64,000 bases of DNA from Guillardia theta CCMP2712 (Eukaryota > Protista > Cryptophyta). The notes under the pieces were generated by a model, which was given only the letters and a program-made list of their open reading frames with translations, was not told where the DNA came from and made no database searches. Positions 1-64,000 of the stretch are shown here, in pieces (positions within the stretch are counted from its first letter, which is position 1; each line of letters begins with the position of its first letter). Where the stretch lies: positions 526,167-590,166 of the forward strand of contig NW_005434664.1 of NCBI RefSeq assembly GCF_000315625.1, in the 5' to 3' direction. The position numbers were made by a program, and so were the translations under genes.

Positions 1-439
1 GTCTCTCGTGATCATGGGAGACATTGATCTCTCATACGCTTGTTCAAACCCGCTGTCGATATAAGTGAAATCATTCGGATACTCGTCAGCAGTGGTCCCT
101 TGCACCTTTCCGACATCAAGAAGTACGATTTTCTTCTGGTTGTCAATAACCCTCAGATCTCCAGCCCTTCCTTCATCAGGAAGCAGAGGTCGGATTCGAA
201 CTACGTTCAACACCGGAACCCCCAGGCCTGACAAGTTGGTGCCTGCCTCCATCTTCTACAAGGTGACTATCTGTTCCACTGCTCTGTTCTTTCTCAGTCT
301 CTTCGCCTCCTGGGCTCTCACTTCCTCGGGTTTGCTCTCTCTGCTTCTCCTCTTCTTCTCCGCCTTCTCTCGCTTCCCTCCCTCCCCTCCACCATTGTTC
401 CTTTCCCTGCCGTTGGCCGTTACGAAGAGCGGTTATCAT
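1..439 (-). CDS. Kinesin-like motor protein, 5' part (runs off the left edge)
   Basis: Splicing a 40-nt GT-AG intron (267-228) joins ORF 176..439 to ...LGVPVLNVVRIRPLLPDEGRAGDLRVIDNQKKIVLLD...QAYERSMSPMIT. This resembles the kinesin motor N-terminal VxVRIRPL strand and the following 'YE...P' helix. The P-loop lies outside the window. Confidence 0.6.
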
Positions 440-571
440 TGTCGGATTGATGTAACACGGATGATGGGTGACCTTTTACATTTGACTAAATTATTTGTAC
501 CAGACATCATAGCTCAATAAAGTTGAGTAAATAAATAAAGAGTTGAAGTTGGTAGGAAGCAACGGTTGGGC

Positions 572-1550
572 ATGGTGCGGGTAGGATGGGCAACGGGATG
601 CGCCCGGCCGGCGGTAGGGATGAAGGTGAAGATGGCAGGAGCTCTGGCGAGTCGAGGAACAGGAACCATCGTTAAGGTTTGGAGCTCAGGCTTAGCTCAG
701 CCAGCATGCAGGTTTAGCGTCTGCCCTCTTGCGTGACCAGAGTGACGGAAGAGCAGAGTGAAGTGGGAGGATGGAAAAAGCGTTGACTACGTCTCCGGAC
801 TGGCGATCTCCCAGTACGGATAGCATGTTTCATATAGATCATGCTCGCGTGCGCCTGACGAAGAGAGCTGACACTTGCCTGATCGCAGAGGGGCTTCGCT
901 CCGAGGTCAACACCCTGATTTGGATGATAGCTTGATACGACGATGGGCAGCTCGAAATGAAGTCGATGAAAGAGTCCTGGAGACGCTCTCACTCCATCAG
1001 ATTCAGAATCTATCGCCGAGCAGGATCTCAGAATTGATAGGAAAAGACCTGGACAAAGACGAGATCGAAGAGCTGAAGCGGCTGGCGAGCCAAGTCTACG
1101 AGGTGAGCAAGAAGTCGCCGGTGTGGGTGACATGACCTTCTCATGCGAGGCAGACTCTCAGGCACAAACGTCCTCGATTCCTCAGAGTCAACTCTGACGG
1201 GCCGGGACATGATTGGGTCTGGCCAGGGGGAAGTGGGTCGATACTCCCGCTAGTCCAGCTAGACATGAATATCCCTGCATACACCTTGACAGGCATCTTT
1301 GCTGTGATAGACTCTTGTGTGTCTGACATTCCCTTCATAGATTCAAAGAAACAGTTTTTCGGCAAATCAAAATATTTGCAATTACACGTCAACATCGAGT
1401 CGAAAGGTGAGTCGTGGGTGCTATAGTTGGTAGAGTGACGGAAACTTCAAGGACCGATGTCGCTTTCACGAAAATGTCCCAACACCTTGTTTCTGCTCAG
1501 CAGCAAGCGCCGATGACGTCTTGGTGTATCAGACAGCAGAACCGACAATA
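572..1550 (+). CDS. Hypothetical multi-exon protein
   Basis: Coding-like exon ~889-1102 (DLDDSLIRRWAARNEVDERVLETL...LASQVYE) bounded by AG and GTGAG, with further short GT-AG introns. No family recognised; ends approximate. Confidence 0.3.
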
Positions 1551-1572
1551 ACTCACGTCTCAGTACATCGTC

Positions 1573-3486
1573 TCAGTACAATGGAGGCGTCAGCAGATTA
1601 CAGACAAGACCAACAATCATTCCGATCCCCGTCCCAATAATCTGCATAGTTTGTTAGGCTTCTTCGTGTGGCAGGTCGGCACATTGGCTGACATATCCGA
1701 TCGTGCCAGTCAAGACAGCTGATGAAATCTTCTCGGTCCAGCCCATCACCCCGGCCATGGCGGCAGCTGTCGCAGGACCTGACCACATGTTCAACTAAGG
1801 TAAGGCAGCAAGAAAGGAGACCTCCTATCGCAGCGTTTGACGCCAGGAGGAGGTCTCGCACGTCAATTTTCAATAATCTGTGGCAAGTCAGTTGTGTTGG
1901 CACAAGTTCAAGGCCATGCTTCGTACCGCCGCCCAAGTAGCGCCATCGTTGCTCCGTGTACAGCTAGAATTACAGCTACGAATAGCAGCAGAGGAGCGAT
2001 TGCGCCGAAAGAAAAGAGCGCTCGTAGATCAGTCGTGGCTCCAATCGTGGCAAAGAAGACTTGAAGGAGCAGAGTTCCCATGAGCTGAAAATATTGTCAT
2101 GCGAAGGCTCGTTTGTGTTGCTCCTCTTACTCGCGAAGACGAGGACCAAGATTCCCTGAACTTCTGCGGAAGCGTGAAAGCTGCTAACATAGAAAGTGCT
2201 GTTGCTATTGGTACACCAGCGTCAAATGCCTTCACATATCTAGCCATTTGATACGCAAGCAGACAGATTGCTGCTCCTGCTGCTTGGCAACTTGCAAAAC
2301 CTTCAATGGAAGGTGCTGGTTCCATTTTGGCCTTTGCAGCAACTGACGCCTCTTCTCTCGGCCCATCCTTCTTCTGGTGTTTTCTCCTTCAATCGCAAAT
2401 TGAAGCAAAACGAATGTCGAGGTTCAAGAAATAGCTGGTCAGCAGTTATCATGGAATTCGAACAATACCCGATGTAGAAAAGAATCGCAAAGTATGCAGC
2501 CATTTGAATCATATCTGCCGAAAAAGCTGCAGCGAGGGAGGCTGGATCTCTCAGCTGTAAAGATGCATTACATCACATAAACCATCACTTACTGCTGTCA
2601 CCCGAACAGCGTCGGCAGTGGCGATAAAGTTCTGCACGCGAGAGGTAAGGCTGTCCTACAAGGAGTCTCATTTCATTCACCATGGTCCCGCCGACGTAGG
2701 TAGACGTGAACACCTACAGCAGAAGTTGGCAAGAGCACAGAGATCAGGTCCCTTCACCGCTGCGAACTTCCAGGCATCAGGAATCCCTATACAGAAGAAT
2801 GCAACCATCGCCCCGACGACTGTACCAATGCTTGCAACTCCAAAGGCTTTCAACATACTCGTCGAGGTGCTCATTGTTGTCCTTATGTCTTCTCTGTCTA
2901 ACCCCAGCATCATCTGGCACATCGCGAGTGGAATCAAATGTGCCCAAACCACAGTGTAGGCAGGATGCGATGTGGACGCTGAGAGTAAGCCAAAGCTTGA
3001 CATGAGCATTGACGTGAAGAAGGTGACCATGGCTCCCGATACAATACCTCCTATTCTTGTGTATTTCTCAGCCCACAGCCCAAAAGCACTAGATCCCATT
3101 AGGAAGGCGACAGTTTGTCGCATGTCGATGCTGGAGATGTGGACGAGTTCCTCTTGGACAGCTTGCGCTGTGCTAGGAAGAGAATAAGTGACGGCGAGGG
3201 CGACAGCGAGAGCCATCAGCCTTCTTAGTGTTCGATGCTTCGGAGCACTCAACACATCCTCTCCTCCTCTCCTCCTCTCAACTTGCACGGGGAAACCAAA
3301 CTCTCGTCTACCAGCTTTCGAAAGTTTCGACTTGGCTAATGGGGCGGCAAGCAGGCTGGTTTTCTCTGTCCCCGGAGCAGACGACAAGGGAAGAGACATG
3401 CCGATCCTCGGGAGGGAGGGAGAGAATGCACTTCCCCCGCATGCGCTTGCGACCAACCATAGCGCCCATACGCCCTTCCATCGCAT
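1573..3486 (-). CDS. DUF819 (YjcL-like) multi-pass membrane protein with bipartite plastid-targeting presequence
   Basis: N-terminus MRWKGVWALWLVASACGGSAFSP (signal peptide + SAF). Spliced exons give LLQVFFATIGA, LLLASNAAIGGPATAAAMAGVMGW and GTIGY|IIGTGIGMIVG, matching the DUF819 C-terminal signature LASNANIGGPxTAAAMA. Stop at 1573-1575. Confidence 0.8.
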
Positions 3487-3604
3487 GCTTCAGAGGAACC
3501 AGAGTACTATATTGCTTATAGTTGGCCAGGTATTGCTAATACCCTCTAAAGCGTTCATACAGCAGTTTGTCACTACTGGTGAACCGTAGGAGGGACTGGA
3601 GGCG

Positions 3605-6551
3605 ATGACGGAGCGATGCGGATGGTGGGGAAGCAGCAAGGCATGGTCTGTCAGTCAAGCTCCTTCAACGTCCGACCGCTCCTCAGCCAACATGAAGTAC
3701 TTCAAACTCGCGCATCTGAGCGGCAAGCAGTCCATGCATGACACTCACTGGAGTTCGTCGACCCAGTCTGTGGATCATCTCAAGTATCTCAACATGTTTG
3801 ATCAATGTGCAAGCAGATGATGCTTCCAGCAGGGAAAGAATGATTTCACCAGAGAAAAGCGATCTGCTTGCGAAAGACCTCCTGATATCGACATTGCAGT
3901 CGAAGCTGGAGAATATTGAGAGAGAAACCAAGCATCGAAGCAAGAGGTCTGCGTGTCTTTGCTCGCCGCCATATTGAGGAGCTATGTAACCCATTGCATC
4001 AGAATGAAGGAGCAGAGAGAGAGCGAACAAAGGGAAATGCAGGCGATAGGTAGAAACGGCAGAATGGGGCAGCCGGGTTGCTGACCAATCACTTGGTGCA
4101 GAGAAGAAGATAGAAGCGCTAGAGAAACAGAATTCTAATCTGGTTCAAGCCATCATGCGTTCAAACCCTCATCTCAACACGCAAGACTTTCTTTCCCGGG
4201 TGAATGATATCTGTGAAGTCGACGGTCACGACCGCGTCTCGGCTGAATTCAGTGCTCACGACGATGTTGGTGAAAGCATGCTGCGGTCTGCCTCAGCTTC
4301 CTCAACTGTCTCTCAACCCCTCCAAAGATGTGTGGAGCTTGGTAACCTTGCACGCTCTCCTTGTGCAAGTCGCTCATTTCTTCTTCCGTTCTAGCCCACG
4401 ACCCACTAACTAGCAAACGACGTTCGATGGAGGGCTGGTTGTTCTGGTATCGAAAGATGTTGGAGTTAGGCCACGACAAGCCTGCCATGAGCGAGAGTGA
4501 CGAGGTGCATCGGCATAAGGCTGACTCAGAGAAGGAGATGCTGGGGTTCCTGCTGGGCAACGAGGACTCGAGGAAGTTTCGGGATATCGTCGAGAGTTGT
4601 TCGAGTCACGAGCGAGAGGAGGTGATCCGAGTAGTGGCGTATCAGCTTCAGACTCTCGGGGTTGTCGTCAGAGTCTTGCAGCTCTTCCTGCAGGTCTCCA
4701 GTCAACCCATAGACGTGGACTCATGCTGCTCCTGCTTTGTTCGCGAAGTGCTTCCCTGATTGCTTGCTGTGCCTCGAATGACCCTGCTGCCAGGTCAGGA
4801 CCCTCGTATCAGCGAGTAGAGTTGATGTGTGGCTGGTCGATGAAGGCAAGAAGCAAATCATGCTGTGGGCTCCTGGCAATCGTTCGAAGAGAATCAAATC
4901 ATTCTGCAAGGAAGAAGTAGAAGCAGGTACAAGGAGAAGATTGCGACCTCAGACGTGACAACACCATCTCCCACAGATTACACGCTCTCTGCTGCTGAGA
5001 GACTCTGTCAGCCGATCAGACATCAAGGAGTTGTCGTGGCTCTTGTCGAATGCCATGACAAGATTGCTCCTTCGCACCTGCAAGATCGCAAGGCAAAGTT
5101 CTCCACCATGGATCATCTCCTGTTGCAAGCAGTCTGCGACCAAGGAGGAATGCTCTTCCATCGGATCAACACATTACTCCAAACCATCCAAGTCGTCGAC
5201 CGGGCGCTCAAGTCTCATATCCTTCTCGGCCCTAATTCATGCAGCCCTATGGACCTTTATCGACTTGTCACCATCCAGTTTTCACGGATCAGAGATATCT
5301 TGAACGCCACCACCTGCGTGGTCTACATGCTCACTGATGAGAGCTCGCCTCAGAAATGTCTGTGGACGAGACGGCAGGACGAGTGCGAGGATCTTCTACA
5401 AGTTTCTCTTGGGACGGGAGTCGTTGGGTGGGTAGCAGAGTCAGAGGAAGCAATCTTGCTGGACGAGCCACAAAAGAGTAGGAAATTCGACCGCCTTGTC
5501 GACACGGTGCGAGGCGAGGAGGAAGGAGGTTCCATGCGTGAGCTTTGATGCAGGCTTACAGTCCGGCAACTACGAGCGTGCAGAGTCTGATGGTGATGCC
5601 GATACGGAGCGAAGATGGGCCTCTCTTGGGGACTTGCTCCATGATCAACAAAGGTAACCACCATTGGTGAGATTGAGCATCTAACAAGCCAAAGTCACTG
5701 GGAATTTCAACGACTCCGACAAGCGATTCTTGGAAAACTGCATCAGACAGATCTCTGTCAGTATCAGTGGGATGAAAACACACCAGCTGGAGCTCCTTCT
5801 CACGAGGTGATTTTAATTCTAGCTTGCTTGCGGCAGTATCTGATCTCAATGCTAGAGAAATCCTTGAAGGAGCCATCGATCGCACTCAGCTCCTGCTTGC
5901 CGCCGAACACGTGCTTGTCTTTTCAACAGGCAAGGAATACAGAACACAAATCGAACTTGTAACTCTTTCTTAGATTGGAATTCAAGGAAGCTCGTGAGAA
6001 TTTCATCAGACGACAAGATATCGATGAACGACCACCTCATTGGCAAGTTCTGCTCTTCTCCCCTGCGACCCTCACTGCGGTGTTCAGGGTACGTTGCTCG
6101 TACAGGAAGCGACGTCCTGCTCCAAGTAGCTCAGTCAGACCCGCGAGTCGAAGATACGCTGCATGCCATGCTTGGAGAAGAAGTCCGAACGCTGATGTAG
6201 CCCTGACGTCTCTGCGTCGCGCTCAACTTACTCTGGCTAGATGCGTTCCCATCATTGACGAGCAAGTGCAAAATGATGTTAAGGGAGTTCTTCTCGCTGC
6301 AAACAAGAAGCATGATCTTGCATTTGACCAAGAGGTTCTTCTTAAGTCTCCCCCCTCCATTGCCTCGCTCTTTCCTTCCTCCTTCTCCCTCCTCTCCTTC
6401 TTACGGATCGGTTTAGGATCTTGTCGTGGCAAGAATTGCTGCAAAGCAGATGAGCAAATTGATGGAATCGGAGGAGGAAACACGGTCTCTTAGTGGCCCA
6501 GGAGCGTGCCAGCAGACAACTCTTCAACAGATACTTCGTCATAATGTATGA
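3605..6551 (+). CDS. Tandem GAF-domain protein with N-terminal coiled coil
   Basis: GAF hallmarks: VSLGTGVVGWVAESEEAILL...FDRLVD, SLMVMPIRSEDGPLLGTCSMINK, FNDSDKRFL, and a later CVPIIDEQ...VKGVLLAANKK...FDQEDLVVARIAA. The last exon ends ...ILRHNV* at 6551. Start approximate. Confidence 0.7.
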
Positions 6552-6597
6552 TACTTGAAATCCCAGAAGGAATAGATCACGTTTGGATGATCGCCTG

Positions 6598-7795
6598 TCA
6601 CTGACAGTCTCTTCCGTAAACGAGCTTCCATTGTTCATCAGACAGCTCTGAGGCAGGCAGTAAAGCCGAAGAAGTCTGCATCATGTCTTCGATCATCTCT
6701 CTTTCCTTTTCAGCATCTGCTTGCTGCTCTGCACCGAGTGCTTGCAGCTTGTCGGGCCAGTGTGACAAGGTCGCTCCTCGACCAACGGCTTCAACTCGCT
6801 CCTCCTTGATCCTGGCATCCACTCTCTCAGCTGGCACGTAACACACCATCACTGCTGCTCGCGTAAGGCCCTTCGCGTGTTCCAGCACCATGCGGTCACC
6901 AGAGGACAGCTCCGCTTGCTCCTCTCGCGTGGCTCCGATAGCACTTGGGTACGAGCAGTGAACGACTCGGCTATCCCACAGCAGGAGATCCCCAGCGTCC
7001 AGGTGACAGCAGATTACATTGTTATGCAAAAGGCTGTCCTTTGGGTGCACTTCCAACCAGTCCTCATCCTGGACTTGGTCGAGCCTAGACAAGTAAAACG
7101 TCCTCAAATCTTCGTCAGTGTGCTGCAAGAAGTGATGAGGGAAGGAAAGATGCGAGCCTGCAACGAGGACGTTCCCTTCAATGTAACCAGAGTTTGGCAA
7201 GAGATTCACCAATCCTTGCACGCAACAAAAGTCTTGTTTCTTTCTAGGATTCTGATCGATGTGAAACCAGCCTTCTTCGGTCCTATACTCCATACGATTC
7301 AGAGTCCTCCAATCTCTCCATAGAAGCAGGCCATCAAAAGAAACGACAAGGTCTTCTGTTTGCCACAAGCCAGCAAAGACTTCTCGAATCTTATGGTGCG
7401 ATCGTACATACCATGCGCACCTTGACTGGCCAGCTCCACAAAACGGGATGATCCCCCCCTCCACGCAACGCGGCCAATTGCCGTTGTGCCATGTATCGGG
7501 ATCTGCTCGGTCGACATGATTGGAATAATCTCCTTTCAACACTCGGTTTTTGGCCTTACTTGCAGCCTAGAAGACAAAATCTCAATCACTCATCACACTT
7601 CCCGCAACTGACCTCAACAAAGTCCCATGCCAAGTCGACGGCTTTCGCACATTCGTCTTGGCGCAAGACGGCAGAGATGACGGCGAAGCCTTGAGAAGCC
7701 AGCTGAGATCTCGTCGTCTCGTTGAAGGCTCCTGCTTTCTCTTCTCCTCCTCTTTGCAGCCTCACATTCCTGGCATGCCACTTGTCTGCCTCCAT
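6598..7795 (-). CDS. Phytanoyl-CoA dioxygenase-like (PhyH family) Fe(II)/2-oxoglutarate dioxygenase
   Basis: GFAVISAVL N-terminal strand, WFHIDQNP (HxD), VQGLVNL, and AGDLLLWDSRVVH (distal His). One short intron near 7560-7610. Confidence 0.85.
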
Positions 7796-7873
7796 TTTCT
7801 CTGCCGGGTGGTCAAATAGTGGTCAAATCACCTGTCGTTGCGACTGGTTGCCTGCCATGCGACAATGTAGGGG

Positions 7874-8541
7874 ATGGAGAGGGAGAGTCGGTCGGAGAAA
7901 TGCTTCTTTCCTCTCCTCCCACGCTTCCCTACCACTTCTGGCTTCTTTCCTCTCCTCCCACGCTTCCTTACCACCACTGCCACCTCCTCCTTGTACTCCT
8001 CCGCTCTTTTCCTCTCATCGGTTGCCGGCTTCTCTCTCACCGTTTTCCGCCTTCTCCTGCTCAATCCGCCGCACCCTTCCGGAGCTCAGAGGAGGTTGTG
8101 CAGAGCCACTTTCTGCATGCAGAGTATGTGCTGGAGGTACCAATGAGACCACGAGTTGCCCGAGGTGTGAGCAAAGCATGCCGGTACAAGAAAGTTCGAT
8201 AGGTTGTCATGTTATGCCTGACATCAAGGCTCCAGGCCATCCACCGCATCTGCGAGGCAGAGTGGCTGAGACAGAAGCGGCACGTGTCACATCTTCCGCT
8301 CCATTTGTTCTCATTGCTTCGCAGGATTTGCATGTTCTGTCGGTTGCCCCTTCGCATGCGTGTTGGCGACTCTCTTAACGCTCCCGGTCGTATGTGGAAC
8401 TACCGAAGTCCGACGAATCGCAAGTTTAGCTTGGAACTCTCACAGGTGCTGGAGACAGAACAAGGTGGACGCCACAGCAAAGGCAAGATGATGGCTCGAA
8501 AAAGGAGAGAACAAGCGAGAGCACAGCTGCAAGACTTGTAA
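7874..8541 (+). CDS. Hypothetical small basic protein (multi-exon)
   Basis: ATG at 7874 is followed by a CT-rich intron, then exons ending ...KMMARKRREQARAQLQDL* at 8541, convergent with the next gene. No family recognised. Confidence 0.3.
7902..7985. repeat. ~39-bp tandem duplication (GCTTCTTTCCTCTCCTCCCACGCTTCC..ACCAC) in a pyrimidine-rich intron
   Basis: Two near-identical units read directly. Confidence 0.75.
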
Positions 8542-8573
8542 AGCACTCCAAATCTTTGTGGTTCATTAACCAT

Positions 8574-10890
8574 TCATTCCTGCTTTTTTGCTTTGCAAGG
8601 TGGAATCGGTTCAAAAATGGCAAGGGCCCGCATGCTCTTGATGAATTCTCCATGAGCAAGGTGCTCGAAACTCTTTCTCAGCTGTAAACGTCTTGCACAT
8701 GTCAACCTTGCGAGAAGATCACCTGTAACAGACAGGAAGCAGAGAAACCGTTTCCGGCGTTCGGATGGGAAGTGATTGCTCAGCTCCAGCAAGTAATGCA
8801 TCGCATGGAAGGACGGACAATCTCGCAGGCAACGCATCTCTCCACGCGTCTCCTTGTCTCACATCGGTGCGAGCAGGTTTTGTGTGCCATGGCGCGAATG
8901 CAAAACTGTCTCATGGTCCGGGGCCACCAATCAAGACCTCGTTGCCAGGAATCAGAAACAGTTGATAGAGCATGGGTGGCTGAACAGCGAGTGACCAAAA
9001 AGGAGAGAGAGCTTCCTGTTCCCTGTACTCTCATCCTTTTGTTCATTTCGTTTCACATGGTGTCCCTCTAGCTGCATTTCTTTCCCCCCCCCCAGAGGTC
9101 CATCGCACTTCATCTCAACGCCTGTTGGCTTCGCTCCTAGAGCAGGGAAAGGCTTCCCATGTCCTTTCAACGTGAGTTATCGGCGTCATGGGGCTGCTCT
9201 GAATGCTCTTCAGGTTCCATGGAGTTCATCTTGTTTCGGCCTTTCATGCAGCAAGACAGCTCGACATGCTGCCATCGCATCCTTTCGTAATCTCTCTCAA
9301 CAGTTTACTCCTCTTCTCATCCGATCTGACAGGCTTTCAGGTAGTCAGCCTTTGCGAGAGCATAGCGTCACGGAACATGTCTTCCTGTCATATCTGGAAA
9401 GGAGTTTCTTCAATCGACCTCGTTGAGATGGTGACTTGATATGTCAAAGTACAGTTTCCAGATAACTCGTGCGGGTAGTTTGTCGACCTAGAGCATCTTC
9501 GTGTCGGTCGGGATCTTGGGCATGCAGTCTGTGGAAGGAAAGAGATGACAACATATCTATCCAGCGCTGACTGTGTGCGCCAGTCTCGCTGATGTCATCG
9601 GCAAGCAGATGATCCTGCACAAGCTTCAGGGTAGAGACCTCGCCAAGATTTGTCAGGTTGGTGATAATGAAGCGAGGCATGAATTAAACTTGCAAGATCA
9701 CAGGCAGTAAATCAGCTGAGCTATCGCAATTCCTGGCTTTTCGTTCGTCTTGCAGGTTTCAGCCAACGCGAGTCGCTTGTCTTGGTGTGCTTTTGACAAT
9801 CGCGCTTTCAGCAAGATTGATGGAGCCAGCCGTGATGAAACAACTGAGAACCTCTGAGATTTCCTTGATCGCATCGTCCCTTGCAGGCTTGTTGTACAAG
9901 TAGTCGAGCCAAAGTCTGACCTGATTTCTCAGGGCTAGGTTACAAGGATCCTGTCCTCTTCCAAGTGCGCAAGCCCTTGTCAGCAATACACCACTGACAT
10001 CAACTTAGGAGTTCGAAAACAAAATTCTAGGTGACGACACGATGCTGTTAGTGACACCCGAGGAAGCAAAGACGATCGTTAAGGTCCCGTAAGAGCTCTT
10101 GCCCTGCTCCAGCTGATCTGAACTCAGGCATTCGCATCGCTCGACATGTTGTCTGGGAAGCTTCACAACGCATTGCAAACCAAGTCAGCAGCTGCAAGCA
10201 TGGAGAGTTCGCCCATGCAGGAATGAGGTCGCAAAACTTGTCGGGGAGTTACCGAAGGCAACAGGCAGCAGGAAACAGCTACTTGTTTCACAACACATCA
10301 AAATCGTTCTCTGAAGAATTTATTGGTTGAGAGAAAAGAGGAGGCTGCTCTTAGATTAGTGGCACTGGTTCTGCCCCATCCCTGAAGCTGGGCCGTCTCG
10401 ACACTCAGAGTCCTGCGAGGACATGTCAGGTCCACCTCAGATCCAAGACTGCATGACAGCAGCATGCGCACCTGTCCATCATAAGTGACGGAGTTGAGCT
10501 TGAGCTCACTCGGCGTGGAGGTGAAGAAGCTGACAGCAGATCAAACTCAGTCCCACTGGCTCATCGAGCGAGGACTCACCCTGGCCCGGGGTAGGAGGCG
10601 GCATTGCCATTGGAGAGGAACGGATGAGTGTACATCGCCTCTGGGGACGAGAGAAGTTGAGTGAAAATTCCGAACATCCTGCTCGAGAAAGATCAGTCCT
10701 CATCCTCGTTTGCATGGAGCTCGATGATCTCGCGCCCTTTTGCCATGAAGCAAGTCCAACAAGATATCTCTTAGCGAAACTATAAGGAGGAGATAACGGG
10801 ACTGCTGGGCAAGCTCCAATCAGATCTCGAGTTTAATTGATCCTCATTTCCCTTTGATTCTCTCTAATTCCTCGCACTCAGAGATCCGCA
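8574..10890 (-). CDS. Hypothetical multi-exon protein
   Basis: Protein-like minus-strand ORF pieces 9759..9986 (VRLWLDYLYNKPARDDAIKEISEVL), 9444..9680 and 8574..8837 (ends ...PPCKAKKQE*). The 5' end is uncertain. Confidence 0.4.
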
Positions 10891-10919
10891 TACGACAAAA
10901 TCTACATGCCTAAACACCA

Positions 10920-11050
10920 TCCTCCACCTCATCTCTCTCTTCCTCTCTTCCTCTCTTCCTCTCGTCCTCTCGTCCTCTCGTTCTCTCTTCCTCTCTTCCT
11001 CTCTTCCTCTCCTCCTCTCCTCCTCTCCTCTCCCCTTCTTCCTCCCCTGT
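10920..11050. repeat. CT-rich polypyrimidine low-complexity tract
   Basis: (CTCTT/CCTCT)n runs in the intergenic region between divergent genes. Confidence 0.8.
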
Positions 11051-11247
11051 CTGCCCGCACACTCGCCCGACTGCCTGCCATCTTATTCCTATTTTCGGCT
11101 AGTTAATCTCATAAGCTCTTTGACATTCTTGAAATTATTAGGTAAATCAATTTATTAATTTCGGTTAGTTTGTTTTCGTTTGGCGTGTATATTTCAATTT
11201 GGACTGGAGTTTTTCATCAATCATCGCCGTTTTAGAGGGTAGGACGA

Positions 11248-14200
11248 ATGGCGGGTCGACAGATGGGAATGGAGGACAACGAAGAGGGGGGCGAGAGAGG
11301 ATCTTAGAGAGGACAAGAAACTCACAGAGAGACACGACAATGAACTGAGCATGCACCGATGCTCATGTGCTCCCTGAGGATCAGCATGCCAGGAGACGAA
11401 ATGGATGGCTCAAGGCTATCAATTCGTTAAAGCTTTTGAGGGACGACAGCTCGTTTCTATCTATCGGTCCAACTTATCGTCTTGTCGATCTCATTGGTTC
11501 TGCACTGGCCGATGATGGTTGGATGGAGCTCGATCACGTTTACGTGTGACACCCCAACATTCCCAGCAAAAGAGAAGCTGAACAAGAGCATGTTCCAATG
11601 CTGATCGCTGCATGAAATTCTCTCGCTGTTGTTGAGCGAGGTGCTCCTCTGGTCATGCTGCAAGGTCGTGTTAGCAGTCGCAATGCTCGCACACCTTCGC
11701 GGCAAGCACGCAGTCACATTGTTCGATCTGACATTTCAGACTCGTCGTCGGATGCTGCCGAGGATACACCAAGCAAAACTCTCACTAGCAGCACTGGACG
11801 AGGGCTGTGGGATCGTTCCTCTCGACCAGGGACCAAGGTAGAGTTGCGCTGCCTTGTACTGCCCTGCTGAACACTGTGGCTTCAGCAGGCGAATCACCAA
11901 GAATCAGATTCTGAAATCAGCATGTCGAGCGACGATGGTTCAGGTTCAACCTCCTGCAGTCCTCTGCTTGCCCGTTGAATGTTTGAAAGTTTTGAATCGA
12001 CGGAGAGACGCCTCGAGCTATGCAGCTGATGGGCGTCAGGCGTCGCTACCGTCTCGATCGCAAAACGATTTCACTCCTGTGCGACATCAACGGCAGTCTA
12101 GCTCCGTCGAAGAAGTGCATGAGTTCGAGAGGTTTTACGGCAAGCAGCAGAGAGAGCTGGAGAGAGCGGGAAACAATGCTGTACTTAGAGCACAAGACGC
12201 TGCCAGGAATCATCGGTGAATCACCCGCAGCAATCTCTCCTTTGTTATGAACTGTGCTTGTAGGGCCAAGGTCGTCGAAAGTGACTCTGAAGATACATCG
12301 GAAGATGGCAAGAACATCCTTACCGATCGAATCTTCAGTAATCAAATGCAGGTGGTCGAAGTCACAAGGTGTTGAGCCAAGTGAAGATCAAAAAGGTTTG
12401 CAGTGATGCAGGACCCGCCTCTCTGATCCTCTCGCTAGTCTTGGGGCGACAGGAGTGACGACGATGTCTTTTCAGAAAGTAAGAAGTCAATGGAGAGAGG
12501 GTAAGACTTCGAAGTCCAAGACCATTGACTTCATGTCACTCCAGGTGACTCGGATCGAGGTCATTCTCGCCCGCAGAGGTTGTTTGTGCTTCCTTGCAGA
12601 TCTGCCTGACCTCTTCTCCTCCTCATCTCCAGCAGCCACTTGCAGCATCAGAAGCACCCACAATCAGCTGTAAAACGACTTCAACCCATCGAGAAAGACA
12701 ATGGAGGGTCGAGGAGGTTGAAGACAGCATCCAAGGAGCGCTTGAAGGAGGGTCGCTTGCAAGAGTTGGATCATCATTCCAAGCACAGCCCCGTGCCAAC
12801 GACTGCGGTAAACCACTGAACATTTCCAGACAGTGTCGCTGACTTGCGAGTCATCCTAAGGGGAAAGAAAAGGACAAGATGGCAAAGAACAACCCGCATC
12901 TTCAACCGATTGGAGTTCCGCACAACTTGGGAGGCGCTGCTGTCGCCCCTGGTGTCGGGAAAAAAGGTTCGAAACTGGCTGGTCTGCCAAGTCATGAGAA
13001 GCACGCGACGCCCGAAGTGATGTCGCAGAGGAGGAAGACCATGGAGGCGCTGAAAAAGTTGTTCCTCCTCTTGAAGAGCCTTCTCAGTCCTGACATGTTG
13101 CTGCAGAGAGATGGCACATGTTTCTTCCAGCAGCGAATTCAGCCATACAGACTCTGAGCTGTCGGATGCGCTAGCCAAGAGCAAGGGATTTCTTTCTAAG
13201 GTCTGCTCTGCTGTGTCATTTGCAGAGTTTATTCCATTTTCTTTCTATTGTTTCTTTCCTGTTTAAACTCTGCCCCATCCCTTGGATCACACGTACCTCC
13301 AAACTATTTCGTGATCTCACTCGTGCTTCATCTCCCTGATTCAGATCGGTGACTTCGATCAATTCCTCAACAATGTGCAAGAGCAAGTGACACCTGGACA
13401 GAAGAAAGTTGTAAGGTGAAGGATGTATCCAGCGAGACTGACGAACAGAACAGAAGAAGAACAAGAAGAAGGCAGAAGACTTGAATGAGCAGCCCAAGTC
13501 TAAAGGTGCAAGTGAAGCATCAGAACTTTCATGTTCTTCACACTTTTCGCAATCGCTGTGCAGGTAAGGAGATGAAGACCAAGACGCAGCTGATTGCCGT
13601 GTGGTGGCTCTCGCTCCTGGGGAAAGGGAAGGTGAGCATGCCAAACATCTCTCTGCGATGACGACAACAGAAGATTGCTGAGGCTGATTCTAGCAGTCGG
13701 ATGACGAGCCCGCGAGGTCCTCGAGTGAAGATTTCTCTAGGATGAACTACGTCAGCCCGAGTTTGGATCGAAAGGCCTCGCAGATCGAGGTGAACGCGCA
13801 GGAGCGAGAAGGAAGGTGAGAGATTTGTCTGTCTCTGGACACATCCTTCCATCACTGACCCCCTAGCCAAAACCTCACGACCCTCCTGCTCCCTCTTGAC
13901 CTCCTTGCCCTTTGCGGCAGCTGTCTTCCGTCTTCTCCCTGGCTCTCGGCATCTCTTTCTCAAGCTGACCTTCCGTTTGTGTGTGCAGCCTCTTGGCGGA
14001 GGAGAAACGATTGCTGGAAAAGCTCATGAAGCGCAAGGCTCAGCTCACAGAGCAGGAGAGAGCAATCTTAGAAGAGGTCGAGATGGTGAACAAGGAGAAA
14101 GAAGAGATCAAGCGAAGAGAAAAAGAGAATCGCGAAGTATCCGTCGTTGCTCCCTCCCTGCTCTTGATCTGTTCGTGAATCAGATGCTGAAGAAACTAAA

Positions 14201-17200
14201 AAGGGAAAAGAAACAGAGAGCAGAGCAGGACAAGGTAAGAGCACATGATTATGACCCTCCCTCATTACGTTCCCAGGTGACCAACGAGGAGCTCGAACGT
14301 CTCTGGAAGGAAAAAGAACTTCTACAGATGAATGTCTCGTCTGTCCGAGCTTCGTCTCAGCTGTTGATGTTTCCTGCAGGAGTACGACCATGTCAGGGAG
14401 ATCGAGAACCTTCAGAAGGAGAAGAAAGAATGGGAAGAGAAGTCGCAGGTGAACTGTAATGCCCCTTTCCCTCGCGTGACGATTCTCGCTCGTCCGTCAG
14501 AAAAAACGAGCTGAACTAGAAGCGATGCGGCACGAAGCAGCAGCACGGCATAAGCGAGCGATGCAACAGGAAGAGGAGCTGAGGATCCTTGAGAGCGCAA
14601 AGGAGAGTCAGGCCAAGAAGATAAAGGAACAGGGCGAAACATTGCAGCGAATAAGCTCGGAGCAGGAAAAGCTTGCTCTGGAAGAGGAAGAGAATCAGTG
14701 GGAGATCGAGAGCAAGAAACGAGAAGTGCAGGCAGTGAAGGAAAGGAATGAGTCTCAAAGGTTGAGAATCGAGAAGCTGCGGGAGGAGCTGCAAGTGCAC
14801 GAGGGCCATGCGGTTGACATGGAGCTGGAGATCGCAAGCTTGCAAAAGGAGATGGAAGAGGAGGGCCGGCAGAGAGACGAGCAGAGGCAGGAGATCGAGA
14901 GGCTCAGGGCTCAGCATGTGGAGTACGAGATGGTAGAGAAGAAGTACAAGGAAGAGAAGGAAAATTTGCTGCGGGACATGGAGCAACAGGCGGAAATGGA
15001 GAAGGAATATCAGGAAATGTTGGTGAGGCTGAAAATAGAGAGGCAAGAGCAGATCCGCCGAGATTCAGAACAGCGAAGGAGGATAGACGAACTCAAGTCC
15101 GCTACTCTGCGTGAATCCACCATCCTTGAAAAGCAGAACATGCAGATCAGACAGCTGGAAGAAGAGCTGGAGGAAGCACAGCGAAGAAGCGAAGAAGCTG
15201 CCGACGAGGTGGTGAGGCTGAAGGAGAAGCAGCAAGAGAAGAAAAGCAAGGAAGAGGAGATGAGTTTGACCCTGGAAAAGCTGAAGCGAGAGGAAGAGCA
15301 GAGAAGGAGACAAGAGGAGGAGAGGAAGGCAGAGATCGAGAGGCTCAAGGCGGCAAAGGCGGCACCGGATTACAGCGATCAGCTGGAGAAATTGAGGAAG
15401 GAGTTGGACGAGAGGACACAATCTGCCCTGAAGCAGCAGGAGGAATATGAGAGGCTGAGAACGAGAATCATGGAGGAGGAGGAGGAGATTCGACGTAAGG
15501 TGGAGTCACAGAGGCGGTTGGTAGAAATGGAGGAGTCGCAGAAGAAGAGGATGAAGGAAGAGATCAAATCGCTAGAGTCATCTCGCACATCCAACGAGGA
15601 GGAGCTGAAGAATCTAAAGAGCGCCAAGGAGGAACATAAGAAACTTGAAAAGAAACAACTCAAGCAGATCAGCAAAGTGAAAGCAGAAGTCGAAGAGTTT
15701 CTGCGCAAGGAGAAGGATCGTTCGTCAATGCTGGATAGGCTCCAGAAGACGAGAGCAACACAAGAGGCGAAGATGAAGGAGCAGGAGGAGGAGATCAGCG
15801 GACTTGTTGGCACCTGTGAGGAGATGGAAAGTCGCTGCAAGCAGCACGAGCAAGCGATTGATGCGCTGAAGCACAAGATCTCAGACTCATCAGGCCGAGA
15901 GGAGCTGCTGGGTAAAGAGCTGGAGCAGCTGAGAAATGAGCACCATGATATCCAGATACGTGACCTTGAGCTCACTAAGGAGCTGGAGAAATGGCGTGGG
16001 GAGGTTGAGGAGGCAGAAAAAGTTGCGGAGGAGAAGGAAAAATCGTTGGAAGTGCTGATGAGACAAAAGGAGGAGGCGGAGACAAGAGAGCAGGAGAATC
16101 AGAGGCTGATGGAGGAGCTGCTGGCCGAGAAGGAGCTGAGGGATCATAGAGAGAAGCAGAACGAAAGCATTCTCAGCGACATGCTCTCTCAGAAGGAGCA
16201 AGCCCAACGCCAGATGCAAGAGATGAAGGAAGAACTTGAACGATTGCGAGCATTGGAGCAGGCAGAGAGGGAGGTGTTCAGGCAGAAGGCAGCAGAACTG
16301 CAGAAAGAGCAACATGAAGTGGAAAGCGAGATGAAGAATGTGAAGAAAAAGCATGAGCAACAGAGCACCGCCATGAAGCAGCTGCAGAAGGAGCGGCAGG
16401 CACAGGAAGAGCGCGAGAAGAACTTGAAAATTCAATACGAAAAACTGATGAGTGAAAAAGAGAATCGCTCGTCACAGGAGCAGAAGTACAAGGAAGAGAT
16501 GGAGAAGCTGTCGGAGGAGAAGAAGATGAAGGAAAGAGAAGAAAAGGAGCTGATGCAAGAGATCAAGCGGTTGAAGCAGGAGAAACAGGAGCAGGAGAAG
16601 AAGAATTCTGAAAGTCGCTCGAGGATGGACAAGGTGAAGAAGGAGAGAGAAGACCTCAGGAGAAGAGAAATCTTGAGGAAGGAAGAGCTCAAGAGGTTGC
16701 AGAAGGAGAGCGAGGAAAGATCGGAACGTGAACGGGAGCAGGCGAGCTACGTCGAGATGCTTCGGGACCAGATGGCTGAGAGGGAAAGTTCGGAGAAAGA
16801 GCAGGTGGACAAGATCCGATCGCTGAAGAGAGAGATTGAGGAGCGAGCGGCGAGAGAGAAACAACAGAAGTCGGAGCTTGACTCCATCTTGGAGGAGCAA
16901 AAGAGACTACAGGAGCGAGAGCTGGAGAGGAGTGAGGAGCTGAAGCAGCTGATGGAAGAAAGAAGGATGCGAGAGCTGCGGGAGGAGAAGCAGAAGGAGG
17001 AGATCGAGAGACTTCTGCATGAGACGAAAACGAAATCAAAGGCCCTCGAGGTGGAGGATGACGCCATGAAGGCGATCGCGGAAGAGAGAAAGCTGAGGCA
17101 GAAAGCTGAGGAAGAGGCAAAGAAGCTGCTGGAAGAGATGAATGCAGAGAAGATGCAGATGTCAAGTGAAGCAGAGAAGAAGATTCGCCAGTTGGAGGTT

Positions 17201-18786
17201 GAGCGACAAGAGCTGCAAGACAAGATGAATCAAGACTTGCAGCTTTTCCAGCAAAATCTCGACGAAGAGAGGAAGGCAATGATCTCCAGGGCCCAGCAGC
17301 AGGAGCGAGAACTTGAGGAGCTTCACAAGAGGCAGCGGGACATGGAAGAGAAGATCAAGAAGCAGGAGCGAGTGCTCCTCGAGAAAGAGAAAGAGGCGCG
17401 TGCCAAGGAAGAGATCGAGAGAGCCCAAGCAGAAAAGCTCCGACTGCTACAGGGAGAGATTGAGATGAAGGAAGACAACATGCAGCTCATGAAGGTGAGA
17501 AAACCACTCGGGGGGGAAGGGGGGGCTAATGACTTTCTGATCTCATCAACAGGAGGAAATGAAGAGACTCAAAGAAGAAAGCGCTGCAAAGCAATCAACT
17601 GAAGCACACAAGATGGAAGAGCTCCAGAAACTGCAAAAAGAACTGGAGGAGATGTCGAAGAAGAAAAATCTGGTAGAGGACGAGGTTTCCAGCTTGCAGA
17701 AGGAAGTGCAGGAGGTAGTACTGGTGCTGTGCGTCAAAGAGATGATGTGGATCGGGCAGGTCAAGAAGCGAGAGCAGATGCAGGTAGATATTATCTCGAG
17801 GTTGAAGAGAGAACAAGCGGAGAAGGAGAAGAAGGAGCTCAGCTTTCAGAAGCAGGTGACGTCACTTCTGGGCATGCCACTGGTGGTCTGACTTGTTGCT
17901 CCAGGTGGAAATGATATCTGTGGAGAAAGAAAATGCACAAGTGAAGGTAGGGAGAGGAAGGGTTGAGGCTTACATGCCAGCGGGGGACGGCAAGGACGAC
18001 CATGACTGGGGCTGACGGTACCTAAAACCAGATCAAAGAGCTCGAGCAGGAGCTCACGGCTATTCGCGACAAGCGAGCTGTTCGTGAAGTATCCGAAGCT
18101 GTGGCAAGCGGCAGCAAGGTGAAGCTGACGGCGGAAGAGCAAGCTGCGTTCCAGGCATGTCGACATGGGCGGGAAGATGAGCTGTACAAGGTGAGAGGGA
18201 AAGGGAGGGACGCGGTTGTGACTCTTCGAAGCTCCTCGAGGAAAACGTTCACGTCAACGTGCGAAACGAAGCTGGAAACACTCTGCTCATGGTCGCCGCT
18301 CAGGTGATAGTCGATGATGGCTGGGAGGGAGTGACACAACATACGCTGCAGAACAACCAGAAGAAGATGTGCAAGGCAAGAAGCTTTTCGCTCTTCTTCT
18401 TCTGATCCTCCTCCTCAGATTCTACAGAACCGAGCTGCCGATCTCAACGCGCAGAACCGCATGGGTCAGACAGCTTTGCATTTCTCCTTCGCTTTTGGTA
18501 CGTCAAGTCTGCTTGCGATGTGCCGTGAGGCAGGCTCAGGCTACATGGAGTTGGGCAAGTGGCTGGTGAAGAAGGGAGCGAGCACCAACATCAAGAACAT
18601 CGAGGGCATGACGTGCTACGAAGGTGACGCACTCCCAGTTTCACCTACCTCAGCCATGCTGCCTCCCCTCTCCCTCTCTACCCCCCCCCTTTCCTCCTCC
18701 CCCCTTCTTTCTACTCCTAATTTCCTCTAGGTCTGAGCAAATCGCAACCTGCCATGCCATTTGTTGAGCGATATGTGAATGGATGA
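11248..18786 (+). CDS. Giant coiled-coil (E/K/R/Q-rich) protein with C-terminal ankyrin repeats
   Basis: A ~3 kb uninterrupted exon (~14500-17494) encodes a charged coiled coil. Terminal exons give AFQACRHG, GNTLLMVAAQ|NNQKKMCK|ILQNRAADLNAQNRMGQTALHFSFAFG|YMELGKWLVKKGASTNIKNIEGMTCYEG|LSK...VNG*. Linking the 11.2-13.7 kb exons to the same gene is inferred. Confidence 0.7.
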
Positions 18787-18860
18787 ATGTCTGATGTGTA
18801 TCAACCTAGCCATGTGTCGATCATTCGCCTTGCTCTCTTTGCTTTCTTTCATTCTCCACA

Positions 18861-19619
18861 TTATCGTCGGTCTCTCTCCTGCCCCTCAGCTCGGCACCGG
18901 AGGCTCTCGATCAGTCGCTCTTGCGAGGTCGCTATGTTCTTGTGCCTCAGCAGCATCTCCTGCATCTTCTCGTTCTCCTGCATGAGCCGCTCGACTCTGA
19001 CAGCCAGGTCACCGCCTGCTGGCATGCTGAGGGCGAGCAAGACCCTAGCGCAGAGCTTCTCCTCTCTCCTGCGTCTTCCCTTGATGAGCAGACGGTCCAT
19101 TCGTGCACGTTGAACACCATAGGCATGCAGCAGTCTCATGCCCCATCGCAGCAGGCACAAGCGACTCCTGTAAGCTGCGATCCTCAACCTGCCGTGGCAC
19201 CATACCTTGCAGGCGTTGTTTCTCTTCCAGAGCTGCAGTGCGAACTTGAGTATCGCCCGTGTATGCTGTCCCCCATCAGCGTCCGCTAGCCTGGCGATCT
19301 GAACATCACCAGCATTGTCTGAGTAAGCTGAAGGGACTCGCTCGGGAGTTGCGGGGCCACAAGGAGCAGGAGAAGCAGGTGTCTCCTTGCTCAGCAGCAG
19401 CGGAGTGAGGGGAGGCGAGGGGAAGGCCCATGAACAGTCGCGACTATCCGCGTTTTTAGCCACAGGTTTGAGGGGAGTTGGAGGTTTCAGATGAGAGAGA
19501 GAGCGTGGAGGGACTTCGCTGCCGGTGTGAGGGGAGGGAGGGGAGGGAGGGGAGGGAGGGGAGGGAGGGGAGGGACTTGCTTTCCTAGCGCAGGCAACAG
19601 GGAGGCATGGCAGCATGGC
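18861..19619 (-). CDS. Hypothetical Pro-rich protein with C-terminal coiled coil
   Basis: ~250-codon ORF with an (SPP)n stretch encoded by a 9-bp repeat at ~19531-19575; C-terminal VERLMQENEKMQEMLL. Confidence 0.4.
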   Translation of the reverse strand, partial: AMLPCLPVACARKASPSPPSPPSPPSPPSPHTGSEVPPRSLSHLKPPTPLKPVAKNADSRDCSWAFPSPPLTPLLLSKETPASPAPCGPATPERVPSAYSDNAGDVQIARLADADGGQHTRAILKFALQLWKRNNACKVWCHGRLRIAAYRSRLCLLRWGMRLLHAYGVQRARMDRLLIKGRRRREEKLCARVLLALSMPAGGDLAVRVERLMQENEKMQEMLLRHKNIATSQERLIESLRCRAEGQERDRR

Positions 19620-19714
19620 GGGAGGAGGAGTATCAAGATTCAAACCTGGAGGCGTGGTAGGCCCGCCGGATCTGAAGGCTCCGGCCGGACGGTTGAAGTT
19701 CGAACTTGATTCCG

Positions 19715-19831
19715 GAACTTCGGAAACTTGAAACTTGAAACTTGAAACTTCAAACTTGAAACTTGAAACTTGAAACTTGAAACTTCAAACTTCAAACGTC
19801 AAACTTTAATACGTTGAAACTTTCAAACTTT
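19715..19831. repeat. Heptamer tandem repeat (GAAACTT/CAAACTT)n
   Basis: About 10 near-perfect units plus degenerate flanking units, between divergent genes. Confidence 0.9.
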
Positions 19832-20201
19832 GCTGTTGTCTGCCTCGACATCTCCACCCCCTCTTTCATCTCTTCTACCACCCCTTCTTTTCCAATCAGC
19901 GTCACTATGCTGCAGTAATCCGCTGCTCCTTCTCCTCCTCTCCCCTCCACCTCCTCTATCACCTCCACCTTCTCTATCACTTCTTCACTATCTATCACTA
20001 CTTCACCCTCTACCACCTCCATCTCCTCTTTCATTACTATACCTTCCTCCTACCTCTCCTTCTCGACACGAAAATCGCCTCTACTTTCCCGCTCCCCCCC
20101 CCTGCCTCTTTGAAACCTCACGCCCAGCAAGCAGCCACCGCTCTCCTCTCCCCTCTCCCTTCTAGCCTCTCCTCGGTTTCTTTACCTTTGTTGAGAGCCG
20201 C

Positions 20202-23200
20202 ATGGACAATTATCATAAGCAGGATCTGAAAGACTTCTTGCACCGAGTTCTCTCGCCTACAGTGCTTGTCCTCCCAACAGGAGATGCCGAGAAGGTTGCT
20301 CGCAAGAATGAGCTCTCCTTCATTGACCTGCTCCGTCCATGCTCACTGGTTGACACCTCCCCTATCGCTGTTCACACTACCCGTGATCAACCATGGCGGG
20401 TGCCTCGTATGAACATTCGGTTTGTGGAGAGTGGGGAGGTGGAGCAAGCGCCCGAAGAGTTTGTGGATGTTGTGCTGGATGGCGTGATCGCATCTTCGGC
20501 TTCCACTGCCCAAGGTCTCATCCCCGAGATCAAAAGCAAAGAAAGCGCCGCCCTCGTCACCCAGGACAAGACAGAGAGAGACCTGGCGCCATGGTTCGTT
20601 GACTACCGCGAGGAGCTGCAGCGAGGGCTGCGATGTAGTGACCATGAGTACTTTGACCATCCCATTGCAGCCATCCTTGTTGTCTCTTCGCAAGAGGTGG
20701 ATGTGGTAAGTGGAGAAGGGCTCGCCTTGCTCTTGTCTACTTGTGCTTCCTGCATTGACATCTGAGCTGTGCGGCAGATCTCCAAGCTTATGGCTCTCAT
20801 GTCCATCGATGCTCTTCCCGCCTTGTTCCGAGAAGGCCTAATGGACCCCAACATGCTCAAGCATTATGTGCTGCTCCATGACAACCAGGAAGATGGAGGA
20901 GCGAGAGAGCGAGCAGAGGAGAGTCTTCGTCTGATGTGAGCCTTGCCACAGCCATGGTCATGCCGTGATGTTGCTCATCGCAGGAAGGAGACGCTCGGAG
21001 CTCCCTCCTGCTCCCTCCTGTGCATCAACTCGAACGAGAAAGGCGCTGCCGGCCCAAGTGACGACATCTGGACATGCCACAGGCCTCACGCTGCTAAGAT
21101 GGACATTCCGCCGCTAGAAGAGAACAGGAGAAGAGGAGCCTTCTTGTCTCCTGCTGACTGCGACGCCATCACCCGCTTCGTCTCCGAGTTCGTCACCAAG
21201 TCTCTTGTGCCTCATATGGACAAGCGGGTCCGCATGCTTAATAATCAGGTGGATGTAGAGACAAGAGGGAAGAAGAAGAATCGTGAGGACGAGAAAAGGA
21301 AGGGAGGTGGAGGTAGAATATGCAGGACGGGGAGCCAGGAGAGAAATAGATGAGGACGAGGAGATGTGGGAAGCATCTGATCGCTAAGCAGGTGACGGCG
21401 GTGAGGAAAGGAATCAAGAATCAGTTCAAATCCTGGGGGAGCTCTCTCTTCGGGAAGCCTTCGGTACCCTGCGCTATCGAGCTTCTGTAGAACTGTGTCT
21501 AAGCTGTTGTTGCCATAGGGTGAAGCAGGACGGGAAGGTTTCATCGAAGGGTCCGAAGCTTCTGGCCCCATCTACCTCTACACGTCCACAGAGGGACAGG
21601 TTCCTCTCCTCCTGTCTTGTTGCCAGCCTTCTCCTTTGGTCTTGCTTACCTTCCCTTCGTTTCCATTTCTTTACCTCCCTGCTTGTCTTGCTGCCTTGTC
21701 ACTTGGAGATTGCAGATTCGAGCGCTAGCAGATCTTGCGTTCATGCTCCATGACTATGACCTTGCGTTGTCACACTACAAGCTTGTTCAGGGTGATTTCA
21801 AGGTTTTCTCTTCCATCTGTCCTCCTGCTTCCTGCTTGTATCCCCTCTTCCTTCCATCCCACATGTCGCTTTCTTCTTTCCTCTCTCCCCATCGTTGCCC
21901 GCTGTGATTCTCATTCTCATTGTTGATTCTTGCAGCGCGACAAGGCATGGAGGCATGTGGCAGGTGCTTCTGAGATGTCAGCGATTTGTCACTTCATGAT
22001 GGTGATGAACAAAGACCAGCAGCTCTTCGTTTCTCTTTCACTCTCTCTCCTCCTCCCTCCTCGCTTTCTCTCCTTGATTCACTTTCTTGTTGTCTTCTTA
22101 TATTTTTCAACTTCAGTCACCCGATACGAAGAAGCATGTTCAAGATGAGTACCTAGACAATGCTTTCATCAACTATCAAAGATTCGGTCGGGTCCGCCAC
22201 TCCCTACGCCTCTCTTTCCTCCATGCCGACATTCTCCGAGCTCGCGGCAAATTTGTTGAGGCAGCTGAGAAGGTAGGAGAAGCGAGCACACGCTTTCTGC
22301 TTGACCTCCTTCTTTTCTCGATCATGTCCGGGTTGTGAGTTTCCTTCCATAGCTGATCCGTATCACGGCAACCGACAATAACGATCTTCGGTCTGCCATC
22401 TTGTATGAGCAGGTGACCCCCCGCTTCCCCTCCTCTCCATCCTCTTGTGTCTCTGCTCTTCGTTCCACTCTCAACCTTGTCCGCTCCTCACGTTTACCCA
22501 GGCCGCTCTCTCATTCCTGCAGGTGCGAGGAGGAGGAGGAGCACAAGTGAGAAAGTACGCGCTGCATCTGGTGCATGCGGGGCATCGCTACCTCAAGGGA
22601 GGGCACAAGGCGCACGGCCTGCGCTGCTACCTCGCGGCGCTGCAGGTCTACGAGACAAGAAACTGGACGCACATCGACGACCATCTCTACTCGGCGCTCG
22701 CCAAGCACTCAATTGCCATGCACATGCTCCCACAGGCTGTCTCCTTCTACGTGAAGCTGCTGGGTAACCAGGAGGGCAAGCCCGCTGAGCGTCAGCTCAT
22801 CTACCTCCGCGACTTCGCGCTTGTCATGCGGCAGCACTGTCCCCAGCTGGTGATCTCAGACCTGCGGCTGCCGCTCATCAAGGACACGGGGCTGAGCATC
22901 TGCCGTAGTGAACCCAACGCTGATGAGGAGGCTGTGAGCGCGAACCTGAGCAAGGACTGCATCCTGACGTGGAGCGACCTGGAGGAGGCGCTTGTGGACG
23001 CTCGCAGATGGAGAGAGCGGGTGAGGCAAAGCAAGAGCACGTTGCAGAACTTGCGAGCAGCGCTACCTGAAGCTGCCCCTCGCAACAAGCGATGCATCGT
23101 GGTGGACGAGGAGACGACTTTCAGCCTCGACCTCGTGAACCCGTTGCAAATCCCTCTGGAGCTGAACAGCTTCACCCTTGAGTATGAGTTCTCCTCCTCC

Positions 23201-25616
23201 TCGCTCCCTCCACCTCATCAGGACGTTGCAGTGCCCAAGGAAGTGGAGTGGAAGGAACACGAGGAAGAGAGCGCGATGGAGATCGAGCAGCAAGACCTGA
23301 CGCTTGAGCCTTCCTCTCGGACGCGGGTGTCGCTGCACATGAAGGCGAAGAAGGAGGGATGGGTGAGAGTGAAGGGCGTCAGGTGGAAGCTAGTGGGGGT
23401 TGTCCGTTGCGTGCACCACTTTGACCTGAAAGGGAAGAGGCTCAACGACTCCAAGGCGAGGAGGATGCAACGCGAGTACCAGCGGGACGAGCGACTAGAT
23501 ATGCAGTGCGTCCCTCCCATGCCTAGACTGCAGGCGACGGTGAGTGGACTACCTGACACGGCTCTCTACGGCGAGATCGTCCGCTGCCTCCTCCACGTTC
23601 GTAACGTCGGGAGTAGAGCTGCTTGCGGCCTACGGTTGGCGGTCTCGCACCCTGCCTTCTTCTCCAGGGCGAGTGGGGAGGCTGAGACTGTCGAGTATCC
23701 TCAGGGATATCTGTCGCGCAAGACAAACAAGCACGAGGAGGAGAGCGTTCCTCTGCATCCCTTTGATGCCAGCTGGGAGCTTGAGCCTCCTGTGCTCGAA
23801 CTCTGCTGGGGAGAAAAGAGTGTGCTGGAGGCAGGGCAGGCGGTTGCTATCCCTATCTGGTACAGGGCACACCGACCAGGAGCGCAAAACTTCAAGCTGC
23901 TGCTGCACTACACCTCGACAGACTCGAAGAGCGCGATGCGATATCGCCTGCTGCGGGTGAGAGAAGAAGGATGAAGTGTTAGACAGTGCAAGGAAGAGGA
24001 ACGAGGATGCAGGGTGAGGAGGGGAGAGAGAAAGGATGTTGAGCAATGTTCACAGCTGGAAGCATCGCAGTATGTCCTGCCTTCCCTCAAAACGTCAGTC
24101 AACCTCCGATCGTCAGGTGAAGTCGATCAGAGAGATTCACAGTTGACTTTCTCCATCAGCCTCGGACATGGACCGGCTGACCCTCGCGCTCACCGTCGAC
24201 TGTGTCTTGAACTCCTCTTCCCTCAGCGACAACACGCCCTTATCGCCCATGCACGAGGCAGCCAAAGGGAGGAGCAAGGCTGAGGCTTCTCTCAAGCTCC
24301 TCCAGGTTCTTCTTCTACTCCCTTGACGCAACTCGTGACGAGCATGCAGGTCATGTGCTTGAGCTCGCGATGGCGAGCGATGCCGCTTGCACAGGCAGGA
24401 GGAACCACGCAGTTTTCTGTGGCCGGAGGGAGCAAGGCAAGAAGGAAGCATAGTCTGGGGCAGGGCTCACGCACTCCGCAGGTAGTCATCTACCTTCAAG
24501 TGACTCCATCTGGAGATGCCGAGCAGAAGGTGAAGGAGGATGAAGAAAAGATGCGTGTAAGAGTTGAGAACAGGGAATGACAAACTCGAGCGTTTCCTTC
24601 ACCCCCGACTGCAAGCACATGGCGCTGTCCTCCTCTCCTCTCACGGGTCTGCTCTCATCGTAAGTTGCTGCATGGCTGATCTTGCTGCAGGTTTCTTTCA
24701 CTACTGGGAGCAGCGGAGGTTCTGCCTCATCCACCCACTGCATGACACCAGGGAGCTTCAGGTGACTGACCCTCCACCTGCAAGGAGTGTGAGGAGAGCA
24801 CAGGACGACATCGGAACCCGCCTCGTCCTTCTGTGGAGCACGAGTGACAGCGGCCGCATGGGTTGTGTCTTCCTCTCCTGTGGAGAACCTGAGTCGCCTG
24901 CCCGGCCTGACATCGACTCGCTGCTCTACAACGTGTGACTCCGCCTTGAGCTGTTTCCCACCTGACATGCCAGCAGCACTCGGACGCGAGCCTGCAGAAA
25001 GAGCATTCGTTCACGCGTGATGGTGACAAGCTTGCGAGGCTTGCGGCGCACTCCTTAATGGAGAAGCAGCAGCTTTGCCCCCTTCAGGTGGATGAGAGAG
25101 GAGGAGGCAGGGACCATGACTAGTCGACAGTTACGAGTTGAGGGGCCAACTGACGTCACGCTTGAGGCCTGCGGGAAGCCTATGGTGGTACCGATCACCA
25201 TCCTCGTCTCTAACAGCGGGTGGTCGCAGCCTCTGAGGTCTCTCTGTCCTCCTTGGCCTTGCACGAGCTGACAGTTACTCGTGACAGCATCAGCTTCGAG
25301 GCTCTTGCGCCTTCCGAGGCCTACGGGAGGTACGATGATTGTCCATCTAATCTTGCTTGTCTCATCTGCTGTGAGTAGCACGGAAGGTCAAGCGATGGTA
25401 GAGAGAAGTTGGGACTTCGAGTGGGGAGGATGTCTGCGAAAATCGTTGAAGCTTCAGGCCCGAGAAAGAGAATGCGTCAAGCTCTCAGTCTGCGTTTATC
25501 GTCCGGGCGTGTACAACCTCAACAGGTTTCGTATCACTTTCTCGCAGCTTCAATTTCCCTCTCAGGATTTTTCTGCCTCAAACTTCCAGCACCTGCTGCG
25601 AGTGCATGCTCCATAG
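20202..25616 (+). CDS. TRAPPC8: Trafficking protein particle complex III subunit 8 (Trs85)
   Basis: N-terminal SPTVLVLPTGDAEKVARKNELSFIDLLRP, SDHEYFDHPIAAILVVSS, QIRALADLAFMLHDYDLALSHYK..FK|RDKAWRHVAGASEM, RKYALHLVHAGHRY, VNPLQIPL and C-terminal PGVYNLNR, all typical of TRAPPC8/Trs85. Confidence 0.92.
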
Positions 25617-25724
25617 AAACTACCCCGGAACTACCCCATTCCTAGCAGATGCATTTCATGTAAATACGAAATCATATTCGGACATGCGATGCGTTCGAAC
25701 GAATTCACTTTGACTGGTACAAAT

Positions 25725-26719
25725 TCAATTTCCTTTGCATTCTTTCCAGCTGCACATCGAGTTACGAAACAAGTTAACCGAACATAATCATCTCACCATT
25801 CACTGTCAAAAAGATTGCAATCCCCGCAGGACCAGGGATATTGCTTGTTGCGAATGTGGATGTAAGGGAAGGTGTTCTTGGCAGGGTCCATGTGCGGATC
25901 GTTGTGATGGTCCATGTGCACCTTGTACTCCCACGCTCCGACAACACCGACAAGCACGAGGCCGCCAAGGGAGACGTTCTTCCAGAAATCAGACTCTGCA
26001 AGATACGTCAGTGCTGCATCTTTCTTGTAATGGTTGAACCGTCAGCTCCGCCATGAGCGAAACTACGAGAAGCCTTGGGTGCTGTACGAGGGATGCGGAG
26101 AGCCTTGCTTGCCACGGAGGCTAGCAGCAATGTTATTTCTTGAAGCATGCAAGGAAAAGTGTGGATACGAAGACCAAGAATTCAAGAGGAGGCAGCAGCG
26201 GGCAAGAAATTCAGTGGTTGACAAGTTGATGGGGCAAGAGTCGGAAGAAGAAAGACAAAAATGAGGTTTGAGGAGATGGAAATTCGGCCTGTTCAAGGGA
26301 AGGGAGAGGAAGGAATACGAAGAGGGTTGATGGCGAACTCGGAGCAGAGGAGCAAGTAGCGAATAGCGAGGATCGAAGTGCACGGGGGCGAGGGGAGTTA
26401 TTATGCTGTGAGGGTAGAGCGAGAAGTGAGGAGCGGGTAGGGGAGAATTTTGAGAAAGGTCAGAAGAGGCGAGGGGAGAATGGAGAGAGAGGAAGGCAGA
26501 TATCGAAGGGCGAGGAGGAGAGGGAGAGGAGAAAAGAGGGGGAGAGTGAGGTGGGAGGGGAAGGTAGATGTGGGAGGGTGATGAGGAGAGGGAGAGGAGA
26601 GCGGGGAGGGGAAGGCGGGTGCAGGAGGGAGAGGAGGAGAGGGAGAGGAGAAAGGGGCGAGGAGAGGAGAGTGGTTTTGGCATTCTGTGCAAGGGGTCGC
26701 ACTCACAGAGGCGCTGCAT
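25725..26719 (-). CDS. COX6A: Cytochrome c oxidase subunit 6A (COX13) with mitochondrial presequence
   Basis: Not in the ORF track. Spliced product MQRLS|SVASKALRIPRTAPKASRSFAHGGAD|ESDFWKNVSLGGLVLVGVVGAWEYKVHMDHHNDPHMDPAKNTFPYIHIRNKQYPWSCGDCNLFDSE|CWKECKGN*. It has the W-K-x-S TM start and the PYxxIRxKxxPW-GD-LF COX6A motif. Exon 1 = 26719-26707; intron 1 = 586 nt. Confidence 0.85.
26400..26672. repeat. GA-rich polypurine tract inside COX6A intron 1
   Basis: (GAG/GGA/AGG)n low-complexity sequence read directly. Confidence 0.8.
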
Positions 26720-27152
26720 TGCGGCGAGGGCGTTAATTAGGGTTACTAGGACCCAGGTCCTAGATATAGTATAACCCACACCACCCACACGTTCCACCCT
26801 ACCCTCTATGCTTGACCCTGGTCCATCGCTAAACAAAGTCCCTTGGGGTGGGTAGTTCATATGTCAGTTGAAGACCTATGATACGGGGGTGGGGGTGGGT
26901 GATGATACAACTCTTCATCATCACCCCCCTTGTTTCCGTCAAAAAGTACCCCTCCTTGTACCCCTACCCCCTACCTTGGACAGATATGGACCCCTGTAGG
27001 AGCCACACGTAGTGGACGCTGACACCACTAGTCTACCATCTTTCGCGGTTCACATCATTTTTCCAAGCAGTTACGTAGCGGTTATTTGGAGGTTACTTGG
27101 CGGTTTTCAGGGCGCATCGAACGGACTGCCATCATTCGCGAACGAGATAGGC

Positions 27153-28297
27153 ATGGCGGGTTTGAACATGGCGCTGGCGATCGCGGCGATCGTGGGGACG
27201 AACTATGTTTGCTCCATGGTCGGTCTCAGCAATACAGTTACCATCATTCTCCAGGTGCGCAACAGCTGACTCTGCTCCCGCTCCTGCTACTCCTATAACC
27301 GCCCACTGAGCTCCCCCCCACCTTCCGTCTCGTTTGTGCCTGTTGCTGATGATGTATGTCGCGAGGCTGGTCAGGAATGTTGAGGCACCTGAGCCTTTGC
27401 ATCTTCCTTGTGTTTTCATTCGCTACATATTCTCTATGTTGTTCGAAAGCCTGCTGATCACTTTGACCGCGTCTTATGCCTTCAAACAGTTCCTGGTCGC
27501 CTTGGTTCTACCTCGGTCTGTGTGCCTATCTCAAGGTTGAGGGTAGAGTGACATCCTGTTAGCATCATCGCTCCCTTCTTTGCTAAGAAGATTGTCGGAT
27601 CTCCCGCTCCTCCGGTGAAAGACCTTCAGATCTTTCAGGTTGACCATCGCAATGTTGATTGTAAGGCAATAACGGGATGCCAGGGCTCGGAAGTTGAACT
27701 TGGAAATGGAAAAGTGACAGTCGTTGAGTTCTGGGCAACATGGTGTCCTCCTTGTCGCAAGTCGATCCCGTGAGTCAAGTACAGAACTGTCAAGTCAGCC
27801 AGACGCTGACTTGAAGGTGTAGTCACCTCAACAGCATCTTCGACAAGTATAAGTCCAAGGTGTTCAAGTCATGATCGACCAAACCGTGGATGACGCGAGT
27901 ACCTCAGGACGTTCAGATCATCGGGATATCCTCCGAGTCGGACAAGACCATCAAGGTCTTGAGTCCTCTCGCGGCAGACACGCTTGACAAGTCTGTAGGC
28001 CTTCTGCGACAAGAACAAGGAAGTGGCTCCCAAGTACACTATCGGCTTGGACACCACCGGGAGTGTGTCTCGAGGATATCCTGTTCGCTCTTCTTGCTCT
28101 TCTGCGCATGTCCTCTCATCCTTAGCCCGCAGGTGGAAGGAATTCCAGCAGCCTTTGTCATCGACAAGAAGGGCATCGTCGCCTGGCAGGGTCACCCGAT
28201 GTCGGACATGGAACAGGTCACGTGACGTGCAAGGGGTTTCGCCCTGAGTCGCCTTGGATTGCAGGCTATCAACGACGCTCTGAAGAGCGAATCATGA
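27153..28297 (+). CDS. Membrane-anchored TlpA/redoxin-family thiol-disulfide oxidoreductase
   Basis: Hydrophobic N-terminus, VGSPAPP, VVEFWATWCPPCRKSIP|HLN (CPPC active site), VEGIPAAFVIDKKGIVAWQGHP; stop at 28295-28297. Confidence 0.9.
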
Positions 28298-31200
28298 AGA
28301 AGGCATCCTACCATAACAAGCCAAGGATCATCGGATTAGCTAGGCAGGATGATTGGCAGCTCACTAACCTCTTGTCGTAGAGCAGTTTTAAGTTTGCTTG
28401 ACTTCACGTGACACTCGAATCAAAGGTGGTGTCAGGCTCAGCTCGCCCTGCAAACCATCACACTATACGCGCTATCACACACTGTCAAGGCTACCTTTGC
28501 CCTGTTGATGACATCAGCTGAGTCAACTTGCGGCCCGCGCAACATCCGAGTACATCCCTGGGATATGCGACCGTGCCAGAGTGGGTCTGAGCAGTACGAG
28601 GAGATTCCACCTGGACTGGTTCATGCCGACTCGGAGGCTGTGCCTGATGATGCAGGACGCTACGAGGTACACATCCCTGGCATGCCGATCTGCCAGTGTC
28701 CGACCGAATGTGATGGATGTCAGCGCGAGCTCGATCCCTCCGTTGCTGCACATCATCTCCAGACCTGCAAGCGTCGAACCTCCAAGCTTCCTATTGCGCA
28801 TGACAACCTTACTCGAACAGTCAAGGCGATGCTCAGCGAAGCCGGCCTCTCAGCATGGGCACAAAACCAAGGCCGACATCCTCATCCCTCGGGCCTGGGA
28901 TGATGGCGGACGTTACGTTGGTCCACCCCACATTGAGAGCTCGACACCACTGGGGTGCTTGCTGCTGGTCGGCGAGCTCGCCTGCCTCGGGCCGATCAGT
29001 GCCGCACAGCCCCGGTCCCTGGGCATTGATTCAAGGCGTCGCCGCCGTCACGGGTGGTGTTGGTCTCGGCTACCGCTGACTCGGAGGCTAGTGAGGAGGA
29101 CCTGGATGCGTCACCTCGAGCGGTACCGTGCTCCTGTGCCCAGCCTCCCTCTTTCCGCTTCTCGCTGTGCGCTGTGTGCAAGCAGGTTTAGCTTGTTCCT
29201 GCTTTGTTTTGCAGGCTTGAGGCACTTTTTACCTTCTGCAAGTAAATCTTCGTCCGCTGCCCCCGGCGGACCCCCGGCGGACGCCCGGGCAGCGCCGGCT
29301 CCTTGTCGGCGGCTGCCCTTTCTCCGTCCGTGGCCGCCAGCTTTGCGGCGGCGGCGGACGTCTCGACTGATCAGTCGGCTGCCTCCGGGTATCGCGTCTA
29401 GTAAGGGGGTTTCATTTCGGACGTCCCCTTCTGCTGCTTGTTACCCCTCCTACAGGCTTGCTTGATTGCTTGACCCTTCGGCTGCTTGTCTGCGCGGCTT
29501 CGCGCGTGGGCTGGCGGTGGTCGAAGATTTACGGTACCGGGTCTGCTGCCAGATGCCCGAAGTAAATCCTATCATGGCACGTCCGCGGTGCTGGTTACGA
29601 AGTTTTGGTCTTATTTTGTTGTGTGTGATTATGCAGCTTCTCGCTGTGGAGCTGTGTGCATGCAGGTTTAGCTTGTTCCTGCTTTGTTTTGCTTGAGGCA
29701 CTTTTTACCTTCTCATGATGAAGGGCGATATCCACATCCCTGGAATCCGCGATCGAGGGTCCGAGCACTGCCGTACGAGGGCTTGATGGCGCACGTGACG
29801 TTGGTCCACCCTTACATTGGTAGCTCTCCCGACCTGACCAAGTGGGGGGAGGTCAACCTCGACGCCCTCCATGTTGCAGCGTCTGAGAAGATTCGCAAAC
29901 ACCGCGCTGCATATGCTATGACTACTCCTCCTCGAGCGTTCATCCCTCTTGCCATCTCGACGGACGGTACCCTGCCTCCGCTTCATCTGGTATCTGGTGG
30001 ACATCATTGCTCAGCGCTCGATGCCTCTTGAGGATGCGGCGTTTGGTCGGCAGTCGGCACTTTGTGCCTGATGACGGACCTGCTGCTGAGGTCTTGGCTC
30101 GCAAACGCGCCGCCACCTATCAGCGCCTCACTATGCAGCTGACGCTGGAGGCGCTCCTGTCTGGTGCGAGGCGCATGACGCCCTTGCGGGCGCAAGCACT
30201 CCTCGAGCCAGAGGACAGCTCCTCCTCGGACTTTGTCGAGTCGCCCGAGGAGGAGTCTCGGAGGCTAGCGAGGAGGACTACCTCGAGCGGTACCGTGTTC
30301 CTGTGTCCAGCCTCCCTTCCGTCCGCTGCCCCAGGCGGACCCCCGGGCAACGCCGGCTCCTTGTCGGCGGCCGCGCCCTTTCTCCGTCCGCGGCCGCCCG
30401 CTTTGTGGCGGCAGCGGACGTCTCGCCGGACTGACAGTGGTCAGTCGGCTGCCTCCGGGTATCGCGTCTAAGGGATTTTATTCCTCCTGCATGCTCCTGC
30501 TGCTTGTTGCTTGATTGCTTGACCCTTAGGCTGCTTGTCTGCGCGGCTTCGCGCTTGGGCTGGCGGTGCCGCGTCTGGGTGCCAGCAGTGCTGGTTCTTT
30601 TCGGGCTTGTGTTTTGTGTGTGATTGTGCAGCTTCTCGCTGTGTGCCTGGAGCCCAAGCGCGAAGCCGCGCAGACAAGCAGCCTAAGGGTCAAGCAATCA
30701 AGCAACAAGCAGCAGGAGCATGCAGGAGGAATAAAATCCCTTAGACGCGATACCCGGAGGCAGCCGACTGACCACTGTCAGTCGAGACGTCCGCTGCCGC
30801 CACAAAGCGGGCGGCCGCGGACGGAGAAAGGGCAGCCGCCGACAAGGAGCCGGCGTTGCCCGGGGATCCGCCTGGGGCAGCGGACGGAGGGAGGCTGGAC
30901 ACATGAACACGGTACCGCTCGAGGTAGTCCTCCTCGCTACCTCGCTAGCCTCCGAGTCAGCGGTAGCCGAGTCAGTGGTAGCCGCCCGTGACGGCGGCGA
31001 CGCCGCGGCCGCGAATGTCCAGTAAATCCTAGCAGCCCAAGGACCGGCGTGACCCGACCGATGCCGGGGAGGAAGCAGGCGAGCTCGGACCAGCAGCAAG
31101 CACCCCAGTGGTGTCGAGCTCTCCGGAGGCACCCGACGTCACAGTACAGGATTCACAGTGAGGGACGGAGACGCCTCCGAGTCGCCAGCTCCGCGCCCAT

Positions 31201-34160
31201 CATCGGGGCCACTCGAAGGGTTTCCCCCATCGGAGTCGGAGACCTCCGGCGAAGACTCCTCGGGCGACTCGACAAAGTCCGAGGAGGAGCTGTCCTCTGG
31301 CTCGAGGAGTGCTTGCGCCCGCAAGGGCGTCATGCGCCTCGCACCAGACAAGAGCGCTTCCAGCGTCAGCTGCATGGTGAGGCGCTGATAGGTGGCGGCG
31401 CGTTTGCGAGCCAAGACCTCAGCAGCAGGTCCGTCATCAGGCACGAAGTGCCGACCAAACGCCGCATCCTCAAGAGGCATCGAGCGCTGAGCAATGATGT
31501 CCGCCAGATACCAGATGAAGCGGAGGGTGTCAGGATGCAGGGTACCGTCCGTCGAGATGGCAAGAGGGATGAACGCTCGAGGAGGAGTAGTCATAGTCAT
31601 GGCATATGCAGCGCGATGTTTGCGAATCTTCTCAGACGCTGCAACATGGAGGGCGTCGAGGTTGACCTCCCCCCACTTGGTCAGGTCGGGAGAGCTACCA
31701 ATGTAAGGGTGGACCAACGTCACGTCCGCCATCAAGCCCCAGCTTGTTCCTGCTTTGTTTTGCTTGAGGCACTTTTTATCTTCTGCCAGTAAATCCTATA
31801 TATAGCCCTCTGGGTGCCAGCAGTGCTGGTTCTTTTCGGGCTTGTGTTTTGTGTGTGTTTGTGCAGCTTCTCGCTGTGGACTGTGTGCCTGCCGGTTCAG
31901 CTTGTTCCTGCTTTATTTTGCTTGAGGCACTTTTTACCTTCTGCCAGAAAATCCTATACCTCTCGTACTGCTCGGACCCTCGGTCGCGGATTCCAGGGAT
32001 GTGGATATCGCCCTTCATCTTGCGGCCATGAGGATGGGAGGGTACCTGCCGTCGAGAACGAGGATCCCCCACTGTATCGATGACGCTCTGAAGACCAGCT
32101 TCGTTCAGCATCGACCGAATCGTACGAGTAAGGTTGTCATGCGCCGTGGGAAGCTTGGAGGATCGGCGTTTGTAGGTCTGGAGATGATGTGCAGCAACGG
32201 AGGGATCGAGCTCGCGCTGACATCCATCACATTCCGTCGGACACTGGCAGATCGGCATGCCATGGAGATAGCAGTCGAGCATCTGAGCATAGCGGTGCGG
32301 GAAGGCCTTGCTTTGCCTTGAGGGGGTAGTAGCTCGAGACTCGCATCGGAGAGTGGCTCAGGTCTCGCTCAGGAAAATGAGCGAAGATGGTAGACTGCAA
32401 GACCCTATCCTGCGACTTGAGCGAGTGTGTCCTGCGGCTGTGCAAGGTGAGGATATCACGCTGCTGATCGGTCAGCGCAGCGCGAGCATGCACATGGCGA
32501 GGGAAGACGCGCATGACAAGAGGGGTCACATTTCGCTGCGCAGGGGGAGGAATGAAGTGCTCATGAGACGAGTCGACGAGAGCGCGCAAACCAGGGATGT
32601 GTACTTTTTGTGTGTGTTTGTGCAGCTTCTCGCTGTGGACTGTGTGCCTTCCGGTTCAGCTTGTTCCTGCTTTGTTTTGCTTGAGGCACTTTTTACCTTC
32701 TGCCAGTAAATCCTGTGTGTGTACCACAGATGCCGAGGGGCGTCCTGCGGATGTGTACCACAGATGCCGGGGGGCGTCCTGCGTCATCAGGCACAGCAGG
32801 TACAGGATTTACTGGCAGAAGGTAAAAAGTGCCTCAAGCAAAACAAAGCACTGGGAACAAGCTGAACCGGCAGGCACACAGTCCACAGCGAGAAGCGGCA
32901 CAAACACACACAAAACACAAGCCCGAAAAGAACCAGCACTGCTGGCACCCAGACGCGGCACCGCCAGCCCAAGCGCGAAGCCGCGCAGACAAGCAGCCTA
33001 AGGGTCAAGCAATCAAGCAACAAGCAGCAGGAGCATGCAGGAGGAATAAAATCCCTTAGACGCGATACCCGGAGGCAGCCGACTGACCACTGTCAGTCCG
33101 GCGAGACGTCCGCTGCCGCCACAAAGCGGGCGGCCGCGGACGGAGAAAGGGCAGCCGCCGACAAGGAGCCGGCGCTGCCCGGGTGTCCGCCTTGGGCAGC
33201 GGACGGAGGGAGGCTGGACACAGGAACACGGTACCACGGCGCATGACAACCTTACTCGTACGATTCGGTCGATGCTGAACGAAGCTGGTCTTCAGAGCGT
33301 CATCGATACAGTGGGGGATCCTCGTTCTCGACGGCAGGTACCCTCCCATCCTCATGGCCGCAAGATGAAGGGCGATATCCACATTCCTGGAATCCGCGAT
33401 CGAGGGTCCGAGCAGTACGAGGGCTTGATGGCGCACGTGACGTTGGTCCACCCTTACTTTTTATCTTCTGCCAGTAAATCCTATAACTCCCTTACATTGG
33501 TAGCTCTGCCGACCTGACCAAGTGGGGGGAGGTCAACCTCGACGCCCTCCATGTTGCAGCGTCTGAGAAGATTCGCAAACACCGCGCTGCATATGCCATG
33601 ACTACTCCTCCTCGAGCGTTCATCCCTCTTGCCATCTCGACGGACGGTACCCTGCATCCTGACACCCTCCGCTTCATCTGGTATCTGGCGGACATCATTG
33701 CTCAGCGCTCGATGCCTCTTGAGGATGCGGCGTTTGGTCGGCACTTCGTGCCTGATGACGGACCTGCTGCTGAGGTCTTGGCTCGCAAACGCGCCGCCAC
33801 CTATCAGCGCCTCACCATGCAGCTGACGCTGGAAGCGCTCTTGTCTGGTGCGAGGCGCATGACGCCCTTGCAGGCGCAAGCACTTCTCGAGCCAGAGGAC
33901 AGCTCCTCCTCGGACTTTGTCGAGTCGCCCGAGGAGTCTTCGCCGGAGGTCTCCGACTCCGATGGGGGACACCCTTCGAGTGGCCCCGACGATCGGCGCG
34001 GAGCTGGCGAGGCGTCTCCGTCCCTCACTGTGACGTCGGGTGCCTCCGGAGAGCTCGACACCACTGGGGTGCTTGCTGCTGGTCCGAGCTCGCCTGCTTC
34101 CTCCCCGGCATCGGTCGGGTCACCAGTAAATCCGATCAGTAAATCGGGTGCCAGTAAATC

Positions 34161-34350
34161 CGACAGTCCCTCCTTGTGCTTCAGCAAGAAGATCAGTGAA
34201 AGATTCAGCCTTGTAGATGCCGCGGAGCTCAGTAGTGTCCGTACCGCCCGATGAAGGTCACCCGCAGTGAACTGATGAATCGCCAACTGTCTTTGGCGCT
34301 CGCTCGCAGAGGTGAGGGACAGCGTAGGTCGCGGCGGAAGATGTTGAAGG
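34161..34350 (-). pseudogene. Fragment of the pre-RT region of the CRE-like ORF
   Basis: Encodes ...RQLAIHQFTAGDLHRAVRTLLSS..., resembling the conserved G-x-x-x-x-A-x-x-x-L region upstream of RT in RLE retroelements. Recurs on + at ~43750-43936. Confidence 0.5.
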
Positions 34351-35024
34351 GCGATATCCACCGTCCCTGGAATCCGCGATCGAGGGTCCGAGCAGTACGA
34401 GGGCTTGATGGCGGACGTGACGTTGGTCCACCCTTACATTGGTTTGCTTGAGGCACTTTTTACCTTCTGCCAGTAAATCCTATGTACCTGTATAGCATAG
34501 GATTTACTGGCAGAAGATAAAAAGTGCCTCAAGCAAAATAAAGCAGGATCAAGCTAAACCTCCAGGCACACTGCGCACAGCGAGAAGCTGCACAATCACA
34601 CACAAAACACAAGCCCGAAAAGAACCAGCACTGCTGGCACCCAGACGCGGCACCGCCAGCCCAAGCGCGAAGCCGCGCAGACAAGCAAGCAACAAGCAGC
34701 CGACGTCACAGTGAGGGACGGAGACGCCTCGCCAGCTCCGCGCCGATCGTCGGGGCCACTCGAAGGGTGTCCCCCATCGGAGTCGGAGACCTCCGGCGAA
34801 GACTCCTCGGGCGACTCGACAAAGTCCGAGGAGGAGCTGTCCTCTGGCTCGAGAAGTGCTTGCGCCTGCAAGGGCGTCATGCGCCTCGCACCAGACAAGA
34901 GCGCTTCCAGCGTCAGCTGCATGGTGAGGCGCTGATAGGTGGCGGCGCGTTTGCGAGCCAAGACCTCAGCAGCAGGTCCGTCATCAGGCACGAAGTGCCG
35001 ACCAAACGCCGCATCCTCAAGAGG

Positions 35025-36548
35025 TGACGGAATACAAGTTTGTTAGACTTGTACTAGTCCAAAGTCACGCAGATGTCACATCGACCTTAGTTGTAACAAG
35101 ACAGTTTTTGCTCAAGACCGAGTTTAATGCACACAAATCCAGAATTGAGGAGCACATGAGAGATAGACTGTATGCTAGGATGTGAAACCCAAGCATCCAG
35201 ACATGAGGGGACCTTAGCAAGACGGCTAGGAAGGCCTCCTCTTCGTCACATGTACTACATTGCCGCCTGCCACGTAAGTCGTCTTGGTTTACAGGAGAGT
35301 TTTTGTTAACTCGGCGCTATCTGACTGGCACGGCTGGCATACGTTCCATCCTCCCCCCGAGTTTCTGAAATAGTACGTTACATCGGACGTCAGAAAGTCA
35401 CTCAACCAAGAGAATGTCAGCAGATCCAAGTCAAGATACGATGATACAACGTCAAGTTCACAGTCATGCTGAGTGGGAAATAACCATTCAAGGATTGTCC
35501 ATTCTGAAGAAGATTTTCATGCAGGGCTGTTAGATGTGCGGCACAGAGATAAGGGGAGATGCCTGGCGAGCGGATGCAATGACGAGAGATGGAGGATAGG
35601 ATAAGAGAGTCTGAAGAGAGAGAAGATAAGAGAGATAGAGAGGGAGAGAGAGAGTGCCCGCCGGCATTTGAAGACCAAAAGATAAATTTTTGAACCGTAA
35701 AGAACTTGTGACCAGAGATTGCTGCCGCAAGATTGGAACATCCGTTTCAAGGCATTTGAAGATTGTTGTGCAGTAGTACCTTGTTCGCCGATCCAGAAGT
35801 AGCTCCAGTTATGCATGCCACAGCCTAGCTCCATGACATGAAACTTCCGCCAGATCTCCTGGGAGTTCCATTTGATCCTACTCAAAGATCAAGAAAATAA
35901 GAATCGAATCAGCTTCAAGTGCGTTTCCACACGGTTAAGCAGATATTCGACCGACCAATCTGGCTGGGGAAAGGCTTGTTTTTCCTATTCGAAGATCAAT
36001 CAAACAGATTGAGGCTGAGATGAGAGGCCTAAACAACTTGCGGCTAGAGAGAGAGCCTGATTGAAGAGAAGAGTCATCCGAATGTGTAAGGCTTGATAGA
36101 AAGTTGCATGAATTTTCAACAGTAACGGAAAACAATACCAAGAAAGAAAAAACTCCAGTAAACAATTCAACTAACCAAATATAAGATCAACATGATTGAG
36201 CATGTAATCGGGGCCCATAACCGACGGAATACAAGTTTGTTAGACTTGTACTAGTCCAAAGTCACGCAGATGTCACATCGACCTTAGTTGTAACAAGACA
36301 GTTTTTGCTCAAGACCGAGTTTAATGCACACAAATCCAGAATTGAGGAGCACATGAGAGATAGACTGTATGCTAGGATGTGAAACCCAAGCATCCAGACA
36401 TGAGGGGACCTTAGCAAGACGGCTAGGAAGGCCTCCTCTTCGTCACATGTACTACATTGCCGCCTGCCACGTAAGTCGTCTTGGTTTACAGGAGAGTTTT
36501 TGTTAACTCGGCGCTATCTGACTGGCACGGCTGGCATACGTTCCATCA
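35025..36548 (-). mobile_element. Non-autonomous Ty1/copia-type LTR retrotransposon (TRIM-like, 1524 bp)
   Basis: Two 327-bp LTRs (35025-35351, 36222-36548), apparently identical except at their inner terminal bases. Outer ends TG...CA; 5-bp TSD AGAGG (35020-35024, 36549-36553). PBS GGTTATGGGCCC (36222-36211) and PPT GGGGGGAG (35358-35351). No gag/pol ORF in the ~870-bp interior. Confidence 0.92.
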
Positions 36549-37372
36549 AGAGGCATCGAGCGCTGAGCAATGATGTCCGCCAGATACCAGATGAAGCGGA
36601 GGGTGTCAGGATGCAGGGTACCGTCCGTCGAGATGGCAAGAGGGATGAACGCTCGAGGAGGAGTAGTCATGGCATATGCAGCGCGATGTTTGCGAATCTT
36701 CTCAGACGCTGCAACATGGAGGGCGTCGAGGTTGACCTCCCCCCACTTGGTCAGGTCGGCAGAGCTACCAATGTAAGGGTGGACCAACGTCACGTCCGCC
36801 ATCAAGCCCTCGTACTGCTCGGACCCTCGATCGCGGATTCCAGGAATGTGGATATCGCCCTTCATCTTGCGGCCATGAGGATGGGAGGGTACCTGCCGTC
36901 GAGAACGAGGATCCCCCACTGTATCGATGACGCTCTGAAGACCAGCTTCGTTCAGCATCGACCGAATCGTACGAGTAAGGTTGTCATGCGCCGTGGGAAG
37001 CTTGGAGGATCGGCGTTTGCAGGTCTGGAGATGATGTGCAGCAACGGAGGGATCGAGCTCGCGCTGACATCCGGTGGCATCACATTCCGTCGGACACTGG
37101 CAGATCGGCATGCCATGGAGATAGCAGTCGAGCATCTGAGCATAGCGGTGCGGGAAGGCCTTGAGGGGGTAGTAGCTCGAGACTCGCATCGGAGAGTGGC
37201 TCAGGTCTCGCTCAGGAAAATGAGCGAAGATGGTAGACTGCAAGACCCTATCCTGCGACTTGAGCGAGTGTGTCCTGCGGCTGTGCAAGGTGAGGATATC
37301 ACGCTGCTGATCGGTCAGCGCAGCGCGAGCATGCACATGGCGAGGGAAGACGCGCATGACAAGAGGGGTCAC
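36549..37372 (-). pseudogene. CRE-like element C-terminal domain (CCHC zinc knuckle + RLE endonuclease), continuing across the LTR insertion to ~34700
   Basis: ORF 36503..37387: CQCPTECD..CQRELDPSVAAHHLQTC...AHDNLTRTIRSML...KGDIHIPG...MADVTLVHP...KIRKH...FIPLAISTDG. Confidence 0.85.
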
Positions 37373-38871
37373 ATCGGTTCTGCACACCGTCGACTCGCGA
37401 CGAAGCTTGCTTTGGCAGCGATTCGCTCATTTCTTGACCAGCACTTCCTCTCGTCTCACCCTCGAGCGATTCAGTTTGGGCTCGATCGAGACGGCTGTCT
37501 GAAGTTCTCGCAAACCGCGTCAGCGCTCCTGCCCCTTCACGCTCGCGGTGATGATGAGGATGTTGCCAACCCCACAGTGCTGGTGAGTTTGGATGCAAAG
37601 AACGCCTTCAACTCCCTCGACCGCCAGGCTCTCTTCGATGCAATCGAGGGACGTGCGAGTCGCGACTACTTTGATGGGAGCATCACTGAAGGCGCAAGCT
37701 TGCCCTCTTGCGAGCATCTCCGTTTGTTCGCCCGGGCCTCCTACCTCTCCAGCTACTATGGAGACTCTGCTGACCTTCGACTCTTTCACAAAAGTCAGTC
37801 AGCCTCCGTTCAGTGTACCTCGGGCGTCTGTCAGGGCGATGTCCCCTCCAGCGTGTTTTTCTGCCACAGTATCCACCCCCTGCTCCTCCATATCGCAGAG
37901 CTTTTTCCCTCTGTTCGAGTCTTGGCCTATGCTGACAACGTCGTGCTTGTCGGTCCACTCGAGGATGCCGTTGCAGCTACGTCCGCTATGAAGAAGTACA
38001 TGGTGGCTGATCTGAAGCTAGAGATTCAACCTCGCGAGTCGAAAGTTTACATCCCCTCCTGGCATCAACACCCTGATCTCTCGCAGCTGAAGAAGAGCCT
38101 TAAGCGCCGTCTCAAGACTCAACTTCTTCACTTCGAGGTCGTCACTGGCGGGATTACACTGGCTTGGCGGCCTGCCTATCGGCACGGATGGATTTCATGC
38201 TAGTCAGCTCCGAGCGAAGGTTTCTACCCTCAACGAAGAGCTCTCGAAGCTCGGGCTCGTCCAGCATGGCTTCATGTTCAAGACGCTGGTGAGGGCGAGC
38301 CATCTCCAGAAGCTGCGCTCAGGCTTCTTCCTCCAGGGGTCATCTCCGTTTCTCCCGCGGGTCCAATCACAGATTCGTCGCTTTGACCTCTCTGTCCACC
38401 TGGCGCTTGAGAAATACCACCGCTGGCCTTCCTCGCAGTACCTCGCCGCGCATCCCGACCTGCTAGAGTTTGCGAGGTTCAAGCGGGAGCTTCCGCATAG
38501 TCGGGGAGGGGACGAGTTCACGCCCTCTGAGGGTCTACACCCCGCTGTTTACTATACGGCTATCGCTCGCTTCCTCGCCGCTTGGTACTCTGACCAGCCC
38601 ATGTCCCGGATGTTGCCCTCTCCTCATAGCCTGGACGTTCACTGCTCGAGATCTCTCCGTGCCCAGAAGCATCCTCTGGCGACCTTCTTCGTTGAGGCGC
38701 ACGACTTCGTCCATAATGCTGGAGCGATCCTCTACCGTCGTGTCAAGGCTCCTGCACCGGCTGCAGATGGCGCGGCGATCCCACCTGCCCCGGCTGCTGT
38801 GCCTGATGACGCAGGACGCCCCCCGGCATCTGTGGTACACATCCCTGGTTTGCGCGCTCTCGTCGACTCGT
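37373..38871 (+). pseudogene. Reverse transcriptase domain of the CRE-like retrotransposon (5'-truncated, frameshifted)
   Basis: RT motifs IQFG, VSLDAKNAFNSLDR, GVCQGDVPSSVFF, LAYADNVVLVG, LEIQPRESKVY. A 4-nt TGGC duplication at ~38160-38168 breaks LAGLPIGTDGF. The copy resumes after the TIR element at 41272. Confidence 0.88.
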
Positions 38872-41271
38872 CATTACGTTCGCTTATAGCTTTAGTTAAT
38901 TCTCGATCCTGTCCTTCTGGTACTAATCATGGACACGGCTCTAATTGCAATTTGTACCAGTCCTTCCCCCCCTGATGGCGCCTGGGGGTCTTCTGCCCTT
39001 GCCTGGAGTAGACCCCACCCTCACTCTCCCATGGGAAAAGAGTAGGTCGGGTGGGCGACTTGGCTGGGGCAAGGGTAGGTTGTGAACCTTTTATTCCAAG
39101 TATTTGCATGCAGAAATTTGTATCGGCGGCGTGCTATTCTTAGATTCAAACTGTACTGCATGACGACAATAAAATCAATTCTACACGCCTTCGTGGTACA
39201 AGAACAGTACCGAAAATCCTATCGACCCACCCATGCTTTTCTCTGTTGGATACAGCAGGCATAACCCCTGGTCAGAGGCGTGTATTCAAAATTTGAACTT
39301 TAACGTAAGGTACCCACCCTTGCTCATGTGTCATAATTCCCTAAAACAGGAGGGTGGTCGATACGGCACTCAATCTTGGGATCAGGGGGTGGGTGGTAAG
39401 GAATCCCCAACCCATCCCTCCCTCTCGATGCATGATGAATGTTGCCCATCCAGCGACCATCAGGCTACTGAAAGATGCCAAGACCAACATGGTGACAAAG
39501 GTCAAACATGAGAATCAAAGATGGTGGGTTTGAGTGGTATGCATGCTCACTTTGCAACTCTGATACTTTAGTGACAGATCCTGCTTCCCGGCGAGCAGTC
39601 ATCGTGCATGGATCAGGATGCCCAAAGCTCTGCCCTTTTCAACGCTGCACTTGCACATATTACATGTGGTGATGCACTCAGGTTGGCATTGCTACTCCAC
39701 ATACAGGTTGATGACAGACGTTATATTGTCTAGATTGTTTAGAACCCCAATTCCAGCTTGAACAACATTGTTGAAGACGTGCAAACTGTTAGCGGCAATC
39801 TGTTTCTCAAAAACAGATCCCATCACGAATCACGGTGAGGCTGAGATCAAGTGAAGATTGATCTTCTCATGTTTGTGTATCAGGTAAGCATCGTGCATCC
39901 ACATGAACAAGCAACACGGCATTTTTTTCCTTGGCACCTTCCTTCCTAGCAGAACAATGAACACATGTAAGATATTACATGCTCGTGACGATATCGACAG
40001 CAGACAAGTTTTACGACAAAAGAAAATTATGTAGGGATGATCTAAGTGTATCGAATACTTGCTGTTGGTGCTCAACATGTGGAGAAAAGACGATTTGAAT
40101 GAATTCATGAGAATTCATGACAGTGGATCACTTCTGAAGCAACGTATCTCAATGTTGCATACATAGCTTGACTTCATATCCTTACATCGTGAGAGTTGAC
40201 AACCTGTATGGAGTGAGCTTTTCTGCGTCACATCATCATGCTGAGATCTGCATGCAACTTTCCAGCGCAGTTGCAGAGTCATGTGCACAGGAGTTCTCTT
40301 GCAAGTAAACTAATTCCAAATCATGCTTAATGAAATGCGTACCGTCTGTTGATGCCTTGACCGAGAACAATCGTGTTACAGAGTATTGCTACTCGCTGCA
40401 TGCGAAGCTGCTACTGTCTACAACACTCTAGAGTTCTGAACATCATATCAGTCCACAGCATGCAGGTTGCAAGGTTCCGAACGAACCGCGCTTCAAAGCA
40501 GGGCCATGAGCTTTGAATCGTGCTTGATAGAACACGTACACTCAGCTCAGTTCATGCTTTCGTGACCCTAGTTGGATGTTCATACACCTTGCCAATGCCC
40601 GTGAAACATGTTGCCGCTCCCATTCAAATGTATACTGTAAATCTGAGGCACAAAATTTCTAACATCAAATATCTTGAACTATGCAAAATCAAAATCCTTG
40701 ATTACACTATGATGAGGCAAGAGCAGGATGCTCGTTGTCCCATCTTGTTTGTGAGGGCACGAGTGAAGGTTGAGCTGCTTTGACAAACAGCACTGGATAT
40801 CTAGTGCAATACTTTACATCTCAAGCATTTGTTTATTGATAAAACATAACATTGTCGACTATGCGAATGAAAAATCATCACAGCAACACTTGGATGGTGC
40901 TTGATTCTGAACTTGCAAGATTAGATTACGATAATGATGATTGTATTCACAAAAGCAACACAACGACCGTGCTATCAAGATATCTCATCGACATTAACTT
41001 CGAATCTTGATGGTCTATCCGTCTTCGTCATTGATTAGCGTTGTGCATATCCCTGCACCATCGCGAGAGGGCTGAAGGGAGGGGGGGGGGGCTCGGGGGG
41101 TCTACCATCATAAAATGCTGGACTCTTAAAAGTATTGTAATTTGTACCATTAAAACAAATAAATTAGTATTACAGGACCCACCCCTGTGCATTTCCCTCT
41201 TCAAACTCTACCACGCCTGTATCAGAGCCCCACAGGAAAAAGAACCCCAAAACCAACAAGCGAACGTAATG
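38872..41271. mobile_element. 2.4 kb TIR-bounded insertion (putative non-autonomous DNA transposon), no TSD
   Basis: 14-bp perfect TIRs CATTACGTTCGCTT (38872-38885) / AAGCGAACGTAATG (41258-41271). Interrupts host ACTCGT^CTCATG, whose empty site is visible in the copy at ~32560-32575. AT-richer interior with no long ORF. Confidence 0.8.
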
Positions 41272-44200
41272 CTCATGATGAGCACTTCATTCCTCCCCGG
41301 AGTCCCCCTGCGCAGCGAAATGTGACCCCTCTTGTCATGCGCGGCGCGTCTTCCCTCGCCATGTGCATGCTCGCGCTGCGCTGACCGATCAGCAGCGTGA
41401 TATCCTCACCTTGCACAGCCGCAGGACACACTCGCTCAAGTCGCAGGATAGGGTCTTGCAGTCTACCATCTTCGCTCATTTTCCTGAGCGAGACCTGAGC
41501 CACTCTCCGATGCGAGTCTCGAGCTACTACCCCCTCAAGGCCTTCCCGCACCGCTATGCTCAGATGCTCGACTGAACTTCGGAATGTGATGGATGTCAGC
41601 GCGAGCTCGATCCCTCCGTTGCTGCACATCATCTCCAGACCTGCAAACGCCGATCCTCCAAGCTTCCCACGGCGCATGACAACCTTACTCGTACGATTCG
41701 GTCGATGCTGAACGAAGCTGGTCTTCAGAGCGTCATCGATACAGTGGGGGATCCTCGTTCTCGACGGCAGGTACCCTCCCATCCTCATGGCCGCAAGATG
41801 AAGGGCGATATCTGCTTGACCCTTAGGCTGCTTGTCTGCGCGGCTTCGCCGCGCTTGGGCTGGCGATGCCGCGTCTGGGTGCCAGCAGTGCTGGTTCTTT
41901 TCGGGCTTGTGTTTTGTGTGTGTTTGTGCAGCTTCTCGCTGTGGACTGTGTGCCTGCCGGTTCAGCTTGTTCCTGCTTTGTTTTGCTTGAGGCACTTTTT
42001 ATCTTCTGCCAGTAAATCCTATATACTTGTGCCTGATGACGGACCTGCTGCTGAGGTCTTGGCTCGCAAACGCGCCGCCACCTATCAGCGCCTCACCATG
42101 CAGCTGACGCTGGAAGCGCTCTTGTCTGGTGCGAGGCGCATGACGCCCTTGCGGGCGCAAGCACTTCTCGAGCCAGAGGACAGCTCCTCCTCGGACTTTG
42201 TCGAGTCGCCCGAGGAGTCTTCGCCGGAGGTCTCCGACTCCGATGGGGGACACCCTTCGAGTGGCCCCGACGATCGGCGCGGAGCTGGCGAGGCGTCTCC
42301 GTCCCTCACTGTGACGTCGGGTGCCTCCGGAGAGCTCGACACCACTGGGGTGCTTGCTGCTGGTCCGAGCTCGCCTGCTTCGGTCCCCGGCATCGGTCGG
42401 GTCACGCCGGTCCTTGGGCATTGCCGCGGCGTCGCCGCCGTCACGGGCGGCTACCACTGACTTGGCTACCGCTGACTCGGAGGCTAGCGAGGAGGACTAC
42501 CTCGAGCGGTACCGTGTTCATGTGTCCAGCCTCCCTCCGTCCGCTGCCCGGGCCTGGCGGACCCCCGGGCAGCGCCGGCTCCTTGTCGGCGGCTGCCCTT
42601 TCTCCGTCCGCCGGGCCGCCCGCTTTGTGGCGGCAGCGGACGTCTCGACTGACAGTGGTCAGTCGGCTGCCTCCGGGTATCGCGTCTAAGGGATTTTATT
42701 CCTCCTGCATGCTCCTGCTGCTTGTTGCTTGATTGCCTGACCCTTAGGCTGCTTGTCTGCGCGGCTTCGCGCTTGGGCTGGCGCTGCCGCGTCTGGGTGC
42801 CAGCAGTGCTGGTTCTTTTCGGGCTTGTGTTTTGTGTGTGTTTGCCAGTTGTGCAGCTTCTCGCTGTGGACTGTGTGCCTGCCGGTTCAGCTTGTTCCTG
42901 CTTTGTTTTGCTTGAGGCACTTTTTACCTTCTGCCAGTAAATGTTGCAGCGTCTGAGAAGATTCGCAAACACCGCGCTGCATATGCCATGACTACTCCTC
43001 CTCGAGCGTTCATCCCTCTTGCCATCTCGACGGACGGTACCCTGCATCCTGACCGTACACCCTCCGCTTCATCTGGTATCTCGCGGACATCATTGCTCAG
43101 CGCTCGATGCCTCTTGAGGATGCGGCGTTTGGTCGGCACTTCGTGCCTGATGACGGACCTGCTGCTGAGGTCTTGGCTCGCAAACGCGCCGCCACCTATC
43201 AGCGCCTCACTATGCAGCTGACGCTGGAGGCGCTCTTGTCTGGTGCGAGGCGCATGACGCCCTTGCGGGCGCAAGCACTTCTCGAGCCAGAGGACAGCTC
43301 GCCGGAGGTCTCCGACTCCGATGGGGGACACCCTTCGAGTGGCCCCGACGATCGGCGCGGAGCTGGCGAGGCGTCTCCGTCCCTCACTGTGACGTCGGCT
43401 GCTTGTTGCTTGCTTGTCTGCGCGGCTTCGCGCTTGGGCTGGCGGTGCCGCGTCTGGGTGCCAGCAGTGCTGGTTCTTTTCGGGCTTGTGTTTTGTGTGT
43501 GATTGTGCAGCTTCTCGCTGTGCGCAGTGTGCCTGGAGGTTTAGCTTGATCCTGCTTTATTTTGCTTGAGGCACTTTTTATCTTCTGCCAGTAAATCCTA
43601 TGCTATACAGGTACATAGGATTTACTGGCAGAAGGTAAAAAGTGCCTCAAGCAAACCAATGTAAGGGTGGACCAACGTCACGTCCGCCATCAAGCCCTCG
43701 TACTGCTCGGACCCTCGATCGCGGATTCCAGGGACGGTGGATATCGCCCTTCAACATCTTCCGCCGCGACCTACGCTGTCCCTCACCTCTGCGAGCGAGC
43801 GCCAAAGACAGTTGGCGATTCATCAGTTCACTGCGGGTGACCTTCATCGGGCGGTACGGACACTACTGAGCTCCGCGGCATCTACAAGGCTGAATCTTTC
43901 ACTGATCTTCTTGCTGAAGCACAAGGAGGGACTGTCGGATTTACTGGCAGAAGGTAAAAAGTGCCTCAAGCAAAACAAAGCAGGAACAAGCTAAACCTCC
44001 CACAAGAGAAGTTCCCTGCGTCGCCTGCCTTTGGAAGTGCTGACCACTGTCAGTCGAGACGTCCGCTGCCGCCACAAAGCGGGCGGTCGCGGACGAAGAA
44101 AGGGCAGCCGCCGACAAGGAGCCGGCGTTGCCCGGGGGCCCGGGTCCGCCTGGGGCAGCGGACGGCCCGTGACTCCGGGAGGCTGGACACAGGAACACGG

Positions 44201-46328
44201 TACCGCTCGAGGTAGTCCTCCTCGCTAGCCTCCGAGTCAGCGGTAGCCGAGACCAACACCGCCCGTGACGGCGGCGACGCCGCGGCAATATCAAGCAACA
44301 AGCAGCAGGAGCATGCAGGAGGAATAAAATCCCTTAGACGCCGCGATACCCGGAGGCAGCCGACTGACCACTGTCAGTCGAGACGTCCGCTGCCGCCACA
44401 AAGCGGGCGGCCGCGGACGGAGAAAGGGCAGCCGCCGACAAGGAGCCGGCGCTGCCCGGGTGTCCGCCTGGGGCAGCGGACGGAGGGAGGCTGGACACAT
44501 GAACACGGTACCGCTCGAGGTAGTCCTCCTCGCTAGCCTCCGAGTCAGCGGTAGCCAAGTCAGTGGTAGCCGCCCGTGACGGCGGCGACGCCGCGGCAAT
44601 GCCCAAGGACCGGCGTGACCCGACCGATGCCGGGGAGGAAGCAGGCGAGCTCGGACCAGCAAAGTGCCGACCAAACGCCGCATCCTCAAGAGGCATTGAG
44701 CGCTGAGCAATGATGTCCGCCAGATACCAGATGAAGCGGAGGGTGTCAGGATGCAGGGTACCGTCCGTCGAGATGGCAAGAGGGATGAACGCTCGAGGAG
44801 GAGTAGTCATGGCATATGCAGCGCGATGTTTGCGAATCTTCTCAGACGCTGCAACATGGAGGGCGTCGAGGTTGACCTCCCCCCACTTGGTCAGGTCGGC
44901 AGAGCTACCAATGTAAGCCGGGGTGGACCAACGTCACGTCCGCCATCAAGCCCTCGTACTGCTCGGACCCTCGATCGCGGATTCCAGGAATGTGGCCCAA
45001 GGACCGTGCGGCGTGACCCGACCGATGCCGGCCGGGGCCCGCCGGGGGACTCCCGGAAGCAGGCGAGCTCGGACCAGCAGCAAGCACCGTGCCGCCACCC
45101 CACTCCGGAGGCACCCGACATCACAGTGAGCCTGGGACGGAGACGCCTCGCCAGCTCCGCGCCGGTCGTCGGCGCGGCCCTCAGTCGGAGACCTCCGGCG
45201 AAGACTCAGGCTCCTCGGGCGACTCTCACTCGACAAAGTCCGAGGAGGAGCTGTCCTCTGGCTCGAGAAGTGCCCGGGCCGGGCCGGGCGTCATGCGCCT
45301 CGCACCAGACAAGAGCGCCTCCAGCGTCAGCTGCACGGATTTACTGGCAGAAGGTAAAAAGTGCCTCAAGCAAAACAAAGCAGGAACCCTAAGGGTCAGG
45401 CAATCAAGCAACAAGCAGCAGGAGCATGCAGGAGGAATAAAATCCCTTAGACGCGATACCCGAAGGCAGCCGACTGACCACTGTCAGTCGAGACGTCCGC
45501 TGCCGCCACAAAGCGGGCGGCCGCGGACGGAGAAAGGGCAGCCGCCGACAAGGAGCCGGCGTTGCCCGGGTGTCCGCCTTGGGCAGCGGACGGAGGGAGG
45601 CTGGACACAGGAACACGGTACCGCTCGAGGTAGTGGGGGATCCTCGTTCTCGACGGCAGGTACCCTCCCATCCTCATGGCCCGGCGCAAGATGAAGGGCG
45701 ATATCCACATTCCTGGAATCCGCGATCGAGGGTCCGAGCAGTACGAGGGCTTGATGGCGGACGTGACGTTGGTCCACCCTTACATTGGTAGCTCTGCCGA
45801 CCTGACCAAGTGGGGGGAGGTCAACCTCGACGCCCTCCAGGCTGGACACAGGAACACGGTACCGCTCGCTAGCCTCCGAGTCAGCGGTAGCCAAGTCAGT
45901 GGTAGCCGCCCGTGACGGCGGCGACGCCGCAGCAATGCCCAAGGACCGGCGTGACCCGACCGATGCCGGGGAGGAAGCAGCCTGAGGCGAGCTCGGACCA
46001 GCAGCAAGCACCCCAGTGGTGTCGAGCTCTCCGGCCCTGAGGCACCAGGACTCCTGACTCCGCATGCAGGAGGCCGCCGCCGGACTGACCACTGTCAGTC
46101 CGGCGAGACGTCCACTATGGAGTACTGTGTGACTTCAACCACAGTGACTTGAGACTTCAGTGAGCGGGTAGTGAACGGCCGAGTTCCGACTCGCGGCGGG
46201 CCGCCGCGGCGCCGCCCGGCGGCCGGCCGCCCGGGGCGAGGTCACGGTACCGGGTAGTTCTGTCGGAGGCAGGCTTGCTATAGCCGATGAGTAAATCTGG
46301 GAAGAGACATCGGTTGCGAAGAGACACG

Positions 46329-47391
46329 ATGGCCTTCGGCGCTTCAATGACAATGCTGGCACAGATGAGCCCCTGGGTATGCAGCCGCTGACTCGAATAT
46401 GAGCTGATCATCCGACTCTTGTTCTTTATCACTTTATCTTGTTGCTTTTTTGTCGGCTCATGTATCCTCTCTTGTTGTCACCCCTGCAATCCTCTTTTAC
46501 TAATGCTATTGCAATGCTTTTGCACACGTAGCTTGTGTTTCCTTGCTTCTAATGATTGATTTTGGTGAATTGCTTTTCTCTATAGATTCATAATTGCAAT
46601 GCTTTTGATTTGTCTCCACTTATTCAATATGATCGATTTGCTCAAAATGATCTTGAAATGATTTACGTTCTTCCTGAATCAAGCTGGTGTCAGATAGCAT
46701 GTGCGATTACACACTCCATTGGAAGTTGATTCACTCTTGTTTGTGATAATGAACTTTGATTCCGTGTGTGGTGCAGCATTGCCCCTAGATTGCATCTAAT
46801 TCTGTTCCCGTACTTCCTTTCTCGTTTTACAAACTTGCTTAGAAATGTAAAATTTTGATGTCGACTCGATGTATATTGAATTGAATCACTTAATTACCGA
46901 TCTTGAGTTCCTGTTGGTTTTTGAAGGGTGGTGAAAGACTTTTACTCTCATTATCTTCTCATGAGTTCATTTTGATGACTGCTGAGTGATGCTTTGCTAT
47001 ATGAACACTGTCTTCATGCATTGGTCAAATGGGATGTTTGTGCATAGTGACCATTGCGAATGGATAAAAATCCACAAAAGTGATGGGTCAATCGTTACTT
47101 TTCTGATTTAAAGCGACGAAAGCATCTTGTACGTTTGCGGATTATGATAACAAACTTGGTTTTCTTGATTGGCTTTGTCACTCAAAAATTGTGATGCATC
47201 AGTGTGACCCTGTTCTGTGCGTTGATACAGAATCACAAATCGTTTTGATTTTCTATCTTTTTTAAAAGTTACTCTTGAACTCATTTAGTTTTCAGGCTGA
47301 ACACTGGTCCTGGTTCAAGCCAAGGTGTGACTCTATCATGACCGAGCATGGAGAGAAGGATCCTATCCCTGATACCTGTGTACCAATCTAA
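46329..47391 (+). CDS. Putative 47-aa micropeptide gene with one 919-nt intron
   Basis: Exon 1 46329-46376 (MAFGASMTMLAQMSPW, donor GTATGC) + exon 2 47296-47391 (after TTTTCAG; AEHWSWFKPRCDSIMTEHGEKDPIPDTCVPI*). Both exons are GC-richer than the AT-rich intron and join in phase 0. Confidence 0.55.
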
Positions 47392-47732
47392 ATCGTTCAC
47401 AAATCGGCTTTAGTTCTTGGTAGAAATTCCATTTCACTCTTATTCCATCATCTCCTGCATCAGATGCAAGAACTTCACAATAAACAAAATTTCTCCTGAT
47501 CTTGAAATTCCGCGTAGTTTATGGATGTTCCAGCACTGTGACTGTTCACATCGTCCCGCGAGTAGTTGTGACCTTTTACACAAGTAGATAGCAACACAGA
47601 GACCATTCACCAACGATGTGCAAATCGATGCAAGGACTGCACGTGTAAGGTTCAAAACATTTATTTTAACCCAATGTACACCACAAAGGACTAGTGAAAG
47701 AAACTTTGTGATCCCCCGATGTAATCAATAAC

Positions 47733-48312
47733 TTACTCCCAGCCCTCCTCGGACTTGGAGATGACAAAGCTGGCAACATTGGCAATGTCATCATCAGAGA
47801 GACGTCCACCGAAGGCAGGCATGGCGTTCTTTCCGTTAGTGACCTGGGTGATCACAGCCTTCTCGTTGAATCCACCGGTGAGGAACTGTAACACAAGACA
47901 ATCAATTGATCAAAAAAGATGTGTAAACACAACTCTTACCTTCTCAATGGCAGCCTTCTCGAGGGTGTGGTCGGGAACAACAGAGTTCTGGCCGCCAGCG
48001 TGGCAGGCAGCGCAGTTCGCGTTGAAGACCTTCTCGCCAGCATCAACATCGCCAGCGAAAGCAGGACCAGCGGCGAGGATAGCAGCTCCAGCAGCAGCAA
48101 CCTTGGCGACTCCAGTCACCTCCTTGGCCTGCAATGTCGTCACAAACTTTCAAGATACTTCTTACAAGCAACAAAACAACACATATGGGCATTAGGGTTA
48201 TCGGAACAAGCAAGGCGCATCGACTTACAGAGGCACGGAGGGTGAGGGGGCCCGGAGCGGAGAAGGCGGCGGCAGAAGCGATGGCAGCAGCAAAGGCAGC
48301 GGTCCTGAGCAT
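47733..48312 (-). CDS. petJ: Cytochrome c6, nucleus-encoded, signal + transit + thylakoid-lumen presequence
   Basis: [20 protein letters not shown]...[11 protein letters not shown]|[21 protein letters not shown] (CxxCH) ...[28 protein letters not shown]...GWE*; two introns. Confidence 0.95.
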
Positions 48313-49009
48313 GACGAGAGGTACTGGCCTCGGTTCGCGACGAGGCTATAAAGCCCTTACCCTGTCCCCCCCTTACCCCACCTCCCCCAGTCACTGCCAG
48401 GTTTTTACTAGGGTAGGGTCATGTAGGTACAACAGTGTACCTACCGAGGAGCGAGGGGGGAGTGAAGGGTGGGGTGGTACAAGACGTTAATGGTATGAGA
48501 TTGTCAAATAGAATCGGGGCTGGTACTAATAGTGGTACGGATTTATAGAAGGAGATTGTACTGAGATATGACTCTATAATTCTCGAGAATTTATGGTCTC
48601 CTCGCAGAATTTGTACCAAGTTCGTACAATTTGTACCGTTTTTTGAGACCAAAACAAACATAGGTTCATTACCGAGAGACAGAAATTTAAAAAACAGTAG
48701 CTTTCGTCCAAACAGTACTCTTTGAATTGAAAGCAAAATATTTATTCGATACTAATACTGTACCAGCTCACTTTTAATACCACCGCTTTGACTCGTACGA
48801 AGTCAGAAACTTGAAATAAATCCCTGACCTACCCCAATTGAATTTGTGAAGTTTACTTCGAATGATATCATTAATATTCCAAATCAGTTAAAGCATTTAG
48901 GACTCACACAGCCAAAGAATTTCAATTGAATCTTACACCACCACCCCACCATACCTCATCCCATATTGACCGGGGTTTTATCATGGGTGGGTGGGTGAGT
49001 CAAAGAGGT

Positions 49010-49860
49010 GACTCAGGCCGCTGAGGCCTTTGAATGGCGGAGCCTCGAGCGGCGGCTCGGCCCCCGGACTCAGGCCAGCCTCGGAGCCTCGCGGCTCATC
49101 TGACAGTGAGCGGCCGCCCGGACCGAGTCCGGCCCGAGGTCACCCCGAGTCAAGTTTCGAGTGTGGCAATGTACGGAGTACCCTTTACTCAAAGTTAAGT
49201 TAAAAATCAGTACGAGGACAATCAGGCCCCGGTACGGTACGGTACGGTACTGGCGGCCCAGGCGGCCCTACCGCCGTAGTACGGCGTCACCGGGCCGCCG
49301 GGCCTGCCAGAACTCGGAAAGCCGGCGGTTGGGGGGCCACTGAGCCTCCCGGAGGCACTGCACAGCGGCCTGGCCGCACTGCTACTATCGGATGATCACG
49401 GTAGTTAGTACCGTAGTCACTGGCCTCCCGGGCTGCCAGTGAGGGCCAGTGAGTCAGTCCGGCGGTGTGGCAACCCCGGCTTCAAGTTGCCAGCCGCTAA
49501 GTTGAAGTGACGCGGCGGTGGCCCGCTCGGCCGGGCGGCCGCGGCGACGGCCCGGTCACCCGGGCCGCGGCGCGGCTATGATGCTGAGATTGACTCCGGG
49601 TGACCGGCCCGGCCGGGCCGCCGCCCGGCCGGGACTCGCGGCCCCGGCAATGATGCCATGACTCTGTGATGCCGGGGCCGCCGCGGCCCGGTGCCCGGCC
49701 GCGGTCACGGTGCCAGTGGAGCCGGGAGGGAAGGCCCCGGGCCTCCGAGCCTCGTCACTGAGTCAGGAGTGGATGCTTGGAGGACTCCGGGATGTACGGT
49801 TCGATGGGATCTCTTAAGTCTTTTCGGGGCAGGCTCGGGGCGCAGTCCAGGCGCCAGCAT
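49010..49860. other. GC-rich non-coding mosaic of short palindromic words (CCGG, GGCC, GCGGC, TGACTC/GAGTCA, CAGTG, GTAC)
   Basis: No convincing ORF. Visibly built of recurrent 4-7-nt words; a similar patch lies at ~46030-46260. Confidence 0.6.
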
Positions 49861-51160
49861 ACCGTCAAGGGTTAAATATTCATGATGGGCAATGGGAAAT
49901 TTCAAATTTATCTCTGAATATTTCAATTTTTTTTTCAAATTGTGTTATACATCCCTTCCATTTTCAGTTCTTGTTGAATTTGTTATGTGCTGGTGTCCCA
50001 TGCTTGGAAAAAAAAGTGAAGCCAAGTACACAACGAGGCATGAAAATTTATATCAAAATTTCAACTTCCACTGACGAGCAACGATTGCTTCCAAACAAAT
50101 TTCAATTTTGTTTGCGTCCCGTTCCATACCCCGTTTGGTGAGGGCATTTCAACCTGATCATGTGCTATGCCCCTTCAATATGCGAATGTCTTTCTTAATG
50201 GAGCGCATAAGATAAATTGAAGCACGTCCTCTCTTCGGCATCTGGGACCACCCCTTCGGCCTACCGACCTTTATAAAACATTATTGAATAAAAAGACCGA
50301 AATTGTAGTTTGTCGAGTTGCAGTAGGGCCCTAGGGGGTGGGTATTTCAGGGGGGTAGGGGTGGGAAAACTCAGGGTCTTTGACAGTATTCCATGGGGGT
50401 TTATGAGAGCAACAAATGCTTTGGAAGGGTGGGTGGGGAGGGGGTAGACACTCTTGGAAGGTTCATCAGGAAGGAGGGTGGGGGTACTGCTTGCCTTGCA
50501 ACAGGTCACAGGGCCACTGATTGGTAGCATTGTGGAGGTAGGGGTAGGGAGGTTGGGGAGGGGTGGTGGTTATTTCATAGGGGTGTCAAGCTCATGGATA
50601 GCGTGGGTCTAGGGAGGGTGGGGGTGCAAGACCACCTAATGGGCGCGACAATCATAAGGGTGGAGGGTGGGGTACATGGGTCCCTTCCCGCCACATCATG
50701 CTGTGTGGGGAGGCAGCGTGGGCAAGAGTGCAGAGGGGCAAGAGCGAGGCAGGAGTCTGGGACATTGAGGTGGAATGCAGAGAGAGTTAGAGATGGAAGA
50801 AGATAAAGATGGTTGTTGATGGAGTTGAAACTGAGAAGAGTCTTTGATAACAGAGGAAAGGCGATGACAATTAGGATACGAAGGCGCTAAGGGCTCGGGT
50901 CTGGCAGGCCATGAATGTATACATGATACGTTGGTTAATGGATTATTCCCCCCTGCTGTTTTGTTCCTCTCCCTCTCCTCCAATACTCTTTCATCCTTCT
51001 TCCTGCTTTAAACACCTACTCCGCTGTAATTACGAAAAACGGCTTGTAAAGTGTTTGCAAGGCATTTGATACAAGTGCAGGTGTTGATGCCCTGGTCTGA
51101 AAGCATCATATTTTGACTGGATTCTTCACGTTTTGGATACTACTGGGTTAGCTTCTTGAG

Positions 51161-52531
51161 ATGGCTCGACTGCGTTTGGCCTTGCTTCATGTTTATGTGA
51201 TCGCTTCCCTTTCAATTTTAGCACTTCCAACTTCTGGAAACGACCTAGCGGATCTCTTCGCGAGGTTAACGATTTTGGACGGCCAGGAACAAAATGTTGC
51301 AACATCTGTCAATCCCTTGGCTTTCCATCCTGCCAGACTTTTTAGCGTGAGACAAACGTGTCCGACACCTCAAACTTGCAAGTATCCTTCGTCTATGTTG
51401 AACAAGCTTTCTACCTTTACTGGAGCCAACAAGGCAGGGACAAGCATTGTTATTGACAAGAAACCCGTCGACACCAAGACACCAACATTATTCGATTCTT
51501 TGGTGATGCGTGGATTCCGTCGGGTGGATGCGGAATTGGAACCGCAGCCCCCTACAAACACAAATAAGGTAAGCTGTAGTGTGCCTGCAGCATAGAAAGC
51601 AGACCTGAGCATCAAACCTTATAGGTTCTAGTGTTGAATGCTTCGTTTGAGCCCTTGTCGATCGTCTCGGCCACACGGTAAAGCCTGTCAGCACAGTAAA
51701 ATCGTTCGATTGACCAATATTGTTGCAGAGCTCTGAGCTTGCTCTGGGAGGGCAAGGCGTCCATGGTTGTAGACAAAGGGAAAACGTGGAAATCTTGTGG
51801 GGGACAGCATGTTCATATTCCGTCTGTTGTGTCCTTGAGAAGATATGTCAAGGTTGTTGCCTCGCTTCATCATTCTGTGTGACAGGTCAACAGGTCCATC
51901 CAAAGATGCCCCCCTTGAATCGCAGGACTGTGCTCCTGCGCGATGAGGGGAAGTGCCAGTATGTTTCATGCAAGCGAGGGGGGATGCCACGCTCACTATG
52001 AACAGATACTGCGGTGACTTTGCCGAGAGCATCGATCATATCATACCTCGTGCGAAGTGAGTTCTTGAAGCTCTTTGCTTGTACACCCTCACATTTGATA
52101 TAGGGGGGGAGGAACCACGTGGGAGAATGTGGTTGCCGCATGTAAGGCTTGCAATGGAAGAAAAGCTGCCTTCTACCTCAAGGACACGAACCTCAAGCTC
52201 AAGAAGCAGCCTGGCCCTCCAACGTCAGTCTGTTGGGTCCATGCTGCTGTATGGAAGGTTCGGTGTCAATCATGAACTAATCGAGACCTTGATGGAATGA
52301 GCAGGTGGACCCACGATGGAAACCATACATTGGCGGGCTTACGTGGAACGAGCTGGAGTCAAGACTAAGCAAGAAGCAGACGCCTGCCAAGAAAGGCAAA
52401 TCGAAGGCGAAGCGCGGCAAGGTGAAGGGAATCTCATACATCTCTTCAACTCACATGACTTTCAGAGCAAAGGAAAGGTCTCGCCTTCGAGTGATGATGC
52501 AAAGAGCGTTATTGCTGCTTATTCGGGTTGA
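51161..52531 (+). CDS. HNH endonuclease (McrA/COG1403-like) with N-terminal signal peptide
   Basis: Spliced: VLVLNASFEPLSIVSATR|ALSLLWEGKA...PSVVSLRRYVK|...LNRRTVLLRDEGKCQ|YCGDFAESIDHIIPRAK|GGGTTWENVVAACKACNGRK...VDPRWKPYI. N-terminus MARLRLALLHVYVIASLSILALP. Confidence 0.88.
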
Positions 52532-52760
52532 GCATACGCCCACAACGTGGATTGAGCGCAAACAATTTTGATTCCCTAGTACTTGTTTTGATGGGAACTA
52601 TTTTGGCAAAGATCGAATCACCTCAATCGACGAGAGAGGCGTGAGACATACTCTTAATCTTCTAATCTATATAGGAAAGACTACAAGGTTTCTCACGGCT
52701 TGATCATCGTTCCACTCTCGTAGAACTTTGTGACTAATCTGCATGCTCTTCTCGCTTGCT

Positions 52761-55700
52761 TCAAACCTTGGCAAGCTCGATACCTCGCAAGAAGGAGAAC
52801 TTGTTGTCCTGTTTCACCGTTATGTCTCTCACCTCCCACCGTAATGCAGGTACCCTCATCTCCTCGAACTTGGCGATCTTGTCTGCCTTCTGGAGGGTCA
52901 GGCCGATGTCGTCGAGGCCCTCGACAAGGCAGTGCTTGCGGAACGAGTCCACCTCAAAGCTGATGCTCTCCCCATTGGCTCGCACGATCTTCTGGTTGGG
53001 CAGGTCGACCTCAAGTTCCTTCGCCTCTTCCGCATCCTTCATGAGCACTCGGACCTTGTCCAACGTCATCAAGGGGCCGTGGGAGGGAAACGTCCCAAGC
53101 TACCTGAGCCTCGGGGAGGACGATCGGAAGCATACCATTCTTGAAGCAATTGTTAAAGAAGATGTCCGCAAAGCTATGTTGTCTAGTCAGAACAGCCACA
53201 GCACGTCTCCAATTAATGTCGTGAGGCTTACCCGCTTGCGATGATGCAGCGAATGCCGAAGTCAGAGATGGCCCAAGGAGCATGCTCACGAGAGGATCCG
53301 CATCCAAAGTTGTTGCCGGCAACGAGGATCTTGGCCTGCTTGTAGGGAGCCTGCTTCCAACTCAGACGGGACCAATACATGCCATGCCGTCAACCTTGTT
53401 CAGCACGAACTCTGGATTCTCCTTCCCATTTGCATCGTATCTCATCTCGTAGAAAGCGCTCACGCCAAGCCCCTGCCATACGGTTTCCCATCAGAATCTT
53501 CTTGTACATGCGGCCATCAGGTTTGACGAGACATGCACAAATCAAACTAACGAGGCCAAACATCACATTCTTTGCCGGCTATTTAACCGCGAAATCGACA
53601 GAAGCTCGACATCGCAGCAGATTCTCGGCATTGTGAGGTGAAAACAAAAAGGAGTCTGGTGGGCTTCGAGCTAAATAGGTGAAACGACAAGCTAACGGCA
53701 GACAGCAGGCAAGGGAGAAAGGAAACAACACTTAGAAACCAACCGTCCTCTTAATTGTCTTCAGGAACTGCTTGGGGATGATCATGTCTGTGTCGACGTT
53801 CTGGATATCCATCGGAGCTGCAGTACCCTGTGTTCATGTCACAATGCCTGCTGGGCTGGCAGCTTGCTCACGCTCCTTGAGGTTGACAAATTTGGGCATC
53901 CCGCCTGTCTTTGAGGATCCAGGAGAGGTGAAAGTCGCGCCAGCAGCTGGTCGTGCGACGGGCGCGTACTTGAGGTGAACTGGTGAGGGAGACCTAGGAG
54001 CAGGGCGAGTCACCTCGCTCTTGGGAAGTGTCTCCTCCGACGGTGTGGGGATCTTGAGGTCTCCAAACTTTCGGATGTCTGTGAGCTTGCCCTACTAGAA
54101 GTGACTTGACGGCACCGCATTGACGTCACCAACCTCGATCGCAGCAGCAGCAGCCATGACGGGAGAAACGAGATGAGTTCGGCCTCCTTGCCCTTGACGT
54201 CCCTCGAAGTTTCTGTTCGAAGTGGAAGCACACCTGTCAAGCCATGAGCACGAGCATCGCTGTCACATGCCCCATCAACCTCTCGCCAGGTTGAAGCTTG
54301 TCAGGGTTCATGGCAAGGCACATGCTGCAGCCGGGCTCTCTCCAATCGAAGCCTGAAACAAGTTTGACTTGTGGGGCATCTGCGTCAGATCGACTCACCA
54401 GCCTCGATCAAGATCTTGTCAAGTCCTTCACGAATAGCCTGCTCCTTAACAAGACCAGAACCAGGCACAACCATAGCATGCACGCCAGGCGCCACCTTTC
54501 GTCCCTTCGCAACAGCTGCGACCTCACGAATGTCCTGGATCCTTCCGTTTGTACAAGAGCCGATGAAAACTTTCTCAATCTTAACTTCGTCGAGCTTCTG
54601 GTTGGGCTCGAGCCCCATGTACTTAAGTGCACGTTCCATGCTCGCCCTTCTCAACGGATCCGATTCCTTGGCAGGATCAGGAACATAACCAGTGATGGGC
54701 GCTGTGTCTTGAGGAGAGGTGCCCCAAGTCACAGTGGGCTGGATGTCTTTGGCATCGATCACTACTTCTGTGTCGTACTTGGCGCCAGAATCCGACTTGA
54801 GCGTCTTCCAGTAAGCCACGGCCTTGTCCCACTCAGCTCCCTTGGGAGCCAGCGGCCTTCCCTTGAGGTACTCGAACGTTGTCTCGTCCGGCGCAATCAT
54901 ACCCGCACGTGCTCCTGCTTCGATGGCCATGTTGCAGATGGACATCCTGGCCTCCATAGACAACTTCTCGATGGCTGAGCCACAGAATTCGATGACATGG
55001 CCGGTGCCACCTGCAGTGCCGATGACGCCGATGACATGGAGGATGATGTCCTTGGACGACACCCCTGCTCCAAGCTCCCCCTTCACCTCGATCTTCATGT
55101 TCTTCGGTCTCTTCTGCGGCAGGGTCTGCGTTGCGAGCACATGCTCCACCTCGGAAGTGCCGATACCAAACGCAAGAGCTCCGAACGCTCCGTGCGTGGC
55201 CGTGTGGCTGTCGCCACAGACAACAGTGCTTCCAGGAAGCGTGAAGCCCTGCTCGGGCCCGATGATATGCACGATGCCTTGCCGCTTGTCATCCATGCCG
55301 AAGTATGCTAGCCCGAACTCCTTGACGTTCTGCTCGAGCGCGAGGACCTGAGTGCGGCTGTCCATCTCCTTGATGAAGGTCTCCACGGACTGGAACATGC
55401 TGCGATCTGTTGTCGGCACGTTGTGATCGACCGTGGCGAGGGTGCAACCTGGTTGTCTGACCTGCCTGCCTGCCACTCGCAGACCCTCGAAGGCCTGAGG
55501 GGAAGTCACCTCATGAACCAGGTGACGATCGATGTAGATAAGGGAGGAGCCATCAGACTCATCCACCAGATGGTCTGCCCAGATCTTGTCGAACAGCGTG
55601 GATGGTCCCTGGTTCGCCATCGCCACTCGCAAACCTACTGAGCATGCTCTGCTCCTGCCAGACACTGCAAGCCGACCCTTGTTGGAGACGCCAAAGCGAG

Positions 55701-55824
55701 GGCAGGCAGACAGGCGGAGGGAAGGAGCGAGAGCAGAAGGCGCGAGGACCTTCGATGGCGCGAAGGCGGAAGCAGGGGCGGTGATCGCACAGAGCAGAGG
55801 CAGCAGCACCAACGAACGCCACAT
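52761..55824 (-). CDS. LEU1: 3-isopropylmalate dehydratase, fused large + small subunit (LeuC-LeuD), plastid-targeted
   Basis: ASAFAP presequence; [58 protein letters not shown]. The LeuD part follows: [19 protein letters not shown]|[48 protein letters not shown]. Confidence 0.95.
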
Positions 55825-56540
55825 GGCGGCGGCTGTCCAATCCTCAACAAAGGACGGTGAGTTTGCTGGGGGTCCTAAGTTTTACTACGAAGCAGCAAAT
55901 TTTTAAACAATCTACACAAGATTTTCGAAAATTTCCATTTGAACATAACTATTTAATACACATAATTTAAAAATTGTAACATTTTCATGAAAAGGTACCC
56001 CTGCCGAAAAAACTTTCTGGCCCCCACTCGAAGCATGCAGGGTCGCATGCTCCCTTTACGGGCCCGCCTTATTAGAGAGTAATCTTTTGTGGGGGTAGGG
56101 GTGGTCTAAAAACCATTCTGTACGGGTAAAATATAGGGTCTTAAAGGGGGTAAAAAACATGTTGATTGGAGCAAGGGGGTCCAGGGTAGCAGCGAGGCAC
56201 AACACAGATTGGGTAAGTGAGGGGATGTGGCTTCTGCTTTCAGTTTTGTCAGGTCCGCCTCAGGCTTTTGTGCGTTGAAATGGGCAAATGGGCGGCATGA
56301 AGTGAAGCTGAGGGTGTTAGTCGTGCTGCTGCTGCTGCTGTTCCCTCATCACGCCCTTACGTTTCTTTCTGGTTCTCCTGCTCTTCTTGCTTCCTCCTTT
56401 CGCTTCCCTGTCTCTCTTACCTCGTCGATTCCCGATTCCTTGGCGTTTTACTTGATCCCTTGTTTGATCAGCTTGCTGCCCCGTTGCTGAAACTAACTTG
56501 AAGCTGCCTGCTCCTGCTCGTCAACGATCGCAGCTCTGAA

Positions 56541-59500
56541 ATGTCAGACGACGCTTATCTGGAGGGCATTAAGACTCAGTATGTGTTCCACTGCCATGAC
56601 CGAAGCGGTTCTGCGGAGATACTAGTAGATGTCGGCATCAGTTGGAGCGACTTCTTGTCCGACCTCCGGCAGGAGTTTGGGAGAAATGTCAACTTCACGT
56701 ACCGGAGAGATGAAGAGGAGGTGGAAGTGAAGAATGAGAGAGACTTCGATGAATTCTGTGGATACTGTGATGAAGAGCAGGTATGTTGTGCTGTTTTTTG
56801 CTTGTTTCCTCGTACCTCACAACCGCATATCATGACATCATTCCCTGCTCTAGGTTGCATCAATGGACATCTACATCAAAGACAAGCCCATGTCCGAGCT
56901 CGAAGTCGCTCAACGCAGTTTCTCGTCTCCTCGTGACATCCTGGGCGCTTCTGTGCAGAAAGACAACTTGTACGCTCTCAGGCCCCCCACGCGGCATGTG
57001 CGGCCCAGCACAGCCGGAGCTCGCAGACCCAACGTCAACGGCAAGTCGATAGCAAACCCGAGCAAAAGAGCAGCGTGGGAAAAGCAAGGAGGAGGAGGAG
57101 GAGGAGGAGGAGGAGGAAGTTCTCCAAAACCAAAGCGACAGGCGAGAATAGCAGACGAGCGGCTGGATAAAGAGACACTACAGCACAAGGTGAACGAGCT
57201 GCAGCGACAGATCAATGTGCTGGTGGACGAGAAGACGAGACTGCACGCTGATTACGCGAGGCTGCAGCAAGATTTCAACAAAGTCCTTCGAGAGAACGAG
57301 GAGCTGTTCCGAGCTAAGGCTGGGAGCGCTGCAGTCAAGGGAGGAGCATCTTCACATCTCGTGCACAACATGAAGAAGCGGATCAAGGAGCTGGAAGGTC
57401 TCGTGTCGAGCAAAGAAGAAGAGATGAAGAAGCTCAAGATGGATACGCGAGTAACTCGCCTTACCGAGCTCGAGGTGGAACGCGATGCTTTCCTGCAGGA
57501 AGTCCGTCGGTTGCAGCGAGAAAATCGCAAAGTGACAAGCGACATGCAGAAGATCCAGATGGGTTTCAGCGCGAACAACGAAGAACACACCATGAACTAC
57601 AAGGAGCTCTACCGTATGTACCAGATAGTCGTGAAGGACAACAATGAGATGAAGAAGAGAGCTGAGACCGTGGAGGTACCGATTGTGATGATTGTATCCC
57701 CTCATGCTGATACTTCCCCCCTACTGTACTTCTCTCATGCTGCCTCTGCAGCCTCCGACTCGCCGCTGAACTATGATGCAGGCAAAAAGCAGTGAGCTCA
57801 GGGAAAGCTTTCAGATCGCCCAGCGGGCCAACGAGAAGTTGCGGAAGGAGCTGCATGCAGCAAAGGCGAGTTTGAGGAAGGCAGCGGCAGAAGGAGGCAG
57901 CAGTGAAGGGCTGAGATCGACGGCGCAGCAAAGGAAAGGAAAGGAGGAGGCGCTGGAGAAGAGAGTGAAGGAGCTGCTGGCCAATCAGAAGAGACTTGAT
58001 CTCGCGCTGAATCGAATCAGCAGGGAACGAGACGCGGTGAGATGTCAAAGCTGTCAAGATGCGGAGCAGGAGAGGGAGAGAGTTGAAAGGGGGTAACGAT
58101 AATCCACAGGCGGAGGCTGGGAGGCTTGACAAGGAGGCAGAGGTCAAGAAGTTGACCGAGCAGAAGAAGATGCTGCAGATGGAGCTACACGCGCTTGGAG
58201 CCAACGTTAAGACAGGAAAGAAGGGGGCAGGCGAAAAGGCGGAGATGATGTGCTTCTATTGCGAAGATAGGACATCGAATCATGGTCCTATCCATCGTTT
58301 CTTCTTCATCTTCTCGTCGCTGACTCTCTCGCAGTTCGCGTTCAGTTCGTCAACGCAAGGATCTCATTCGCTGACTTTCAAGACATCTTGCGAAGGCTCT
58401 TCGACCGCCAGGGTCTCGTGACCTTCACCTATGAGGAGGGAGGGGAGGAGCGACGGGTGCGAGACGCGGAGACTTTCAGCCGGTGCAAGGAAGAGGTTGA
58501 GAACAGCTACAGCGGGCAAGGAGACCAGGCAATCGTGATTCACCTGGATGCCCAGCGTTCGCTTGGTCCGAGGGAGAGCGAGGAGCAAGGTGAGGGTGAG
58601 GAAGAGCTGGAGGAGCTGGAGGAGTCTGGTGGCATTCCCGATGGTGGCGGGCAATCAAGGTTGTTGGAGAAAGTTGGAGATGAGGGAGGGAGGAAGAGAA
58701 GTTTCTCCTGTAAGCTCCGATGCCACTACGAGGAAGAGACGATCGATGAGGTGGAGGTTGACGATAACACTCGCTGGATCGACTTCCTCGCGCTCCTCAG
58801 ACACATCCTCAAGGATGATGCGACCTTCACGTACCTCAGGCGAACGAAGGAGGAAGAGAAGGAGGAAGAGAAGGAGGAGATGGTCCAAGTCAACAACGCC
58901 AGGGAGTTCGCTGCCTTCCTCGCGTCACTCCGAGGCTCCGACGCCTCCATGGAAGAAATCTTCCTCGTCCGCCGTGAATCTGCTGCCTTCTTCCCCTCCC
59001 GCAAGGAATCGACGAAGCGAGCAGAGATCAAGCACGGTGTGCAGGATGCGCTCAGGCAACTCTCTTCTGAGGCGACTAGCGACTGGCCAAGAGTGGATGA
59101 CGAGGAGAGAGATAGTCACGTGAGCGAGGAGGAAGAACTGGAGAAAGAGAAGGAGGAGGAGAGGGAGAGGGAGGAGGAGAGAGAGAGGGAGGAGGAGGAG
59201 GAGGGAGAGGGAGGCGAAGGAGAGGGAGGAGGGANNNNNNNNNNNNNNNNNNNNNNNNNNNNNNNNNNNNNNNNNNNNNNNNNNNNNNNNNNNNNNNNNN
59301 NNNNNNNNNNNNNNNNNNNNNNNNNNNNNNNNNNGAGCAAGAAAGGGAGAGGGAGAGGGAGAGGGAAGAGAGGGAGAGGGAGAGGGAGAGGGAGAGGGAG
59401 AGGGAGAGGCAGGTGAGGGAGAGGGAGGAGGAGGACAAGCAGAGGGAGAGGATGCGGAGAGAAGAAGAGGAGGACAAGAAGAAAAGAGGTGAGATCAGGA

Positions 59501-60056
59501 AACAGCAGCAGGAGCATCAACAGGAGCATCAGCCAACAGAAATAATTTCAAAACCAAAGCAGATCAACTCTGATTTGTCGGAGCTGACGGTGGAGCTTGC
59601 GGAGCCTTTTGTCGAGGAGCAGGTGAAGGTGCAGGCTAGATCTTCCCAACCGGCACGGGAAACGGCAGGAGAGAGAGGAGACAAGAAGACAAGTCGACGT
59701 GTGGACGAGGAGGTCGCTCGGGAGGAGAGGTACTCGCCTGCTGCGCCTGTTGAAGACGAGGGAACGTCGCCGGAGTATGGCAACGACTTTGAGGAGGTCA
59801 GAGATGAAGAAGTAGTGGAGGAGGAGGAGGAGGAGCAAAGGTCTGGACAGTTGAAAGCGAGCGGAGGGGTGGATGAAACGACAGTCGACGACTACTTGGA
59901 GGAGGATGAGGAGGATCCCTTTCAAGGTGAGGAAGGAGACGTGAGTTGAGGCGGATCTGACTGGTTGCAGTGGACGAGGAGGAAGAGATCATTGAGGACG
60001 ACGACTTTGGCAACGTGGGGGAGGAAGGGATGTACGAGGACGACGACTTCGAGTGA
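56541..60056 (+). CDS. Protein with three PB1-like modules, an IQCE/lebercilin-like coiled coil and an acidic tail
   Basis: Repeated module 'C-(H/E)...(W/F)xDF...LR.....V.FTY....E...V.....F' at ~56580-56880, ~58250-58550 and ~58700-58970. Central LVHNMKKRIKELE..KEEEMKKLKMDTRVTRLTELEVERDAFLQEVRRLQ resembles the IQCE coiled coil. Spans an assembly gap. Confidence 0.65.
59235..59334. other. Assembly gap (100 N) within a GA-rich repeat (GAGAGG)n
   Basis: Run of n flanked by polypurine hexamer repeats. Confidence 0.98.
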
Positions 60057-60142
60057 TCGGAATAGGTTTGATTCTCCGATGAATATAAATTAACAGCTAA
60101 GCGTCTATACAACATTCACAGCCTCTTCTCCCTCCCTCTCCT

Positions 60143-63116
60143 TCACTCAGAGTCAGACGACGACGAGTCCTCCGAGTCGCTCTCCTCTCCCTTCCTCAAG
60201 TGCGCAATGTTCAGCTGCTCGATGTTCTGCAGCCCTGACAAGTATTTCCCGCTCGCTATGCCCTTCGCCAGCATCTGCGTCTGATCCATGTTGACCGTCT
60301 GACCCAGCTGCTCTCGTCTCGCTGCCTCCTCTTCTCGGAGAGCCTGCGATTTCGTAGTCAGTTCTCTCTTTTCTTCATCATCTGCTCAATAATGACCTCC
60401 TGTTGCTTCCTTCGTTCCTCTGCCTGACGCTCAGCCTCCTGCTGTTCTTCGAGGAGCTTCTGCTGCCTGAGTCGTTCCTGCTCCTGCTCTTCTTCTAACG
60501 CCTTGCGCTTCTCTTCCTCTTTTCGGAGTCGCTCTCTCTCTTCTTCCCGCTTCTTTTCTTCTTCGCGTTGCTTGTTCAGTTGATCTTTGGTCTGTCAGTC
60601 AAGTCAGAGTCTTCACTTGTAAGACAACAGCCAACGACTTGGATTTGAGACCAGGACTGCGAGAAGCCTGTCTCATTGTTCGCCGTCTCGTTGTTCTCCT
60701 CGTCCTCTCCCAGCAAAGAAGCTCCCCACGCGCTTGTGTTTGCAATCTGCGGCTGGTCACACTCATCGAGTTTCGAGCTGCAGCTCACCTGCACGGGCTT
60801 CTTCTCGATTCCTGTCGGGAGGATCTGAGGCTTCTCAGCCGGTTCCTAGCAGGCAGTGAGGACAAGCGGCAATCTCAGGCGCATCAACTTCACCTTGACA
60901 ACCTCTGGTGACCTCTGCCTGCTCTCCTCCTCCTGCCCGCCATTCCCCGACACGCTGCCTCCAGTCGCCGCCATGCTGCCTCCAGTCGCCGACACGCTGC
61001 CTCCAGGCGCCGCTATGTTTGGCTGCTCCTTAGTCTACCCAAGACGATAGGGTAAAATGCAGATGCTTAATCACAGGGTCCTACCTCAGTCTTGGTGTTC
61101 ACTTCAACTCTCTTGGCCTCCACTGGCTGAGGCTTCGGAGGAGGTTTGGGAGTGACCGCGACACTTTTCCTGGAGTGCAAGTGAGCGGGTCTCTCGTAAC
61201 AAGCGAGCATCACTTCATGTCACTCTCGCTCTCGCTGCTGCTGCTGTCACTGTCGCTGCTGTCGCTGCTGTCGCTGCTGCTGGTTTCATTGGCCTGTAGG
61301 ACATCGTCACATTTGCACGGGCTGATTCTATTACCTTGATGGCTGAACTAAGAGCAGATGATTTTGAACTTCCCACAGCAGCAGCAGCAGCAGCAGGTCT
61401 GTGTCGGGACTGGAACAAGGCATAAGGAGGCGAGCAACAGAGGAAATGAAACCTTGAATAGACAATCTTCCACAAATCTTTGCAGCTCACGGAGCGTCAG
61501 GTTGTCCAACGAGTCGATGTCGATCTCGATCTCTTCATCGTCCGCCAACACCGTCGCTTGCCGTTTCCGAATGATCGCGATGATCTACGAAATGCGTCAG
61601 GCTCAATCAAATCCCCTGGCGGAACAGAAAGCTACCTGGTCTGTCTGCTCGCCGCTGAGTTTCTGTATGTTCATGCTCAAATCTCGTTTTTCGTCGAATG
61701 TCATAGCCTTGTTCGCCGAGACTGGCGCTTTCTTCTTCGCGGATCCTCCTCCCTGCTTTGAGTTCTGGCGCAGCATCAAATGTGAATGCAAGCACATCGA
61801 AGAGCCCACCTTCGCTTCGCGTATACTTGTTACTTCCCTCTGCAGCATTTCTACTTTTCGTTGCATCTCCAAGATCTTACGATCGCCTCCTGGCCCTGAT
61901 GCTGCTGGGCTGGAAGCAGATGCCGCTGATTGTGCGCTGCTGACAGCTGCGACTGACGAACGCTTGCAAGACGGCAGGAGCGCATTTTCGAAGTAGCTCG
62001 CCATGTGCCTTGCGCACTCGTGCACGTCGTTGCCCGGGGGATTGAAAACCATCGCGTTCTCCCACACAAGCTTGACGTCAGCCACCCACTGCTCTTTTCG
62101 TTCATAGAATCCGTTTTCCAGTTTGCTCAGAACGGTCCCTAAATCCATCGGATTCTTGATGACGTCTAGGTACGTTGGGATATCTGTTGGGGTCAAGGTG
62201 AGGAATTCACCAAGAGAGGTGAGGCGAGCCTAGATGAAAGACTCACTGAGAGCAACGGGATCAACTGGCACATTGAAGTAGGCTTCGCATATTGGGTTGT
62301 CAATCAGACTCTTGACGACCTACAAGGGAGTCATCACCCACCAGACACTTTTCCTTGCAATCGCACCTTCTTACAGGCATCCTCCCAACTCTTGCCGCTC
62401 TTTCTCTTTGTTTTTGATTCTCTGCAAAGTAATCTCACGAGTCAGCCGTATGATCACACCAACAGAACCTTTCTTCAGCTCCTTTCGCACGTTTCCCCTC
62501 CGGTTGTCTTGAGCCAGAGTCAGGTTGTTTTCGCTTTCCTGAATTTGCTGGTGTATCCCAAAGCGGTGTGCTATCCCTACAAAAGGATCACTTTCGAAAT
62601 TCAAAGGTATTGACTCGATGTGATAAGAGAAGGCAAAAGGCAACCTTCTTGTCTTGACGGAGTCTAAAGCATTCCAGCTACTTGATACAGCCTCATAAGT
62701 GATTTGCGACACTTGGGCATTCGCTGCTTCAATCTTGTGCAGTTGTGCATTGATTTTACGAAGGCGATCCTGCGATTACAAGTCGACTGTTATCCATGAG
62801 TCTTCTTGCATAAAGGATTTACCTGCAGCACTTTTTTCCTTTCAGACCAATAGTTAGAAGCACTTGAAGGCACAGGGTTTGTCGAGGTCGACGATGGCTG
62901 GCTGGCAGCTAGAGGAGCGGGCGATCCGTTTCCAGAAGCATGAGCATGCTTCACTTTGGTTCTGTGATGAGCGTGAGACTTCGTTTGCGAATCTGCAGGA
63001 GGATCGTAGCCTGAGGTGCAACTTCAATATCAAACAATTGAGAGCGAGTGCCTCCAACCGAACAGCTGAATCTTCTTGCGGTCACGCTTTTCGGGTAGTT
63101 TCTCCTCTTGCGACAT
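60143..63116 (-). CDS. BET/GTE-family bromodomain + extra-terminal (ET) domain protein
   Basis: YFNVPVDPVAL|..IPTYLDVIKNPMDLGTVLSKLENGFY...DVKLVWENAMVFNPPGNDVHECA (bromodomain); MTFDEKRDLSMNIQKL..|IIAII...EIEIDIDSLDNLTLRELQRFV (ET). Ser-rich and coiled-coil C-terminus ending DSE*. Start approximate. Confidence 0.9.
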
Positions 63117-63665
63117 GTGCCCCAAGACAGGCTCGAGAACATATCCTTTCTGCACCTTGGCGAGCTTGGCTTGTTCCTTTGTCATTATCACTTCCTTCTT
63201 TCCCATCTTTGGAAATGGTCAAATCAACCATTCCGGTACAACAGGAGGGTTGCCTGAAGGTAGGGGACGGAAGCATCGCTCGCGCCTTCAGCTGAGGCTT
63301 GAACAGACATGTGAGTCTCGCTCATCGCAACTGAGTTGCAGAGCCGATCAAGACAGCAGCAAGATCAAAGCTGATCAGGTCTGCCTGTCAAGAAATCAAA
63401 ATTCTTTGCAGAATTAAAACCATCTTTCAAACCTTACTGGAAACTCAAGCCAAACAAAATCACACAGAGGTAGTCTTGTCTGACAAAACTGAAAGCTGAC
63501 CGTTATCAAGCATTTGAGTATCAATGCTTTGGGAAGTAGGCATGTATTTCGTTGGTGAAATCAGATTGATAGAATTTGAACAAAGCTCAAGGCCCAACAT
63601 GGTCTCCGGTATACACTGCCCTCCTCCCCAGCCACTACTGTAGTCCTCGTGACGTTCTTACTGAA

Positions 63666-63758
63666 ATGATTGATCTTTCTACAGCAAAACAACCTTATGA
63701 TTGATCTTTCTACAGCAAAACAACCTTATGATTGATCTTTCTACAGCAAAATAACCTT
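63666..63758. repeat. 31-bp tandem repeat x3 (ATGATTGATCTTTCTACAGCAAAACAACCTT)
   Basis: Three head-to-tail units, the third with one substitution; no spacers. Confidence 0.95.
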
Positions 63759-64000
63759 TGTTCTCATCAAAATTTACAAAACAATTTCCAGTGCGCAAAA
63801 TCAGTGCGCCTGTATATGGTCACATACATACATTTCCTGCTACCTGCATCTATCCTTCACATCTGGCTGCTATGAAACATCATCACATACGATCCAAACT
63901 TCTCCCTGCTTGTATTCTTGGTATATCTAACCCGGTAGTATTTTAGCGAGGAATGGATTCGTCTATACTACCATACGACGGTATGTGAATAAACAATGTT

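What the first reader, a model, noticed from the sequence alone, without database searches (positions are those of the whole stretch)
28540..46113. Self-targeting CRE-like retrotransposon nest: candidate centromere or heterochromatic landing pad in a cryptophyte-like genome
Seen: a 17.6 kb interval without host genes in an otherwise tightly packed chromosome arm. It is made of one RLE-type non-LTR element in both orientations, with about 18 separate 3' termini (CCAGTAAATCC or its complement; e.g. ~31020, 31790, 31945, 32705, 32805, 33472, 34124-34160, 34471, 34500, 42010, 42935, 43590, 43620, 43940, 45340). No copy is seen elsewhere in the 64 kb. Known: self-inserting retroelements build centromeric clusters in other protists (Zepp/ZeppL in green algae, DIRS-1 in Dictyostelium), and described CRE-clade elements usually target SL-RNA genes, telomeres or microsatellites. 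Inference: this element targets its own copies or their chromatin, and the nest may mark a centromere or TE trap. I know of no defined cryptophyte nuclear centromere.
Basis: partly seen in the sequence, partly recalled or inferred. Interest (0 to 1): 0.88.

Follow-up and report, generated by a model that had tools for sequence, protein, structure and literature searches.

The report
Candidate centromere built by self-nesting retrotransposon
A 17.5-kb gene-free island in the alga Guillardia theta is made of copies of one retrotransposon inserted into each other; each large contig of the genome has exactly one such island, so the islands are good candidates for the still undefined centromeres of cryptophyte chromosomes.

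Summary
Window 28,637-46,116 is a scrambled mosaic of about 40 fragments, in both orientations, of one non-LTR retrotransposon. It carries 17 copies of the 3' end ...CTTCTGCCAGTAAATCC. Two unrelated transposons have also landed in it.

The element encodes a reverse transcriptase followed by a CCHC knuckle and a restriction-like endonuclease. Its profile and its fold both match R2 proteins best. "CRE-like" as a clade could not be tested.

The genome is Guillardia theta CCMP2712. It holds about 850 such termini. Of 365 that I could list, 363 lie in a single cluster per contig, on 88 contigs. Each of the 11 largest contigs has exactly one cluster, 0.4-0.9 Mb from the telomere on the contigs that have one. 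Two related endonuclease-type families and two other transposon families in the same genome are dispersed, so the confinement belongs to this one family.

Insertions hit at least 50 different positions of the element, so targeting is regional, not site-specific.

The best reading is regionally targeted self-nesting at a once-per-chromosome domain, most likely the centromere. This parallels the Zepp/ZeppL clusters of green algae, but with another LINE type in another supergroup. Centromere identity is not shown. First readers of this scan flagged the same kind of nest in six other windows of this genome.

The parts
28637..35024 (.). Left part of the nest: about 22 fragments of the RLE-type LINE in both orientations. 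The oldest copies (74-88% identity to the reference copy) lie at the outer edge.
35025..36547 (+). Foreign insertion: a 1.5-kb non-autonomous LTR-type element. It has 325-bp identical terminal direct repeats, TG...CA ends and a 5-bp target duplication AGAGG. It belongs to a dispersed family.
36503..37387 (-). Open frame of 294 aa in a minus-oriented copy (36,546-37,374): CCHC knuckle plus the restriction-like endonuclease domain and the C-terminus of the element's protein.
37372..38872 (+). 5'-truncated copy carrying the reverse transcriptase core (YADN motif). It corresponds to reference positions 1818-3299.
38873..41270 (.). Foreign insertion: a 2.4-kb dispersed repeat with 13-bp terminal inverted repeats. 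It interrupts the RT-bearing copy.
41278..41812 (+). Continuation of the interrupted RT-bearing copy (reference positions 3302-3850).
41813..46116 (.). Right part of the nest: about 18 fragments in both orientations. Old copies (79-88% identity) lie at the outer edge.
31019..45350 (.). Span holding the 3' termini (...CTTCTGCCAGTAAATCC, usually followed by TATA or TATG). On the + strand: 31019, 31786, 31944, 32703, 33471, 34123, 34151, 34470, 42009, 42934, 43588. On the - strand: 32805, 34500, 43618, 43937, 45337. One older terminus at 29,236 lies outside this span.
34149..34799 (.). One arm of a 651-bp perfect inverted duplication. The other arm is at 43,299-43,949.
27251..28424 (+). Flanking host gene, not part of the nest. 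It is spliced (eight GT..AG introns) and its poly(A) site is at 28,424, about 210 bp from the first element fragment.

Best explanation
The interval is an island built by repeated target-primed reverse transcription of one non-LTR retrotransposon into a domain already made of its own copies.

The element encodes a single long protein. In order it has a conserved N-terminal region without a zinc finger, a CAG-repeat-coded poly-Q stretch, a reverse transcriptase, a CCHC knuckle and a PD-(D/E)XK restriction-like endonuclease.

Most insertions are heavily truncated at the 5' end, so 3' ends pile up. New copies land inside the island in either orientation and at many positions, which tends to leave older copies at the edges.

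Genome-wide, the family is confined to one such island per large contig. The target is therefore a once-per-chromosome domain, most likely the centromere or its chromatin, and the islands are candidate regional centromeres of the Guillardia theta nuclear chromosomes.

Shown: the anatomy, the nesting, the enzyme type, the genome-wide distribution, and that the confinement is specific to this family. Inferred: active regional targeting. Inferred and untested: centromere identity.
For: Anatomy
- Coverage of a natural long copy rises from 1 to 80 toward its 3' end in 11 sampled clusters.
- 70 of 77 distinct 3' junctions are followed within 20 nt by the element's own sequence, 42 in the same and 28 in the opposite orientation, at more than 50 positions.
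- Clear nested cases have about 7-bp target duplications, for example at 33,471.

Enzyme
- Pfam RVT_1 matches with E about 1e-5.
- The family profile hits R2 proteins first (E 2.9e-9). The same HMMER alignment also lines up the CCHC and endonuclease stretch with R2, but that stretch on its own is not significant (i-Evalue 7.2).
- H134, D178 and D198 are invariant, and C102, C107, C123 and K230 nearly so.
- The six best Foldseek matches of the C-terminal model are R2 structures.

Distribution
- There are 850 termini in the genome and 0 in the reversed control.
- 363 of 365 listed termini lie in the one main cluster of their contig, on 88 contigs.
- C1 to C11 each have exactly one cluster (Poisson P about 1e-5).
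- Clusters lie 0.4-0.9 Mb from telomeres.

Specific to this family
- Two related endonuclease-type LINE families, a small LTR family and a TIR family are dispersed outside the clusters.

Activity
- Inner copies are 97-100% alike, edge copies 74-88%.
- Sense-strand RNA reads fall on nest copies.

Precedent
- Zepp and ZeppL LINE clusters occur one per chromosome, nested, at 61% against 53% GC (PMC3446292, PMC8226300). Here the values are 60.5% against 51.9%.
Against: - There are no CENH3, kinetochore, Hi-C or genetic data.
- Contigs are not chromosomes: none was shown to run from telomere to telomere, and 16 of the 60 largest contigs have no sampled cluster.
- Only 43% of the termini could be listed.
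- There are two small secondary sites, at C21:590,291 and C90:300,470.
- The nest abuts an expressed gene with no wider gene-poor zone. That is unusual for many regional centromeres, though not for small algal ones.
- The insertion-site data cannot separate recognition of the element's own sequence from chromatin targeting.
- Many clusters hold assembly gaps.
Confidence: 0.6

Rival explanations
1. Self-sequence homing without centromere function. The element's protein or RNA recognises DNA of its own family, so each founder copy grows into a nest. The islands would be neutral transposon sinks, and their one-per-contig pattern would reflect history or another once-per-chromosome feature.
For: 91% of 3' junctions abut the element's own sequence. 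Some sites are hit repeatedly, for example five independent junctions within reference positions 3905-3922, and 15 observed against 4.3 expected in 3900-4099. Tail-to-tail and tandem mini-copies lie 4-24 nt from older termini.
Against: Random founder events should give contigs with none, two or three islands. Instead each of the 11 largest has exactly one. Within an island about 85-90% of the DNA is the element, so 91% self-flanks is no enrichment beyond the region. No single target motif emerges, and the protein has no N-terminal zinc finger.
Confidence: 0.25
2. Random insertion followed by selection. The element inserts anywhere, and in this gene-dense genome only copies in harmless gene-free islands survive.
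For: The genome is compact, with a host gene ending about 210 bp from the nest. Such nests are gene-free.
Against: Other transposons persist dispersed on the arms: related endonuclease-type LINEs with open frames of about 1,350 aa, a small LTR family with hundreds of candidate sites, and a TIR family. 363 of 365 termini are in clusters that make up about 1% of the genome. Even copies of 25-60 nt, which would be harmless in intergenic DNA, are seen only in the nests.
Confidence: 0.07
3. Assembly artefact. The nest would be a collapse or chimera of dispersed copies, made by the assembler.
For: Many clusters contain N gaps or lie at contig ends. The window holds a 651-bp perfect inverted duplication. 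Short-read contigs shatter inside the nest.
Against: The window's nest is gap-free. An independent DNA data set matches 26,500-28,703 without a difference and breaks only where the repeat starts. Nested junctions with target duplications, and a host copy that continues across two foreign insertions, are biological signatures. The same pattern recurs on 88 contigs.
Confidence: 0.03

Closest known systems
Zepp (Coccomyxa, Chlorella) and ZeppL (Chlamydomonas) LINE clusters at putative or mapped centromeres
   Same: Nested clusters made mostly of 3' ends, due to 5' truncation and insertion into existing copies. Strictly or nearly one cluster per chromosome. Sizes of 1.5-42 kb. GC-richer than the genome (61% against 53% there, 60.5% against 51.9% here). 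The family is absent from the arms (PMC3446292, PMC8226300).
   Different: Zepp and ZeppL are L1-type elements. Here the endonuclease is a C-terminal restriction-like one with a CCHC knuckle. The 3' end is a fixed sequence plus TATA or TATG, with no poly(A). The host is a cryptophyte, not a green alga. Centromere location in Chlamydomonas is backed by genetic maps; here nothing backs it yet.
R2 retrotransposon (solved structures 9nl3, 9dou, 8gh6, 8ibw)
   Same: Same domain order: RT, then CCHC, then a PD-(D/E)XK endonuclease. R2 is the best sequence-profile hit and the best fold hit. Both have a defined 3' end without poly(A).
   Different: R2 inserts at one site of the 28S rRNA gene and has N-terminal zinc-finger and Myb domains. 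Here no rRNA or other RNA gene lies in or near the nests, insertion sites are many, and no N-terminal zinc finger is present. Identity to R2 is about 15%.
   Same: Early-branching non-LTR elements with a restriction-like endonuclease and targeted insertion (from my own knowledge, not tested).
   Different: The known members target spliced-leader RNA genes or telomeric repeats. Here the target is the element's own island. Phylogenetic placement was not tested, and the named relatives found are unannotated proteins of Cafeteria, Salpingoeca and Prorocentrum.
Centromere-enriched retroelements of other lineages (Drosophila G2/Jockey-3, poplar Celine)
   Same: A retroelement family enriched at centromeres (PMC6516634, PMC11288735).
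   Different: Those sit in large satellite-rich or repeat-rich centromeres. Here the islands are 2-30 kb, consist almost only of one LINE, and directly abut expressed genes.

Membership tests
Non-LTR retrotransposon (LINE) | Encodes a reverse transcriptase | tested here: met
   Pfam RVT_1 matches at E 5e-6 to 1e-5, just under the gathering score. The family profile hits the R2 RT at E 2.9e-9. A YADN motif is present.
Non-LTR retrotransposon (LINE) | Common 3' end with variable 5' truncation and no terminal repeats | tested here: met
   Coverage of the reference copy rises from 1 to 80 toward the 3' end. Copies as short as 11-60 nt keep the same terminus.
RLE-type LINE (R2-like architecture) | CCHC motif and PD-(D/E)XK endonuclease on the C-terminal side of the RT | tested here: met
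   Alignment A2: C102, C107 and C123 are nearly invariant, H134, D178 and D198 invariant, K230 nearly invariant. The six best Foldseek hits are R2 structures, E 1.5e-4 to 9e-3, followed by other PD-(D/E)XK nucleases. The HMMER alignment also lines up this stretch with R2, but on its own it is not significant (i-Evalue 7.2). The model has a mean pLDDT of 64, with the core at 80-90.
RLE-type LINE (R2-like architecture) | No N-terminal AP-type endonuclease | tested here: met
   Pfam finds only RVT_1 in full-length relatives of 1,300-1,500 aa.
CRE clade | Groups with CRE/SLACS/CZAR in an RT phylogeny | not tested
   No CRE-clade reference sequences could be fetched, and the protein searches returned no named CRE or SLACS relative.
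CRE clade | Site-specific insertion into spliced-leader RNA genes or telomeric repeats (feature recalled from my own knowledge) | tested here: not met
   No Rfam family is found in 134 kb of nests and flanks. The flanks of the termini are the element itself. The clusters lie 0.4-0.9 Mb from TTTAGGG telomeres.
R2 clade | Insertion at a fixed site of the 28S rRNA gene; N-terminal zinc finger and Myb | tested here: not met
   No rRNA match. No C2H2-like motif on the N-terminal side of the RT by pattern search.
Zepp/ZeppL-type centromeric LINE cluster | Nested clusters of mostly 3' ends, one per chromosome, absent from the arms | tested here: met
   Met at contig level only: 363 of 365 termini lie in one cluster per contig, and C1-C11 have one each.
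Zepp/ZeppL-type centromeric LINE cluster | Element belongs to the L1 (Zepp) lineage | tested here: not met
   The endonuclease is restriction-like and C-terminal. This makes it an analogue, not a member.
Centromere | CENH3/CENP-A nucleosomes and kinetochore assembly at the locus | not testable with these tools
   No ChIP, Hi-C or genetic map was available. The 24 listed sequencing runs that hold or accompany this stretch are DNA, RNA or of unrecorded kind, and none is marked as ChIP or Hi-C.
Centromere | Exactly one per chromosome | tested here: inconclusive
   One per large contig, with 16 of the 60 largest contigs lacking one and two minor extra sites. No contig was shown to be a complete chromosome.

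The most novel reading that the evidence does not exclude
These islands are the functional centromeres of the Guillardia theta nuclear chromosomes. The element would be kept there by tethering of its zinc-finger-less N-terminal region to centromeric chromatin. That would give the first defined cryptophyte nuclear centromere and the first LINE with a restriction-like endonuclease that homes to centromeres, convergent with Zepp/ZeppL of green algae.
Probability: 0.5. Interest if true: 0.85.

Novelty: new variant of a known kind. Interest (0 to 1): 0.72.

Why it matters
I found no paper that defines the nuclear centromeres of any cryptophyte. Only PubMed Central open papers and bioRxiv were searched; Repbase was not.

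The islands turn that open question into about 70-90 concrete loci that a single CENH3 ChIP or Hi-C experiment can test.

If confirmed, LINE islands at centromeres would have arisen independently with two unrelated endonuclease types in two eukaryotic supergroups. That would argue that self-nesting retroelements are a general way to build or mark small regional centromeres.

The contrast with dispersed sister families in the same genome offers a natural system for finding what determines regional targeting.

The islands also explain where this assembly breaks, and they can guide scaffolding.

Tried and rejected
- Twin-priming inversion at 37,372. The divergent arrangement of the endonuclease frame (minus strand) and the RT (plus strand) first looked like one inverted copy. 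It is two copies. The plus-strand copy is interrupted by the 2.4-kb TIR element and resumes at 41,278.
- Terminal inverted repeats or a DIRS-like structure. Rejected: in other loci the two segments are collinear in one orientation.
- Direct phmmer of the element's proteins against PDB found nothing. Only the family profile reached R2.
- The search for homologous proteins with the family alignment returned three hits and no named clade.
- The Atlas search of the N-terminal region gave no usable hit.
- Rfam found no RNA gene that could serve as a target.
- A single target motif was not found. The apparent hot spots among same-orientation junctions may in part be 5'-truncation points of neighbouring copies, so I do not claim sequence specificity.
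- The age gradient (old copies at the edges, young ones inside) holds in the window and in about four of the eight other clusters examined, but not in all. It is weak support only.
- Read depth cannot test for collapse, because reads from all islands pile up on any one of them.
- A full census was not possible.
A natural copy, L016:2502-7588, served as the reference.
Full report
**1. What is in the window**

CCAGTAAATCC occurs 14 times exactly, all between 31,019 and 45,347, against 0.01 expected. With the longer 14-mer and up to two mismatches, 15 sites fall in the nest. Two more carry only the 11-mer, giving 17 termini.

Upstream of nearly all of them lies the same roughly 45-nt 3' end. Downstream comes TATA or TATG in about two thirds of cases.

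Self-BLAST and painting with a natural long copy resolve 28,637-46,116 into about 40 fragments of one family in both orientations, at 74-100% identity.

Two foreign pieces sit among them:
- 35,025-36,547 is a 1.5-kb LTR-type element. It has 325-bp identical repeats, TG...CA ends and a 5-bp duplication AGAGG.
- 38,873-41,270 is a 2.4-kb element with 13-bp inverted termini.

Both belong to families dispersed over the genome.

The copy that carries the reverse transcriptase (37,372-38,872) continues at 41,278 behind the second foreign element.

Outside the interval the family is absent from the 64 kb. The nest has no assembly gap.

Host genes flank it:
- A spliced gene with eight small GT..AG introns and a poly(A) site at 28,424.
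- TRAPPC8/9-like and aconitase genes further out.

**2. The element**

I used a natural copy, L016:2502-7588 (contig C77), as the yardstick and built no consensus.

Its 977-codon open frame runs from a poly-Q stretch through an RT to a CCHC motif. An upstream frame holds a conserved N-terminal region.

In the window, the frame 36,503-37,387 on the minus strand keeps the CCHC motif and the whole endonuclease part.

Pfam sees only RVT_1, at E about 1e-5.

An exhaustive HMMER search found 698 relatives. The close ones are Guillardia theta CCMP2712 proteins, which names the genome. The distant ones are mostly unnamed metagenomic proteins, plus Cafeteria and Salpingoeca; a separate alignment search added Prorocentrum.

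A profile of twelve relatives hits R2 proteins first in the PDB (E 2.9e-9). The printed HMMER alignment also lines up the CCHC, H, D, D-x-T and K motifs with R2, though that stretch alone has an i-Evalue of 7.2.

In an alignment of 13 C-terminal regions, H134, D178 and D198 are invariant, and C102, C107, C123 and K230 nearly so.

An AlphaFold model of the window's own frame has a mean pLDDT of 64, with the core at 80-90. Its six best matches are R2 structures, followed by other PD-(D/E)XK nucleases.

No C2H2-like motif lies on the N-terminal side of the RT.

The element is therefore a non-LTR retrotransposon with a restriction-like endonuclease. Its clade is open.

**3. How the nest was built**

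Across the window and ten other clusters, coverage of the reference copy rises from 1 at the 5' end to 80 at the 3' end. This is the mark of target-primed reverse transcription with early termination.

Of 77 distinct 3' junctions, 70 run into the element's own sequence within 20 nt. The target is in the same orientation in 42 and in the opposite orientation in 28, at more than 50 positions.

Clean cases show a target duplication of about 7 bp. At 33,471 a 25-nt copy sits between two copies of CCCTTAC.

Mini-copies of 11-60 nt, tandem termini and tail-to-tail pairs are common.

Sites are not uniform: reference positions 3900-4099 hold 15 junctions against 4.3 expected. But no common motif appears, and some same-orientation cases may be truncation points of a neighbouring copy. 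The targeting is regional, not site-specific.

Edge copies are older than inner ones in the window (89.5, 95.6, 98.0, 94.5 and 92.4% by fifths) and in about half of the other clusters.

RNA reads lie on nest copies in the sense orientation. The flanking gene calibrates the strand. The family is therefore transcribed.

**4. Distribution in the genome**

The 17-mer terminus, with up to one mismatch, occurs 850 times and its reversed control 0 times.

The tool lists only 100 places per pattern, so I partitioned the termini by the base that follows them.

Of 365 distinct listed sites on 88 contigs, 363 fall in the single main cluster of their contig, using 30-kb linkage. The two exceptions are small:
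- 250 bp beside a 100-N gap at C21:590,291.
- A 0.5-kb mini-nest at C90:300,470.

For C1 to C11 (1.10-1.42 Mb each) the list is complete, and each has exactly one cluster. A Poisson process of similar density would give this with P about 1e-5.

Of the 60 largest contigs, 44 have one cluster and 16 have none sampled. About 20 small contigs or contig ends consist of nest, as expected if the assembly breaks there.

Telomeres are TTTAGGG arrays. On the contigs that have one, the cluster lies 0.4-0.9 Mb away.

Element-derived DNA is 60.5% GC against 51.9% in the flanks.

**5. A control inside the same genome**

A six-frame search with a related protein (P0162, 36-38% identical to the nest family) finds two further families with restriction-like endonucleases. 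Several copies have open frames of about 1,350 aa. They sit at places far from the clusters of the same contigs, for example C19:797-800 kb against a cluster at 404-415 kb, and C22:193, 306 and 571 kb against 641-649 kb.

With the dispersed LTR and TIR families, this shows that arms tolerate transposons. The confinement is a property of this one family. That weakens a selection-only account and favours active targeting.

**6. Interpretation**

A domain that occurs once per chromosome, is internal, and attracts one self-nesting LINE has a documented precedent. Zepp in Coccomyxa occurs 'strictly one cluster per chromosome', in clusters of 1.5-42 kb, at 61% against 53% GC (PMC3446292). ZeppL lies at the mapped centromeres of Chlamydomonas (PMC8226300). 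In Chlorella, transposon-rich centromeres predicted from dot plots were confirmed by CENH3 ChIP-seq (PMC11005252).

The present case differs in the enzyme type and in the host lineage.

I found no paper that defines cryptophyte nuclear centromeres. One long-read study mentions centromere-to-telomere fragments without describing them (PMC12220804).

Centromere identity stays an inference, which I put at about 0.5-0.6.

**7. Limits**

- Contigs are not chromosomes.
- 57% of the termini were not listed.
- Many clusters hold gaps.
- Short-read contigs confirm only the left edge of the nest: an independent contig matches 26,500-28,703 exactly and stops there.
- The 651-bp perfect inverted duplication (34,149-34,799 and 43,299-43,949) needs long reads.

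First readers of this scan flagged nests of the same kind in six other windows of this genome. My census covers them only in bulk.

Noticed in passing
window 35025-36547: Small non-autonomous LTR-type element of 1.5 kb. It has 325-bp LTRs that are 100% identical, TG...CA ends and a 5-bp target duplication AGAGG. The family has 369 candidate sites dispersed over the genome at 86-98% identity, including tandem pairs on C137 and C116.
   Followed up: partly
window 38873-41270: A 2.4-kb element with 13-bp terminal inverted repeats. About ten full copies on different contigs are 99-100% identical, which points to very recent DNA-transposon activity. No coding capacity was examined.
   Followed up: partly
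window 34149-34799 and 43299-43949: A 651-bp perfect (100%) inverted duplication inside the nest, 8.5 kb apart. It brackets the RT-bearing copy and both foreign insertions. It is either a real palindromic rearrangement or an assembly artefact.
   Followed up: no
window 27251-28424 (+): An expressed host gene with eight introns, seven of them only 43-53 nt long, and a poly(A) site at 28,424, roughly 210 bp from the nest edge. There is no buffer zone between the gene and the island.
   Followed up: partly
G000 C22:193553-197260, C31:85972-89679, C19:796730-800500: Two further LINE families with restriction-like endonucleases in the same genome, with open frames of 1,350-1,406 aa and no stops. 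They are dispersed on chromosome arms. What they target is unknown.
   Followed up: partly
L022, L024, L028, L032, L034, L039 (contig ends): The telomeres are TTTAGGG arrays. Inside them lies a short subtelomeric tandem repeat of about 19-20 nt (GCCGAAAATAACGGCGCCT and a variant), seen on C2, C4, C12 and C18.
   Followed up: no
window 14000-18000 and 58000-60000: Strong strand asymmetry: GC skew 0.31-0.39 and AT skew 0.31-0.48. The first region coincides with a 1,040-codon open frame (14,480-17,599) that has no Pfam match. The second surrounds the 100-N gap at 59,235-59,334 and degenerate tandem repeats.
   Followed up: no
L016:3504-3800 and relatives: A CAG-repeat (poly-Q) tract of variable length separates the N-terminal region from the RT in the nest family. 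In the long copy examined, L016, the reading frame changes across this tract.
   Followed up: no
runs X7 and X20: Two metagenome runs labelled freshwater and aquatic hold 10-29% of the sampled words of the nest edge, although G. theta is a marine culture strain. This was not examined.
   Followed up: no
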